Shown here: piece after piece, positions 1 to 36,189 of the stretch | Layout: every line of letters begins with the position of its first letter | Numbering within the stretch: position 1 is the first letter of the stretch | NCBI GenBank assembly: GCA_964599845.1 | Contig: CAZRHM010000001.1 | Span: 1-36,189 of the forward strand | Reading direction: 5' to 3' | Length of the DNA stretch: 36,189 nucleotides | Source of the DNA: an uncultured Candidatus Saccharibacteria bacterium | GTDB taxonomy: Bacteria > Patescibacteriota > Dojkabacteria > J137 | Program-made: the position numbers and the translations under genes | Notes under the pieces: model-generated | Database searches by the model: none | What the model was told of the DNA's origin: nothing | The model's input: only the letters and a program-made list of their open reading frames with translations

Positions 1-11
1 TGACCTTTGAC

Positions 12-233
12 GTGACCTACAGCAGTGACTACGACGACGGCGCTCGGCGCTTTTTCGTCGGTGTCGATGCAGAAGCGCTGCAAATGGCCTATCACCTGGA
101 GCAGATGCTTGATCTGCTGACGACCACCATCGCCAGACCGGATAAGTTATTGGCAGTTCTCAAGGAAGACGACGCACAAAGACAGCGTCTCATCCCGCTC
201 GTGGAACGTCTCAACCACCTGCTTAGTGTGTGA
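12..233 (+). CDS. Hypothetical protein; may be the 3' part of a longer gene starting left of the window
   Basis: The frame is open back to nt 3, and the listed start is GTG. The ORF is followed by a clean intrinsic terminator. No family was recognised. Confidence 0.35.
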   Translation: MTYSSDYDDGARRFFVGVDAEALQMAYHLEQMLDLLTTTIARPDKLLAVLKEDDAQRQRLIPLVERLNHLLSV

Positions 234-268
234 CTGCGCGAATATCAACGAGCTGTCTCGATCCGCCT

Positions 269-296
269 GTCCCCACGCCGGGGACTTTTTTGTTTT
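269..296 (+). terminator. Rho-independent terminator
   Basis: Stem 'gtcccc' (269-274), loop 'acgcc', stem 'ggggac' (280-285), followed by 'ttttttgtttt'. It lies directly after the 12..233 ORF. Confidence 0.6.
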
Positions 297-323
297 CAGA
301 CGCAGTCCTCGAAAGGAGCGACC

Positions 324-1196
324 ATGCGCCAACTCCCCCTGTTTCCAGTCGATGATCCCGATCCGCTGGAGGAGACACCTGATCCACTCACTCTGCTTCG
401 CAACGGTGCGGCGCTCGTGCTGTCGATCTCAGGCGGCAAAGACAGTGATGCGATGACCCATTACCTGCTTGAACGGCGTCAGATAGAAGACTGGCCGGGT
501 GAGGTGGTGATGATTCATGCCGATCTCGGCGCGCGTGTCGAATGGCATCAGACGCCGGAATACGTTCGGAATCTCGCTCACCGGAAAGGTGTACCGCTGC
601 ATGTTGTCCGCTGGACACACGGCGATCTGATCGACCGCATCTGGCAGCGCTACTACAAAGATCCGTCGCGTCCGTGCTGGCCTTCTGCCAAAATGAGGTA
701 CTGTACGGCGGATTTGAAACGCGGGCCGATTTCACGCCAAATCCGGAATTTGTTCCCAACCGGAAACGTGATCTGTGCAATGGGCTTACGCGCTCAGGAG
801 AGTCACGCGCGCGCCAAACGTCAGACATTCGCGCTCCGCACCGATAGCAGCGCCCCCACCAGGGGGCGTTTTGTTTACGACTGGCTGCCGATCCACGATT
901 GGACGGAAACCGATGTATGGGACTGTCTCCATCACCACGGCGACATCGCGCATCCTGCGTATCGCCTGGAGCGACCTAATCACCGACTGTCCTGTGCGCT
1001 GTGTGTGCTGGCAAGCCTGAACGACCTCATCAACGGCGCAGTTCACAACCCGGATACCTATCGTGAATACTGCCGCATCGAAGCCGTCACTGGCTACAGC
1101 TTCCGCATGGACTTCTGGTTGTCGGACGTGAAGCCGGAACTTCTTCCACAGGAAACGCTGATCGCGGTGCAGGAACACAAACGTAAGACCGGGTAA
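324..1196 (+). CDS. PP-loop ATP-pyrophosphatase / phosphoadenosine-phosphosulfate-reductase-family protein
   Basis: It has the 'SISGGKDSDAM' PP-loop (SGGKDS) motif. Its size (~290 aa) and the C-terminal 'SCALCV' cysteine pair are typical of the PAPS-reductase-like proteins found on mobile elements. An AAGGAG RBS lies 7 nt upstream. Confidence 0.7.
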   Translation: MRQLPLFPVDDPDPLEETPDPLTLLRNGAALVLSISGGKDSDAMTHYLLERRQIEDWPGEVVMIHADLGARVEWHQTPEYVRNLAHRKGVPLHVVRWTHGDLIDRIWQRYYKDPSRPCWPSAKMRYCTADLKRGPISRQIRNLFPTGNVICAMGLRAQESHARAKRQTFALRTDSSAPTRGRFVYDWLPIHDWTETDVWDCLHHHGDIAHPAYRLERPNHRLSCALCVLASLNDLINGAVHNPDTYREYCRIEAVTGYSFRMDFWLSDVKPELLPQETLIAVQEHKRKTG

Positions 1197-1285
1197 GACG
1201 CGCTGGTTTTACCCGTAAGACCCATCCCCTGTACGACCCCATCCGACAAGTCATTACGCCTCTGTCCGACACCAAGGAGAAGCTT

Positions 1286-1732
1286 ATGCTCAATTCCGCT
1301 TTGGACTGGCAGCCGGTGCTGCTGGTCAAAGTCACCCGTGAGCCGTTCACAGGCACATCCTGCGGCTTGCAGGTCAGCCGCCTGCATCTGGCGTTGCATC
1401 CCGATGGCGTGGTCTGCGCCGCGTGGGATGTGCCACCCGAACAGCGCGACTTTCCACATGCGCGTCGCGTCGGCTGGAAGCCTCTGCGAGACGTGCCTTT
1501 CGATCTGCCCATTCGCTTTGAACGCAAAGGCGCTGCCCGCGTCTCAGCCCTCATCCCCAATGGCACGTGGGTTCTGCCCTACGACGAGGAACAGTACCGG
1601 CTCTATCTCCGCATCCAGCAGGTGTGGCACATGCTCATGGCACGTATCGAAACTGCACCCCACAGTCCCTACACGCTTGGCTTTGTGTATAGCTTGATTG
1701 CCACGACCACCCATTCACCCAATCTGAATTAG
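1286..1732 (+). CDS. Hypothetical protein
   Basis: An AAGGAG RBS lies upstream of the ATG, and the GC-rich codon pattern is consistent with its neighbours. No recognisable motifs. Confidence 0.5.
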   Translation: MLNSALDWQPVLLVKVTREPFTGTSCGLQVSRLHLALHPDGVVCAAWDVPPEQRDFPHARRVGWKPLRDVPFDLPIRFERKGAARVSALIPNGTWVLPYDEEQYRLYLRIQQVWHMLMARIETAPHSPYTLGFVYSLIATTTHSPNLN

Positions 1733-1748
1733 CACGAAAGGAACCCCC

Positions 1749-2366
1749 ATGACCACCGAAACCACCGCGCTCAACCGCTACAACCGCCTGTTCGACAACC
1801 AGCAGTACAGCGCTATCGCTGACCACATTGCCGTTGATTTGCGTGTCCCGCGTGAGTCGCTGCGCGTGTCTGACATGATGAACGAAGTCACAAATGCGGC
1901 GCTCAGTTTGAATGGTCACAGCCACTATGCGGATGCCTGGCTCAAGTTAGCGATATTCTGTGGACAAAACGGTGTGAGCATCCCGACCATTGATGCCATC
2001 TACAACTACCTCCTCATCTTCCAGCAGCCGGGCGACAATCGCGCTGAGGAGTTCGAGCTAACGGCCAAAGCTTTGCTCAAGGCCTACGAAACACAGGATA
2101 CACTCAAAGCAGCAGTGTCTTGCGCCAACGGCATACACGGCTGGCGCGGACGCATGGCGTATGACCTGCTGGCCGCATCTGACTACCTGGTACAGACAGC
2201 GGTTCAACTGCTCATCCATGGCAACCTGTCCTATACTTGCGAGAAGCTGCAATCCGGTCTGCGACGTATCACGGGGGCATTGTATGAAGGTGTTCGGCAT
2301 AGCGAGCGCCCGGAACTGTTCAATTTCTCCACAACCTACTTCCCCACCGAACAGGATCGCCGGTGA
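1749..2366 (+). CDS. Hypothetical protein
   Basis: An 'aaagga' RBS lies upstream and the gene starts 16 nt after the previous gene. No recognisable motifs. Confidence 0.5.
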   Translation: MTTETTALNRYNRLFDNQQYSAIADHIAVDLRVPRESLRVSDMMNEVTNAALSLNGHSHYADAWLKLAIFCGQNGVSIPTIDAIYNYLLIFQQPGDNRAEEFELTAKALLKAYETQDTLKAAVSCANGIHGWRGRMAYDLLAASDYLVQTAVQLLIHGNLSYTCEKLQSGLRRITGALYEGVRHSERPELFNFSTTYFPTEQDRR

Positions 2367-2832
2367 GGTTGCCCATCAGGTGACGATACCCGCGTCCCCG
2401 CAGGAGTTGTTAGGGTAAAGTGCGGACCTGTCTCGTGGTATCTCGCTTCCTTTGCGTTTCCAGCATGACGGTTTCACAGCGAGGCTGGGCTGGCTTGCCA
2501 CATCATCCAGACTTAGGATGCAGCCTCGTCACTACCGACTGCCCTTTCGTGCTTTTGCCACGTTCCTATGTCCCCCTATCCATTCACGAGCTGAGATTGC
2601 TCTGCTCGCCATCGTCCTGACCGCCATCCGATAACTGTCTACCCCCTCATCCTGTCTGACAACGGTGCAGGGTACGCTCCCAATCCGGTGTTCTGCTGAT
2701 GGCTAGCCGGACCCATCTTTTCCCTCTCTGCGGTGGCGCTTATCTCTCATGTTCCTCAACCCCATAAACCGCTGATTTATGTTGATCATGCTAGCAGGCG
2801 CGCCCCCTTTCAAAGTCCGTTGGACTTCGCTT

Positions 2833-2898
2833 TATCCATTTCTTCCTGGCTCGCGCCGTTCGCGTTACACGTAACGCGCCCTCACCAGAAATGGATAG
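2833..2898. promoter_or_regulatory. Nested inverted repeat upstream of ssb
   Basis: The outer 11-bp arms are 'tatccatttct' (2833-2843) and 'agaaatggata' (2887-2897). They enclose an inner 8-bp hairpin, 'cgcgttac-ac-gtaacgcg'. Confidence 0.35.
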
Positions 2899-3002
2899 CG
2901 CCCTATGGGTGAAAGTGGTCTTGTTCGCCTGCTTTGGGCAGGACAACAAATCAGCATGGGGCTGATGAAACAGATGAGCGCAAAACGCGCAGGAGGCTCA
3001 AA

Positions 3003-3380
3003 ATGTCAAGCATTATCCAGGTCAGTATCACCGGTTTTGTTGGGAGCGATCCCGTAGTGCGCACCGTCCAGACCAGCAATGGCGACAGACAGGTGGCATC
3101 TTTCTCGGTGGCAGTCAACCGCACCAATGGCGGCGGCCAGAAGCAAACCCTCTGGGTGCGCGTGAACTGCTGGGGACGCTTGGCTGAAGTGGCAAACAGC
3201 TACGTGAAGCGCGGGTCCCATATTCAGTTGACCGGTTCCTGGCTGCGTCCGAGCGCCTGGATCGACCAGAGCGGCAACCCGCAGTCCAGCCTCGATATGG
3301 ATGTTGACCGCCTGATCCTGCTGGATCGCGCCAACGGCGACAGCGACGATACCCCCGAAGACGAAACCATCCCCTTCTGA
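3003..3380 (+). CDS. ssb: Single-stranded DNA-binding protein
   Basis: The sequence has an OB-fold SSB pattern ('ITGFVGSDPV...', 'LWVRVNCWGRLAE', 'GSHIQLTGSW'). It ends in an acidic tail, '...DDTPEDETIPF', resembling the canonical D-D-D-I-P-F. AGGAGG at 2991-2996 lies 6 nt before ATG 3003, so the longer ORF starting at 2934 is unlikely. Confidence 0.85.
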   Translation: MSSIIQVSITGFVGSDPVVRTVQTSNGDRQVASFSVAVNRTNGGGQKQTLWVRVNCWGRLAEVANSYVKRGSHIQLTGSWLRPSAWIDQSGNPQSSLDMDVDRLILLDRANGDSDDTPEDETIPF

Positions 3381-3406
3381 GTCGAACCCCGCATAACTCC
3401 CCTGCT

Positions 3407-3438
3407 GAGGCGGTGCGCGAGCATCGCCTCTTTATTTT
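3407..3438 (+). terminator. Rho-independent terminator after ssb
   Basis: A 10-bp stem (3407-3416 / 3421-3430, with one G-U pair) closes a 'gcga' tetraloop and is followed by 'tttatttt'. Confidence 0.65.
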
Positions 3439-3505
3439 GGCAGCTCCCCTCTTCCGCTTGACTATCCCAATCCCATATTTTTGTCCCACAGTCCGTGCGC
3501 GTTTG

Positions 3506-3854
3506 CGGCGATACGGGCATCCATGATGCAGTATCGCCGTTGGCGCTGCCTCGCAGCAGCGCCGCGTCCTACGGACGCCGAACCCATCTCAGCGTAAACG
3601 ATTGTCCGTCGGACACGTTTGCGGCTGTCTCAGGTCATACCGGCTCGTGAGAGCGTATGACAGGCTGAGATGGGTCGCCAGCTAAAACGCTGGCTCCTCA
3701 TGCGCCGGAGGGGCTGGTGCGCCACGCCCACGTGACGCACCGCTGACCATGCGACTACATGCTGGTCAGCGCGTCGGCGCGGTATTCCACGCCGACCGAA
3801 CGCACCTGCTGTGCGTTCACGGACGCAGACAACGATAAGCAAGAGGCTGCGTCC
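3506..3854. promoter_or_regulatory. Hairpin-dense GC-rich non-coding block; candidate oriT / single-strand initiation region or structured RNA
   Basis: At least nine different perfect or near-perfect inverted repeats lie within ~350 bp. They are: 3506-3539 (9 bp + inner 5 bp), 3542-3563 (8 bp), 3564-3578 (6 bp), 3582-3593/3664-3675 (12 bp, enclosing further hairpins), 3677-3694 (6 bp), 3742-3770 (8 bp), 3798-3818 (8 bp) and 3821-3854 (8 bp). Confidence 0.3.
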
Positions 3855-4043
3855 AAAACGAAAATATTACTACGTTAAGCGACTACCGCCGCAGTAGAAC
3901 AATATATTCGCCCGGGATAAGCAAACAATGTGACTCGGTAAGCCACCACAATTCACTGTAGTGCATGTTCGTGGTCGCGGTAACTCGATTTTTTGTATAT
4001 AATCGATGAATGTCCAGTCTGCCACTCAAAGCAATGGTGATTT

Positions 4044-4793
4044 TTGATGACAGCGCAACGTTTATTAGTGATTGCATGTACTAAACGAAAGAAAACCGAT
4101 GTGGGTGAGTTGCCAGCATTATACAGATATGACGGCCCCTCTTTTAGAGTACTTAGGAAGTATATTGATCGCAACCCAGAGGATGCAGGACAACTAGATA
4201 TTTTTGTGCTTTCGGCGCACTACAGACTAATCGATGCCAGTACAAAAATTTCGTATTACGACACTCTCATGGACAATGAACGAGCAAATTCGATGAGAGA
4301 TGAGGTCACTGCGTCGTTGACCAAACAAATCACTTATAAGAGCTACAACTCGATATGCATTGCTTTAAGCAAAAAATATAGTCAAGCGGTTGGTGATCTT
4401 TCCCACCTTGCCACACCAGTGTCTAGGATACAGGCACCGCAAGGTGAGTTTTTAGCACTACTTAAAAAATGGCTGTGGCGGGTAAGTTCGAGCGACACAG
4501 ATGAACGTCACACCTTAAACGCAAATCGCAAAAGAGGTATGACTACGCTACGTGGAGTCCCAATTCACTATAGCATCAACGATGTTTGGTCAGTCGTGGA
4601 GAAAAAAATATCAAGTGAACATCCTGGCATGTACAACTATCGCAACTGGTACGTTGAATTCAAAGGCCACCGTCTTTCTCCCAAATGGATTGTGAGTAAT
4701 TTAACCGGTATTCCGGTGGGAAGATTTACTGCTGGCGAGGCACGACGGGTCCTTCACCAGATTGGCATCAGCTGTAGAAAACTAGAAAACTAG
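4044..4793 (+). CDS. Hypothetical protein with a DUF6884/YaaA(DUF328)-like N-terminal pattern and a putative C-terminal DNA-binding module
   Basis: N-terminal motifs are 'LLVIACTKRKK', 'LPALYRYDGPSFRVL' and 'IFVLSAHYRLID...ISYYD'. The C-terminus, 'WYVEFKGHRLSPKWIVSNLTGIPVGRFTAGEARRVLHQIGI', resembles small DNA-binding modules seen on restriction-related proteins. The family call rests on pattern memory only. Confidence 0.45.
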   Translation: MMTAQRLLVIACTKRKKTDVGELPALYRYDGPSFRVLRKYIDRNPEDAGQLDIFVLSAHYRLIDASTKISYYDTLMDNERANSMRDEVTASLTKQITYKSYNSICIALSKKYSQAVGDLSHLATPVSRIQAPQGEFLALLKKWLWRVSSSDTDERHTLNANRKRGMTTLRGVPIHYSINDVWSVVEKKISSEHPGMYNYRNWYVEFKGHRLSPKWIVSNLTGIPVGRFTAGEARRVLHQIGISCRKLEN

Positions 4794-4807
4794 CGAAAGA
4801 TCACAAT

Positions 4808-5977
4808 ATGGATTCAGTAAAGCACGTCACATTAGGTCAAAAATCAATAGTTACGCCCTGTGTAGTTGCCAGTTATCGCATCAATGACTTTCCACGAGCA
4901 GGGTTGTTATGTCATCCATGGCAATTAACCGACACACAAAGCGTGCTGGTAAATGCTTACGATCTCCTGGCAAATCCGAGAACCAAGAAATACACTGAAG
5001 ACATCAGACAGCGAGAACACAAACTCCACGACCATATAGAATTTAGTGGACCGATAATCCTTGATTCAGGGGCATTCAATTTTCTAAAAGATGAGAAAGT
5101 TTCCATTGAAGCAACTGATGTCCTGAACATAGGTATCGAAATGGAAACTGACATGGCAGTCGTGCTAGATCACCCTTTTCCCCCACATCTTGCGAATACC
5201 GAAGAGATGCAGGTGCGGTGGGGCAATACTATGCGTAATACACGCGAAATGTTTGAAGCACTTGGAGATCATACTCGACCTTATCTTATGCCGGTATTGC
5301 ATGGACATGATCATGCCACTCTGCATCGAGGCCTAGATGAACTTATCAATTTCTTGGGGCATGAACCGCATGTTATAGGTATAGGGAGCTTAGCGCCAAT
5401 AGCGCAAAATGGCAGTAAACATACCGCAATTGATGTATTATTAGCAGTTAGAAAATTACTTCCGAATGCACATATTCATTGTTTTTCGATGGGTTCTGCA
5501 TTACTGATGTTATTGGCCTTCTATTGTGGGGCAGATACTGTCGACTCTCAGACCTGGATACTGAGTGCTGCATTCAAACAGGCGCAAATGCCTGGATACT
5601 ACATAACACGGTTATCGTACAAAGAGCATCAGAAGGACAGCGAAAAATATACGGCTGCACGCAACAGGTTTGCTGAACACCTTCTCCATTTGGTAGAGCA
5701 TAATTATTGTGTGCGTGACTGGATAAGCGGCGAGCCTTGGATTATAACTACGCACAGAGACGCATTAAGTTATGTTGACTATCTAGAAGATCAGCAGGAC
5801 TTAAATCGAGTTCACCAGCGTGCGTGCCATAATTTGTACTCGTTTAACTTTGAAGCGAGAAGTTATCGTGAAGAACTTATCAACGGTAACGTAGAAGACT
5901 TTATTCGGAAACGCGTTGCAAAAACAAAATACTCAAAAGTATTTGAATACGCAGTACAGCAAAAACACAAGGGCTGA
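4808..5977 (+). CDS. TGT-fold (queuine/archaeosine tRNA-ribosyltransferase superfamily) enzyme; DpdA-like putative DNA-guanine transglycosylase
   Basis: Motifs appear in the TGT order: 'IILDSGAFNF' (cf. DSGGFQ), 'VIGIGSLAP', 'CFSMGSALL...CGADTVDSQTW' (cf. G-x-D-x-FD-x with the nucleophile Asp) and C-terminal 'VHQRACHNLYSF...FIRKR' (cf. HNL...). No CxCxxC zinc motif is visible. The genomic context includes queC and yhhQ. Confidence 0.75.
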   Translation: MDSVKHVTLGQKSIVTPCVVASYRINDFPRAGLLCHPWQLTDTQSVLVNAYDLLANPRTKKYTEDIRQREHKLHDHIEFSGPIILDSGAFNFLKDEKVSIEATDVLNIGIEMETDMAVVLDHPFPPHLANTEEMQVRWGNTMRNTREMFEALGDHTRPYLMPVLHGHDHATLHRGLDELINFLGHEPHVIGIGSLAPIAQNGSKHTAIDVLLAVRKLLPNAHIHCFSMGSALLMLLAFYCGADTVDSQTWILSAAFKQAQMPGYYITRLSYKEHQKDSEKYTAARNRFAEHLLHLVEHNYCVRDWISGEPWIITTHRDALSYVDYLEDQQDLNRVHQRACHNLYSFNFEARSYREELINGNVEDFIRKRVAKTKYSKVFEYAVQQKHKG

Positions 5978-5980
5978 TGG

Positions 5981-7825
5981 ATGTCAGAGATTTCGAAAAT
6001 CTACACTAACTACGGCGAGTCTCTCCGCTATTCTCAAGTGAAATACACGGACTTATACAGTGAAAGGGCATCGAACGCGGCAGAATTTTATAATCAGTTC
6101 TTCCACAACCTTACAATTCCGTTCTCAGAATTGTTCGAGGATGCAGCCCAGCGTCGACAAATCCATCGACAGATAAATCGCTTCTTTGGCGGTGAGAAAA
6201 TCGACTTTGTAGCGATCGATGGAACAAACTTTAAAGACCCTTTTCAAGACTTTATTGTCTTTTTTGCTTGTGCATATGGATCAAAGGGGCAAGTTAACCT
6301 CACAAACGACCCACCGCAAATCAATTATGAGCGGTGGTCACTTGATAAAGACGTATCTATGGTTACTTACGTACCGATTCCATTCGCCGAATTTGCAGAT
6401 GTTGTTGACCAAGACAGGCTTGAAGACTTTTTGGTATCGGACGGAGATTATATCAACTTTTCCAACATCGATACGCAAATAATGGCGTTAGCGGAAGTAT
6501 TCCTGGCATATAATGTGGCATCATCCTCACTGATTGATGCCCCAAAATTGATCCTGATGGATCGTTCTCCTAGTAGCATGATTGCTGATGTGGCTGTAAA
6601 TCCTGAACAGTTGCCGATGCTAGACTATCCGTTTGACCGTCGGCGACTCTCAGTTGCCGACGCAAGAGTTGTGATGGCCCACCCGTTCAATGAAAATCTG
6701 GGAGTTCCAACTCTGAAACGCTTCCGTCAATACTCAGCACTTATTGCTGAGTTTCATAACCGACGTACTCAACGTATCAATTTACCAGAATACGCTCTGA
6801 AACACGGCCTACGTGTAAATGATTTAACCGATGCACTACGTTTGCTTGAAAGAAGTGAAATCGGCCCTCCATTCGCCAGACGCGAAGGTGACTGGTTAAG
6901 AACGGACATTGATGTTCGCGCTTCATGGGATTACTGTGTCGGACTTTTTGAGAGTATCTGTCGCAGATTGTTCATCGAAAAAGATCAGACTGCTTTAATC
7001 TACGAAACACGTGACGAAGCTGGAGTTCTGCGGATGCGTTGGATGTCACCAGACGACATTCGTTTTCTTACAGCCATCGGAATACGAGTGTTGATTGAAA
7101 AGTGTTGGGACAAAAAAATCTTACTCACGGGAATAATCAAGGATTCAGCCTCGAAGTATTTGACAAGAAACTATCTTGGAACGATGAAGTTGCTTGGCAG
7201 CAAAGGCTATCCAGAACTCAATGATTTACAGATCAAACTGCTACCATGGACTGACCGGATTTTCTTAGAACTATTGCCACTGATTGATGACGAGTTGCAA
7301 GCACCATGGAGTTCTATCGAGTTTGATTCAATGTATATGACGGTACACGCTAGAACGGATGAACACAATCGACCTATCATTAGTGGTGCCCGCAGTGTTT
7401 TTGTGGCACCGGAGCGATTATTTGCACGTTCGCTAGGGCAGTTCTTCTTGAAACGCGACAAATCGACACCCCTCATGGGGCATGTTGTGTTTATTGATCG
7501 ATTGCTATTTCCCGATTGGGATGCAGATGCGCTTAACCAGGTAGAAATACAAAACCGTTTACTCGGGAAAATTCAGCCTTTGTGCTATAAGACACGCGAT
7601 GATGTTAATATTGGTCAAAGGATCAATATGTATCTACTTAGTGTATTAACACGTAATCACTTCCCGGAGGTTATTGGTTATCCTGATCCACTTCACAAAG
7701 CTGACTGGGGTGCAAAATCAGTTGGCGAACGTGCTCGTAAACTGATTGCCTCAAGTACATTTTCATTTCGGTCCCAACCTCTGAGTAGGACTTTTCGGAA
7801 TATTCGAGATTCTTTCCACCGTTAG
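5981..7825 (+). CDS. NurA-like nuclease-domain protein (614 aa)
   Basis: Motif order resembles NurA: 'FVAIDGTNF', 'LILMDRSPSS', 'LTGIIKDSASKYL', 'IGYPDPLHKADWGAKS'. It lies immediately upstream of a HerA-like ATPase, which is the classical NurA-HerA pairing. Confidence 0.55.
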   Translation: MSEISKIYTNYGESLRYSQVKYTDLYSERASNAAEFYNQFFHNLTIPFSELFEDAAQRRQIHRQINRFFGGEKIDFVAIDGTNFKDPFQDFIVFFACAYGSKGQVNLTNDPPQINYERWSLDKDVSMVTYVPIPFAEFADVVDQDRLEDFLVSDGDYINFSNIDTQIMALAEVFLAYNVASSSLIDAPKLILMDRSPSSMIADVAVNPEQLPMLDYPFDRRRLSVADARVVMAHPFNENLGVPTLKRFRQYSALIAEFHNRRTQRINLPEYALKHGLRVNDLTDALRLLERSEIGPPFARREGDWLRTDIDVRASWDYCVGLFESICRRLFIEKDQTALIYETRDEAGVLRMRWMSPDDIRFLTAIGIRVLIEKCWDKKILLTGIIKDSASKYLTRNYLGTMKLLGSKGYPELNDLQIKLLPWTDRIFLELLPLIDDELQAPWSSIEFDSMYMTVHARTDEHNRPIISGARSVFVAPERLFARSLGQFFLKRDKSTPLMGHVVFIDRLLFPDWDADALNQVEIQNRLLGKIQPLCYKTRDDVNIGQRINMYLLSVLTRNHFPEVIGYPDPLHKADWGAKSVGERARKLIASSTFSFRSQPLSRTFRNIRDSFHR

Positions 7826-7833
7826 AGGTTTAC

Positions 7834-9660
7834 ATGTTTCTTCAAGGACTTACGGGCATTCTTATGCGGGTTGAGGAAGATGAAATAACTCGCTATCGTT
7901 TTGAAGTCTGGTTCGATTATACACGCGGGGCCATAAACACTATTGGCGAAGGAACGATGATTGTTGTTCCAAACTTTGCGAGTAGCGACAAAAACGGTTT
8001 CCATTACAGTGTGCTCGAAGTAACTGGACTTTTGCCAATGCATTACGCACTGGGCAGTGATGTGAGTGGCTATCCTGGTTTTGTAGCTGAAGCAGCTCGA
8101 AATGCGGGTTTAGATTGGCTAAGTCAGGAGACAACATCGACCGAAGAAACGACGAAAATTCGTTGTATGGCAATACCTACTAATCTTGAGATTGTTGAAC
8201 CAGACTTAACAATCGAACGTGAGTTGAATCTACCCATGGTGGGACATCCCGTAAACGTGTTAGACACAGAGATGACCGAAAGAGTTGCTAATCTCAATCT
8301 AGACCTGGAGCACGACAGTCTGATTCAAATCGGCAATTTAGTTCGTGACTCAGAGGTTAGAGCGTGGCTCGAAATCGAAGGATTGCTAAAAGTTCATTTT
8401 GGAATATTTGGCTTTACTGGTGCAGGCAAATCCAATCTGTTGAGCACCTTAGTTAGCAAATTACTGTCACAACAAGAAAATCAAGAACAGCCTGTCAAGA
8501 TAGTAATTTTTGACCTGATGGGTGAATATACAGGGCTACTGATTGATCAACTCTATCTTTCGTCCAATTCCTATATTGTTAATCTTGGCGTAGAAACACT
8601 CCCTGAGTCTATTTTAGATTATTATCGTGCTAAGGCAGGCGGAAGTACAAACGGTGGTGAATTACGTACAATGCTTGAAAAGGCTACACTGGATCTCAGT
8701 AAGTCTCTTATCTTGCCCAAAGCACTGAAACAAAGTCAGGACGGGCTCCATTACCCTCTAGCGATTCTCTTGCACCAAAACCGCGTTGTCTTCCTGAGTG
8801 AAAAACATGAAACGGCAGGCAGTGTTATCGCCAATTTCGAATTTTCAGGCAATATGGGCAATTGTGCTACTGAAGTCTATAAGTTTAGACGAGAACTACA
8901 AAAAGAATTTGCTGACTCAGAGATTGATCAGAGTTTGCTCGACCAGCTCGAAAAACGCATCGAAAACTTTAAGAATTACCTGGGTAAAACTATCACACAA
9001 ACCGCAATAAAGAATCTTGACACCCTTTATGGTCAGTTTGAGGGCATTGCTGCACAACCAAGAGCGGAAATCCCTGCAAATGCCCAAATCAGCTTAGGGA
9101 AACTCATCAGCATTCTGAACAATGATGAAAATGCATTGTTGATTGTTCAGTCTGCTGATCCGGATCGTCTTCGTGAGTTTGTCGGCGTGATGTCCAATGT
9201 TGCTTATGATGTACGTCGGCGCGAGGGTCGTATAACTCCCTTAGCATCCTTCATCTTTGACGAAGCTGATGAATACCTCCCACAACAGGCAAATGACAGT
9301 CAGAAACGCAGCAAAGCGGCAATCACTACTTTGGCTCGTCGTGGCAGAAAGTTCGGCTTAGGAATTGGTATAGCAACCCAACGCATCCGTTACTTGGACA
9401 CAAGCATTCTCGCACAACCACACACATACTTCATATCGAAACTTCCAAGGAAGGCTGATCGTGATGCTGTTATGGAGGCTTTTGGCATGTCAGAAGATAT
9501 GTTTAGGCAGACCTTCAAGTTCAGGAAGGGAGACTGGTTACTTGCGAGCTATGATGCCGCAGGTTTAGAGGCGATCCCGATACCGGTACACCTTGAGAAC
9601 GCTGAAGAACGTCTTCTTCGCTTCTTGCGAGAAATTGCAGAGAAAAGAGGTGAGGATTAA
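7834..9660 (+). CDS. HerA/FtsK-type (DUF87) hexameric ATPase
   Basis: Walker A is 'GIFGFTGAGKSNLLS' and Walker B is 'SFIFDEADEYLP'. It also has the HerA-type 'ARRGRKFGLGIGIATQRIRYLDTSILAQ' segment. The true start could be the internal Met in 'MRVEEDE'. Confidence 0.8.
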   Translation: MFLQGLTGILMRVEEDEITRYRFEVWFDYTRGAINTIGEGTMIVVPNFASSDKNGFHYSVLEVTGLLPMHYALGSDVSGYPGFVAEAARNAGLDWLSQETTSTEETTKIRCMAIPTNLEIVEPDLTIERELNLPMVGHPVNVLDTEMTERVANLNLDLEHDSLIQIGNLVRDSEVRAWLEIEGLLKVHFGIFGFTGAGKSNLLSTLVSKLLSQQENQEQPVKIVIFDLMGEYTGLLIDQLYLSSNSYIVNLGVETLPESILDYYRAKAGGSTNGGELRTMLEKATLDLSKSLILPKALKQSQDGLHYPLAILLHQNRVVFLSEKHETAGSVIANFEFSGNMGNCATEVYKFRRELQKEFADSEIDQSLLDQLEKRIENFKNYLGKTITQTAIKNLDTLYGQFEGIAAQPRAEIPANAQISLGKLISILNNDENALLIVQSADPDRLREFVGVMSNVAYDVRRREGRITPLASFIFDEADEYLPQQANDSQKRSKAAITTLARRGRKFGLGIGIATQRIRYLDTSILAQPHTYFISKLPRKADRDAVMEAFGMSEDMFRQTFKFRKGDWLLASYDAAGLEAIPIPVHLENAEERLLRFLREIAEKRGED

Positions 9661-9662
9661 AG

Positions 9663-10115
9663 ATGCTGGTATATGTTGCAGGACCGTTATTTAGTACGCA
9701 TGAAAGACGGTATCTGGAGGAAATTGCTTCTAAATTGGAGGTCAATGGATTTCAGACATTTCTTCCTCACCGTGATGCTGGACTACTAGATGGTGACAAC
9801 AGCATTGATCGCCAAGACTTATTTCAAGCCGACCTCAAAGCACTCAAGCACTGTGAAATAATTGTTGCCCTTCTAACCGGTCCAGATCATGATTCGGGAA
9901 CATGTGCCGAGTTAGGTATTGCTTTCGCTCAGAATAAACTCTGCTTCGGAATCACAGACGATATGCGATGGCTAAACAACATGATCTGGGGTATATGTGA
10001 TCAGGGGAGACGCATTGCAACAAGCCCTGACAAGTTAGTTGCGATGCTTCTAAGCTTCACAAAGACATCTCAGTCAGCAAGTGAAAATGGATTGAACGAT
10101 ACTGCTCGATCATAG
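9663..10115 (+). CDS. Nucleoside 2-deoxyribosyltransferase-like (NDT/Rcl-fold) protein
   Basis: It has 'MLVYVAGPLFS' at the N-terminus and 'IIVALLTGPDHDSGTCAELGIAFAQNK', matching the D-x-G-T-x-x-E-x-G catalytic Glu signature of this family. Confidence 0.7.
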   Translation: MLVYVAGPLFSTHERRYLEEIASKLEVNGFQTFLPHRDAGLLDGDNSIDRQDLFQADLKALKHCEIIVALLTGPDHDSGTCAELGIAFAQNKLCFGITDDMRWLNNMIWGICDQGRRIATSPDKLVAMLLSFTKTSQSASENGLNDTARS

Positions 10116-10762
10116 ACATCAATACCCTCTTGTTGCTTTATGTGTCTAATTACGGTATAGGTGAGGGGTGTTGCAGCAGCTTCATAGACCGATTTAAATA
10201 TCCATTGAGTTAGAATCGCTGAAAGCATGGCACCAGCTGGAGTGGTCCCTACAAATGCTATTGCTATAAATAGCAGAGAGTCCAATCCCTGCCCTACAAT
10301 AGTCGATCCTATCGTTCGTAACCACAGGTAATGCCCTTCAGTAGCAACCTTTAGCCTAGATAAGACAAATGAGTTTGCAAATTCCCCTACCAGAAATGCC
10401 AGAAACGATGCAAAGAGTAGCCGAGGCGTATAGCCAAGAATTGTTTCATAGGCCTCCTGTCCTCCCCAGAAAGATGCGCTCGGTAACGCCTGCCCAACCA
10501 CAATAGCCAGCACGGTTATAAGGTTACATGAAAAAGCCAGCCAGATGATGCGCCTTGCCTGTTTATATCCGTAGACCTCGGTCAGAACATCGCCAACGAT
10601 ATAGCTGATAGGAAATATAACGATTCCTGCTGGGACTATTAGCTCTCCAAACTGCACCAATTTTACAGCTATAATGTTTGCGGTAATTAAGCTCGTGATA
10701 AATAAGCTGACGATGATTACGAACCAGATTGAGTAGCGTTGCTTTTCGACAGTGGTTTTCAA
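10070..10762 (-). CDS. yhhQ: Queuosine-precursor (preQ0/preQ1) transporter, YhhQ/DUF165 family
   Basis: It is a multi-pass membrane protein with 'VIFPISYIVGDVLTEVYGYKQARR', the hallmark of the YhhQ family. Its 3' end overlaps the convergent NDT-like gene by 46 nt. Confidence 0.8.
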   Translation of the reverse strand: MKTTVEKQRYSIWFVIIVSLFITSLITANIIAVKLVQFGELIVPAGIVIFPISYIVGDVLTEVYGYKQARRIIWLAFSCNLITVLAIVVGQALPSASFWGGQEAYETILGYTPRLLFASFLAFLVGEFANSFVLSRLKVATEGHYLWLRTIGSTIVGQGLDSLLFIAIAFVGTTPAGAMLSAILTQWIFKSVYEAAATPLTYTVIRHIKQQEGIDVYDRAVSFNPFSLAD

Positions 10763-10786
10763 GTTTGTTGTCTCCCTTATCCTGGA

Positions 10787-11455
10787 TTACAAATACGGTA
10801 TTGGATCACATAGGCCTAGCTCTTTGAAGGCTGCCAATCGTTCAGCACAGGTAGGGCAGACACCACAAGCTACCTTATCACCCTGGTAACATGACCAAGT
10901 TTGGCTGTAGTCAACATCAAGGTCAAGTCCGACACGCAAAATATCTGCTTTAGAATGCTCTACAAATGGTGCAGAAATCTGCACCGGGTTTTTCCTGTTG
11001 AGCGCATACACTTTATTCAGTTTGTTCAAGAAATCAACTGTCGTGTCCCAATATCCATACATATCCTGACGTTGAGCACCGTAGAAAACAGTATCAACCT
11101 GTAAGGTTTCTGCATATGCCACTGCAATTGACAAAAATAGCATATTTCGGTTTGGTACATATGTGGAAGGTTGTGAATCACCTTGAACAGCATCTATGGT
11201 AGGAATGCTTATGTTGGAGTCAGTCAGAGCCGATCTGCTAAGGACATCCCTCAACGATGCCAAATCAATTATACGATGCCTTGTAATTGCGAGCTGTTTT
11301 GCATGATATTCAGCGCATGATATTTCACGATTATGTTTTTGCCCGTAGTTGAAAGTGATTACACTCGGATGCCTACCCCCTTTCTTGACCAAATAATATA
11401 GTAGTGTGACACTATCCAAACCACCACTAACTATTACAATGCAATCGACATCCAT
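10787..11455 (-). CDS. queC: 7-cyano-7-deazaguanine (preQ0) synthase QueC
   Basis: Motifs are the 'VIVSGGLDSVTLL' PP-loop, 'TFNYGQKH', 'YVPNRNMLFLSIA' and the C-terminal zinc cysteines 'CYQGDKVACGVCPTCAER'. The start was moved to ATG 11455 ('MDVDCIVIV'), because the longer ORF would overlap the upstream nuclease gene. Confidence 0.85.
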   Translation of the reverse strand: MDVDCIVIVSGGLDSVTLLYYLVKKGGRHPSVITFNYGQKHNREISCAEYHAKQLAITRHRIIDLASLRDVLSRSALTDSNISIPTIDAVQGDSQPSTYVPNRNMLFLSIAVAYAETLQVDTVFYGAQRQDMYGYWDTTVDFLNKLNKVYALNRKNPVQISAPFVEHSKADILRVGLDLDVDYSQTWSCYQGDKVACGVCPTCAERLAAFKELGLCDPIPYL

Positions 11456-11487
11456 ACTTTTTTCTAGTCTCTTCGTACTGGTGTAGT

Positions 11488-12483
11488 TTATGGGTACCGC
11501 ATCTTGATCTTTTTTGGTGTAGGGCAATTCCACCGCAGATCACAGATATTGCAGTCCTGATCACTGATTGCGCCTGGTTTTGCAGGAGGAAAGTAATCCT
11601 GCAAGCGAGCCAACTCAATGTCTTCTACCGTTCTAGCAAATGCTTCCATTGCCTCATCAATTTCGGGTGTATTCAGTGGCACTTCCATTATCGCATTCAC
11701 AGGTCTTTGCTGCGGTGGCCTATCTCCATCCAGTTCATTAATGAAGTACAGTATTGCACGCTTCGGACGGACACCATGTTTCCACTCATAAAGCCTCGAA
11801 TACACTTGCATCTGAAAACGATATGTTTCTATATCGCGAGGCTTTAAGTTAAGAGGGTCCACACCTTTGTAGTCCCAAATCTCACAATCAGAATACTGAT
11901 TCGATTCTGTTTCAGGATTTACCAGCAAGTCCACAACCCCTTGAACAATGTGGTCTCCCCTATCAGCCTGTAAGCGATGCTCCGTATCCTGTACACGAGG
12001 ATATAGCTCGGGCCCCTCAAGAGCATTGAAGTATTGTAACACTCGAACTGCTTTTAGCCTTAGATCTGATGTAATTGCCCTAATTCCCCGGCTTTTTAAG
12101 CCATTTTCGACCTCTATGAAGTATCTTACTATATCGCCTGGTGCATCAGGAACCTTGGTGTCCTTGGTTTCTGCTTCTTTAAGCTCTTCAAAGTATTCTT
12201 GAATAACTTCATCGGCGATAGGTATACAGTTATCTGGGAAATTGCCCTTTGTACTTGCATCAATTAAACCCAAATAGTGTGTGTGGCAACGATCCAGTAC
12301 CTGATGAATGATTTGCCCAAAGTAGAGTTGGGTTTGATGTGCAGGCGCATAGTTGTAAACTCGAAACGCACCGTACTGACGTGAGCAGCGGCGAAAAGCA
12401 ACTATATCTGTAGTCAGGCTATAGCGTCGCTTAACTGGATTTTCTGCGCTTTTAGGAACTTGAAAGTTAAACGGCCCGGTCAT
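11488..12483 (-). CDS. PD-(D/E)xK nuclease, Cas4/RecB/AddB-like with a four-Cys (Fe-S) cluster
   Basis: Motifs are 'FRRCSRQY' (first Cys), 'VDLL...CEIWDYKG' (D...ExK), 'QMQVYSRLY' (QxxxY) and C-terminal 'CNICDLRWNC'. The start was set at ATG 12483, 13 nt after the helicase stop. Confidence 0.75.
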   Translation of the reverse strand: MTGPFNFQVPKSAENPVKRRYSLTTDIVAFRRCSRQYGAFRVYNYAPAHQTQLYFGQIIHQVLDRCHTHYLGLIDASTKGNFPDNCIPIADEVIQEYFEELKEAETKDTKVPDAPGDIVRYFIEVENGLKSRGIRAITSDLRLKAVRVLQYFNALEGPELYPRVQDTEHRLQADRGDHIVQGVVDLLVNPETESNQYSDCEIWDYKGVDPLNLKPRDIETYRFQMQVYSRLYEWKHGVRPKRAILYFINELDGDRPPQQRPVNAIMEVPLNTPEIDEAMEAFARTVEDIELARLQDYFPPAKPGAISDQDCNICDLRWNCPTPKKIKMRYP

Positions 12484-12496
12484 GTGAATTATGCCT

Positions 12497-14683
12497 TTAG
12501 ATAAGTGTCGGTCGGTTAGTCGTTCTTCGGAAGTGAGTCGCATCAGGAATTGCGATATTGTTCGTGATCTGTGACGGCGTAGCAACAATCATCAAACCAT
12601 ATTGTGCGCGTGAATAGGCAACGTAGTACAGTCGGATGTCATCTTCTCGTGCTAGTGTTTCAGGCGGTCGAGTTGTGCGGGCATAGATTTCATCTCGGAA
12701 TGGAGTAAAGTCTCGTTCGATAATTTGCGCTGGACCTACTCGTGGATTGCTTCCAATGTTCACCAAAATGACAAACGGAAATTCTAGCCCTTTAGATTGA
12801 TGGATTGTCATCAAGGGTAAATAGCCTTCTGGCACGATCACATCTTCGTCTTCGTCATCATCAATGCCAGCATTCATGAGATAACTGATAAACGTATAAT
12901 AGAAACGCTCTCTGAAAAGCTCATTCAGATCTGTACCATCTTGATTAACGCGCAAAGTATCCAAATTGAGGCTGTGGTAACTCTCAAACAACCTCGTTAC
13001 TTTCGACAAGCGCATATTGCGCTCAGGATTTTGTTGCCAAGTTGGAAAAGGTTCGAGCGATAACAGACGGTAAAGTATCTCCATTATATTGAGTTGTAGG
13101 AAACGATTAGGATTTTCACGGCAACGATCTATAAGACTATTAGTGCTGAGGGTGATATATTCGGTCAAAGAAGCAAGATCGTAATTGTTATTGTTTTGAA
13201 GATCAATTAAAGTCTGAATCCAGCTTTGAACCGTGGCGGCTAAGTCACGAGTACGAATATTCAGAAAAGTAGAGTTAGGATCAATCACCTGGATGAGACT
13301 TGCCAGCAGTGTTTGTACTTCTTCGCTTTCCATAAATGATTTTGATCGTGGGTTATAGAACGGAATTCCTCGCCGATTAAATTCCTCCATAAAGGGGCCA
13401 GCATTACGTGGTGAATCTTTGGTGCTTCGCATCAAAATAACACATTGGCTGAGGTCCTCGATAACATTGTCTCGAAGATATTCAACGAAGTCAGCTAAAA
13501 CGATACATAAGTCTCCTGCTCTATTGGTTTGTAACCAATTGACTGCTGGATAGTTACCTGTAATTGTGGATGCAGCATTAATTGGCTGCTTATTAGGAGC
13601 ACGGACTCCGGCAACTCGCATTTCGGGCGAACTTGCAATGTAAGCATTAAAGAAATCTACGATTTGCTCATGTGAACGATAATTCTTATCTAATTGAATC
13701 ACGTGTGGGGTAACACTGAATTCTGCCTGCATGGCCTGATCGAAGTTTACCATGCAAGCTACTGATCCACCTCGGAAACGATACAGCGCTTGATCATCAT
13801 CACCGACAACAGTAATGTTATGAGGTTTATTCCGAGCCAGCGCGAGATAGATACTTTCTTGTATCGGATTTGTATCTTGATATTCATCAACCAAAATATA
13901 GCGTAATGGTTGATTACGTTCTCCATCACCTTCAATAAATCGTTGGCTTGCGTCACTCTGAATGAATTCCAGGAACCGTTGCTGTAAATGAGCGAAGTCA
14001 CAACGATAGTTATCCCTTAGTGCTTGTTCGTATTGTTGGTAGAAATCCGCCAATGTTGCCCAATGTCCACCAGCAGCACGCATCACATGAAGGTTTACAC
14101 GATCCTCAACGATATGATTGAAGAGAATCATTGCTGCATTTGTTCTGCTCCAGCGACTTGGTGTCCAACCGGAATTACGAGACCACATGGGAATAGCATA
14201 TTCAAATTCTGCCCAGAACGAGTTGTCATCATGCTGCGCTATTTCGGCGTGTCGATATGTAAAAAGACTCTGTTCGACAGATTCAAGCAGACGCACATTT
14301 TGATAATCAGGATAACGATAATCATGCATGATATCGTTGCAAAGACTATGAATAGTGCCAACCCGTAAATCCGCGAGGTCAATTTCACGAAGAGATTGAT
14401 CAGCTTTTTGCAGCAAGACCATGTATGTGGCAAGACGATCTTCAAGATTGAGTGCTGCCTTTTTTGTAAAGGTTGTGACCATTATAGACTCAGGAGGGAT
14501 GCCATCGACACAAATTAGTTTCAACGTGCGAGTTACCAATACTTCCGTCTTACCTGAGCCAGGACCGGCCAAAAGCCAGAGCGGTCCCTCTCCGTAGTTG
14601 ACGGCTGCGAGCTGTTCGTCATTCAGGGGATATCCTCTTGCGGCATCTGTCATCAGACAATTGTGAAACGATATTAAGTCCAT
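12497..14683 (-). CDS. UvrD/Rep/PcrA-family SF1 helicase
   Basis: Motifs are 'LLAGPGSGKTEVLV' (motif I), 'ILVDEYQDTNPIQ' (II), 'VVGDDDQALYRFRGG' (III), 'NYRS', 'MTIHQSKGLEFP' and 'LYYVAYSRAQ'. Confidence 0.85.
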   Translation of the reverse strand: MDLISFHNCLMTDAARGYPLNDEQLAAVNYGEGPLWLLAGPGSGKTEVLVTRTLKLICVDGIPPESIMVTTFTKKAALNLEDRLATYMVLLQKADQSLREIDLADLRVGTIHSLCNDIMHDYRYPDYQNVRLLESVEQSLFTYRHAEIAQHDDNSFWAEFEYAIPMWSRNSGWTPSRWSRTNAAMILFNHIVEDRVNLHVMRAAGGHWATLADFYQQYEQALRDNYRCDFAHLQQRFLEFIQSDASQRFIEGDGERNQPLRYILVDEYQDTNPIQESIYLALARNKPHNITVVGDDDQALYRFRGGSVACMVNFDQAMQAEFSVTPHVIQLDKNYRSHEQIVDFFNAYIASSPEMRVAGVRAPNKQPINAASTITGNYPAVNWLQTNRAGDLCIVLADFVEYLRDNVIEDLSQCVILMRSTKDSPRNAGPFMEEFNRRGIPFYNPRSKSFMESEEVQTLLASLIQVIDPNSTFLNIRTRDLAATVQSWIQTLIDLQNNNNYDLASLTEYITLSTNSLIDRCRENPNRFLQLNIMEILYRLLSLEPFPTWQQNPERNMRLSKVTRLFESYHSLNLDTLRVNQDGTDLNELFRERFYYTFISYLMNAGIDDDEDEDVIVPEGYLPLMTIHQSKGLEFPFVILVNIGSNPRVGPAQIIERDFTPFRDEIYARTTRPPETLAREDDIRLYYVAYSRAQYGLMIVATPSQITNNIAIPDATHFRRTTNRPTLI

Positions 14684-15011
14684 AATGTGAACACCTAGAT
14701 TTAGTTAAAGTGAGAAGCAACATCTGCCTTGTGTAAACTCTATAAATCAACAAACAGGCAGTAACCGTTATCCCAGTTTTTTGGCCTTATTGCTTGAACA
14801 ACTTTCCAAGAAGGATCATAACATAAAACGCTATCCTCATTCATTGAAGGCACCTATATATCTAATCTTGAGAGGTTAGTTTATAAGTCCACTCTATCTG
14901 AGCATCCACAAGTACTCGGATACTCTCGTCCATCACCACGAGTCGGTTTGGATCGTTCTTTTCACGAGACCACACTATATAGATATATTATCCTACAATC
15001 AGAGATTGAAT

Positions 15012-15044
15012 CTGAAAAACTGCATTTCATTCCTGAAAAACTGC
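15012..15044. repeat. Two copies of the 12-bp direct repeat 'ctgaaaaactgc', with starts 21 bp apart; candidate operator
   Basis: The copies lie at 15012-15023 and 15033-15044, in the AT-rich region ~85-115 bp upstream of the RHH gene. A 21-bp period corresponds to two helical turns. Confidence 0.3.
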
Positions 15045-15128
15045 TGACCATACAGCGAAAAAATACAACCGATAATCCTATCGCGTGCATGATAATTCAG
15101 ATAGAGATAAGCCTACCTGGATTATGTT

Positions 15129-15491
15129 ATGCAGAAAAAATCCGTCCGTCGCAGTCTGTCAATGACTCCCAACATGCGTGATCGATTGGCCCAGTTGGTC
15201 AGCAAGCAATCCCGCGATGTTACCGAAGCCGATCTGATCCGTGAGGCAATACGACAGTATCTGGATGAGCAGGAAGACCTGATCGGCAGTCGCAAACACT
15301 TCCAGAAATCGCTCCGCGAGCGCGTCGACTCTCTCGAGGCAGCATTGTCGTTTCATCTCAACGTGCTCATCTACCTGATCGCCCAGGACGAACACAGGGT
15401 ACGTGAAGCGATCATCGCCGCCAGGCAGGATGGCGATACCCTGCTCGCGCAGATCAAGGCTGTTCGTGAGCTGAAGGATTCCTCCGAATGA
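15129..15491 (+). CDS. Ribbon-helix-helix (CopG/MobC-like) DNA-binding protein; probable relaxosome accessory protein or repressor
   Basis: The N-terminal 'RRSLSMTPNMRDRLAQLVSKQSRDVTEADLIREAIRQYLDE' fits the RHH beta-alpha-alpha pattern. Its stop overlaps the start of the relaxase-like gene (ATGA). Confidence 0.6.
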   Translation: MQKKSVRRSLSMTPNMRDRLAQLVSKQSRDVTEADLIREAIRQYLDEQEDLIGSRKHFQKSLRERVDSLEAALSFHLNVLIYLIAQDEHRVREAIIAARQDGDTLLAQIKAVRELKDSSE

Positions 15492-16156
15492 GCAAAGCAA
15501 TCATCGTCGTCGATTTCGCTTATAAGGGTCCGAGACGCAAGGGACGTGGCACCGGGCACAAAGGATTGCGCAACACACTCAAGTATCTCCAGTACCGCGA
15601 CAATCGTACTGATCACCTGGCACAAGTTCAGGACGACGAACGCTGGCGTGACCTCGGCCTGGGGACGCATTATCGGGAGATCTTCGAGAACTGCGATCAC
15701 CTGCAAAGCAAGCACGTGCTGGCGTGGACATGGGTCGTCTCGCCCGCGCCTGACCTGATGGCACTGGTGCCGGAAGAGCAGCGACCGCAGTTGGTCTGCG
15801 ACCTGACCGAGCGGGTCGTCGAAGACTACTACACTGAGCGCGGGTTTGACCTGCCGGAATACAGCTACGTCCTGCACGACCGGTTGACCGATCCCAGAGA
15901 GGAGGGCGAAGAACCCATGCAGCATCTGCATACGCATGTCGTGTTGCCAGGAACGGCACCATCTGTCGCCGAGCGGCTGCCTGTCTACAACAACAAAGAG
16001 CGTGGTCACGATGCGCTGTTCCGACAGGTGGCAAGCCGTCACTTCGCGGAGCTGCTGGACGATGTCGTCGGCCCGGAGTGGCGTCTGGAACGTGAGGAAG
16101 AACCGGAAGTCAAACCGGAAGTCGATGATTTCGATGTATGGTTCCCAAGAAGTTAA
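15488..16156 (+). CDS. Small relaxase/mobilization-nuclease-like protein (222 aa)
   Basis: It has an N-terminal 'LKYLQYRDN' segment (candidate catalytic Tyr) and a histidine triad-like 'VLHDRLTDP...MQHLHTHVVLPG'. It sits between an RHH gene and a coupling-protein gene. Confidence 0.5.
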   Translation: MSKAIIVVDFAYKGPRRKGRGTGHKGLRNTLKYLQYRDNRTDHLAQVQDDERWRDLGLGTHYREIFENCDHLQSKHVLAWTWVVSPAPDLMALVPEEQRPQLVCDLTERVVEDYYTERGFDLPEYSYVLHDRLTDPREEGEEPMQHLHTHVVLPGTAPSVAERLPVYNNKERGHDALFRQVASRHFAELLDDVVGPEWRLEREEEPEVKPEVDDFDVWFPRS

Positions 16157-16170
16157 AGGACTGAATCGAA

Positions 16171-16386
16171 ATGACCTACCTGAAACCACAAATCGCATGG
16201 GGCCGCTTTACTTTACTCACCCTGATTCTCGCTGGCACTGCCATCGGGCGTAAGCTGGGCTTTGGCTTTGATGAAGCCCTCTACTTCGCTATGTTGTTTC
16301 TGATCATCAGCGCCTGGGCATTGAACCGCTATCTGCAGCATCAGGCACACGAACCTACTGACGGAATGGCGGAGGATGAACGGTGA
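16171..16386 (+). CDS. Small two-TM membrane protein
   Basis: It has two hydrophobic segments ('FTLLTLILAGTAI', 'ALYFAMLFLIISAWAL'). Its stop overlaps the GTG start of the coupling protein (GTGA). Confidence 0.45.
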   Translation: MTYLKPQIAWGRFTLLTLILAGTAIGRKLGFGFDEALYFAMLFLIISAWALNRYLQHQAHEPTDGMAEDER

Positions 16387-18359
16387 TCTACTGGCTATTC
16401 ACCGATGGTCGCAATCTACTGAGCAGCCTACTCGTCCCGTTGTTGTGCCTGACGTTGCTCATGCCGCTGATGGTGAGCGCGGTGTTCGGCGCGGGCATCC
16501 AGCGTAGCATTGAGGCACAGAGCGTCTCAGGTTGGAAGAATGGGATGAAGCTGCTCACTCATGGCATCGTGCTGCTGGGCATCACCGCGATTTACCTGTC
16601 TCTGGCAGGAGACACCGCCATTGAAACGATGCGTAGCAGGCAATCGACCAACGCCTTCATTCGCACCATCGCGGGCGGTCCCGATAACATAAACCACGTA
16701 CGTTTGTTCGGCTTTGGGATCATGCTGGTGTTCGTCTGGATCGTCGTTTCATTGGGACTGCACAGCGGATTGAAGAACGGTGGCTGGCTGCGTGAGTGGG
16801 TGGATCGCCTGCGGACACCGCAAGTCAGGCGAGGTGCGTTGGGTTCATCGCATTTCTGCACACAACGCGAGTACAAGCGCTTTCGGCGCGAAGACCCGGA
16901 AGGGCTGACGCTGCTCGGCGCGTTCTGGGGGGAGAACAAGCGAAGGCTCGACCTGGGCACCGGGCGCTTCTGTCTCGGCGGTGAGGACATCGCACGCGGT
17001 ATCCTGACGCTTGGTGGCCCCGGTTCCGGTAAGACGCAAGGCATCATCCTGCCCGCCATCGCCGACCGGATGCTGGCAGGACACTCACTCGTCGTCGCCG
17101 ACCCGCAAGGTGAAATCACCGGGCATATCCTCAAGTATGCTGCCGTCACCCGCCATCTGGTCGTCGTTCATGACCCGACCTCGACCATCGGCCCTCGCTA
17201 CAACTTGGCGCAGGGGATCGACAACGTATCCGACGCCCGTGCCATCGCCGATGTGCTGGTGCCCTCGGCGCAGGGGGATAACAGGTTTTGGACCGATAGC
17301 GCAGCCGCACTGTTAGCCGCGTGCCTGATCCGCTTCCCGAACTTGGGTGAAATCTACAATGCCATGAACGACCTGAAGGCACTAGCGATCAAACTTGCCG
17401 AAAAGAAAGATGACGCCGCGCTACTGGCAAACAGCTTCATTGCCTCGGTTGGATCGGACGGCAAGGTGGCGTCCAACGTAGTGGCGACTCTGGCGACAGC
17501 GCTCACGGGCTGGGCATCCACCGAAGTGCGCGACAACACCGCTGCCTCCGACTTTGACGCGGAACTGATCGTTGAACAGCCGACAGTCGTCGTGCTGACC
17601 TGTCCCGGCAGGATGCGGGCGGTGTATGCATCGTATCTTGGCGCAACCTTACGGAAGCTGATGCTCGACCTGGACACCATCGGCGAGCGCAACAAAGGCC
17701 CACTGCCCATGCCCGTCGGCGTGATCCTTGACGAGTTCCCGACATTGGGCAAGCTGGATTCGCTGGTGGCCGATGTGAACCTCGTCCGCAAGCGTCGCAT
17801 CAGCATCATGATCGGCGCACAGACGAAGGGGCAGTTCCACATGATTTATGGCAACGAAGGCACGCAAGCGCTGTTCACCGGTCTAGCGACGCAGGTCATT
17901 TATGGCGGCTGTGATGCCGACACCGCCGATTTCTACAGCAACGCCTCCGGAACGGCGACGCAGGAAGGTTCCGCCGACGACAAATACAGCCGGTCGCGCC
18001 CCCTACTGACCGTCGATGAGGTTATCACCCCCCAGATTGGCAACTGCACAATCTTCGCTCGCTATGTCGAAGCGGGGTTCGCCACACAGGTGGTGCTGAA
18101 CGCGCGGCTAACACGCTTCTACGAACGTGAGGACTGGAAGCGGCGGCTGAAATCTGGTGAAAGTGTTGAGCCGTTACTGCTGGAACGCGGTATCGCGCTC
18201 GAATTACCGCCGCCCGAACCACGCGACAAACTGCGGGAAGCGGCGGAATCCGCGATGGACAAAGTAACCGAGAAAGCAGGCGGGGCGCAGTTCACATCGG
18301 TGGCCGTCATGCGCCAAAACTACCAGCAGCGCAAACAGCAGATGGAGGTAGAGGCATGA
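16383..18359 (+). CDS. Type IV secretion coupling protein (VirD4/TraG/TraD family)
   Basis: It has N-terminal TM segments, Walker A 'LTLGGPGSGKTQGIILP' and Walker B 'VGVILDEFPTLGKL'. The size and gene context are typical of a T4CP. Confidence 0.85.
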   Translation: MIYWLFTDGRNLLSSLLVPLLCLTLLMPLMVSAVFGAGIQRSIEAQSVSGWKNGMKLLTHGIVLLGITAIYLSLAGDTAIETMRSRQSTNAFIRTIAGGPDNINHVRLFGFGIMLVFVWIVVSLGLHSGLKNGGWLREWVDRLRTPQVRRGALGSSHFCTQREYKRFRREDPEGLTLLGAFWGENKRRLDLGTGRFCLGGEDIARGILTLGGPGSGKTQGIILPAIADRMLAGHSLVVADPQGEITGHILKYAAVTRHLVVVHDPTSTIGPRYNLAQGIDNVSDARAIADVLVPSAQGDNRFWTDSAAALLAACLIRFPNLGEIYNAMNDLKALAIKLAEKKDDAALLANSFIASVGSDGKVASNVVATLATALTGWASTEVRDNTAASDFDAELIVEQPTVVVLTCPGRMRAVYASYLGATLRKLMLDLDTIGERNKGPLPMPVGVILDEFPTLGKLDSLVADVNLVRKRRISIMIGAQTKGQFHMIYGNEGTQALFTGLATQVIYGGCDADTADFYSNASGTATQEGSADDKYSRSRPLLTVDEVITPQIGNCTIFARYVEAGFATQVVLNARLTRFYEREDWKRRLKSGESVEPLLLERGIALELPPPEPRDKLREAAESAMDKVTEKAGGAQFTSVAVMRQNYQQRKQQMEVEA

Positions 18360-18643
18360 CCTTGAACAAAAACAAAATGGTACGGGAGATTGGGCAGCGC
18401 ACACGGCTGAAGAACCGCGACGTGCAGTTAGTGTTGGAAACGCTGGTCGATGTATGGACGGAAGAACTCGTCTCGGGCGGACGGATTGAGCTTGAGAACT
18501 TCCTCGTGCTGGAAACACAGACTATCGACCGGGGCGAACAAAGCGGAATGCTCACTAGCGGCGAAGCACCCCGCTTTGTTAGAAGAATAACGCTCCGTGT
18601 GAGTAAGAAATTAAAGAGAATGCTCGCCACCGATCATACTTGA
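18356..18643 (+). CDS. HU/IHF-family DNA-bending protein
   Basis: It has the typical ~95-aa size. The pattern 'KNKMVREIGQRTRLKNRDVQLVLETLVDVWTEELVSGGRIELENFLVLET' resembles the HU helix-helix-beta-arm. The gene is coupled to the T4CP gene by an ATGA overlap. Confidence 0.6.
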   Translation: MTLNKNKMVREIGQRTRLKNRDVQLVLETLVDVWTEELVSGGRIELENFLVLETQTIDRGEQSGMLTSGEAPRFVRRITLRVSKKLKRMLATDHT

Positions 18644-18685
18644 GGTGGTAGATTCACTTTTATCTGCACTACAGAGCACAGAGAT

Positions 18686-21334
18686 TTATATAAGCGTCTC
18701 AAATCCTTGATCTGCATTTGGAGGTACAAAATCGGGATCAATGACCATCCTATAATGACCAGCGTTTGCATCTGAGCCTTTTATCATTGTGTAACGCATA
18801 CCACTTGCACCTGCAGTCTGCTGTGCGAACGTCTGCTTTGCCAGCACGACGGGATCATCAACCTTGTTGTCTCCCTTCACCTCAACAATGACATAGCTAC
18901 CATCGTCCAACTGGATCAGAAAATCTGGGTAGTAACTACGAATTGTATGCGACTCGGGATCAATGTATTGAACAAAAAATTCAGATTGCCCATGCGTCAG
19001 CATACCTGTGAAGTATATTCTCGTGACACGATCAGCCCTGAGCAGGTCCCAGAAAAGCGTGTGTTCAGGCGTTGAGTCGAAGCAGTACGGATCAAGATGA
19101 AAACTTTTATTAGTATGATCTGTCACATCATCTCGACGAACAATCAAATCCTTCCGTGCGCTCATTTCGTAGAAGCCTTCGGGAGGGATTTTGACGAGAT
19201 CGACCTCATAGTTTTCGTGACGTTCATACTCTTCAATGTCATATAGCATGTCGAAAAGACGCGGGATAACCCAATCATATAACAGCTCATTGAACTCATT
19301 GACCGCCTTCAGGATACCGGGAATTCTTTCTGCCGTAGACTCAAGGATTTCTTCGATTTCCAAACATGGTTTATTGAGATAGCGAGCAATCTCTGCAACC
19401 AATGAAATGGCGGTGTATTCACGTTTCTTCCTAAACGCAGTGATATCTTCCTCTTTGATCCGTCTCCCTGCTTCGGTTAGTCCTTCTGTCTCACGATGCA
19501 GTAGACGGTACTTTTCTATATCCGCCTTGTCGAACTCAAAGCTGTAGTCTTCTTCAGGTTCACGCTCCACCAAATCGTATCGGCGACGGATGCGGCGCAG
19601 TTTGATTTTTTCTACAGGTTCACTGACCTTCACTTTAACTCGTTCCCGATTATCCCCTCGGCTTTCAAGTTCGTTTACCGATACCCTGAAGTTCTGTTGC
19701 AACTCGTCTTCTAGAATCTCTCGGTTTTCTTCACTGAGATATACATGCCCGGTCTGTTGTCCCACGCCAATCGACCGCAAACAGCGCATGGATGCCTGGA
19801 GGACGAATATCTTTGATCTGGGTTTACGATAAAGGGCCACAGAAAACAGCGACCTACAGTTCCATCCCTCGCGTCCTTTGTTGACAAGAAGAATGAACTG
19901 TTTGTCAGAGTCAGGAGTATCAAGCCGATTAAACTCGCGAATGTCTACACTTGATGTAATCTGATCATCGCCGACATTGACGAGAATTCTGTCAGTAGAA
20001 ATGCCGTATCTAGCGAGAGCAGCCTCCACTGCGGGACGCAACTCATTCTGAAGCTCGTCAATTTGACTCGCGAAGAACGCCATCTTAGGTAATAGTCCTT
20101 CATGCCGTTCATTGAGATCAACATTTTCGAGGAAGTTGTCGATGGCGAAGTTGACGAATTCATCGGACTTGGGATTGGTATAACTGTGAATACGAACCTT
20201 CTTTAGATAGGCCTTATCAATTGCTTCCTGAAGACCAAAAGCATACACAACCTCAGGAAGGATTTGGTTCTTTACATAAGGTGTACCCGTATAGTTGTAG
20301 GCAGCAACTACCTTTGTGCCTGCATTTTTTAGGCTGGTGGCAAGCTCATCAATCGTGAGGGCAAGACTCGTCTTTGTCTTGTTGAGACCCATGTCTCGTT
20401 CGAGTTGGTTGCCAAACGCATGATGAGCCTCATCTACATAGATACCAAGTTGCTCAATGCGACGTAACTTTTCAAATCGCTGATTAGTCGCCAGCTCTAC
20501 CTCATCTTCAGGTTGGTCGAAATCATAGAGATCTTCCAGTTCTTCGTAGACAGAGCCAGATTCATAGGTCGGTCGCCCAAAACCCATTAACATCTCCATT
20601 GGAGATTTCTCTGTATGCTGACGCTTGAGGATGATCTTCTGTGTATTTGAAATGACGATGTTGAAGCGCGATTTATCCAGAATATTGAGCGTCGTTCCTG
20701 CTTCATCCAGGAAGTGAAAACGGATGTTGGTATTCAGCCAATTGACGTATTCCGGTGGAACGACCTTTGTTTTGTCGAATGTCTGGATTTCTCGCAGGGA
20801 TTGTAGTACCGTCTTATCAGGTGCGAAGACTAGGGCATTGTGGCAATAACTTTCGTCTTTAGGGAACTTGTTCGCCAGCAGAAACTCATAGAAAATACAC
20901 GTTGCCATGAGAATCGTTTTGCCGGTCCCCATCGTGAGGGCGAAGATGTAGTTTGAGTATGGTCGACGATACTTACGCATGTATTTGAAGATGTCTTCAA
21001 ATTGTTCTTCTGTCTGCATATCAAACATAGAAAGCTGACGCACGTCCCCACTAACGTTTATTCGCCCCTCGAACTTCCCAGTGTTCTCCATCCATTCTTT
21101 GAACAGCAAGTGGACAGGTTTGTTGTCCAGGTATTCCTTCAGGAAGATATACATTTCCAATGCCTCAAACTGCGGCAGGCGCAGGAAAGAATTGGCATTT
21201 TCTGGGTCGTTGTAGTCCAGGTACTTACGAGTGAGTTCTCGGTAGTTGCGGCGGATGCGCCCCTTGTTGTCCGAGTAAAACTGCCACAACTGATTGAAGA
21301 ACGCGAAGTCCAGTGAGGCGACATTTCTAGCCAT
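18686..21334 (-). CDS. res: Type III restriction enzyme, Res subunit (SF2 ATPase + PD-ExK nuclease)
   Basis: Motifs are 'ALTMGTGKTILMA' (motif I), 'GIYVDEAHHAF' (DEAH box) and the C-terminal 'YYPDFLIQLDDGSYVIVEVKGD' PD...ExK motif. The start was set at ATG 21334 ('MARNVASLDF'), which overlaps the mod stop by 8 nt. Confidence 0.85.
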   Translation of the reverse strand: MARNVASLDFAFFNQLWQFYSDNKGRIRRNYRELTRKYLDYNDPENANSFLRLPQFEALEMYIFLKEYLDNKPVHLLFKEWMENTGKFEGRINVSGDVRQLSMFDMQTEEQFEDIFKYMRKYRRPYSNYIFALTMGTGKTILMATCIFYEFLLANKFPKDESYCHNALVFAPDKTVLQSLREIQTFDKTKVVPPEYVNWLNTNIRFHFLDEAGTTLNILDKSRFNIVISNTQKIILKRQHTEKSPMEMLMGFGRPTYESGSVYEELEDLYDFDQPEDEVELATNQRFEKLRRIEQLGIYVDEAHHAFGNQLERDMGLNKTKTSLALTIDELATSLKNAGTKVVAAYNYTGTPYVKNQILPEVVYAFGLQEAIDKAYLKKVRIHSYTNPKSDEFVNFAIDNFLENVDLNERHEGLLPKMAFFASQIDELQNELRPAVEAALARYGISTDRILVNVGDDQITSSVDIREFNRLDTPDSDKQFILLVNKGREGWNCRSLFSVALYRKPRSKIFVLQASMRCLRSIGVGQQTGHVYLSEENREILEDELQQNFRVSVNELESRGDNRERVKVKVSEPVEKIKLRRIRRRYDLVEREPEEDYSFEFDKADIEKYRLLHRETEGLTEAGRRIKEEDITAFRKKREYTAISLVAEIARYLNKPCLEIEEILESTAERIPGILKAVNEFNELLYDWVIPRLFDMLYDIEEYERHENYEVDLVKIPPEGFYEMSARKDLIVRRDDVTDHTNKSFHLDPYCFDSTPEHTLFWDLLRADRVTRIYFTGMLTHGQSEFFVQYIDPESHTIRSYYPDFLIQLDDGSYVIVEVKGDNKVDDPVVLAKQTFAQQTAGASGMRYTMIKGSDANAGHYRMVIDPDFVPPNADQGFETLI

Positions 21335-23171
21335 GCCGAACCTCCTGCTCCAGTGATTCGGAGAGCAAATCGGTGATCTTGATGCGGATCGTACCAGCAT
21401 CGTCCGGGATGGGGTACTCGCCTATCACCAGTTTGTTTTTGTCCGGTATGTCAACGACAATCGGTTGAAGCACTGCGCCATCGTAATTCCAGTCGATCAT
21501 GATCGACTCAACCAGTTCCCGCCAGTCTTCGACCTTCTCCGCTTGTAAGCTGAGCTTGGATAGCAGGTTCATGGGATAGAATTTCTCAATGACCAGCTTG
21601 CCATCTCGAGTGATGATCTTGGCTTCCGAGTCGCGCTTGAACTGAATTTCCTGCTTATCCCGCAGGATGTCCACAACATCTACATCTAGGATGTATGGTG
21701 AAACCTGTTGTTTGAGATGAGCGGCCAGATCAGGTTCATGCCCCATGCACACCAATGTGATTTTCTCGACTGGGCGATTCGGATGCTCGGCATAGCGGCG
21801 TTCAAACGCTCTATAGTCCATATTGCTGAGCAGGGGATTGAGGTCTTCTCGTGTAGCAATGCGATTGACCGGCATGATCTTGACCATGCGGCCATCTTTT
21901 TCACCATCAAAGAGATGAGCTTCAGCGAGAGGATTAACTTCTAGTGCCTGGATCAGTAAATCACGAGCTTCAACAGGATTGCGAAATACGTCATAGTGAT
22001 TGACGTTATAGACCTCAAATCCAGTATAGTGGATGCTGATTTCATCTTCATCTGTGGAAAAATCAAGTTTCTTCTGACCTGAGTTAAGTTCTTTTGCGAT
22101 AGCAATCAGGCGTTTTGTCGTTGTCTGTATAGCCCCCAAGTTAATGTCCGCGCCGATAAAGCGTCGTCCTGTTTTCATCGCAACGGCTTGAGTGGTTCCA
22201 CTCCCCATAAAACAGTCGAACACTAAGTCGCCTGGCTTTGACATAGACAAGATCACGCGCTCGAGCAACGCCTCAGGTTTCTGTGTATCATAACCTGTAT
22301 CTTCTTTTGCAGAATTGTTCACCTTGTCGAGATTCCACACATCGTCAGCAGGTCTTCCTGATGCCATTGCCTCCTCTAGGTATCTTTTTACTCTTTTCCC
22401 ATTCCCTGCATCAGAAAGAACATACTCCTGCCCTTGCTCATCAACCAGTATCGCTTGTTTTCTAACTCGCACATATTCTTCTTTCGACTCCCAAGGTATC
22501 GCATAAGAATTAAACATAGGCGTACTAGTCTTGCTATAGTAGATGATTACATCGTGACGACGGTTGAAGTATTTATTACCATGACGATTCCAGCCACTGT
22601 AGTGCCACACAATTTCATTTTGAAAGTTTTCCTTGCCAAAGACTTCATCAAGAATAACGCGGAGATAGTGGCTTTGATGCCAGTCACAGTGCAAAAATAC
22701 GGCACCTGAGTCCGTTAGCAATTCTCGAATTAGTATCAATCTCTCATACATAAACTGCAAATACTGGTCGTTCACCCAAATATCTGAATACTGTTTTTCT
22801 TCAAATGATGTTCTGTCACTTGATATCTCACCCCCCCTCAGAGTTATTGTTTTTTTGTAATCAGCCTTTGAAGCAAAGGGTGGGTCTATATATACCAGTT
22901 GGATAGCGCCGCGATACTCTTTCAAGAGATGGCTCATCACTTGGAGATTGTCTCCCCAGTAAATCTTGTTGCGCCATCTGTTAGTTTCAGTACCATAAGT
23001 TTCTCTATGCTGAGCAGGATAATATTGAGTTGATGTAAAAGGCTTCTTTCCATGCCAGTGGAGCATTGGATAGCCCTTGATTGGCTCAAATCTATACTCA
23101 TCAACCCGTTCAAGCGGTTTCTCAGCAGCATCCAGCCCAAGCGACTGCTGTAAGTTATCTGTGTCTGTCAT
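21327..23171 (-). CDS. mod: Type III DNA methyltransferase, Mod subunit (N6-adenine/N4-cytosine, beta class)
   Basis: Motif IV 'LVYIDPPFASKADY' comes first, followed ~220 aa later by motif I 'LVFDCFMGSGTTQAVA'. This motif order, and the position upstream of res, are typical of type III Mod. Confidence 0.85.
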   Translation of the reverse strand: MTDTDNLQQSLGLDAAEKPLERVDEYRFEPIKGYPMLHWHGKKPFTSTQYYPAQHRETYGTETNRWRNKIYWGDNLQVMSHLLKEYRGAIQLVYIDPPFASKADYKKTITLRGGEISSDRTSFEEKQYSDIWVNDQYLQFMYERLILIRELLTDSGAVFLHCDWHQSHYLRVILDEVFGKENFQNEIVWHYSGWNRHGNKYFNRRHDVIIYYSKTSTPMFNSYAIPWESKEEYVRVRKQAILVDEQGQEYVLSDAGNGKRVKRYLEEAMASGRPADDVWNLDKVNNSAKEDTGYDTQKPEALLERVILSMSKPGDLVFDCFMGSGTTQAVAMKTGRRFIGADINLGAIQTTTKRLIAIAKELNSGQKKLDFSTDEDEISIHYTGFEVYNVNHYDVFRNPVEARDLLIQALEVNPLAEAHLFDGEKDGRMVKIMPVNRIATREDLNPLLSNMDYRAFERRYAEHPNRPVEKITLVCMGHEPDLAAHLKQQVSPYILDVDVVDILRDKQEIQFKRDSEAKIITRDGKLVIEKFYPMNLLSKLSLQAEKVEDWRELVESIMIDWNYDGAVLQPIVVDIPDKNKLVIGEYPIPDDAGTIRIKITDLLSESLEQEVRHG

Positions 23172-26071
23172 TCTTGTCTCCTAAAGCTCCAGTTTTTTGC
23201 ATCACAGTAGTTGAGCAGGTCGCAGTTTTTGCAGAGTTTCGCCGGACGCTCAGCTATCGTGAAGTCCTTTTCCTCAATGCGTGCCACTACTTCGTCAAAC
23301 GATGCAATAGTTCGTTCAATTGAGCGATCATTTTTCTCAAACGTGATATACGGGTTGCCTGATTCTTCGCCTGTATAGTACAGATGTGTCTTGCTTACCG
23401 CCAGTCCTGTACGCTCCTCGACGATGTGTGCGTAAACCTCAAGCTGGCGGCGATACTGGTTGAGCTTCTCACGATCTTTGGGGTCATTCACATCCAGTTT
23501 ATTCTCGGACTTAAAATCAATTAGCTCAACCGTGTCGCCTTCACCGGCGATCAGGTCAACCGTCCCGCGCAGGATGTACGTGTCTTTGACGAGTGATACA
23601 TCAACCTCTGCTTCCTGAATGTGCGACCAATCTTGCTTATGTGCCCAGTAGTAGCGGATAACGTGCTCCAATGCCTTATCTTTTACGAATGGCGCTAGAT
23701 AGACACGCTCTTTACGGGTGAGATAGGCATAGTTGGTGTCAAACCATGCAGCGACCTGATCCTCCGTCAGTTTATGTTCCTCACCCCGCAGTACCGTCTT
23801 ATGAATGTCCTCAATCGTCTGGTGAACCAGTGTACCAAACAGGATCGGACTACGCCGAATTGCGGCGAACTCTAACTCACGATAAAAGCGATACTGCTCA
23901 GCACAGTTTTCAAACACCGTGATGTGGGAGGTGAAGGAGTATTCCCGCTTGAGGTTGACATCTTTTACCTGTTCCAACTCAATGCGACTCAGGTTGACTG
24001 ACGGATCATACCAGTAGGGAAGTTTATCATAATAGCTTCGGAAATAACTGGATGGGCGTTGCCAGCGCCCTTGTCGCACCTCACTTGTTGATAACACCAG
24101 TAGGTTCTGGGCACGAGAATATGCTGTGTAATACAAACGCCGGAAGTCGTAGTATTTTGTCTGCTCTAGCGGCTCGAATGCCGCGCGAGAGAGGTATCCG
24201 CGCTCCAAGATTTCATCGAGATCGGTGTACTGCTTTCGCGGTGAGGTATATAGTGACCCTACGATCACCACCGGAAACTCCATTCCCTTCGACTGGTGGA
24301 TCGTCAAAAATGAGACATGCCCGCTCGGTGCATACTCCCCATCATCCTCATATTCGTTGATGCCGCCATCGTACAGAAAGCGCAGGAAGCGATTGAACAG
24401 GTCGCGCAGATTCTTCTCCAGAAAAACTGGGTTCAGGACCGTGATATTATGCAAATACTCGAACTTGTTGAGCATCTGAGAGAGTAGGCCGAGGTTACGC
24501 ATCGGGCGGCTGTTCATCAACCCGTCCCGCAAATATTCCTCATTGAGGTAGCGACTGAACAGTGGGAACTGGAGGAGTTGGTAGAACAATCCAGTAAAGC
24601 CATAGTCAGTGTTCTCTGCAAGCGTGACGTGTCGTGTGGCAATATTCCGTGCCCATCGCAGCAGAGAGGCGTTTTCAGGTTTACGCAACTCAGCGGCGAA
24701 TAAGCGAACGCATTCATTGTCATAGTAGTTCCAGATGTCCAGATGAGCATCATCTGACCACTTCCGCACCTGCGGGAATTGCGGGAACAGAAAAATCAAC
24801 GCGCCGAGCATCAAGCGGATTTCTTCGCGGCTGAAGAACTGGTTTGAGCGTGGCGAATACACCGGGATGCCATTCTCTTCAAGAAACTCTGCTAACCCAG
24901 TGACCCGCTCTTGCTTTACCGACCTGAAAAGAAAGGCAACCTGATTCCAATCTGTCAGATTGCCTCGGTCACGCAGGGCATGGAGAAATGCCAGAACTTG
25001 TTCATGCCAACCATCGATTGTTTCAGCTCCAACACGAACAATCGCTGGCGCATTCGGGAACGTCTTCTCCTGCGGGCGGATAGTCTTGGCATAGCGAAAA
25101 GTCTGGCCGTTATGTGTCCAGCGTTGGTCATCCATCCACTGGTTATAGAAGTCAATGATTTCAGGGTGGGATCGATAGTTCGTTTCCAAGGATACCTGCT
25201 TGCATTCAGCGAAGTTATCCCGAAATTGGAGAATATTGCGGATCGTGGCTCCACGAAAACGGTATAAGCCTTGGTCGTCATCTCCGACCACACACAGATT
25301 TGGGTTATCATTTCCTACGAGGGTTCTAAGCAGCAATTCTTGGATTGTATTGGTGTCCTGATATTCATCGACCATAACGTGGGAAATGCGTGATCGGAGT
25401 TCTTCCAGTATGTGAGGGTAGTTCTGGAGTAGCCTCAAAGCTTCTAGTTGGATCGAAGAAAAATCCAGTGCGTTTGCTTCAGTCAGCAACTCCTGGTAAC
25501 GTTGAGCACAGCGTCCCAGGGAACGCACTTCTGCATCTGATGCAGATAGCAGGTCAGTCGGGTTGAGCGCCTCTTCACTTACCACATTCACCCACTTAGC
25601 GATGTCCTGTGTACGTTGCCAGTTATTCAACGTTGCTGACAGCAAATCAATATCTTCAAGGTCATCGAACTCACTCAAATTTTGGTATATGAAATACTGC
25701 TGATCAAATTGATCCATCATCATGAAATTGCGCTTAAGGCGAGTAAATTCACGATGCTCCTGTAACCAGCGCAAACAGATCGAGTGAAACGTGCCGAGAT
25801 ACATCTCATTCAAGTTGAGACGGATACCTATTTCATTCATGCGGTTTGAAACACGAGTAGTCAGCTCAGCCGCCGCCTTGTCGGTGAAGGTAACGACCAT
25901 AAGTTGTTCTGGTGACAGGTTTTGACTCGTCACCAGATAGATGATCCGCTCCACAAGTGTGAAAGTTTTTCCCGAACCGGGTCCGGCGATGATTAGCATC
26001 GGGCCGTCGCTGGTGATGATAGCTTCTCGTTGCTGCGGATTCGCCCTATCAGAAATAATAGTGGTCGTCAT
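23168..26071 (-). CDS. UvrD-family SF1 helicase fused to a C-terminal Cas4/RecB-like PD-(D/E)xK Fe-S nuclease (967 aa)
   Basis: Helicase motifs are 'IIAGPGSGKTFTLV', 'VMVDEYQDTNTIQ', 'VVGDDDQGLYRFRGA', 'LTIHQSKGMEFP' and 'LYYTAYSRAQ'. Nuclease motifs are 'FENCAEQY', 'VDLI...VELIDFKS', 'QLEVYAHIV' and 'CKNCDLLNYC'. Its stop overlaps the mod start (ATGA at 23168-23171). Confidence 0.85.
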   Translation of the reverse strand: MTTTIISDRANPQQREAIITSDGPMLIIAGPGSGKTFTLVERIIYLVTSQNLSPEQLMVVTFTDKAAAELTTRVSNRMNEIGIRLNLNEMYLGTFHSICLRWLQEHREFTRLKRNFMMMDQFDQQYFIYQNLSEFDDLEDIDLLSATLNNWQRTQDIAKWVNVVSEEALNPTDLLSASDAEVRSLGRCAQRYQELLTEANALDFSSIQLEALRLLQNYPHILEELRSRISHVMVDEYQDTNTIQELLLRTLVGNDNPNLCVVGDDDQGLYRFRGATIRNILQFRDNFAECKQVSLETNYRSHPEIIDFYNQWMDDQRWTHNGQTFRYAKTIRPQEKTFPNAPAIVRVGAETIDGWHEQVLAFLHALRDRGNLTDWNQVAFLFRSVKQERVTGLAEFLEENGIPVYSPRSNQFFSREEIRLMLGALIFLFPQFPQVRKWSDDAHLDIWNYYDNECVRLFAAELRKPENASLLRWARNIATRHVTLAENTDYGFTGLFYQLLQFPLFSRYLNEEYLRDGLMNSRPMRNLGLLSQMLNKFEYLHNITVLNPVFLEKNLRDLFNRFLRFLYDGGINEYEDDGEYAPSGHVSFLTIHQSKGMEFPVVIVGSLYTSPRKQYTDLDEILERGYLSRAAFEPLEQTKYYDFRRLYYTAYSRAQNLLVLSTSEVRQGRWQRPSSYFRSYYDKLPYWYDPSVNLSRIELEQVKDVNLKREYSFTSHITVFENCAEQYRFYRELEFAAIRRSPILFGTLVHQTIEDIHKTVLRGEEHKLTEDQVAAWFDTNYAYLTRKERVYLAPFVKDKALEHVIRYYWAHKQDWSHIQEAEVDVSLVKDTYILRGTVDLIAGEGDTVELIDFKSENKLDVNDPKDREKLNQYRRQLEVYAHIVEERTGLAVSKTHLYYTGEESGNPYITFEKNDRSIERTIASFDEVVARIEEKDFTIAERPAKLCKNCDLLNYCDAKNWSFRRQE

Positions 26072-26359
26072 GTAACGTTCCTAAATTACTCTTTGTGGCA
26101 TCGCTTGAAGAGCAGTTTTCAAATTATACCGAATGCTGCCACTGCTACGGTTTTCCCATAATTTATGTTACCGTCACGCTGATGTTCAAAATGGTTTAGG
26201 CTTACTATTTCAGACAATACAGTTGAAGGAAACTTTGAACAAACACAATGCATACCTTGCGAAAATCATCAGGCTACTTTACAACTATATCAGAGATCGC
26301 ATGGATGTACTTGCCTTCTATTCATCAACCAGTGTGGAGTTTTGACATCAGGGGCCTTT

Positions 26360-27256
26360 ATGCTCCACGTCTTTAAACTAGACAAAGCAAATGGGTTCGG
26401 AGACATCGAGGAGTTCTATCGAGATTTCACCCCAGTTCTCAGAGATGATTTGTACCGATCAGCAGTTTTCGACTTGCAAAACATTGAATTCCTAACCCTG
26501 GAAGCGTTGCTAGCCTTGATCTGTGCGAGCAAGTTATGGCGTGAAACAAAAGATGAACCAGTGGAATGGCAAACCAGCGATAAGGTTGCACAGTATCTCG
26601 AACGCGCTGATATACTTCATGTTCTAGCCGATGATATTCTTATCGCTGAACTCCCAGATACTCGATGGGATCGAGGTTCGAGTCTTTCATTAATGGAACT
26701 CCGCGAACTCGCGCCTTCTCCAGAGCAAAACAGTTACGATGTCGCTAGTGTCTTATCCGCAACATCTAAGCTACTGCTGGGGCGTGTCAGTACAAAGCAA
26801 CTTGGTAGTACCAGCACGCTAATGAGTGAGATTGCTCAAAATGTAACGCATAGCACATCTACTGGGTATGCGCTTATACAGTCCTATCAAATCGGAAAGA
26901 AGCATCGGGTTCACATTGGGGTGATTGATACTGGAATTGGGATAAAGGAATCACTATCGCCCAAGTATCCCAATCTGCCTCGTCCTTCTGATTACATTCG
27001 TCTTTCGTTGAAATCAGGTGTTACTTCTAAATTAGAGAGCGATGGCTTGGGATTGTATCAGGTAGAGAACATTGTCAGCAAAGATCGTGGTGCGCTGACC
27101 ATACGTTCTGGAACCGCAATGATCCAGTTCTGTAAGGATAGAATGTATCAGTGGGATGGGCTTGAAAACATACAAGGGACACAAGTCTATATAACCATGT
27201 GGGGACAGTATGAGAGCAAGCTCTGGAACTACCTCTTGCAATCTCCTGACAAATAG
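26360..27256 (+). CDS. GHKL-superfamily (histidine-kinase-like) ATPase, SpoIIAB/RsbW-like, with an N-terminal STAS-like region
   Basis: It has N-box 'SEIAQNVTHS', G1 'IGVIDTGIGIKE' and G2 'SDGLGLYQVENIV'. The N-terminal 'VFDLQNIEFLTLEALLALI' looks STAS-like. An alternative TTG start lies at 26342. Confidence 0.65.
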   Translation: MLHVFKLDKANGFGDIEEFYRDFTPVLRDDLYRSAVFDLQNIEFLTLEALLALICASKLWRETKDEPVEWQTSDKVAQYLERADILHVLADDILIAELPDTRWDRGSSLSLMELRELAPSPEQNSYDVASVLSATSKLLLGRVSTKQLGSTSTLMSEIAQNVTHSTSTGYALIQSYQIGKKHRVHIGVIDTGIGIKESLSPKYPNLPRPSDYIRLSLKSGVTSKLESDGLGLYQVENIVSKDRGALTIRSGTAMIQFCKDRMYQWDGLENIQGTQVYITMWGQYESKLWNYLLQSPDK

Positions 27257-27295
27257 CGTATACTACCCATAAGCAAAATCTGCTTAGAAGGCTAA

Positions 27296-27889
27296 ATGGA
27301 CACGCTATCTATTTCCGACTTAGCGCGGACTACCACCTCAACCCCATCTATTTTGGTGACACGCTTCACAGCGAAACGCTACTGGGAAGCTCTCGAGGCT
27401 CGTCTATGTACTTACAACCGCGAGGCAGTATTGCTGTTATCCTTTGAAGGGGTAGACGTGATGGATGCCTCTTTTGCAGATGAGGTGTTTGGTCGTCTCG
27501 CTGTCATGCGTGCTCGAAAGGAGTATCCATTTTGCTACATTATTTTAACGGATATGAGCCAAACATGTGAGGAGAATCTCGAGATGGCGCTCACGACACG
27601 GATTGAGCGGGAACCTAACGATAAGCCTCACCTACGAAACTGTGTGCTCATGAACATGAAGAGTAACAAGGTGGAGCTATGTGGCAAGTACGAAAATCAT
27701 ATACTTGAAACGTTCTCTCTATTGGCATCTAAACGGAGTCTATCGACCAGAGATGCGGCTGATTTACTAGATGTCAGCTTGAATGCAGCGAGTACACGCT
27801 TAAAGACTGTAGCTGATCTAGGACTTGCGAAGCGCGAAGAAGTGCGTGACACACAAGGCAAGCAGTATATCTATCATTCACTCATTTAG
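27296..27889 (+). CDS. STAS-like (DUF4325-type) domain protein with a C-terminal winged-HTH
   Basis: The DUF4325/STAS-like pattern is 'VLLLSFEGVDVMDASFADEVFGRL'. The HTH-like C-terminus is 'LSTRDAADLLDVSLNAASTRLKTVADLGLAKRE'. An 'agaagg' RBS lies upstream. Confidence 0.55.
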   Translation: MDTLSISDLARTTTSTPSILVTRFTAKRYWEALEARLCTYNREAVLLLSFEGVDVMDASFADEVFGRLAVMRARKEYPFCYIILTDMSQTCEENLEMALTTRIEREPNDKPHLRNCVLMNMKSNKVELCGKYENHILETFSLLASKRSLSTRDAADLLDVSLNAASTRLKTVADLGLAKREEVRDTQGKQYIYHSLI

Positions 27890-27928
27890 TTTTTTCTCAA
27901 TGAGTTAAGCAGTTTTCGCTGAGGGCAT

Positions 27929-30900
27929 ATGACGGACTATTTTGACTACTACCTACGTACAATTGTAGAACATTCAGTCGGACTGAAACTTGTCGGCGGT
28001 GGAACGGGCTTGGGTAAAACAAGTCGAATACCTCGCGTTGTTGCTGAAGCGCTGCAAGAGGAACGAAAGGGAATCTACGTTGCAAACCGTATCCAACTTC
28101 TAGAGGAAATGGCGAAGGCAACTGAACCAGGATTTGCTGTGATGCTGCCGCGAGACTTGGAGGCGGTCCGATCCACACTCATGGGGCCATCTAGATGGGC
28201 GTTTGACGAATTACTTCACAGCTCGGTTTTTTCGGCTAACGCAGAACATGTCGATCAGGCGAAACTGCGTCGTGCAGTTCAAACACTTGATGAGATTTTT
28301 CGAACCACTGATGCAAACTTCCTGTCCGGATGGCAAGAACAAACCGCGGATGACTTTTCACGCCAGATTCTGAAGGACGTTCGCAGTGTGATTCTTACTG
28401 CCAAAACCAAGTCAAAATCAGATCATAATTACCTGCTCAAGCACGAAATCGTTCAGCAGCTATTTCCATTCATTGCCTTTAAGCTGCACAAAGAGGCACG
28501 TCTACTGCTTGTCACACTGCACAAGCTATTTTACGGTTTTTTCGATGGGGAGAAGACAATCACAGCCGTCCATTTGAAAAACTATGTGATATTTACTGAT
28601 GAATTCGACTTCTTAGAAAATGACCTGATTCAACTTATTGCACGCTCCCGGCAAATTGAAGACCCGTTCCGATTTGTCGAGTTCTTCTACCGTGAAATGC
28701 AACGCCATAAAATGCAGCTCAAGAACTATCCAGTGTCAGGCTCTGAGGACATTACACGCCGTATCGAAAAGATACTACATGAGATAGAACTTCTTCATTC
28801 GGAGAACATCCGTTACCCTGATATTAATCAGTTCATCAGTACTGAAGAGCCAAACGATGCTGCAATTTTCCGTACAAGTCACACGGTCAGCTCGTCCCCG
28901 ATATATCTTTGTCACACTGAACGTGCGTTCAACATTGTGAGCGATCCAGCGAACTGTCCACATGAAGTATTCAGCGCCCGACGTTTGTTTACAGCTGTTT
29001 CAGCGGTGAGTGAGCAGATTCTCACATTACTGAAGGAATTAGAGGCTGAGGATCCAGAGACACATCAAGGTCTAATCGCAGATTGCTATCGAAACACCAT
29101 CTTCCCCCCTCAGATTCAGCAAGTATCTCAGTTCCCACGTCGTCGACCACCGCAGACAAGCCGATTGGGAGCTTTGCTCGATGCAGGGTACAGCATGTAT
29201 GACATCCACTATATCGCAAAGGCTACGGATCCAGAAGAAGTGGAGTTAAGAAATTACGCCATTTATACCACTCCCGAAAAATTCATCAGCACACTCGCTG
29301 AGAAAAACCTTGTCTTTGCACTGTCTGCAACAGCTGATATTCACCGATGTGTCAATCACTTTGACCTGCGTTGGTTAGGGGCAAAAGATGGCATCAACTT
29401 ACTGCTGCCCGACACCTATGACGAGCAGATTGTCGGCGAACTTAACGCCAAGAAATCGGATATTCGAAACAATCGGCTTGATGTAATTCGTCTCGAGGAA
29501 CTGGATAATCGGCTGCCGCTTGAAAAGCAAATACGGCGCTTCATCTCAACAGCATTCCAAATGGATGGATTCGGACAAGACACGAAAGAGGGACATCTCA
29601 AACGGCGTGTGGAGCGCTTTTTTGCCAGTCTGTTCATCGCAAGTGAAGGGGAACAATTGGTAGATGAAGTACAATCCCATCTCGTCTTTCTTAACACGTA
29701 CCGAGACATTGAGAATCTGTTCAAGAACGAGATGTTACGAAGCTCTCCTTTTTACGAAATTCGACCACTTCTAGATCGTAGACTATTCACTGGTTATGAA
29801 CTTGACTTCAATGGACAGACATTCATTATAGTATTTTACAACGCGGAACAGGCAAAACGTATTCGGCAGACGGAGGATGCCGAAAAGGAATTCAATGCTC
29901 TGTTCCATGAGGGGTTACCTGTCATCGTCGTTACTCAATATCTCACAGCAGGTAACGGTGTAAATCTGCAATATAAACTTGCAGATGGTAGGGAGAGAGA
30001 TTTTCTAAATCTCTACCTGTTGGAAGTTCCTTATTTCTACTTTAGCGGCATTTCTAGTGATGACGTCGCTGAAGAAAAGGCAGCCAAACTGAAAGAAAAC
30101 CTCTGGTATCTGGCAAAACTTCATGCCTCTAAATTCCTTAGCGAGAACGAATTCCGAGCAAAACTCAGCACACTGCATAAACCTGCTGACTGGAATAATA
30201 CATATCAACATCATCCGCGGATGACCTTCGACTATCAGCTAAACACTGTCGCAGCACTCATACAAGCTCTGGGCCGCATTGAAAGAGTTTGGGAAACACT
30301 ACCAGACCAGACCGTCATCTTGTGTAGAGAAGCATTTCATGCTTTCCAACGCTTTCTCGACCCTGAATATGACGATGTTCGAGAAACACGCTCACCTATG
30401 ATTTCACCCAATCTTCGAGCACTGATGGAACGAGTGGAGGAACAAATCCCCGCACGTGAACGGGCAACGCGGCGAAAAAGTGATCCACGACTTGCAGAAC
30501 AAGATGAAGTTTGCAAGCAGAATATTATCCGAATGGTTGAACAGTTCAAGGATATTCGTACCGGCGATGACAAACGACGGCTTACTCGTATATGGCGCAG
30601 ATTGCGGGTTTCTGCACTTCGGCACGATTTTGCAGATGAACTACTCAATGACCTTTCAGCTGTATATACGTCACCGAATGTTCACAATGGTGAGGTGTAT
30701 TTGAGTCCACAACGCGAGTCACTACCAATCAATCATGAACAGCCGGACACAAGGTTCTGGCGATTAAATTCAGTTTACGATGTAGTGGGTGACAACCGCA
30801 TTGTCCGTGAGCATTTTGCGAGAAATGGTTATGAGCTAGATTTTGATATGGACGGGCAAAACTGTTTTGTGCCTTACTTCCATCAAGCCATATTATCCGG

Positions 30901-31366
30901 AGCTGTCGGGGAGGAAGCAATTACAGCGCTGTTGACTGAGCGTGGGATTCCCATCGTAGAACTTCCCACAGAGTTATTTGAGGTTGCTGACATCAAAGTT
31001 CAAACGATGCCCTGGTACATCGACTGTAAAAACTACTCAGACTCGACTATGGAACGATTCCTGCTCGGACCTGATGATGATGGTTTCTACCACAAGTTTT
31101 CTGGTACTTACTTCAAAAGACGCGCCATCGAAAAGTGGCAGTTGATCACAGAGTTTGAAGGTCGTTCAGGACATCTTATCTTTGTGAACACTACCACCAC
31201 CCAGGAACGCTTATTGCAGTATTTCCGTTGCGAGGGGTCGGAACTCGTGCCAGTTCACCACTTTCGACAGGCTCATGTTGTAATTGCTCCTGGCGCACTC
31301 ATCTCAGATCATCCCAATCAGTATCATCAATCATTTGTTCGTCTTCTGAATGACATGGAGAGCTAA
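27929..31366 (+). CDS. Large SF2 helicase (DinG/Rad3-like) fused to a C-terminal PD-(D/E)xK (restriction-endonuclease-fold) domain
   Basis: Helicase motifs are 'LVGGGTGLGKTSR' (motif I), 'VIFTDEFDFLE' (II), 'ALSATAD' (III), 'VTQYLTAGNGVNLQ...LYLLEVPYFYF' and 'LIQALGRIERV' (VI). The C-terminal 'GEEAI...EVADIKV...WYIDCKNY' fits an E...D...D-x-K nuclease core. Confidence 0.65.
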   Translation: MTDYFDYYLRTIVEHSVGLKLVGGGTGLGKTSRIPRVVAEALQEERKGIYVANRIQLLEEMAKATEPGFAVMLPRDLEAVRSTLMGPSRWAFDELLHSSVFSANAEHVDQAKLRRAVQTLDEIFRTTDANFLSGWQEQTADDFSRQILKDVRSVILTAKTKSKSDHNYLLKHEIVQQLFPFIAFKLHKEARLLLVTLHKLFYGFFDGEKTITAVHLKNYVIFTDEFDFLENDLIQLIARSRQIEDPFRFVEFFYREMQRHKMQLKNYPVSGSEDITRRIEKILHEIELLHSENIRYPDINQFISTEEPNDAAIFRTSHTVSSSPIYLCHTERAFNIVSDPANCPHEVFSARRLFTAVSAVSEQILTLLKELEAEDPETHQGLIADCYRNTIFPPQIQQVSQFPRRRPPQTSRLGALLDAGYSMYDIHYIAKATDPEEVELRNYAIYTTPEKFISTLAEKNLVFALSATADIHRCVNHFDLRWLGAKDGINLLLPDTYDEQIVGELNAKKSDIRNNRLDVIRLEELDNRLPLEKQIRRFISTAFQMDGFGQDTKEGHLKRRVERFFASLFIASEGEQLVDEVQSHLVFLNTYRDIENLFKNEMLRSSPFYEIRPLLDRRLFTGYELDFNGQTFIIVFYNAEQAKRIRQTEDAEKEFNALFHEGLPVIVVTQYLTAGNGVNLQYKLADGRERDFLNLYLLEVPYFYFSGISSDDVAEEKAAKLKENLWYLAKLHASKFLSENEFRAKLSTLHKPADWNNTYQHHPRMTFDYQLNTVAALIQALGRIERVWETLPDQTVILCREAFHAFQRFLDPEYDDVRETRSPMISPNLRALMERVEEQIPARERATRRKSDPRLAEQDEVCKQNIIRMVEQFKDIRTGDDKRRLTRIWRRLRVSALRHDFADELLNDLSAVYTSPNVHNGEVYLSPQRESLPINHEQPDTRFWRLNSVYDVVGDNRIVREHFARNGYELDFDMDGQNCFVPYFHQAILSGAVGEEAITALLTERGIPIVELPTELFEVADIKVQTMPWYIDCKNYSDSTMERFLLGPDDDGFYHKFSGTYFKRRAIEKWQLITEFEGRSGHLIFVNTTTTQERLLQYFRCEGSELVPVHHFRQAHVVIAPGALISDHPNQYHQSFVRLLNDMES

Positions 31367-31368
31367 AC

Positions 31369-33801
31369 GTGACTAAATTAACTCGTGCCCCCAGAGAAGT
31401 TACTGCCAAGACCACTGCCATCGAGTTGTACCCACCGTCAGATTTCACTGTTCTTGAGAGTCAATATAGATTAGTGAAGTACGTTCTTCCCCGGATGCTT
31501 GTCTTTACAAAGGATGACAACAAATATGCCAAGATGCATGTTGAAATAAAGGAACATCTGAATGTGCCTTATCGGGTATTTACGTACGATAGGGTCAATG
31601 GAAGCAGGCGTTGGTCGCTCTTCGCACTGTTCCCGGTGAAATCAAATGAGAATGGTGAGACTGATCTGGATTTGCCGGAGCTAACTTATGCTGGCGAGCC
31701 GCTGAAAGCAAAAGTAATTTCTTTCAGTGAGCCTCCGTTACATGTCTTGGTAAAAATTCTACAGGTAGCCTACACACGCAAAGATGAGGATGGTCAAAAA
31801 AAGGCTCGGTTTGTTGGAAATGACAAGTGCTACATCTATGCGATGCCCAGTGATGAACACGGACGTTATCATAAGTGCCTGGAAATAGAAGTCAGGGGAG
31901 ACATTCAAAACGAAAATGTCTTTTATATCGATGGACATGCACGAACGTTCGCTTTAGATTCGACCATAAATCCTGATTACATCAATCAGAACACATATTT
32001 CACCCAAATCCCAATTAAAGACGACATGGTTATCTTCAACCAGGTCAAGCGCAGTACTGTCCAACAATATGCCAAGAACCCTTCATCTGCACCACCGCTA
32101 TACAGACAACGAGCCTTTACAGGTAGGCGAACAACGCTCGATTTTCACTCGATTGAATCACAAGAAGACACGGAGCAAACCCGTGGTTATCTCACCGATA
32201 CCTTCATTCGAGGGTTCTCCAAATACTTGCAGAATTTTGGGTTTCAGGTTGAGTACATCAACCGCGTATTTAAGGAGTTCATCACGGGACCTACCGCAGA
32301 GTTTTCACTGCCGATTGAGAAATTGGGCAAGGTATATGTATATGATGCCCGTATGAGCCGGGAAACTCCTCTCGATCACTTTTTGCAATTGCTACAGGAG
32401 AAATTCCCTGAAGTTAAGTTAGAAGAGATCAATTCGCTGGATGATATTGACACTTCACCTCTCGTTGTCATTGAGGATTGTGAAGACCGCGCTTTCAGGG
32501 GAGGTATGCCCTTAGAAGGTGAAACAGACCCTCACGAAGAAATCTATCGAAGCTATCCGAGCATCCCAAAGCAGTTCATCAACGTGAATACGAACGCCTT
32601 GACTCAAAGAGATGAATCGGGCACCGAAAAAACACTATCTAGAGAAGACTATCTCTCATACGAGCCTATGAAACTCGGCGAGAGTCAAATCGTTATGCTA
32701 TTCAACCAACTGTATCTCAAAGATGTCATTTTGAACACGCGCAGCGTGGCATCATGCCTTCCAGTTCTCTCCGATCTCATGTTCGTTCACCGTGAGCATC
32801 AGATCATTGACGGTGCGAAACGTAAATTTGAAGTTGCATTGCATTTCCTCAATGATAATGTGCAATTCTACGATCTTATCAACGAGGCGGGTGACCGGGA
32901 GGCGTTTCATGATCTCTTGAAGCGATGGGAAGTTGACTGGGATTACAACTATTCTAAAATGGTTGATCGTTATCGTGGTCACGAAGACGGGAAAGACCTG
33001 CCTAATTTCGATGTCATCATAGGACCCGGATTGTTTGTTGAGATTACTGGCGCAAGTGAAGCTGTATTATACGATTACGACGAGATTATTCGGCGCCATG
33101 AGGAATTTGTACAATCGTTTAAGCTAGACGATCTCAAGCTATCTCATAAGTATGATGATATTGTGGATGATCCTGAGCTTACCGAGGATATGCTAGAACT
33201 TTGGGGATATTTGCCTCATCAAAAAATTAGGGGAAAACGTCTAGGAAGACCCAAAAACCAAAGCCATCGAAATGCCATTGAACTGTACGAAAAACTTCAC
33301 GAGTACGATGCGGTACTTGATGATTTGAAGAAACGGTATCCGATGATCAGTTTTCACGAGCTTACTCGCAATGAAGACATCGTTCCAGACATCGTCAGGC
33401 TGTTTGGCAGTGCTCAGACACTTCACAATAAGTATAAGAAGATTGGGATGTTTCTTGGACTCCGCGAAGCGGAAGTGGTTTCAGTGTATACGGGAATTTG
33501 GTATACCTCTGATCTTCGATATGTCATCGGCTCAACAACTGCGATGAACTCGAGTCAAGCAACAGCACACCGCCTTCGTCAATTCATTATCTATCAAGGC
33601 GAAGACAAATTCGATATTGAACCAATGCTCGAGGCCATGAGCGTAACATTCGTTCGTCTGAACCAATACACAGTATATCCGTATTATTTTCACCTCATCG
33701 ACATTTATGTCAACAACGTGATCAAGTACAGGTATAATATGATTAACATTTTAGGTCTCGATCTAGCATCGGGAGATGAAACAGAGGACATCTCTGATTA
33801 G
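31369..33801 (+). CDS. Divergent Argonaute/PIWI-domain protein (PIWI-RE-like), 810 aa
   Basis: The C-terminal 'SQATAHRLRQFIIYQGEDKFDIEPMLEAMSVTFVRLNQYTVYPYYFHLIDIY' parallels the PIWI signature QGT...F...L...T[FY]VR...P.P.YYAHL. A MID-like segment reads 'PLVVIED...EIYRSYPSIPKQFINVNT'. The GTG start lies 2 nt after the helicase stop, with GGAG 8-9 nt upstream. Confidence 0.55.
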   Translation: MTKLTRAPREVTAKTTAIELYPPSDFTVLESQYRLVKYVLPRMLVFTKDDNKYAKMHVEIKEHLNVPYRVFTYDRVNGSRRWSLFALFPVKSNENGETDLDLPELTYAGEPLKAKVISFSEPPLHVLVKILQVAYTRKDEDGQKKARFVGNDKCYIYAMPSDEHGRYHKCLEIEVRGDIQNENVFYIDGHARTFALDSTINPDYINQNTYFTQIPIKDDMVIFNQVKRSTVQQYAKNPSSAPPLYRQRAFTGRRTTLDFHSIESQEDTEQTRGYLTDTFIRGFSKYLQNFGFQVEYINRVFKEFITGPTAEFSLPIEKLGKVYVYDARMSRETPLDHFLQLLQEKFPEVKLEEINSLDDIDTSPLVVIEDCEDRAFRGGMPLEGETDPHEEIYRSYPSIPKQFINVNTNALTQRDESGTEKTLSREDYLSYEPMKLGESQIVMLFNQLYLKDVILNTRSVASCLPVLSDLMFVHREHQIIDGAKRKFEVALHFLNDNVQFYDLINEAGDREAFHDLLKRWEVDWDYNYSKMVDRYRGHEDGKDLPNFDVIIGPGLFVEITGASEAVLYDYDEIIRRHEEFVQSFKLDDLKLSHKYDDIVDDPELTEDMLELWGYLPHQKIRGKRLGRPKNQSHRNAIELYEKLHEYDAVLDDLKKRYPMISFHELTRNEDIVPDIVRLFGSAQTLHNKYKKIGMFLGLREAEVVSVYTGIWYTSDLRYVIGSTTAMNSSQATAHRLRQFIIYQGEDKFDIEPMLEAMSVTFVRLNQYTVYPYYFHLIDIYVNNVIKYRYNMINILGLDLASGDETEDISD

Positions 33802-33919
33802 GAGTTGCTTGCTACTTACAGGTAGCAGGTGTAATTCCCAAGTATCTGCTACCCTTTGCCTATTGCTTATCTCCAAACGGATTGTCAAGCATAAGAAGTT
33901 CATCTCACTAGACAAAAGG

Positions 33920-34513
33920 TCAAGGGATACGTATCCAATACGATCCCTTCTTTTCATCATCTTGGCGCACCTCGAAATCATCAGGATAGTCCGAGATGAA
34001 CTTCAAGAGGCTCTTATACTTCTTGCCTGGTTGCCCCAACCGTTTCGGATTGAGCTTGAAAAATGTCTCATAGAGATGCTGGGAGAGGCGGCTGAAGTTC
34101 ACCCATCCTGCGTCTTGCTGGCGAAGAAAGTCACGCGCCGATTGCAGCACCGCATCCGTATCATAATCGTGTATCGCCTTTGCCGCGATTTCCCGTTTGC
34201 GCTTTGTGTTGCGGGAGTGGGATCGTTTGTTCTTGCCTTTACGTTTTTTCGGCGCATCAGGGTCTTCGATTAATTCGTATTCTGCACCGTAGTCTCGGAT
34301 TACTCGCTCACGCAGCGCCTCCAGTTGATCCTCAGCAACCATGAAAGCCGTGGCTGAATACGCCCAATCCCGTGAGCGGATCAGGTCACGTTCGAGCTTG
34401 GTAAAGCATTCATCACACAGGCTCAGGTCATTAACCGGGCGGAACAGATCACAGCCTGCACAGATCGTGTCGATGATGACTCCATCGTCGTATTCATCCT
34501 CGAAATTGTCCAT
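33920..34513 (-). CDS. Zinc-ribbon + OST-HTH/LOTUS-like domain protein (GC-rich backbone)
   Basis: The N-terminal 'CAGCDLF...LSLCDECF' has two CxxC pairs. There is a basic linker. The C-terminal 'GWVNFSRLSQHLYETFFKLNPKRLGQPGKKYKSLLKFISDYPDDFEV' resembles the OST-HTH pattern. The call rests on pattern memory only. Confidence 0.45.
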   Translation of the reverse strand: MDNFEDEYDDGVIIDTICAGCDLFRPVNDLSLCDECFTKLERDLIRSRDWAYSATAFMVAEDQLEALRERVIRDYGAEYELIEDPDAPKKRKGKNKRSHSRNTKRKREIAAKAIHDYDTDAVLQSARDFLRQQDAGWVNFSRLSQHLYETFFKLNPKRLGQPGKKYKSLLKFISDYPDDFEVRQDDEKKGSYWIRIP

Positions 34514-34615
34514 AGCATCCTCAAACCCGTTGGCGAAGCACCTCTATCATAACAAGTTTCCGATGCCGATGGCGCATCAATAAACAAAGACCCGGCGATG
34601 TGCCGGGCTAATTGT

Positions 34616-36189
34616 CTATAGATCAAAATCCGGTGACACTGGCTCGACTTGCGGCTCATCCTCGTCTTCATCCAGTCGTGTAAACTGCTGGATCGGGTCG
34701 GTGTACAGCCCTTCCGCTTCAATCCGCGCATCGTGTTCGGCGTTGGGGTTGTAGGGATGCCAGTCTGCCGGGTCGCGGGTCAGCGTCAGGGTGAGGTTCT
34801 GGTAGGCGGCCAGATCGTCGCCTTCCAGCATCTTCCATTCCACCGGCAAACCTTCCAGCCGCGCCACCTCCTGCGCCAGTTCCGGCCCTTCCAGCAAGCC
34901 AGGCATCAGGTAGCCGTTGAACTCCCTGCCGAACGTGTCCGCCGTTTCAGTGGTCTCAAAGTGCGCCATCTCTAACAGGCGGAATGGCTCATCTTCTGCC
35001 ATCATGGGTGTGCCAACATGCTCTGGGTCATGCTCAATGTTGGGGTAAACTACCATGTGTAGAGCATGTCCCAACGGTTCGCCGTCCGGGTCGTTCACGG
35101 GCAGGGTCTCCATGCGCCAGTAAGGATTTTCTACCGCTTCACGGGACACAAAATCTATGTCCCCTGCATCATCGAATTCGATGCGGTAGACATACTCCTC
35201 TGGCTCTGGCAAGGGCACAGCCTCACCGTCAGTATTCCAATACGGGTTGACCTCCCCTTCCAACTGCTGCGCCAGCGTCTCGAAGCGATCCGGTGGCCCC
35301 TGCCGGAACAGACGCGGGTCCGCGCGGTCCCCATCCAGCCAATCATTTTGCATGGCGGTCAGTTCAGCTTTGTGCATCATAGCTTCCAGCCCGCGCTCGT
35401 CGTAGACTTCCAGCAGCGCCTCGCGTTCCTGTTCTGCCGGTTCGCGCCCGGTATCGGGGTCGTAGGTGTCCAGCGTCAGCGAATCCACGCCGACATAGCC
35501 ACCCGGTTCTTTCCAGTATTTCTCCACTGCCAGTTCCACTGTCCAGGGGTCGGCATCCTGCACTACAATGGCGTAGTTCACGGTATCGTCGATGGGCTGA
35601 AGCAGTTCGGTCTCGGATTTGTCGAAGGTCGCCTCAAACCAGACCGCGCCTTCGAGGGCGGCAGTAGCTCCGCGTTCGCGCTCGGCTGCTTCGGCGAACT
35701 CCCGATACAATGCCGGATAGTCCGGCGGTTCCACGTCAAATTCTTCGGTGTCGAAGTCGTCATTCACAGCGATTTCGGTCTCCTGCGCTAATTCCGCCTG
35801 GCGGATGGTCGTAAACGGATCGGGCGGCCCCTGCGTGAACAGGCGCGGGTCGTCGCGTTCGGGGTCGATGACGCCTGCCTCTATTCCGGCCAGTTCCACC
35901 AGTCGCATCGCAGCCTGCAAGCGTCCGGCTTCCAGCATGTCGCCTGCTACTTCTGCGTTGTCCTGGGCAGTCTCCCAGTCCGGCTGCGGGATCACCAGCC
36001 GTTCGTAACCTGCCTCGCCCCACGACTTGACCACATCCAGGAAGGACTCGCCGTTGGCGGAGATGGCCCCCAGCCTGTAGGATGGGATGTTAAGTTCGCG
36101 CTGGCGCTCGGTCATGAACATATCGGGCGGCGCGTCGTCCTCAAAGAAGATGCGCGGGTCATCGCGGTCAGGATCGAGATAGCCCCCGG
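34616..36189 (-). CDS. Highly acidic repeat-containing protein, 5'-truncated by the window edge
   Basis: The frame stays open from the listed Met (36121) to nt 36187. The upstream in-frame peptide '...DPDRDDPRIFFEDDAPPDMF' is a third copy of the internal repeats 'DPERDDPRLFTQGPPDPF' and 'DGDRADPRLFRQGPPDRF'. Confidence 0.6.
   Translation of the reverse strand, partial: GGYLDPDRDDPRIFFEDDAPPDMFMTERQRELNIPSYRLGAISANGESFLDVVKSWGEAGYERLVIPQPDWETAQDNAEVAGDMLEAGRLQAAMRLVELAGIEAGVIDPERDDPRLFTQGPPDPFTTIRQAELAQETEIAVNDDFDTEEFDVEPPDYPALYREFAEAAERERGATAALEGAVWFEATFDKSETELLQPIDDTVNYAIVVQDADPWTVELAVEKYWKEPGGYVGVDSLTLDTYDPDTGREPAEQEREALLEVYDERGLEAMMHKAELTAMQNDWLDGDRADPRLFRQGPPDRFETLAQQLEGEVNPYWNTDGEAVPLPEPEEYVYRIEFDDAGDIDFVSREAVENPYWRMETLPVNDPDGEPLGHALHMVVYPNIEHDPEHVGTPMMAEDEPFRLLEMAHFETTETADTFGREFNGYLMPGLLEGPELAQEVARLEGLPVEWKMLEGDDLAAYQNLTLTLTRDPADWHPYNPNAEHDARIEAEGLYTDPIQQFTRLDEDEDEPQVEPVSPDFDL

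Follow-up and report, generated by a model that had tools for sequence, protein, structure and literature searches.

A low-GC island linking a zinc-less guanine transglycosylase and a DpdC-like protein to a NurA-HerA pair: a candidate 7-deazaguanine DNA modification-restriction system

The window analysed here is the whole 36,189-nt stretch of contig CAZRHM010000001.1 (assembly GCA_964599845.1), from an uncultured Candidatus Saccharibacteria bacterium. Its composition profile delimits a nine-gene low-GC island at about 3,785–14,972, with a GC content of ~43 % against 56-58 % in the surrounding backbone, and a separate Logan assembly yielded an 11,188-bp contig that corresponds exactly to the interval 3785..14972. 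The flanks of the island encode SSB and a T4SS coupling protein, pointing to an ICE-like backbone, and a type III-like MTase/helicase cluster adjoins it. The island has been horizontally acquired, with foreign GC content and a mobile context; the low-GC insert, the ICE-like backbone and the MTase/helicase neighbour together make up a defence-island context, to which DarTG adds in a relative's locus, L001, where it adjoins the cassette. The features are as follows.

3785..14972, strand (.): low-GC island holding all nine genes of the system (composition profile and independent Logan assembly)
4044..4793, + strand: DUF6884/DpdC-like protein, 249 aa (PF21818, E 1.7e-10; PADLOC PDC-M57A, E 7e-11)
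4808..5977, + strand: zinc-less ArcTGT-like guanine transglycosylase (TGT), 389 aa (PF01702, E 1.5e-18, residues 39-373)
5981..7825, + strand: long NurA-like nuclease, 614 aa (Foldseek NurA matches; relatives match PF09376)
7834..9660, + strand: HerA/FtsK-type ATPase, 608 aa (PF01935, E 7e-18; PADLOC HerA, E 1e-94)
9663..10115, + strand: nucleoside 2-deoxyribosyltransferase/N-hydrolase-like protein (NDT), 150 aa (PF05014, E 3.7e-21)
10070..10762, - strand: YhhQ/Vut_1 queuosine-precursor (preQ0/preQ1) transporter (PF02592, E 5.5e-52)
10787..11533, - strand: QueC, 7-cyano-7-deazaguanine (preQ0) synthase, 248 aa (PF06508, E 1.3e-62)
11488..12588, - strand: PD-(D/E)XK nuclease whose Cys cluster is Cas4/AddB-like (PF12705, E 1.4e-14)
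12497..14683, - strand: UvrD/PcrA-family SF1 helicase, 728 aa (PF00580, E 3.4e-53; PF13361, E 1.3e-24)

An earlier sequence-only reading of this DNA had proposed a single transcript of five plus-strand genes, and the five ORFs are present exactly as it claimed, separated by 14, 3, 8 and 2 nt and making up a single, tightly packed operon (the likelier start of the first being the ATG at 4047). The span that it gave, 4044-10115, holds five real genes but is only half of the unit, as the tightly overlapping minus-strand operon of UvrD, PD-(D/E)XK, QueC and YhhQ genes had been missed. Its statement that no ParB-like gene is present stands: profile searches with Pfam, PADLOC and NCBIfam detected no ParB/DndB-like (DpdB) gene among the nine island genes. 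PADLOC likewise found no DpdD-K restriction genes, CD-NTase or QatA/B/D among them, Pfam no Mre11/Rad50 genes, and folE, queD and queE are absent from the island.

The TGT fold proposed for the product of the second gene is upheld by its PF01702 match and by an AF2 model (pLDDT 86.8) that matches TGT structures with a TM-score of about 0.7. The motifs on which the proposal was based lie where expected (ILDSGAFNF at 83-91, GIGSLAP at 191-197, GADTVDSQTW at 241-250 and HNLYSF at 341-346), as do those quoted for the 614-aa protein. A profile search against the PDB retrieved ArcTGT (1iq8, E 6e-13) with the catalytic Asp residues aligned, and Foldseek matched the model to the same structure (TM 0.72), the alignment covering the catalytic domain only: PUA or C-terminal domains are lacking in the island TGT, which has 389 aa compared with about 580 aa for ArcTGT with its C1-C3/PUA domains. 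Asp86, Asp121 and Asp246 are invariant across 25 relatives and align with ArcTGT Asp95, Asp130 and Asp249; the active-site Asp residues of S. Montevideo DpdA are Asp95, Asp130 and Asp256. The CxCxxC zinc cluster, whose absence had been remarked upon, is found neither in the island TGT nor in its relatives (0/25), and of the zinc ligands only His341 is retained, so that the enzyme is without the site conserved in DpdA and tRNA TGTs. Other TGT clades paired with the same NurA-HerA family do possess CxCxxC (16/89 TGT ORFs, including those of loci L037, L047 and L076). In the DpdA family a CXCX2CX22H zinc site is conserved and the N-terminal beta-sheet is missing (PMC10164549); the AF2 model of the island TGT, which is not a solved structure, keeps the N-terminal strands 5-9, 12-16 and 18-23 at pLDDT 86-94.

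Scores against family models point in the same direction. The NCBIfam DpdA equivalog NF041059 gave 21.6 bits (E 8e-5), below its cut-off of 200, PADLOC DpdA gave E 1.7e-4, and no DpdA chain was among the six matches of the TGT at E <= 10. With this score, no zinc motif and the N-terminal sheet kept, membership of the DpdA family was rejected. So was identity with a full ArcTGT/TgtA, as the protein scored 72.8 bits with TIGR00432, short of the cut-off of 350, and has no C1-C3/PUA domains at its C-terminus; it also failed a second tRNA-TGT equivalog model (22.8 bits, cut-off 307). By sequence and predicted fold the enzyme is nearest to ArcTGT, and the earlier term 'DpdA-like' would be apt in a functional sense only.

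The first gene had been called DUF6884/YaaA-like, in keeping with a PF21818 match above the gathering score (41.6 bits, cut-off 30) and a match to YaaA PF03883 (E 0.002); NCBIfam gave no match for this protein, which has an extra ~105 aa at its C-terminus. The motifs CxxxK (C12TKRK16) and LSA (56-58) are both present, and Cys12-x3-Lys16, Ser57 and Tyr29/72/112 are invariant (37 relatives for Cys12, Lys16 and Ser57). PADLOC DpdC matches the island protein weakly (E 0.005). Among its relatives, PDC-M57A is matched by 37/37 and a DpdC model by 20/37 (best E 1e-5), and the only other PADLOC families matched, five in number, are all DpdC models. A published survey places the DUF6884 family with DpdC (PMC11888242). 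The protein thus looks, from these profile matches, like a distant DpdC homologue, contrary to the view that the operon carries other genes instead of DpdC.

Pfam gives no direct NurA match for the 614-aa protein, in which a NurA-like order of motifs had been noticed (VAIDGT at 77-82, LILMDRS at 190-196, GIIKDSASKYL at 384-394 and GYPDPLHKADWGAK at 566-579). This call nevertheless holds, since 29/33 relatives match Pfam NurA (PF09376, best E 7e-7) and the ten best Foldseek matches of its AF2 model (pLDDT 84.3, pTM 0.87) in the PDB are all NurA (E 2e-9 to 6e-6, probability 1.0), with TM-scores of just 0.3-0.5; they include the NurA chain of a HerA-NurA-dsDNA complex. Asp80, Glu148, Glu172, Asp194, Asp388, Asp569 and His572, which are candidate catalytic residues, are invariant in the 33 relatives, which argues for an active nuclease. 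The family is small, with 359 representatives at 50 % identity, and in 82/84 sampled loci its gene adjoins that of HerA. The HerA/FtsK-type ATPase was correctly recognised: PF01935 is matched at 66 bits (cut-off 23.2), and Walker A (GFTGAGKS, 193-200) and Walker B (FIFDEADE, 473-480) motifs are present. The PADLOC model 'HerA, type III coevolved' covers residues 18-591 (E 1e-94); the label of this HerA clade is one of co-evolution with type III CRISPR.

The NDT family assignment also held (PF05014, 75.9 bits, cut-off 28.8), with a nucleophile motif DSGTCAELG at 77-85 (Glu83), but the protein is no partner of NurA-HerA as had been supposed: its gene belongs with YhhQ and QueC. The 3' ends of the NDT and YhhQ genes overlap by 46 nt, and the convergent order NDT> <YhhQ-QueC is repeated in L121-L123 and L125 (as NDT> <YhhQ in L124, whose contig is short), so the three genes constitute a separately conserved convergent precursor module. 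YhhQ and QueC both pass their equivalog models (TIGR00697, 120.2 bits, cut-off 50.95; TIGR00364, 192.5 bits, cut-off 150.3). The Cys cluster of the PD-(D/E)XK nuclease comprises Cys68, Cys346, Cys349 and Cys355, and the UvrD helicase carries a Walker A motif, GPGSGKT, at residues 40-46. UvrD and PD-(D/E)XK genes lie directly downstream of HerA in L047, L075, L081, L084, L085, L087 and L088.

The linkage of NurA-HerA with DUF6884/TGT is real. Among 27 NurA-seeded loci with enough flank, HerA is present in 27/27, TGT or DUF6884 in 21/27 and both in 18/27, so the gene combination is indeed conserved elsewhere (some weak TGT calls at divergent loci come from iterated local profiles). The cassette occurs across many bacterial phyla and in one archaeon; gene order is identical to that of the window in L046 and L062 and permuted in Thermodesulfovibrio, Fimbriimonadales and the archaeon Nitrosotenuis. 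DUF6884 lies beside TGT in 32/36 species-representative loci, and the two are also fused in one protein (Pfam-confirmed in L076 and L087). In many loci a YhhQ, QueC, QueD/PTPS or queuosine-salvage gene adjoins the cassette, and in L047 six genes are joined in the operon DUF6884-NurA-HerA-UvrD-PD-(D/E)XK-TGT. The cassette was absent from the IMG/VR viral contigs and PLSDB plasmids searched, so protecting a phage's own DNA is not its role. No published description of NurA-HerA combined with TGT/DUF6884 was found in the searchable literature, in line with the initial impression that the architecture was an unrecognised one.

The association is not an exclusive one. The nearest TGT relatives mostly occur with a PIN-like/AAA+ module and not NurA-HerA, and elsewhere the DUF6884-TGT pair is accompanied by NurA-HerA, PIN-like/AAA+ (BrxD-like), a DEAD-MZB-PLD giant protein, SNF2 with MmeI-like enzymes, or DEAD helicases. 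Such partner exchange is expected if one modification module can be combined with different restriction arms. In L001, L006, L041 and L042, the AAA+ module and NurA-HerA occur within one operon. NurA-HerA of the same family is found with neither TGT nor DUF6884 nearby in L063, L066, L068, L070, L072, L113 and L129, and L121 and L122 hold DUF6884-TGT with the precursor module and no detected ATPase, which indicates that the modules are separable.

On balance we lean towards regarding the island as a Dpd-like 7-deazaguanine DNA modification-restriction system of four modules, and it is probably a previously undescribed form of modification-based anti-phage defence. From genomic context we infer that DNA is the TGT substrate. 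Precursor would be supplied by QueC, making preQ0, and YhhQ, bringing in preQ0 or preQ1, while the NDT-like N-glycosidase probably acts in salvage, releasing 7-deazaguanine bases from (deoxy)nucleosides or nucleotides or transferring them. As the writer, TGT would swap guanine of host DNA for preQ0, with Asp246 as the predicted nucleophile and Asp86 as acid/base, and the DpdC-like DUF6884 protein would process the inserted base, most simply by nitrile hydration to dADG, a step in which its invariant Cys12 may take part. There is precedent for both reactions, in that DpdA/DpdB put preQ0 into DNA and DpdC turns preQ0 to ADG (PMC10164549). Two motor-nuclease pairs, a HerA hexamer with the NurA-like nuclease and the UvrD helicase with the Cas4-like PD-(D/E)XK nuclease, may then act on DNA, the former by threading and degrading it; incoming unmodified DNA would be degraded and modified self DNA spared. 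Several observations speak against this reading: the TGT is without the zinc site of DpdA and the tRNA TGTs, as is the protein-directed Cap10, and keeps the N-terminal sheet; NurA-HerA occurs in some loci apart from TGT and DUF6884, and DUF6884-TGT in others apart from any detected ATPase; the HerA clade bears a type III CRISPR label; and folE, queD and queE are not among the nine genes. The earlier reading had offered two roles, HerA as a stand-in for DpdB or NurA-HerA as the restriction arm, and the present observations are compatible with both.

Among known systems, dpdA-K, present in Salmonella Montevideo among other bacteria, resembles the island in having a TGT-family enzyme with a DUF6884/YaaA-family DpdC-like protein (PMC10164549, PMC11888242), preQ0 supply genes (here QueC and YhhQ, with QueD in relatives), helicase/nuclease genes and a genomic-island location. 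The island differs in that its TGT is not DpdA, its motors and nucleases are NurA-HerA and UvrD/PD-(D/E)XK, it carries an extra NDT-like gene, and PADLOC finds no DpdB or DpdD-K among its nine genes; identity with dpdA-K was rejected for this last reason. The archaeal/bacterial HerA-NurA end-resection complex (for example PDB 9x1m, 2ygk, 3taz) likewise pairs a HerA ATPase with a NurA-fold nuclease encoded next to it, but the NurA-like protein of the island has about 200 aa more, is tied to 7-deazaguanine genes and has no Mre11/Rad50 alongside. BRC (BREX-related capture) combines PglZ, DUF6079 (BrxC-like), a STAND NTPase and DUF4007 with HerA/FtsK, GNAT and TGT (PMC12839542). Like the island it is a predicted defence system without DpdB, in which a HerA/FtsK translocase accompanies a TGT homologue proposed as a 7-deazaguanine DNA marker; unlike the island it has no DpdC homologue or NurA, and its HerA is DndH-like. 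Pfam and PADLOC detected none of PglZ, DUF6079/BrxC-like, STAND NTPase or DUF4007 in the island, and BRC was rejected on that ground. Phage/viral DpdA1-4 modules also place 7-deazaguanine into DNA by means of a TGT-family enzyme, encoded together with QueC and further preQ0 genes (PMC10516641), whereas the family of the island TGT, which was not found on IMG/VR viral contigs, is chromosomal or ICE-borne and occurs with DUF6884, as a rule next to a nuclease/ATPase module. Type IV CBASS (Cap9/Cap10) and QatABCD share the use of QueC/TGT-family proteins in defence, Cap10 being zinc-less too, but the island has no CD-NTase or Qat genes, its QueC is canonical, YhhQ is present and the TGT has a DpdC-like DNA-binding partner. 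Type IV CBASS, which unites a CD-NTase of Gly-rich N-terminus with a short QueC-like Cap9 and a TGT-like Cap10, was rejected for the missing CD-NTase, the canonical QueC and the partial nature of the Cap10-type 'TGT' match in PADLOC (E 4e-7, residues 219-284).

DpdA insertion requires ATP hydrolysis by DpdB (PMC10164549), and the island is without a ParB-like gene. HerA might thus replace DpdB in a machine for modification only, using ATP to open or thread duplex DNA for base exchange by the TGT; NurA would assist it structurally or by nicking, and NurA-HerA would not be a restriction effector; restriction would come from UvrD/PD-(D/E)XK, or there would be none, the mark shielding the ICE or host from other nucleases. 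Nearly every DUF6884-TGT locus adjoins some NTPase (HerA, BrxD-like AAA+, DEAD, SNF2 or UvrD), the AAA+ module and NurA-HerA coexist in the four operons mentioned above, and the island sits on an ICE-like backbone. We nonetheless find this unlikely, given that the candidate catalytic residues of NurA are all invariant, that L121 and L122 have no recognisable NTPase beside DUF6884-TGT, and that NurA-HerA is also found without TGT. The type IV-like alternative, in which TGT/DUF6884 read or erase 7-deazaguanine in modified phage DNA and the resulting abasic sites or covalent adducts are attacked by NurA-HerA and UvrD/PD-(D/E)XK, has precedents in the many glycosylases that defend specifically against 7-deazaguanine-modified phages (10.1101/2025.10.29.685425) and in YfjM, a DUF6884 member reported to interact with abasic or RNA-base lesions (PMC11701544); in L104, moreover, NurA-HerA is preceded by a Qng1-like Q_salvage gene. 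However, genes for making and importing preQ0 (QueC above its equivalog cut-off, YhhQ, QueD) are linked to the system again and again, which fits writing and not erasing, and the TGT retains the complete base-exchange catalytic set, which makes this alternative improbable.

Protein deazaguanylation, as by Cap9/Cap10 of type IV CBASS or QatBC, would attach the 7-deazaguanine to a protein, such as NurA or HerA, in order to control activation of the effector, and DNA would not be the target. Cap10, a protein-directed TGT homologue, has no zinc site (10.1101/2025.04.06.647259), a trait shared by the island TGT clade, and the partial Cap10-type match is a further resemblance. It seems very improbable all the same: QueC is canonical, sporadic and comes with a free-base transporter, neither CD-NTase nor QatA/B/D is in the island, the constant partner has a DpdC/YaaA-family DNA-binding fold (PMC11701544), CxCxxC is found in other TGT clades partnered with the same NurA-HerA family, and the N-terminal strands are kept in the model. 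The classical role of HerA-NurA is DNA end resection, and that of TGT, QueC and YhhQ lies in tRNA queuosine, so a housekeeping tRNA-TGT paralogue and queuosine salvage genes might have come to lie by chance beside a HerA-NurA pair for double-strand-break repair. That explanation is already disfavoured, and hardly credible, in view of the co-occurrence in permuted order over bacterial phyla and an archaeon, the DUF6884-TGT fusions, the foreign GC and mobile context, and the failure of both tRNA-TGT equivalog models.

A more far-reaching idea, which we regard as doubtful, is that an ancient dedicated NurA-HerA lineage, TGT and the DpdC-like protein form one machine, whose hexameric translocase would thread duplex DNA and present guanines for ATP-coupled exchange; on threading DNA without 7-deazaguanine, the complex would turn to degradation by NurA. 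If so, the HerA ring motor would replace the ParB-like DpdB, and the modified base would signal 'self' to a processive nuclease much as Chi does, in contrast to a site mark that a classical restriction enzyme reads.

The five plus-strand genes that the sequence-only reading had joined in one operon, with gaps of 14, 3, 8 and 2 nt, are confirmed by their coordinates, and the motifs quoted from them are all present at the expected positions. The unit is nevertheless larger than proposed: the five genes occupy the left half of a nine-gene island with sharp borders and a GC content of ~43 %, set in flanks of 56-58 % GC, whereas its right half is a minus-strand operon of overlapping UvrD, PD-(D/E)XK, QueC and YhhQ genes, the end of which shares a 46-nt 3'/3' overlap with the end of the NDT-like gene.

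Genes of the island and its flanks (window positions)
2934-3380, SSB gene (island flank)
4044-4793, plus strand, DUF6884 gene (gene 1)
4808-5977, plus strand, TGT gene (gene 2)
5981-7825, plus strand, NurA-like gene (gene 3)
7834-9660, plus strand, HerA gene (gene 4)
9663-10115, plus strand, NDT-like gene (gene 5)
10070-10762, minus strand, YhhQ gene
10787-11533, minus strand, QueC gene
11488-12588, minus strand, PD-(D/E)XK nuclease gene
12497-14683, minus strand, UvrD helicase gene
16383-18359, type IV secretion coupling protein gene (island flank)

Because of the flanking SSB and coupling protein genes, the backbone around the island looks like an integrative conjugative element. The independent assembly of run SRR29457795 in Logan contains window positions 3,785-14,972, and exactly these, as a contig of its own (11,188 bp), the breaks of which coincide exactly with both GC-content transitions (3785 and 14972). 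Either the island was inserted recently or stretches that differ in coverage or composition have been joined in the 36-kb contig. When direct or inverted repeats were sought on either side of the island, just short matches at chance level came up, and no tRNA gene, Rfam family or integrase marking an integration site was found there. Scanning for promoters and terminators gave no useful signal, with fewer promoter-like sites than in shuffled sequences. The high-GC flank separating the SSB gene from the left island border contains a long imperfect inverted repeat (3582-3678, plus strand) that folds into a multi-branched hairpin of -52.5 kcal/mol (z = -4.2); none of 200 shuffles was as stable, and the element matches no Rfam family.

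The 389-aa product of gene 2 carries a full-length TGT domain (PF01702, residues 39-373, E = 1.5e-18) and scores below every equivalog cut-off (ArcTGT, 72.8 vs 350 bits; bacterial Tgt, 22.8 vs 307; DpdA, 21.6 vs 200). Its AF2 model (pLDDT 86.8), in which the N-terminal three-stranded sheet is kept, is nearest to ArcTGT (TM 0.72), followed by bacterial and eukaryotic TGTs. A profile built on 25 relatives matched ArcTGT 1iq8 at E = 6e-13, aligning the invariant Asp86, Asp121 and Asp246 with ArcTGT Asp95, Asp130 and Asp249, and His341 with His307, a Zn ligand. Even at E <= 10, the matches included neither a DpdA nor a Cap10 chain. The proposal of a DpdA-like TGT thus stands for the fold and fails for DpdA membership, four defining DpdA features being lacking. 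The reported absence of a CxCxxC zinc cluster extends to all relatives (0/25). The TGTs of two related loci from other genomes, L037 and L127, are just ~22 % identical to that of the window, whereas their NurA-like partners retain 52-55 % identity to the window protein; judged from these sequences, at least two divergent TGT clades are thus coupled to one and the same conserved lineage of NurA-HerA. Whether loss of the Zn site points to a protein substrate, as it might by analogy with Cap10, was considered; this argument was down-weighted because other TGT clades accompanying the same NurA-HerA family bear CxCxxC, among them the L037 TGT, in which the nucleophile Asp is aligned.

Gene 1 encodes a DUF6884 protein (249 aa; PF21818, E = 1.7e-10; YaaA PF03883, E = 0.002) which in PADLOC matches PDC-M57A (E = 7e-11) and DpdC (E = 0.005). 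When 37 DUF6884 partners from related loci were scanned against PADLOC, all 37 matched PDC-M57A and, besides it, just five DpdC models were matched, the top one by 20 of the 37 (best E = 1e-5). Cys12, Lys16, Tyr29, Ser57, Tyr72, Tyr112 and Gly134 are invariant among the relatives. A published survey gives DUF6884 as the DpdC domain (PMC11888242), another paper gives DpdC as DUF328/YaaA (PMC12839542), and the two families are distant relatives according to Pfam (PMC11701544). The survey assignment, the PADLOC matches and the invariant residues together identify gene 1 as a putative distant DpdC homologue, so that the earlier view of an operon with other partners instead of DpdB and DpdC holds for the absence of DpdB and not for that of DpdC. 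No solved structure for DUF6884 was found by sequence, with either the single protein or the family profile. The ~105-aa C-terminal extension of gene 1 (window 4470-4793, residues 143-249) matches no family; it is also present in loci L001 and L121 (249-254 aa forms) and missing from the ~150-aa forms.

The 614-aa product of gene 3 matched nothing in Pfam, NCBIfam, PADLOC or the PDB by sequence, alone or as a profile, and its proposed NurA-like nature was settled only by a per-member Pfam scan, in which 29 of 33 relatives matched Pfam NurA, and by structure search. The ten best PDB matches of its AF2 model (pLDDT 84.3, pTM 0.87) are all NurA chains (E = 2e-9 to 6e-6), the best being the NurA chain of the HerA-NurA-dsDNA complex from T. 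kodakarensis. In the relatives, the candidate catalytic residues do not vary. This long NurA-like family is a small one: 1.84 billion clusters yielded 359 representatives at E <= 1e-3. Gene 4 is HerA, as had been proposed, with intact Walker motifs and a PADLOC match to 'HerA, type III coevolved' (E = 1e-94). Gene 5 encodes a member of the NDT superfamily that has a Glu nucleophile motif; QueC and YhhQ score above the respective NCBIfam equivalog cut-offs, and the PD-(D/E)XK protein contains a Cas4/AddB-like Cys cluster.

TGT genes do recur beside HerA and NurA in other genomes, a check suggested by the sequence-only reading. Seeding on the NurA-like protein yielded 84 loci (80 from metagenomes and 4 from exact look-ups), in 82 of which HerA adjoins the NurA-like gene. 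Among the 27 retained for having >=3 kb of upstream and >=5.5 kb of downstream flank, HerA is always present, 21 possess TGT or DUF6884, and 18 possess both. Gene order is the same as in the window in L046 and L062, DUF6884-NurA-HerA-TGT in Thermodesulfovibrio and the archaeon Nitrosotenuis, and NurA-HerA-TGT-DUF6884 in Fimbriimonadales; ~590-aa DUF6884-TGT fusion proteins, confirmed by Pfam, occur in L076 and L087. UvrD and PD-(D/E)XK genes lie immediately downstream of HerA in seven loci, and in L047 six genes make up one operon, DUF6884-NurA-HerA-UvrD-PD-(D/E)XK-TGT. Stand-alone NurA-HerA pairs were also found (L063, L066, L068, L070, L072, L113 and L129). Neither IMG/VR viral contigs, scanned with profiles of TGT and NurA, nor PLSDB plasmids, searched by tblastn with the NurA-like protein, gave a match. 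In L117 (11737-16614), as well as in L114, L115 and L119, NurA-HerA is followed by an 851-aa SIR2-ORC/Cdc6-like protein and two further proteins, of 345 and 432 aa, the latter with a C-terminal DUF6884; the N-terminus of the 432-aa protein might be a highly divergent TGT-like domain, detected by iterated local profiles only (E = 1e-7 to 1e-11), which, if real, would make it a reverse-order DUF6884/TGT fusion.

Seeding on the TGT family of the window gave a different picture. With one genome per species and partners called by iterated local profiles, 36 loci were obtained from Poribacteria, Latescibacterota, Chloroflexota, Acidobacteriota, Planctomycetota and Bacillota. DUF6884 lies beside TGT in 32 of them, whereas a NurA-like gene is found in four and HerA in three; a BrxD/ORC-like AAA+ ATPase is present in 29, and a PIN-like protein with a 301-aa protein in 27, the usual alternative order being DUF6884-(small ORF)-PIN-301-AAA+-TGT. 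Both the AAA+ module and NurA-HerA stand within one operon in L001 and L006. The alternative module (small ORF, PIN-like, 301-aa and BrxD/ORC-like AAA+ proteins; L001 2154-5293 and 27-29 other TGT-seeded loci) predominates in Poribacteria and Latescibacterota; its PIN-like protein matches PIN_4 in L004 (E = 5e-5), its 301-aa protein belongs to no family, and no description of it was found in the literature searched. Elsewhere the DUF6884-TGT pair is joined to a 1,804-aa DEAD-MZB-PLD protein (L028), to SNF2 and an MmeI-like enzyme (L031, L032) or to DEAD helicases (L128). The pair spans many bacterial phyla and one archaeon (Nitrosotenuis), and these comparisons show a second transglycosylase lineage, Zn-less and ArcTGT-like, recruited with a DpdC-like protein and attached, as a pair, to at least five different motor or nuclease modules.

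The NDT-superfamily call for gene 5 was upheld; its recurrence was not, since the gene was found in none of the 120 loci seeded on TGT or the NurA-like protein. It belongs to a module of its own: homologues ~60 % identical lie tail to tail with YhhQ-QueC in L121-L123 and L125, and with YhhQ on the short contig L124. This module stands beside DUF6884-TGT, without NurA-HerA, in L121 and L122, beside an ArcTGT-like protein and a 1,388-aa DEAD helicase in L125, and alone in L123. YhhQ, QueC, QueD/PTPS or Q_salvage genes are adjacent in further loci. The Q_salvage gene immediately upstream of NurA-HerA in L104 (6940-7941; PF10343, Qng1-like queuosine glycosylase family) is another 7-deazaguanine-related partner.

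We lean towards reading the island as a Dpd-like 7-deazaguanine DNA modification-restriction system, with a writer acting in DNA and nucleases that spare marked DNA. While the protein identities, conserved catalytic residues, conserved linkage, fusions and modular swapping were observed directly, the steps of the mechanism are inferred from standard knowledge of QueC, YhhQ, NDT enzymes and HerA-NurA and from the Dpd precedent, in which preQ0 is inserted by DpdA with DpdB and converted to ADG by DpdC (PMC10164549). The base would be supplied or salvaged by QueC, YhhQ and the NDT-like protein, written into DNA by the TGT and matured by the DpdC-like protein; DNA devoid of the mark would be attacked by NurA-HerA and UvrD/PD-(D/E)XK. 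In the modification modules of other R-M-like systems, ATPase and nuclease modules swap around a constant writer. The swapping around the constant DUF6884-TGT pair follows this pattern and favours the modification-restriction reading. Chance adjacency of the island genes is highly improbable.

The main alternative, compatible with that reading, casts HerA as an ATP-driven base-exchange helper replacing DpdB; we regard it as possible but doubtful. On the access of DpdA-type enzymes to duplex DNA, we know of nothing clear beyond the need for DpdB. That a type IV-like system reads or erases modified phage DNA is unlikely, given the genes for precursor synthesis and import. Cap10-like protein deazaguanylation, at which the Zn-site loss hints, appears slightly less probable still: a canonical QueC occurs together with YhhQ, the partner is predicted to bind DNA, and sister systems contain CxCxxC-bearing TGT clades.

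To our knowledge, Dpd is the sole cellular 7-deazaguanine DNA modification-restriction system characterised. As we read it, the island resembles Dpd in how it works without being a Dpd system, because it lacks DpdB and DpdD-K and its TGT fails four defining features of DpdA. Nor is it type IV CBASS, Qat or the BREX-related capture system BRC; the latter, described in 2026 and the only HerA+TGT system in the literature searched, has a different gene set, combining HerA/FtsK, TGT and GNAT with PglZ, DUF6079, STAND and DUF4007. The view that the architecture is undescribed was borne out in a search outside which most subscription journals lay: nothing was found describing TGT, DUF6884, NurA and HerA together or linking NurA with 7-deazaguanine, an earlier comparative-genomics mention being possible. 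If the modification-restriction reading is true, 7-deazaguanine DNA marks would extend to the poorly studied Poribacteria, Latescibacterota, Chloroflexota, Armatimonadota and Nitrososphaerota, and the loci would offer a natural experiment on which ATPases can power base exchange. It would also provide a first function for the distinct long NurA family and one for the PADLOC candidate defence gene PDC-M57A, and suggest a self-contained salvage loop for the modified base (NDT-like, YhhQ, QueC).

DarG-DarT, a DNA ADP-ribosylation toxin-antitoxin pair at 10156-12005 of L001, lies directly downstream of the DUF6884...TGT-NurA-HerA operon and supports a defence-island setting. A CRISPR-like array at 11557-11806 of L072 (~36-nt repeat, period 71, 3.5 copies), located ~1.5 kb downstream of the stand-alone NurA-HerA pair, is consistent with the PADLOC 'type III coevolved' label of the HerA clade. 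Within the window, a second low-GC island opens with three minus-strand genes (18686-26071). They encode a ResIII helicase of 904 aa whose C-terminus is a TnsA-like endonuclease, an N6/N4 DNA methyltransferase that is type III-like (MTase_III in PADLOC, E = 6e-61) and a UvrD-PD-(D/E)XK fusion protein of 967 aa, and this group looks like a separate R-M-like defence cluster. Four co-directional plus-strand genes at 26342-33801, encoding a HATPase_c-like protein (304 aa), a DUF4325/STAS-like protein (197 aa) and proteins of 1,145 and 810 aa with no Pfam match and a marginal match to PADLOC DdmD (E = 5e-4), may constitute an uncharacterised defence operon.

Follow-up and report, generated by a model that had tools for sequence, protein, structure and literature searches.

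Why should genes for making and importing preQ0 lie in the same gene string as a helicase and a nuclease? This arrangement is found on the - strand of the window, i.e. the whole 36,189-nt stretch of DNA analysed here, and had led to the original prediction that a DNA-processing motor is co-regulated with precursor supply, as part of a modification-dependent self/non-self system. Reading the strand base by base confirmed the predicted order of helicase, nuclease, queC and yhhQ, with gaps of 13, 32 and 24 nt (Table 1). The helicase gene stops with TAA at 12499-12497, the nuclease gene runs from an ATG at 12483 to a TAA at 11490-11488, queC from an ATG at 11455 to a TAA at 10789-10787, and yhhQ from a TTG at 10762, preceded by a strong Shine-Dalgarno sequence (AAGGGAG), to its stop at 10070. 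The string converges on the DpdA-like operon of the + strand, yhhQ and the deoxyribosyltransferase gene lying tail to tail with the 46-nt overlap that had been noted. There is also, as proposed, no sign of a terminator between the four genes: a terminator scan found no - strand site at any of the three junctions, its sole match on this strand being a weak 5-bp stem within yhhQ (10489-10476). The RNAs of the helicase/nuclease and queC/yhhQ junctions fold more weakly than 200 of 200 shuffled sequences, and no GC-rich hairpin with a trailing U-run appears in the fold of the nuclease/queC junction. Given this spacing and the lack of terminator-like structures at the junctions, the four genes most likely form a single transcription unit. 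A consensus scan, which is not evidence of function, placed promoter-like sites on the - strand only at 15016-14987, 5' of the helicase gene, and at 14255-14228, within it, the former being the only one positioned to drive the string. A promoter inside the nuclease gene is possible, and was counted against joint transcription.

Table 1. Features of the window, with the profiles or methods used to assign them
Feature	Coordinates	Strand	Evidence
Writer operon, convergent with the string	4044-9660	+	Pfam, NCBIfam, PADLOC
DpdC-like DUF6884 protein	4044-4793	+	PF21818
DpdA-like TGT	4808-5977	+	PF01702
614-aa protein without family match	5981-7825	+	Pfam, NCBIfam, PADLOC
HerA ATPase	7834-9660	+	Pfam, NCBIfam, PADLOC
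Nucleoside 2-deoxyribosyltransferase-like protein (NDT)	9663-10115	+	PF05014 (3.7e-21)
YhhQ/Vut_1 queuosine-precursor transporter, 230 aa	10070-10762	-	PF02592, TIGR00697
QueC, 7-cyano-7-deazaguanine (preQ0) synthase, 222 aa	10787-11455	-	TIGR00364
Cas4/AddB-type PD-(D/E)XK nuclease, four-Cys Fe-S signature, 331 aa	11488-12483	-	PF12705
UvrD/PcrA-type SF1 helicase, 728 aa, first gene of the string	12497-14683	-	PF00580, PF13361
Non-coding region 5' of the helicase gene, promoter-like site at 15016-14987	14684-15128	-	Consensus scan
Fused UvrD + PD-(D/E)XK paralog, 967 aa, second island	23168-26071	-	Pfam, PADLOC, tblastn

The identification of the first two products as a UvrD-like helicase and a Cas4/RecB-like Fe-S nuclease is borne out by Pfam, motifs, Cys pattern and fold. 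The helicase is an SF1A motor (UvrD-helicase PF00580, 3e-53; UvrD_C PF13361, 1e-24) in which the ATPase motifs I, II and III (GPGSGKT, DEYQD and GDDDQALYRFRGG) are all intact. The nuclease matches PD-(D/E)XK_1 (PF12705, 1e-14) and has 720 homologs at 50-67% identity; its catalytic residues D185, D204-x-K206 and Q224-x3-Y228 are conserved among 24 sequences, and an N-terminal C33 together with C311-x2-C314-x5-C320 forms the pattern of a predicted four-Cys Fe-S cluster on a RecB-family fold. A search of PDB sequences with the nuclease profile gave no match, only the fold search being informative: the AF2 model (pLDDT 82.9) has its best matches in the Cas4-family ACE1, AddAB, RecE, Dna2, AdnAB and Cas4.

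The pair thus resembles AddAB, AdnAB and RecBCD in joining an SF1A UvrD-type motor to a RecB-family nuclease with an AddB-type four-Cys cluster, and AddAB, AdnAB and Dna2 are returned by the fold search. However, it lacks the AddAB architecture, in which both of two large subunits contain a helicase-like domain and a nuclease: the window nuclease has no helicase-like domain, the helicase has no nuclease domain, there is a single motor, and the genomic context is one of defence and not of recombination genes. The best structural matches of the nuclease (E 6e-7) are Cas4 and the Argonaute-associated ACE1 (PDB 9iab, 9iac), the latter likewise serving a cyanobacterial defence system as accessory nuclease, but identity is ~11%, the window nuclease has a helical insert of ~100 residues, and the island has neither cas1/cas2 nor an Argonaute gene. 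No cas genes were found among the annotated island ORFs, a Cas4 profile matching the nuclease only weakly (0.002), and a Cas4 adaptation module was rejected given the absence of its partners cas1/cas2. The helicase also matches GajB profiles (2e-44), but this reflects general UvrD homology, and Gabija was rejected because the island has no GajA (OLD ATPase-TOPRIM) next to the GajB-like helicase.

The queC and yhhQ assignments stand as well, both proteins scoring above their equivalog cut-offs. QueC (TIGR00364, 192.5 bits against 150.3) has the SGGLDS P-loop (PP-loop) and the C-terminal Cys cluster, and YhhQ matches PF02592 (5.5e-52) and TIGR00697 (120.2 bits against 50.95). On the opposite strand, the DUF6884 protein (PF21818, 41.6 bits against a cut-off of 30) belongs to the family equated with DpdC (10.1101/2025.02.24.639861). 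The DpdA-like TGT reaches 67 bits with PF01702 and 21.6 bits with the DpdA equivalog NF041059, for which the cut-off is 200. The 614-aa protein was compared with c26, the NurA-like protein of HerA-type loci, and the two are not similar.

In the canonical Dpd system, dpdA-K of Salmonella Montevideo, insertion of preQ0 in vitro depends on the ATPase of the ParB/DndB-like DpdB (PMC10164549). The window shares with Dpd a TGT-family enzyme and a DpdC-family protein, nearby preQ0 supply genes and yhhQ, which are reportedly common near dpd islands (10.1101/2025.02.24.639861), and a presumed restriction side made up of helicases and a nuclease; in addition, relatives of its pair are directly followed by genuine DpdJ/DpdK or DpdE/DpdF genes. 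In contrast to Dpd, no island protein matches DndB/DpdB (present in the related loci L009, L038 and L129) and no protein of either island of the window has a PADLOC match to DpdD-K, the TGT falls far below the DpdA cut-off, and the motor and nuclease are of UvrD (SF1) and Cas4-type Fe-S families, of which there is no mention in the Dpd literature searched. The BRIGADE systems are also Dpd-like 7-deazaguanine systems with alternative effectors; described computationally and reported only in haloarchaea, they are defined by YprA-family helicases, type I being reportedly often accompanied by a DNA2-like helicase/nuclease fusion (10.1101/2025.09.15.676423). Unlike these, the window gave no match to a YprA-family (DpdJ/ARMADA-like) helicase.

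In order to see what the pair accompanies elsewhere, we compared 35 genome loci selected on the nuclease and 80 selected on the writer, related loci in these sets not being phylogenetically independent. The helicase-then-nuclease order is kept in 35/35, with the helicase homolog directly upstream of the nuclease in 32 (it is split in two loci and cut by the contig end in one). A DpdC-DpdA fusion lies within 10 kb of the pair in 15 of the 35, and a Dpd context is present in 19 when DndB or DpdE/F markers are also counted. Of ten long HerA-type metagenome loci selected on the fusion, eight contain the pair, and a haloarchaeal plasmid has it next to the full preQ0 operon queC-folE-queE-queD and a large TGT. 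Of 400 sampled cyanobacterial genomes, three carry the nuclease, in each case on a contig that also has the fusion, compared with 9/400 fusion carriers overall (Fisher p ~8e-6, computed by hand). There is also coupling at the operon level: the fusion overlaps uvrD by 4 nt in L029, c40 and uvrD overlap in L014 and L027, and minimal cassettes read DpdCA-UvrD-Nuc (L029) and queC-queD-DpdCA-UvrD-Nuc (L024), while L094 has a ten-gene same-strand array, queC-queD-queE-x-DpdCA-NurA-like-HerA-x-UvrD-Nuc. The pair is therefore a regular companion of 7-deazaguanine DNA-marking systems. We found no published description of such a pair with deazaguanine writers in the literature searched, and this companionship is so far undescribed.

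It is, at the same time, a portable two-gene motor-nuclease module. In the nuclease tree a Dpd context appears in every deep clade, whereas nucleases with DISARM-like or type III neighbours group in a single derived clade of 12, which is cyanobacterial (99% SH-aLRT); Dpd-type 7-deazaguanine clusters are its ancestral and commonest home. GmrSD genes are further neighbours, and five loci have no recognised partner. Since members of the derived clade accompany methylation systems, DISARM-like or type III, the pair is not tied to deazaguanine chemistry. Nor does it stand in for the DpdE/DpdJ helicases, to which an analogous role had been suggested: because it co-occurs with DpdE/F/J/K and moves across contexts, it is an optional add-on arm and not a substitute. 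Clusters that lack the pair can be identical in every other respect (L043 and L051), and in L040, the closest relative, all that is left of the helicase is a decayed stretch of 154 aa.

The coupling to precursor supply fared differently. The original prediction expected such pairs near queC, yhhQ or tgt-like genes, and this is what we found for tgt-like and 7-deazaguanine genes but not for queC/yhhQ: preQ0 genes are present in 4/35 pair-selected loci against 36/80 writer-selected loci. The supply genes follow the writer enzyme and not the pair, and no other locus has the order of nuclease then queC-yhhQ, so that the link between pair and supply is particular to this DNA. The queC-yhhQ unit itself recurs. 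In L040, whose QueC is 65% identical to that of the window, the spacing is likewise 24 nt, and the tail-to-tail arrangement with the deoxyribosyltransferase gene is found both there and in L108; in L040, 7 kb separate queC-yhhQ, a unit of its own, from the pair. In relatives queC-yhhQ is a predicted transcription unit of its own, and an alignment of four loci showed no conserved promoter 5' of queC.

The two strands of the island also have different affinities. The closest relatives of the window Nuc, QueC, YhhQ and NDT all lie in L040, at 65-70% identity, whereas those of the + operon are L123-L129, loci of a different island type, which have four further genes between the DUF6884 and TGT genes that are absent from the window. 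This DpdA subtype, not found in 400 Chloroflexota genomes, has a different conserved set of partners in these relatives, and none of the seven examined carries a UvrD/nuclease pair. The island is therefore a mosaic, reduced Dpd-like one, and since its DpdA subtype has other partners and no pair in 7/7 contexts, the joining of the pair to the DpdA-like operon here may be a recent juxtaposition.

Taken together, we favour, with a probability of about 0.55, a reading in which the string joins two separately conserved cassettes in a mosaic Dpd-like island, the pair acting as restriction arm. One cassette would be the uvrD-like helicase with the Cas4/AddB-like Fe-S nuclease, conserved on its own elsewhere, and the other queC followed by yhhQ, a preQ0 make-and-import unit that recurs tail to tail with the deoxyribosyltransferase gene; these two and the convergent operon for the DpdC-like, DpdA-like, 614-aa, HerA and NDT proteins would make up the reduced island. 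QueC and YhhQ would supply preQ0, which the DpdA-like enzyme would exchange for guanines in resident DNA and the DpdC-like protein may convert further. The pair, like a small AddAB, would unwind and degrade unmarked DNA, possibly alongside the HerA module. Of the modification-dependent system first envisaged, the link of the pair to 7-deazaguanine writers holds across genomes, but the supply link and a role in place of DpdE/DpdJ do not.

The mosaic structure, the optional presence of the pair in cyanobacterial Dpd clusters and its neighbours outside Dpd would also be expected if it were a self-contained defence or repair module, found near deazaguanine genes only because islands gather defence genes; in the window it would then have no functional connection with the DpdA-like operon or queC-yhhQ other than a promoter shared by accident of insertion. 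We consider this unlikely, as the Dpd context seen in all deep clades of this nuclease's tree, in Bacteria and Archaea, the overlaps with writer or partner genes, the 3/3 versus 9/400 co-occurrence in an unselected sample, and the three-gene cassettes made of writer and pair only all argue against it. Rather improbable, in our view, is a role on the modification side, in which UvrD would open DNA for the transglycosylase, as DpdB does in Salmonella, the nuclease would make entry sites or clear failed intermediates (abasic sites, trapped enzyme-DNA adducts), and co-expression with queC-yhhQ would match supply to exchange. Such a role would suit the shared gene string, the in vitro need for an ATPase and the lack of DpdB/DndB in the window, L029 and L024, in the last two of which UvrD is the only ATPase. 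Yet cyanobacterial clusters carry a DndB/DpdB-like gene together with the pair and the same architecture also occurs without it, a further ATPase is already present in HerA-type clusters, supply genes go with the writer and not with the pair, and the pair has spread to systems based on methylation, in which no bases are exchanged.

The least probable of these alternatives, which we regard as very unlikely, is that the island is modification-only: a conjugative element would mark its own DNA with a deazaguanine and so, like phages, evade restriction by new hosts, with the helicase and nuclease serving plasmid DNA processing or recombination. The backbone genes described below, the lack of DpdD-K homologs in the window and the reduced writer operon are consistent with this, but most related pair clusters are chromosomal and have clear restriction-type genes (DpdE/F/J/K, PLD, GmrSD), and a nuclease with an intact active site and a NurA/HerA-type module are hard to explain without a degradative role.

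Within the favoured reading, of a restriction arm in a mosaic island, a cassette of writer, helicase and nuclease leaves the last two as the only candidates for that arm. More tentatively, the pair might be a portable, writer-agnostic restriction arm, the sole effector in three-gene cassettes, which came from Dpd-type systems and was re-used by type III and DISARM-like ones. If so, the motor-nuclease would be coupled to DNA modification state in a shared way, instead of reading a particular base. The restriction side is the least understood part of Dpd, described as the largest restriction-modification system known, and a recurring two-gene helicase-nuclease, in the simplest case within the three-gene cassette, offers a much simpler system for studying how a 7-deazaguanine mark leads to DNA destruction.

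These comparisons correct the picture of the window to one of a local supply link in a mosaic on a mobile element. The backbone of the contig (C1) has a GC content of 57%, against 32.7% in the rest of the MAG, with a tetranucleotide correlation of -0.49, and the nuclease is carried by none of 20 relatives, mis-binning or a foreign mobile element being the probable explanation. The MAG yielded no FolE, FolE2, QueD or QueE, but as the contig does not match it in composition, host-level statements on the preQ0 pathway are impossible, and QueC as an orphan step was rejected. Around the island, which is a low-GC insert, the backbone is that of a conjugative element and encodes a T4SS coupling protein and mob genes. 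Plasmid relatives of this coupling protein share 23-27% identity with it, too little for a host to be named. In the second island, the fused 967-aa paralog is coupled to a type III mod-res system and is a distant relative of the split pair, at 26-29% identity.

The helicase of the - strand string is a complete SF1A UvrD/PcrA-type enzyme (PF00580 3e-53, UvrD_C 1e-24) with motifs I, II and III intact. The nuclease matches PD-(D/E)XK_1 (1e-14), carries one N-terminal Cys and a C-x2-C-x5-C set close to the C-terminus, and keeps the RecB-family motifs D185, D204-x-K206 and Q224-x3-Y228 in an alignment of 24 homologs. The AlphaFold model built from this alignment (pLDDT 82.9) has the Argonaute-associated Cas4-family nuclease ACE1 as best fold match, followed by AddAB, RecE, Dna2, AdnAB and Cas4, so that "Cas4/RecB-like Fe-S nuclease", the label used in the original prediction, is a fair description. 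The scores of QueC and YhhQ exceed their NCBIfam equivalog cut-offs.

The gene order, gaps and convergent overlap claimed for the string were recovered in the ORF list and by base-by-base reading (Table), and the start codons of the original prediction give protein lengths that match those of the closest homologs (the nuclease is as long as homolog P0004, and QueC and YhhQ compare with 225 and 231 aa in L040, the closest relative of the string). The claim that no terminator separates these genes agrees with a consensus scan, which found no - strand terminator-like site at any junction and only a weak stem within yhhQ. The RNAs of the helicase/nuclease and queC/yhhQ junctions show less structure than any of 200 shuffled versions (z +3.0 and +2.4), and in a folding check the nuclease/queC junction showed no GC hairpin followed by a U-run. 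The only - strand promoter-like sites lie upstream of or within the helicase gene. On all this evidence, a single transcript would be the simplest reading. The region's best terminator-like hairpin is on the + strand, 850 nt beyond the deoxyribosyltransferase stop codon; if it is used, the writer operon transcript would cover yhhQ and the 3' part of queC in antisense.

Table. Features of the window and of related loci
Feature	Locus	Position	Strand	Details
Helicase gene	window	14683-12497	-	ORF list, base-by-base strand reading
Nuclease gene	window	12483-11488	-	13-nt gap after helicase; 331 aa; ORF list, base-by-base reading
queC	window	11455-10787	-	32-nt gap after nuclease; 222 aa; ORF list, base-by-base reading
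yhhQ	window	10762-10070	-	24-nt gap after queC; TTG start, AAGGGAG before; 230 aa
Deoxyribosyltransferase (NDT-like) gene	window	9663-10115	+	convergent; 46-nt overlap with yhhQ 3' end
Promoter-like site	window	15016-14987	-	upstream of helicase
Promoter-like site	window	14255-14228	-	within helicase gene
Terminator-like hairpin	window	10967-10986	+	antisense in queC; 8-bp stem, 5 GC pairs, T-run
Island 1	window	4044-14683		43.6% GC
Island 1 operon	window		+	DUF6884 protein, TGT-fold protein, 614-aa protein without family match, HerA ATPase; then deoxyribosyltransferase
DUF6884 gene directly followed by TGT gene	window	4044-5977		
Island 2	window	18686-34273		45.9% GC
Five-gene operon, island 2	window	26342-34273	+	304, 197, 1145, 810, 165 aa
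Convergent four-gene block	L027	7788-14357		
Convergent four-gene block	L040	9435-14018		
Convergent four-gene block	L078, L079, L102, L104			
NDT-like gene	L103	2416-2796		
NDT-like gene	L108	4666-5046		
NDT-like gene	L040	17176-17577		
Macro-domain and DarT genes	L123	10156-12005		DarTG-type pair, directly after HerA

The nuclease has 720 homologs, and a pattern scan with one genome per species gave 35 loci, in 32 of which a UvrD homolog lies immediately upstream of the nuclease (in two others it is split, and in one it is cut by the contig end). Nineteen of the 35 have a Dpd context. Clustering of neighbouring ORFs placed a DUF6884-TGT (DpdC-DpdA, here DpdCA) fusion of 570-718 aa at most 10 kb from the nuclease in 15, and PADLOC identified DpdJ (2e-160) and DpdK (3e-25), each directly after the pair, as well as DpdE (7e-263), DpdF (8e-215) and a DndB/DpdB-like protein. 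The recurring architectures are DpdCA - c5 - DndB - c10 - [UvrD - Nuc] - DpdJ - DpdK - c13 in cyanobacteria (c5, c10 and c13 being ORF clusters), UvrD - Nuc - DpdE - DpdF, and DpdCA - NurA-like - HerA - x - UvrD - Nuc, the last often convergent with a short DpdA and a DEAD/HhH/SWIM helicase. Compact cassettes also exist, namely DpdCA - UvrD - Nuc with a 4-nt overlap (L029) and queC - queD - DpdCA - UvrD - Nuc (L024), and on a haloarchaeal plasmid a helicase and nuclease of this type stand beside queC-folE-queE-queD and a 968-aa TGT. Another recurring arrangement is a convergent block of four genes (Table), in which UvrD - Nuc faces a short DpdA-like TGT (~300 aa) and a DEAD/HhH(/SWIM) helicase; in the window, queC-yhhQ occupies the place of its second half.

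The reverse test started from the fusion in 80 metagenome loci. UvrD was present in 9/26 of those with at least 8 kb downstream, and, where HerA-type loci extend 7.5 kb or more downstream, the pair in 8/10. Among 400 unselected cyanobacterial genomes, three carry the nuclease and nine the fusion, and each of the three with the nuclease also has the fusion, at a distance of 9-19 kb on the same contig (Fisher p ~8e-6 by hand calculation, a figure that overstates the case, the genomes being related). In the nuclease tree a Dpd context occurs in every deep clade, whereas DISARM-like (five loci), type III (three) and several unassigned contexts form one derived cyanobacterial clade (12 rows, 99% SH-aLRT). 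This distribution indicates an old and broad tie of the pair to deazaguanine writers, and a later move to methylation-based systems. In five Nostoc loci (L015, L016, L018, L023, L031) a DISARM-like helicase - DUF1998/MZB - PLD array is directly followed by UvrD - Nuc and a GmrSD-type enzyme, with no methyltransferase in the stretch examined.

The comparative search suggested in the original prediction, run in both directions, thus supports a tie of such pairs to tgt-like and Dpd genes, but not to preQ0 genes. The latter or yhhQ occur in only 4/35 nuclease-selected loci, all with the fusion, versus 36/80 fusion-selected ones, and nuclease followed by queC-yhhQ was seen in no other locus compared, so that the proposed linkage of pair and supply genes is not a conserved unit. 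Same-strand arrays with queC and the pair were found only in L024 and L094, both with the writer between them. In L040, L108 and L068, queC-yhhQ, tail-to-tail with a deoxyribosyltransferase gene, is a separate cassette with no helicase-nuclease upstream. Precursor supply tracks the writer, not the pair. The pair itself is optional in Dpd-type clusters: in L043 and L051 the cyanobacterial architecture runs from c10 straight into DpdJ, and L040, whose nuclease is 67% identical, retains only a 154-aa remnant of the helicase.

The window backbone (~57% GC) bears a T4SS coupling protein and is interrupted by two low-GC islands. GC is 32.7% in the remainder of the MAG, whose tetranucleotide profile correlates at -0.49 with that of this backbone, and the nuclease is absent from all 20 relatives examined. 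Probably, then, the contig was mis-binned or belongs to a foreign element, e.g. a conjugative plasmid or ICE, and our failure to find FolE, QueD and QueE in the MAG is uninformative on the true host. DpdC belongs to the DUF6884 family (10.1101/2025.02.24.639861), a member of which opens the island 1 operon. Among 412 homologs of the window's free-standing DpdA-like protein, seven contexts were examined, and these share a core of six genes (DUF6884 - ~135 aa - ~360 aa - ~305 aa - BrxC/BrxD-like ATPase - TGT) with variable followers, e.g. the 614-aa protein and HerA in L123. As the four middle genes are missing from the window, its writer operon is a reduced form of this core. UvrD and PD-(D/E)XK genes are absent from all seven contexts, and the best matches of the window's Nuc, QueC, YhhQ and NDT are all in L040 (67, 65, 70 and 66% identity). 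Two Dpd-like lineages are thus combined in island 1, which is a mosaic; the juxtaposition of pair and writer operon may be recent.

The most economical model would have preQ0 supplied by QueC and YhhQ, written into resident DNA by the DpdA-like enzyme and possibly converted further by the DpdC-like protein, with unmarked DNA degraded by the helicase-nuclease in an AddAB-like manner and HerA and its partner forming a second motor module. The role of the pair as restriction arm, which we infer from gene context, is best supported by the three-gene cassette, where the pair is the sole possible effector. The main alternatives are that the pair is an independent module, that it has a DpdB-like helper or repair function, or that the plasmid is protected by modification only. 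The later uptake of the pair by methylation-based systems also speaks against a role specific to base exchange. The pair had also been likened in role to DpdE/DpdJ; it is not a stand-in for them, because it is found together with both.

Literature text searches returned no paper that connects a UvrD + Cas4-type pair to DpdA, preQ0 or deazaguanine. Such a pair is unmentioned in the Dpd biochemistry paper (PMC10164549), and the BRIGADE preprint (10.1101/2025.09.15.676423), on YprA-centred haloarchaeal systems, mentions no more than a fused DNA2-like helicase/nuclease that accompanies type I. The "BRC" systems (HerA/TGT) form a separate assemblage. New here are the pair within clusters with genuine DpdE/F/J/K, its optional nature and ancestral Dpd context, the association of supply genes with the writer, and the mosaic window.

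NDT-like genes recur directly after the fusion or tail-to-tail with yhhQ-queC (Table), and may be regular components of certain Dpd-like systems, e.g. in base or nucleoside salvage. In L123, the closest relative of the writer operon, a DarTG-type pair follows HerA. The five-gene operon of island 2, with only weak HATPase_c and DUF4325 matches and nothing convincing in PADLOC, is a candidate defence module.

Follow-up and report, generated by a model that had tools for sequence, protein, structure and literature searches.

What kind of system is encoded by a PIWI-like gene that begins immediately after a gene for a helicase-nuclease? A preliminary description of the 36,189-nt stretch of DNA analyzed here (the window) had filed this pair as a PIWI-RE-type conflict system within a larger four-gene operon. 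The operon is real and is kept in the closest relatives, both open reading frames have the coordinates given for them, and the two genes are spaced by 2 nt as described: the helicase TAA (31364–31366) is followed by the GTG start of the 810-aa open reading frame at 31369, with GGAG upstream. Linkage to the helicase gene is likewise conserved, as the Argonaute-like gene lies directly 3' of it in 11/11 related loci. The family assignment, by contrast, has to be revised. The Argonaute and helicase-nuclease pair forms a deep branch of DdmDE found mostly in Chloroflexota, and the locus as a whole is probably a damage-inducible, four-gene DdmDE-like defense operon (capK-like, capS-like, ddmD-like, ddmE-like). 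It sits in a low-GC island that also holds one RM-like and one Dpd-like cluster as well as a T4SS coupling protein. Around related loci lie integrases, TA modules, type I RM and another pAgo.

Table 1. Features of the DdmDE-like locus (positions are those of the window).
Feature	Position (nt)	Strand	Residues	Description
capK-like	26360..27256	+		298 aa; STAS-like N-terminus and SpoIIAB-type GHKL kinase
Promoter-like site and palindrome	27236..27286	+		39-bp capK-capS gap; putative CapS-like operator 1
capS-like	27296..27889	+		197 aa; STAS (DUF4325) and C-terminal winged HTH
Second palindrome, TAAGCAGTTTTCGCTGA	27906..27922	+		39-bp capS-ddmD gap; putative CapS-like operator 2
ddmD-like	27929..31366	+		1145 aa; XPD/DinG-like SF2 helicase and C-terminal PD-(D/E)xK nuclease
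Walker A of ddmD-like	27998-28021		G24-T31	Helicase motif
DEFD of ddmD-like	28598-28609		224-227	Helicase motif
SAT of ddmD-like	29324-29332		466-468	Helicase motif
Motif VI of ddmD-like	30263-30286		779-786	Helicase motif, QALGRIER
Nuclease core of ddmD-like	30911-31030		E995-K1034	
ddmE-like	31369..33801	+		810 aa; long Argonaute-fold protein, predicted catalytically inactive
MID 5'-end pocket of ddmE-like	32476-32721		D370-K451	
Large insertion of ddmE-like			~570-700	Mostly helical; AF2 prediction
PIWI C-terminal conserved block of ddmE-like	33493-33708		G709-Y780	

The Argonaute/PIWI fold proposed for the 810-aa protein was borne out by a Foldseek search of the PDB with its AF2 model (pLDDT 75, pTM 0.66). 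The top six matches were all DdmE (E = 1.8e-20 to 7e-14); classical Argonaute and PIWI proteins ranked below them (1e-10 to 1e-5), with Aquifex Ago (2e-10), PiwiA (3e-9) and TtAgo (1.4e-7) as runners-up, so that the DdmE E-values were ~3,000-fold or more better than those of any other Argonaute. Structural alignments of the model with solved DdmE nevertheless gave only 12–14% identity, moderate TM-scores (0.5–0.63) and RMSDs of 8–10 Å. A profile of the ddmE-like family matched DdmE alone in the PDB (LcDdmE 9e-11, VcDdmE 3.4e-4). Two of the segments singled out earlier are conserved: the "MID-like" segment carries the best-conserved residues (D370, D387, Q402, N407 and K451), and the C-terminal block aligned to human AGO2 (~709–780, including FVR..QYTVYPYYFHLI) shows the top conservation in the family, the same segment aligning to DdmE. 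A third, DDLKKRYPMISFHEL, which had been likened to AGO2 KLEKDYQPGITFIVV, sits within the predicted helical insertion, and this likeness may be spurious.

The partner is, as proposed, an SF2 helicase of the DinG/XPD-like kind that carries a fused PD-(D/E)xK nuclease. All four helicase motifs quoted for it are present and invariant in 50 homologues, as are the nuclease residues E995, E1018, D1021 and D1032-x-K1034, which align with VcDdmD E1059, E1082, D1085, D1100 and K1102. Searching the PDB with phmmer matched V. cholerae DdmD at 2.6e-3, and a profile of the 50 homologues matched VcDdmD (6.5e-28) and LcDdmD (2.5e-12), with no significant match in the PDB besides DdmD. Like DdmDE, the locus combines the same two-gene core order, with near-contiguous genes; an XPD/DinG-like helicase free of an Fe-S cluster, with all five catalytic residues in its C-terminal nuclease; and a full-length Argonaute fold predicted to lack DEDX, with a DP(Y/H)...Q...K MID pocket and a C-terminal (Y/F)TVxPYxF block. 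It differs in the length of the Argonaute-like protein (810 aa, against 687–715 aa in DdmE, which belongs to the "long-C" pAgo clade), in its hosts (Chloroflexota rather than Vibrionaceae and Lactobacillaceae), and in the CapK/CapS-like regulator pair that precedes the genes in the present sub-clade.

CapK and CapS are a regulator pair that responds to DNA damage and ssDNA (Chambers et al., EMBO J 2026, PMC13373217). The CapKS-like pair is restricted to the closest sub-clade, where it probably turns the operon on after DNA damage. As in the published pairs, the STAS-wHTH gene comes immediately after the STAS-GHKL kinase gene, with an immune operon downstream of both, and the two proteins retain the phospho-acceptor serine and the N-box Asn of the kinase. 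The capS-like protein matched DUF4325 in Pfam (2.6e-4), plus weak HTH/MarR-type models, and a profile of five orthologues aligned over both domains with the CapS crystal structures of that study (9z71, 6e-6; 9z72/9z73, 2.5e-4). Its S59 (nt 27470–27472), in an invariant VMDASF, aligns with the DSSF serine of CapS. The upstream open reading frame opens mechanically at TTG 26342, while homologues (292–299 aa, many with PF02518) begin at ATG 26360. They share an N-box (E157/N161), a G1 box (D190-G192-G194) and a G2 box (G229-L-G-L), all invariant. Profile searches gave weak matches to SpoIIAB for the GHKL part and to SpoIIAA for residues 16–90, and the AF2 model (pTM 0.74) placed the SpoIIAB anti-sigma-factor kinase at the top of Foldseek results (TMt 0.66–0.69). 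The likeness to CapK and VapK (PMC13373217) was judged by architecture and SpoIIAB-like fold; the N-terminal HTH of canonical CapK is absent from the capK-like protein, as it is from VapK.

Palindromes lie in both of the gaps that hold the published CapS sites. A promoter scan found TTGCAA-17-TATACT at 27236–27264 in the capK-capS gap, and the palindrome TAAGCAAAATCTGCTTA lies 3' of it at 27270–27286; the second, TAAGCAGTTTTCGCTGA, overlaps the RBS region ahead of ddmD-like, in agreement with the position of the second site of E. roggenkampii CapS, between capS and the downstream operon. The motif TMAGC-N7-GCTKA has three matches in the window, against 0.08 expected, and both short intergenic gaps carry one. 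TATA(C/A)T and the palindrome are kept in L001, L002, L004 and L009, with covariation between the half-sites (TAAGC...GCTTA in some, TCAGC...GCTGA in others). Their form differs from the published sites, with a (T)MAGC half-site and a 7-bp spacer instead of TTAA. An RM-like cluster adjoins the pair, as in 88/443 published cases, although here these genes are divergently oriented, and DdmDE-like genes are absent from the downstream operon types that the main text of PMC13373217 lists.

This mode of control might instead point to a repair or replication module, induced through the CapKS-like pair, in which the Argonaute-like protein would bring the helicase-nuclease to chromosomal DNA that is damaged or stalled. 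CapK and CapS do respond to DNA damage and ssDNA, ciprofloxacin sensitivity has been reported for a PIWI-RE knockout, and some pAgos act at replication termini. We nevertheless consider this reading improbable: published CapKS pairs precede immune operons in 348/443 cases, plasmid elimination is the role of the closest characterized homologues, the RM-like, Dpd-like and conjugation genes of the island and the flanks of related loci speak for defense, and the family, with ~270 clusters at 50% identity that are mostly from Chloroflexota, is small and patchily distributed.

A PIWI-RE-type system, in which an RNA-guided protein would recognize R-loops on transcribed invader DNA together with a DinG helicase and a fused REase-fold nuclease, is very unlikely. 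The locus shares the logic of pPIWI-RE (Burroughs, Iyer, Aravind 2013), in which the gene for a divergent PIWI-fold protein follows those for a DinG-like helicase and a REase-fold nuclease and guide-dependent restriction is the predicted function; E564 and R737, conserved on PIWI beta-strands in 90% and 92% of the family, bring to mind the "R and E" signature, although the R737 position is Tyr in VcDdmE. PIWI-RE operons, however, begin with a separate ZnR-REase gene, and their helicase has the cysteines of an Fe-S cluster (PMC3702460), whereas here the nuclease is fused C-terminally and lacks a ZnR/Y domain, and residues 1–327 of the helicase contain no cysteine. Protein sizes and the N-terminal domain also differ. 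At E<=1, 54 diverse members of the family gave only scattered single chance matches in Pfam, none to Piwi or PIWI-RE (DUF3893/DUF3962), and no protein of the window matched these models. DdmD and DdmE are the only significant profile matches and the best structural ones, PIWI-RE Pfam models do not match, and both a separate REase gene and Fe-S cysteines are missing; the pair therefore belongs to the DdmDE branch. An RNA- and R-loop-dependent mechanism is not the best expectation either, because DdmE uses DNA guides. Nor does the type of system lack experimental characterization, as had been stated: cryo-EM structures and an in vivo and in vitro mechanism exist for DdmDE, and one PIWI-RE protein has been studied biochemically (PMC10991935). 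The PADLOC (2023) DdmE model did not match the 810-aa protein and the DdmD model reached 5e-4 for ddmD-like, far under any useful score, so the pair is not called DdmDE under current HMM definitions.

Within the DdmDE branch, we mapped the guide pocket using HMMER alignments and a residue list for VcDdmE. D387-P388-H389 corresponds to VcDdmE D361-P362-Y363, the H389 position being Tyr in most of the family; Q402 corresponds to Q376, Q447 to E401 and the invariant K451 to K405, and H775/D778 fall near the K674/E678 positions. With His rather than Tyr as the stacking residue and Gln in place of the Mg ligand E401, guide chemistry could therefore differ; LcDdmE itself departs from VcDdmE. From conservation and predicted secondary structure, rather than a residue-level superposition, we infer that the protein has no DEDX catalytic tetrad. 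That it is instead an active nuclease in the present sub-clade, with the helicase-nuclease as accessory, is highly doubtful: E488, D548 and E564 are invariant among its 15 closest homologues and an acidic EIED..E stretch (558–564) is conserved across the family, but the first catalytic Asp position, expected at beta1 (472–474), is acidic in 0–1 of 89 sequences, D548 occurs in only 35/89, Gly occupies the RDG-equivalent position 554 in this protein, neither of the two solved DdmE proteins is active, and the partner's nuclease residues are invariant.

Drawing on the homology, folds, catalytic and guide-pocket conservation, linkage and conserved palindromes described above, we propose a scheme whose interference steps follow V. 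cholerae and L. casei DdmDE and whose control steps follow CapK/CapS; guide type, target, 5'-3' polarity, phosphorylation, ssDNA sensing and defense phenotype would all be carried over from these systems. The STAS-wHTH protein would dimerize on the palindromes before capS and ddmD and repress transcription. ssDNA arising from DNA damage or infection would activate the STAS-GHKL kinase, which would phosphorylate S59 of the repressor, releasing it from DNA and de-repressing the operon. The 810-aa protein, its MID pocket occupied by a short DNA guide with a 5' phosphate, would pair with invading plasmid or phage DNA to form a D-loop. This would recruit the 1145-aa helicase-nuclease, which would load onto the displaced strand and move 5'-3' on ATP while its PD-(D/E)xK domain cuts, eliminating the replicon. 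The proteins are unrelated to those of Type I CRISPR-Cas, no CRISPR array is present here and the guides are presumably DNA fragments, yet the logic resembles that of Cascade and Cas3, an analogy drawn by Loeff et al.: a recognizer that bears a guide but does not cleave opens a loop, and the displaced strand is where it loads a helicase-nuclease.

Four closely packed, co-directional ORFs occupy 26.3-33.8 kb of the window (see table), bearing out the proposal in the preliminary description that the helicase and Argonaute-like genes belong to a larger four-gene operon. The last two ORFs are separated by just 2 nt: the stop codon of the helicase-nuclease gene (TAA, 31364-31366) is followed, as first read, by the GTG start of the 810-aa ORF at 31369, with GGAG upstream. 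We found the Argonaute-like gene directly 3' of the helicase-nuclease gene in all 11 related loci (five genome loci and six contigs, retrieved via helicase homologues) as well as in the window, with partner lengths of 759-844 aa across the linked loci. This order, ddmD then directly ddmE, is that of DdmDE systems, and it supplies the conserved linkage to the helicase on which the earlier proposal had been made to depend. None of the four operon proteins received a family-level call when scanned against Pfam, NCBIfam and PADLOC.

Coordinates of the operon, its putative operators, neighbouring features and a related plasmid gene pair (window positions unless an accession is given)
Feature	Position	Strand	Remarks
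Dpd-like 7-deazaguanine DNA-modification/restriction cluster	4044-14683		low-GC block
Type IV secretion coupling protein (TraG/VirD4-like)	16383-18359		high-GC (55-61%) stretch between two low-GC islands
RM-like cluster	18686-26071	-	divergent from capK-like gene
capK-like ORF	26342/26360-27256	+	304 aa as called; true start ATG 26360, giving 298 aa
Operator 1 (putative)	27270-27286		TMAGC-N7-GCTKA; in 39-bp capK-capS gap, just past TATACT -10-like box
capS-like ORF	27296-27889	+	197 aa
Operator 2 (putative)	27906-27922		TMAGC-N7-GCTKA; in 39-bp capS-ddmD gap
ddmD-like ORF	27929-31366	+	1145 aa
ddmE-like ORF	31369-33801	+	810 aa
165-aa ORF	33776-34273	+	rejected as gene, probably spurious
196-aa antisense ORF	33920-34513	-	OST-HTH/LOTUS domain (Pfam, 6.6e-8)
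Plasmid DdmD-like gene, Citrobacter freundii	NZ_CP056259.1 4476-8198		
Plasmid 812-aa 'hypothetical protein'	NZ_CP056259.1 8203-10641		directly after the DdmD-like gene

The 1145-aa protein joins an SF2 XPD/DinG-like helicase to a PD-(D/E)xK nuclease at its C-terminus and is homologous to the solved DdmD proteins. A single-sequence search matched its nuclease domain to Vibrio cholerae DdmD (VcDdmD; 2.6e-3), and a profile of 50 homologues matched VcDdmD at 6.5e-28 and L. casei DdmD (LcDdmD) at 2.5e-12, with nothing significant in the PDB beyond DdmD. The helicase and nuclease motifs first quoted for it are all present, and both sets are invariant across the 50 homologues: Walker A/B and motifs III and VI in the helicase, and E995, E1018, D1021, D1032 and K1034 in the nuclease. 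The latter align with DdmD E1059, E1082, D1085, D1100 and K1102, each of which is essential for plasmid elimination. A conserved 4-Cys set was sought in the 50 homologues and not found, and residues 1-327 of the window's protein hold no Cys at all, indicating that the Fe-S cluster of DinG/XPD is absent; DdmD likewise lacks this cluster.

Only profile and structure searches exposed the relation of the 810-aa protein to DdmE. It matched no model in Pfam, NCBIfam or PADLOC, and single-sequence phmmer against the PDB returned nothing. Word-indexed searching found only 15 homologues, as opposed to 272 representatives at 50% identity from an exhaustive profile search. A profile built from the 15 sequences matched L. 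casei DdmE (LcDdmE) at 5.4e-4; one built from 89 sequences matched LcDdmE at 9e-11 and V. cholerae DdmE (VcDdmE) at 3.4e-4, and no other Argonaute in the PDB. The structure search proposed in the preliminary description gave the same family. With an AlphaFold2 model of moderate confidence (pLDDT 75, pTM 0.66), DdmE chains took Foldseek ranks 1-6 in the PDB (1.8e-20 to 7e-14; full-length alignments, TM at most 0.63 on target length), followed by Aquifex Argonaute (2e-10), sponge PiwiA (3e-9), Mili (3e-8), TtAgo (1.4e-7) and, ranked below it, Pseudooceanicola pAgo. On the strength of this ranking of the model, the Argonaute fold is real and DdmE is the nearest family. Comparison by hhalign of the family profile with the canonical Pfam-Piwi pAgo of a related contig, L011, detected no similarity (probability 0.1%), so the Argonaute link stands on structure and on DdmE.

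The pair had first been filed as a PIWI-RE-type system, a tempting misfiling that these data correct. As described by Burroughs et al. (PMC3702460), pPIWI-RE proteins (roughly 830-1117 aa) are marked by a DUF3893 module, a DUF3962 N-terminal domain, and an Arg and a Glu absolutely conserved on the PIWI beta-sheet extension, and they are encoded in the order ZnR-REase, DinG helicase with an Fe-S Cys-rich insert, PIWI-RE. The window likewise couples a DinG-like helicase and a nuclease to a PIWI-like protein. However, the DUF3893, DUF3962 and Piwi Pfam models matched none of 54 diverse members of the 810-aa family at E<=1, nor the window's own protein; the nuclease is a C-terminal extension of the helicase instead of the product of a separate first gene; the helicase lacks the iron-binding Cys cluster; and the upstream genes encode a kinase and a repressor. 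On these grounds the PIWI-RE filing is not supported. The accompanying remark that such a system lacks experimental characterisation does not hold either, as PIWI-RE is no longer wholly uncharacterised (PMC10991935) and DdmDE is well characterised. Literature searches on DdmDE together with PIWI-RE, and on DUF4325, turned up nothing useful.

By sequence and modelled structure, then, the locus is DdmDE-like, and we place it on a distant branch since the PADLOC-DB 2.0 (2023) models do not recognise it: the DdmE model had no match to the 810-aa protein at E<=1, and the DdmD model reached 5e-4 (15.9 bits) over 70 residues only.

Two segments singled out from the start, one 'MID-like' and one C-terminal and PIWI-like, proved to be the best-conserved stretches in the 810-aa family. 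We mapped the residues of VcDdmE that hold the guide 5' end onto the protein via HMMER alignments, and they fall on the family's most conserved positions, with only some of the residues kept. VcDdmE D361-P362-Y363 corresponds to D387-P388-H389 (the last being Tyr in most relatives), Q376 to the conserved Q402, E401 to a substituted Q447, and K405 to K451, which is invariant in the family; H775 and D778 lie near the C-terminal K674/E678 region. At the place on PIWI beta1 where the first catalytic Asp is expected (472-474), an acidic residue occurs in 0-1 of 89 sequences, and neither beta1 nor the fourth strand, beta4, carries a family-wide conserved Asp. The protein is thus predicted, from conservation and predicted secondary structure, to lack the DEDX tetrad and to share the catalytic inactivity of both solved DdmE proteins. 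Two further residues on predicted PIWI strands, E564 (conserved in 80/89, 90%) and R737 (82/89, 92%), are conserved but not absolutely, and the R737 equivalent is Arg in LcDdmE and Tyr in VcDdmE. Together they recall the 'R and E' signature of PIWI-RE.

Named relatives belong to Chloroflexota: Anaerolineae, Aggregatilineales, Ktedonobacteria (Thermosporothrix, Dictyobacter) and Herpetosiphon. The host phylum given here is taken from these relatives (Anaerolineae and other Chloroflexota). A Leptolyngbyaceae cyanobacterium MAG has two annotated fragments, P0299 and P0300, that share at least 90% identity with P0017, one of the close helicase homologues; the family may have been transferred horizontally beyond Chloroflexota, or the fragments may be a binning artefact. 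A distant DdmD-like gene (22-26% identity over at most 84% of the query) is carried by enterobacterial, mostly conjugative plasmids, the records comprising Citrobacter freundii NZ_CP056259.1, 140 Salmonella, 2 Proteus and 1 Cetobacterium. Searching plasmids with the Argonaute-like protein by tblastn found no match; by hhalign, the 812-aa protein encoded directly after the Citrobacter DdmD-like gene aligned to the Argonaute-like family profile over 682 columns (98.8% probability, E 1.4e-16). PADLOC called neither member of this plasmid pair DdmD or DdmE.

The two upstream genes resemble the CapKS switch, in which ssDNA arising in DNA repair activates the kinase CapK (HTH-STAS-GHKL), whose target is a conserved Ser in the repressor CapS (STAS-wHTH); once this is phosphorylated, the CapS dimer falls apart and the downstream immune operon is de-repressed (PMC13373217). 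The 197-aa protein combines a DUF4325/STAS-like domain with a C-terminal wHTH, and a profile of five orthologues aligned both domains with PDB 9z71 (6e-6) and 9z72/9z73 (2.5e-4), all structures of CapS (Chambers et al., EMBO J 2026; PMC13373217). Its invariant S59 aligns with the DSSF serine of CapS, so that the phospho-serine position is conserved. The 298-aa protein was judged CapK-like from its architecture, STAS plus an anti-sigma-type GHKL kinase encoded just upstream of capS, and from its SpoIIAB-like fold: the N, G1 and G2 boxes of the GHKL domain are invariant, the top Foldseek matches of its model were SpoIIAB anti-sigma-factor kinases, and its N-terminal ~90 residues (16-90) gave weak SpoIIAA/STAS matches. 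The capK-like gene adjoins the capS-like gene in 5/5 loci. Unlike CapK, it encodes a protein that opens with the STAS-like domain and has no N-terminal HTH, as in VapK-type homologues; the HTH of CapK is dispensable (PMC13373217), and the offset between the N-box Asn here (N161) and CapK N218 fits the absence of a ~57-aa HTH.

CapS binds palindromes in the gap between capK and capS and in that between capS and the operon (PMC13373217). Both corresponding gaps here contain a putative operator of the form TMAGC-N7-GCTKA, a pattern with three matches in the window against 0.08 expected. Palindromes lie in the same places in four related loci, where the half-sites covary (TAAGC/GCTTA versus TCAGC/GCTGA). 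Such conserved, covarying palindromes in both gaps support CapKS-type control of the operon, although the putative half-site differs from the published TTAA. The third exact match, TCAGCACTTATTGCTGA (6734-6750), lies inside an unassigned 614-aa ORF (5981-7825) of the Dpd-like cluster; it could have arisen by chance or could serve cross-regulation. Shortly before operator 2, the capS-like stop codon is straddled by an imperfect inverted repeat, TTCACTCATTTAG / CTCAATGAGTTAA (27877-27908); its CAATGAGTT element is kept in three of four related loci (L001, L002 and L004) and has diverged in L009.

The CapKS-like pair is confined to loci whose helicase shares 51% identity or more with that of the window (the window, L001, L002, L004 and L009) and is absent from five more distant loci, so it is a sub-clade acquisition added to a two-gene core. 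Other regulators occur elsewhere in the helicase family. Two 1503-aa helicase homologues, both cluster representatives (P0063 and P0072), bear an N-terminal HTH-WYL-WCX (CapW/BrxR-like) fusion; contig L011 encodes an HTH plus M78-peptidase protein (5985-7196) two genes upstream; and on L010 the M78 and HTH genes are separate and close by (4308-5575), but with a ThiF-containing operon in between. These differing regulator types suggest that damage-responsive control is modular across the family.

What we computed covers homology and folds, the conservation of catalytic and pocket residues, gene linkage and predicted operators. By analogy with DdmDE, the Argonaute-like protein would hold a short 5'-phosphorylated DNA guide, open a D-loop on foreign DNA and load the helicase-nuclease onto the displaced strand, along which it would translocate 5'-3' and cut; by analogy with CapKS, ssDNA-activated phosphorylation of S59 would lift repression of the operon. 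We also offer a more speculative, rather unlikely reading in which the CapK-like kinase senses the very short ssDNA that the DdmD-like helicase-nuclease makes and that may serve the Argonaute-like protein as guides. First contact or DNA damage would then yield ssDNA fragments, de-repression, and more guides and degradation in a self-amplifying loop; the Chloroflexota family and the uncharacterised enterobacterial plasmid relatives would together define a far larger superfamily of DdmDE-like systems, perhaps a bridge between DdmE and PIWI-RE, whose clades plug in different damage sensors (CapKS-like, WYL fusions, HTH-M78).

Both components are of known, recently characterised kinds; what is new is a deep branch of DdmDE that had not been flagged before, the phylum that hosts it, its pairing with a CapKS-like switch, and the enterobacterial-plasmid branch. 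Until now, DdmDE has been presented as a system of Vibrionaceae and Lactobacillaceae. To these the locus adds a third branch, a deep one found in Chloroflexota and comprising about 270 clusters at 50% identity, and about 145 enterobacterial plasmids carry another distant one. As neither branch is recognised by the PADLOC-DB 2.0 models tested, the spread of plasmid elimination by an Argonaute and a helicase-nuclease is underestimated. An Argonaute-based effector also joins the operon types under a CapK/CapS DNA-damage switch; DdmDE is not named among the post-capKS operon types in the text of PMC13373217. Its two predicted operators can be mutated, as can the phospho-serine and the kinase Asn, which makes the locus a concrete, testable case of inducible pAgo immunity.

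The operon lies in a low-GC island (42-46% versus 55-60% in the flanks). GC climbs to 55% at the antisense OST-HTH/LOTUS ORF, which marks the island boundary; because the 165-aa ORF overlapping the operon end crosses this boundary and overlaps the antisense gene with its Pfam match, we rejected it. The divergent RM-like cluster encodes a 903-aa ResIII helicase that carries a TnsA-N-like endonuclease domain, a 613-aa N6_N4 DNA methylase and a 966-aa fusion of a UvrD helicase with a PD-(D/E)xK/Cas4-like nuclease; an RM system often lies beside published capKS pairs (PMC13373217). The Dpd-like cluster contains, besides its 614-aa ORF, genes for DUF6884, a TGT/DpdA-like protein, a DUF87/HerA-like ATPase, a nucleoside 2-deoxyribosyltransferase, a Vut_1 transporter, QueC, a PD-(D/E)xK protein and a UvrD-like helicase. 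The low-GC island, these two clusters and the secretion coupling protein fit defence on a mobile element, and the whole window may be part of an integrative conjugative element or plasmid. On contig L011, a DdmDE-like pair is preceded at 4.5 kb by a canonical Pfam-Piwi pAgo (711 aa; 1309-3444), which has a Metallophos/RNase_H_2 neighbour, placing two Argonaute-based systems in one island.
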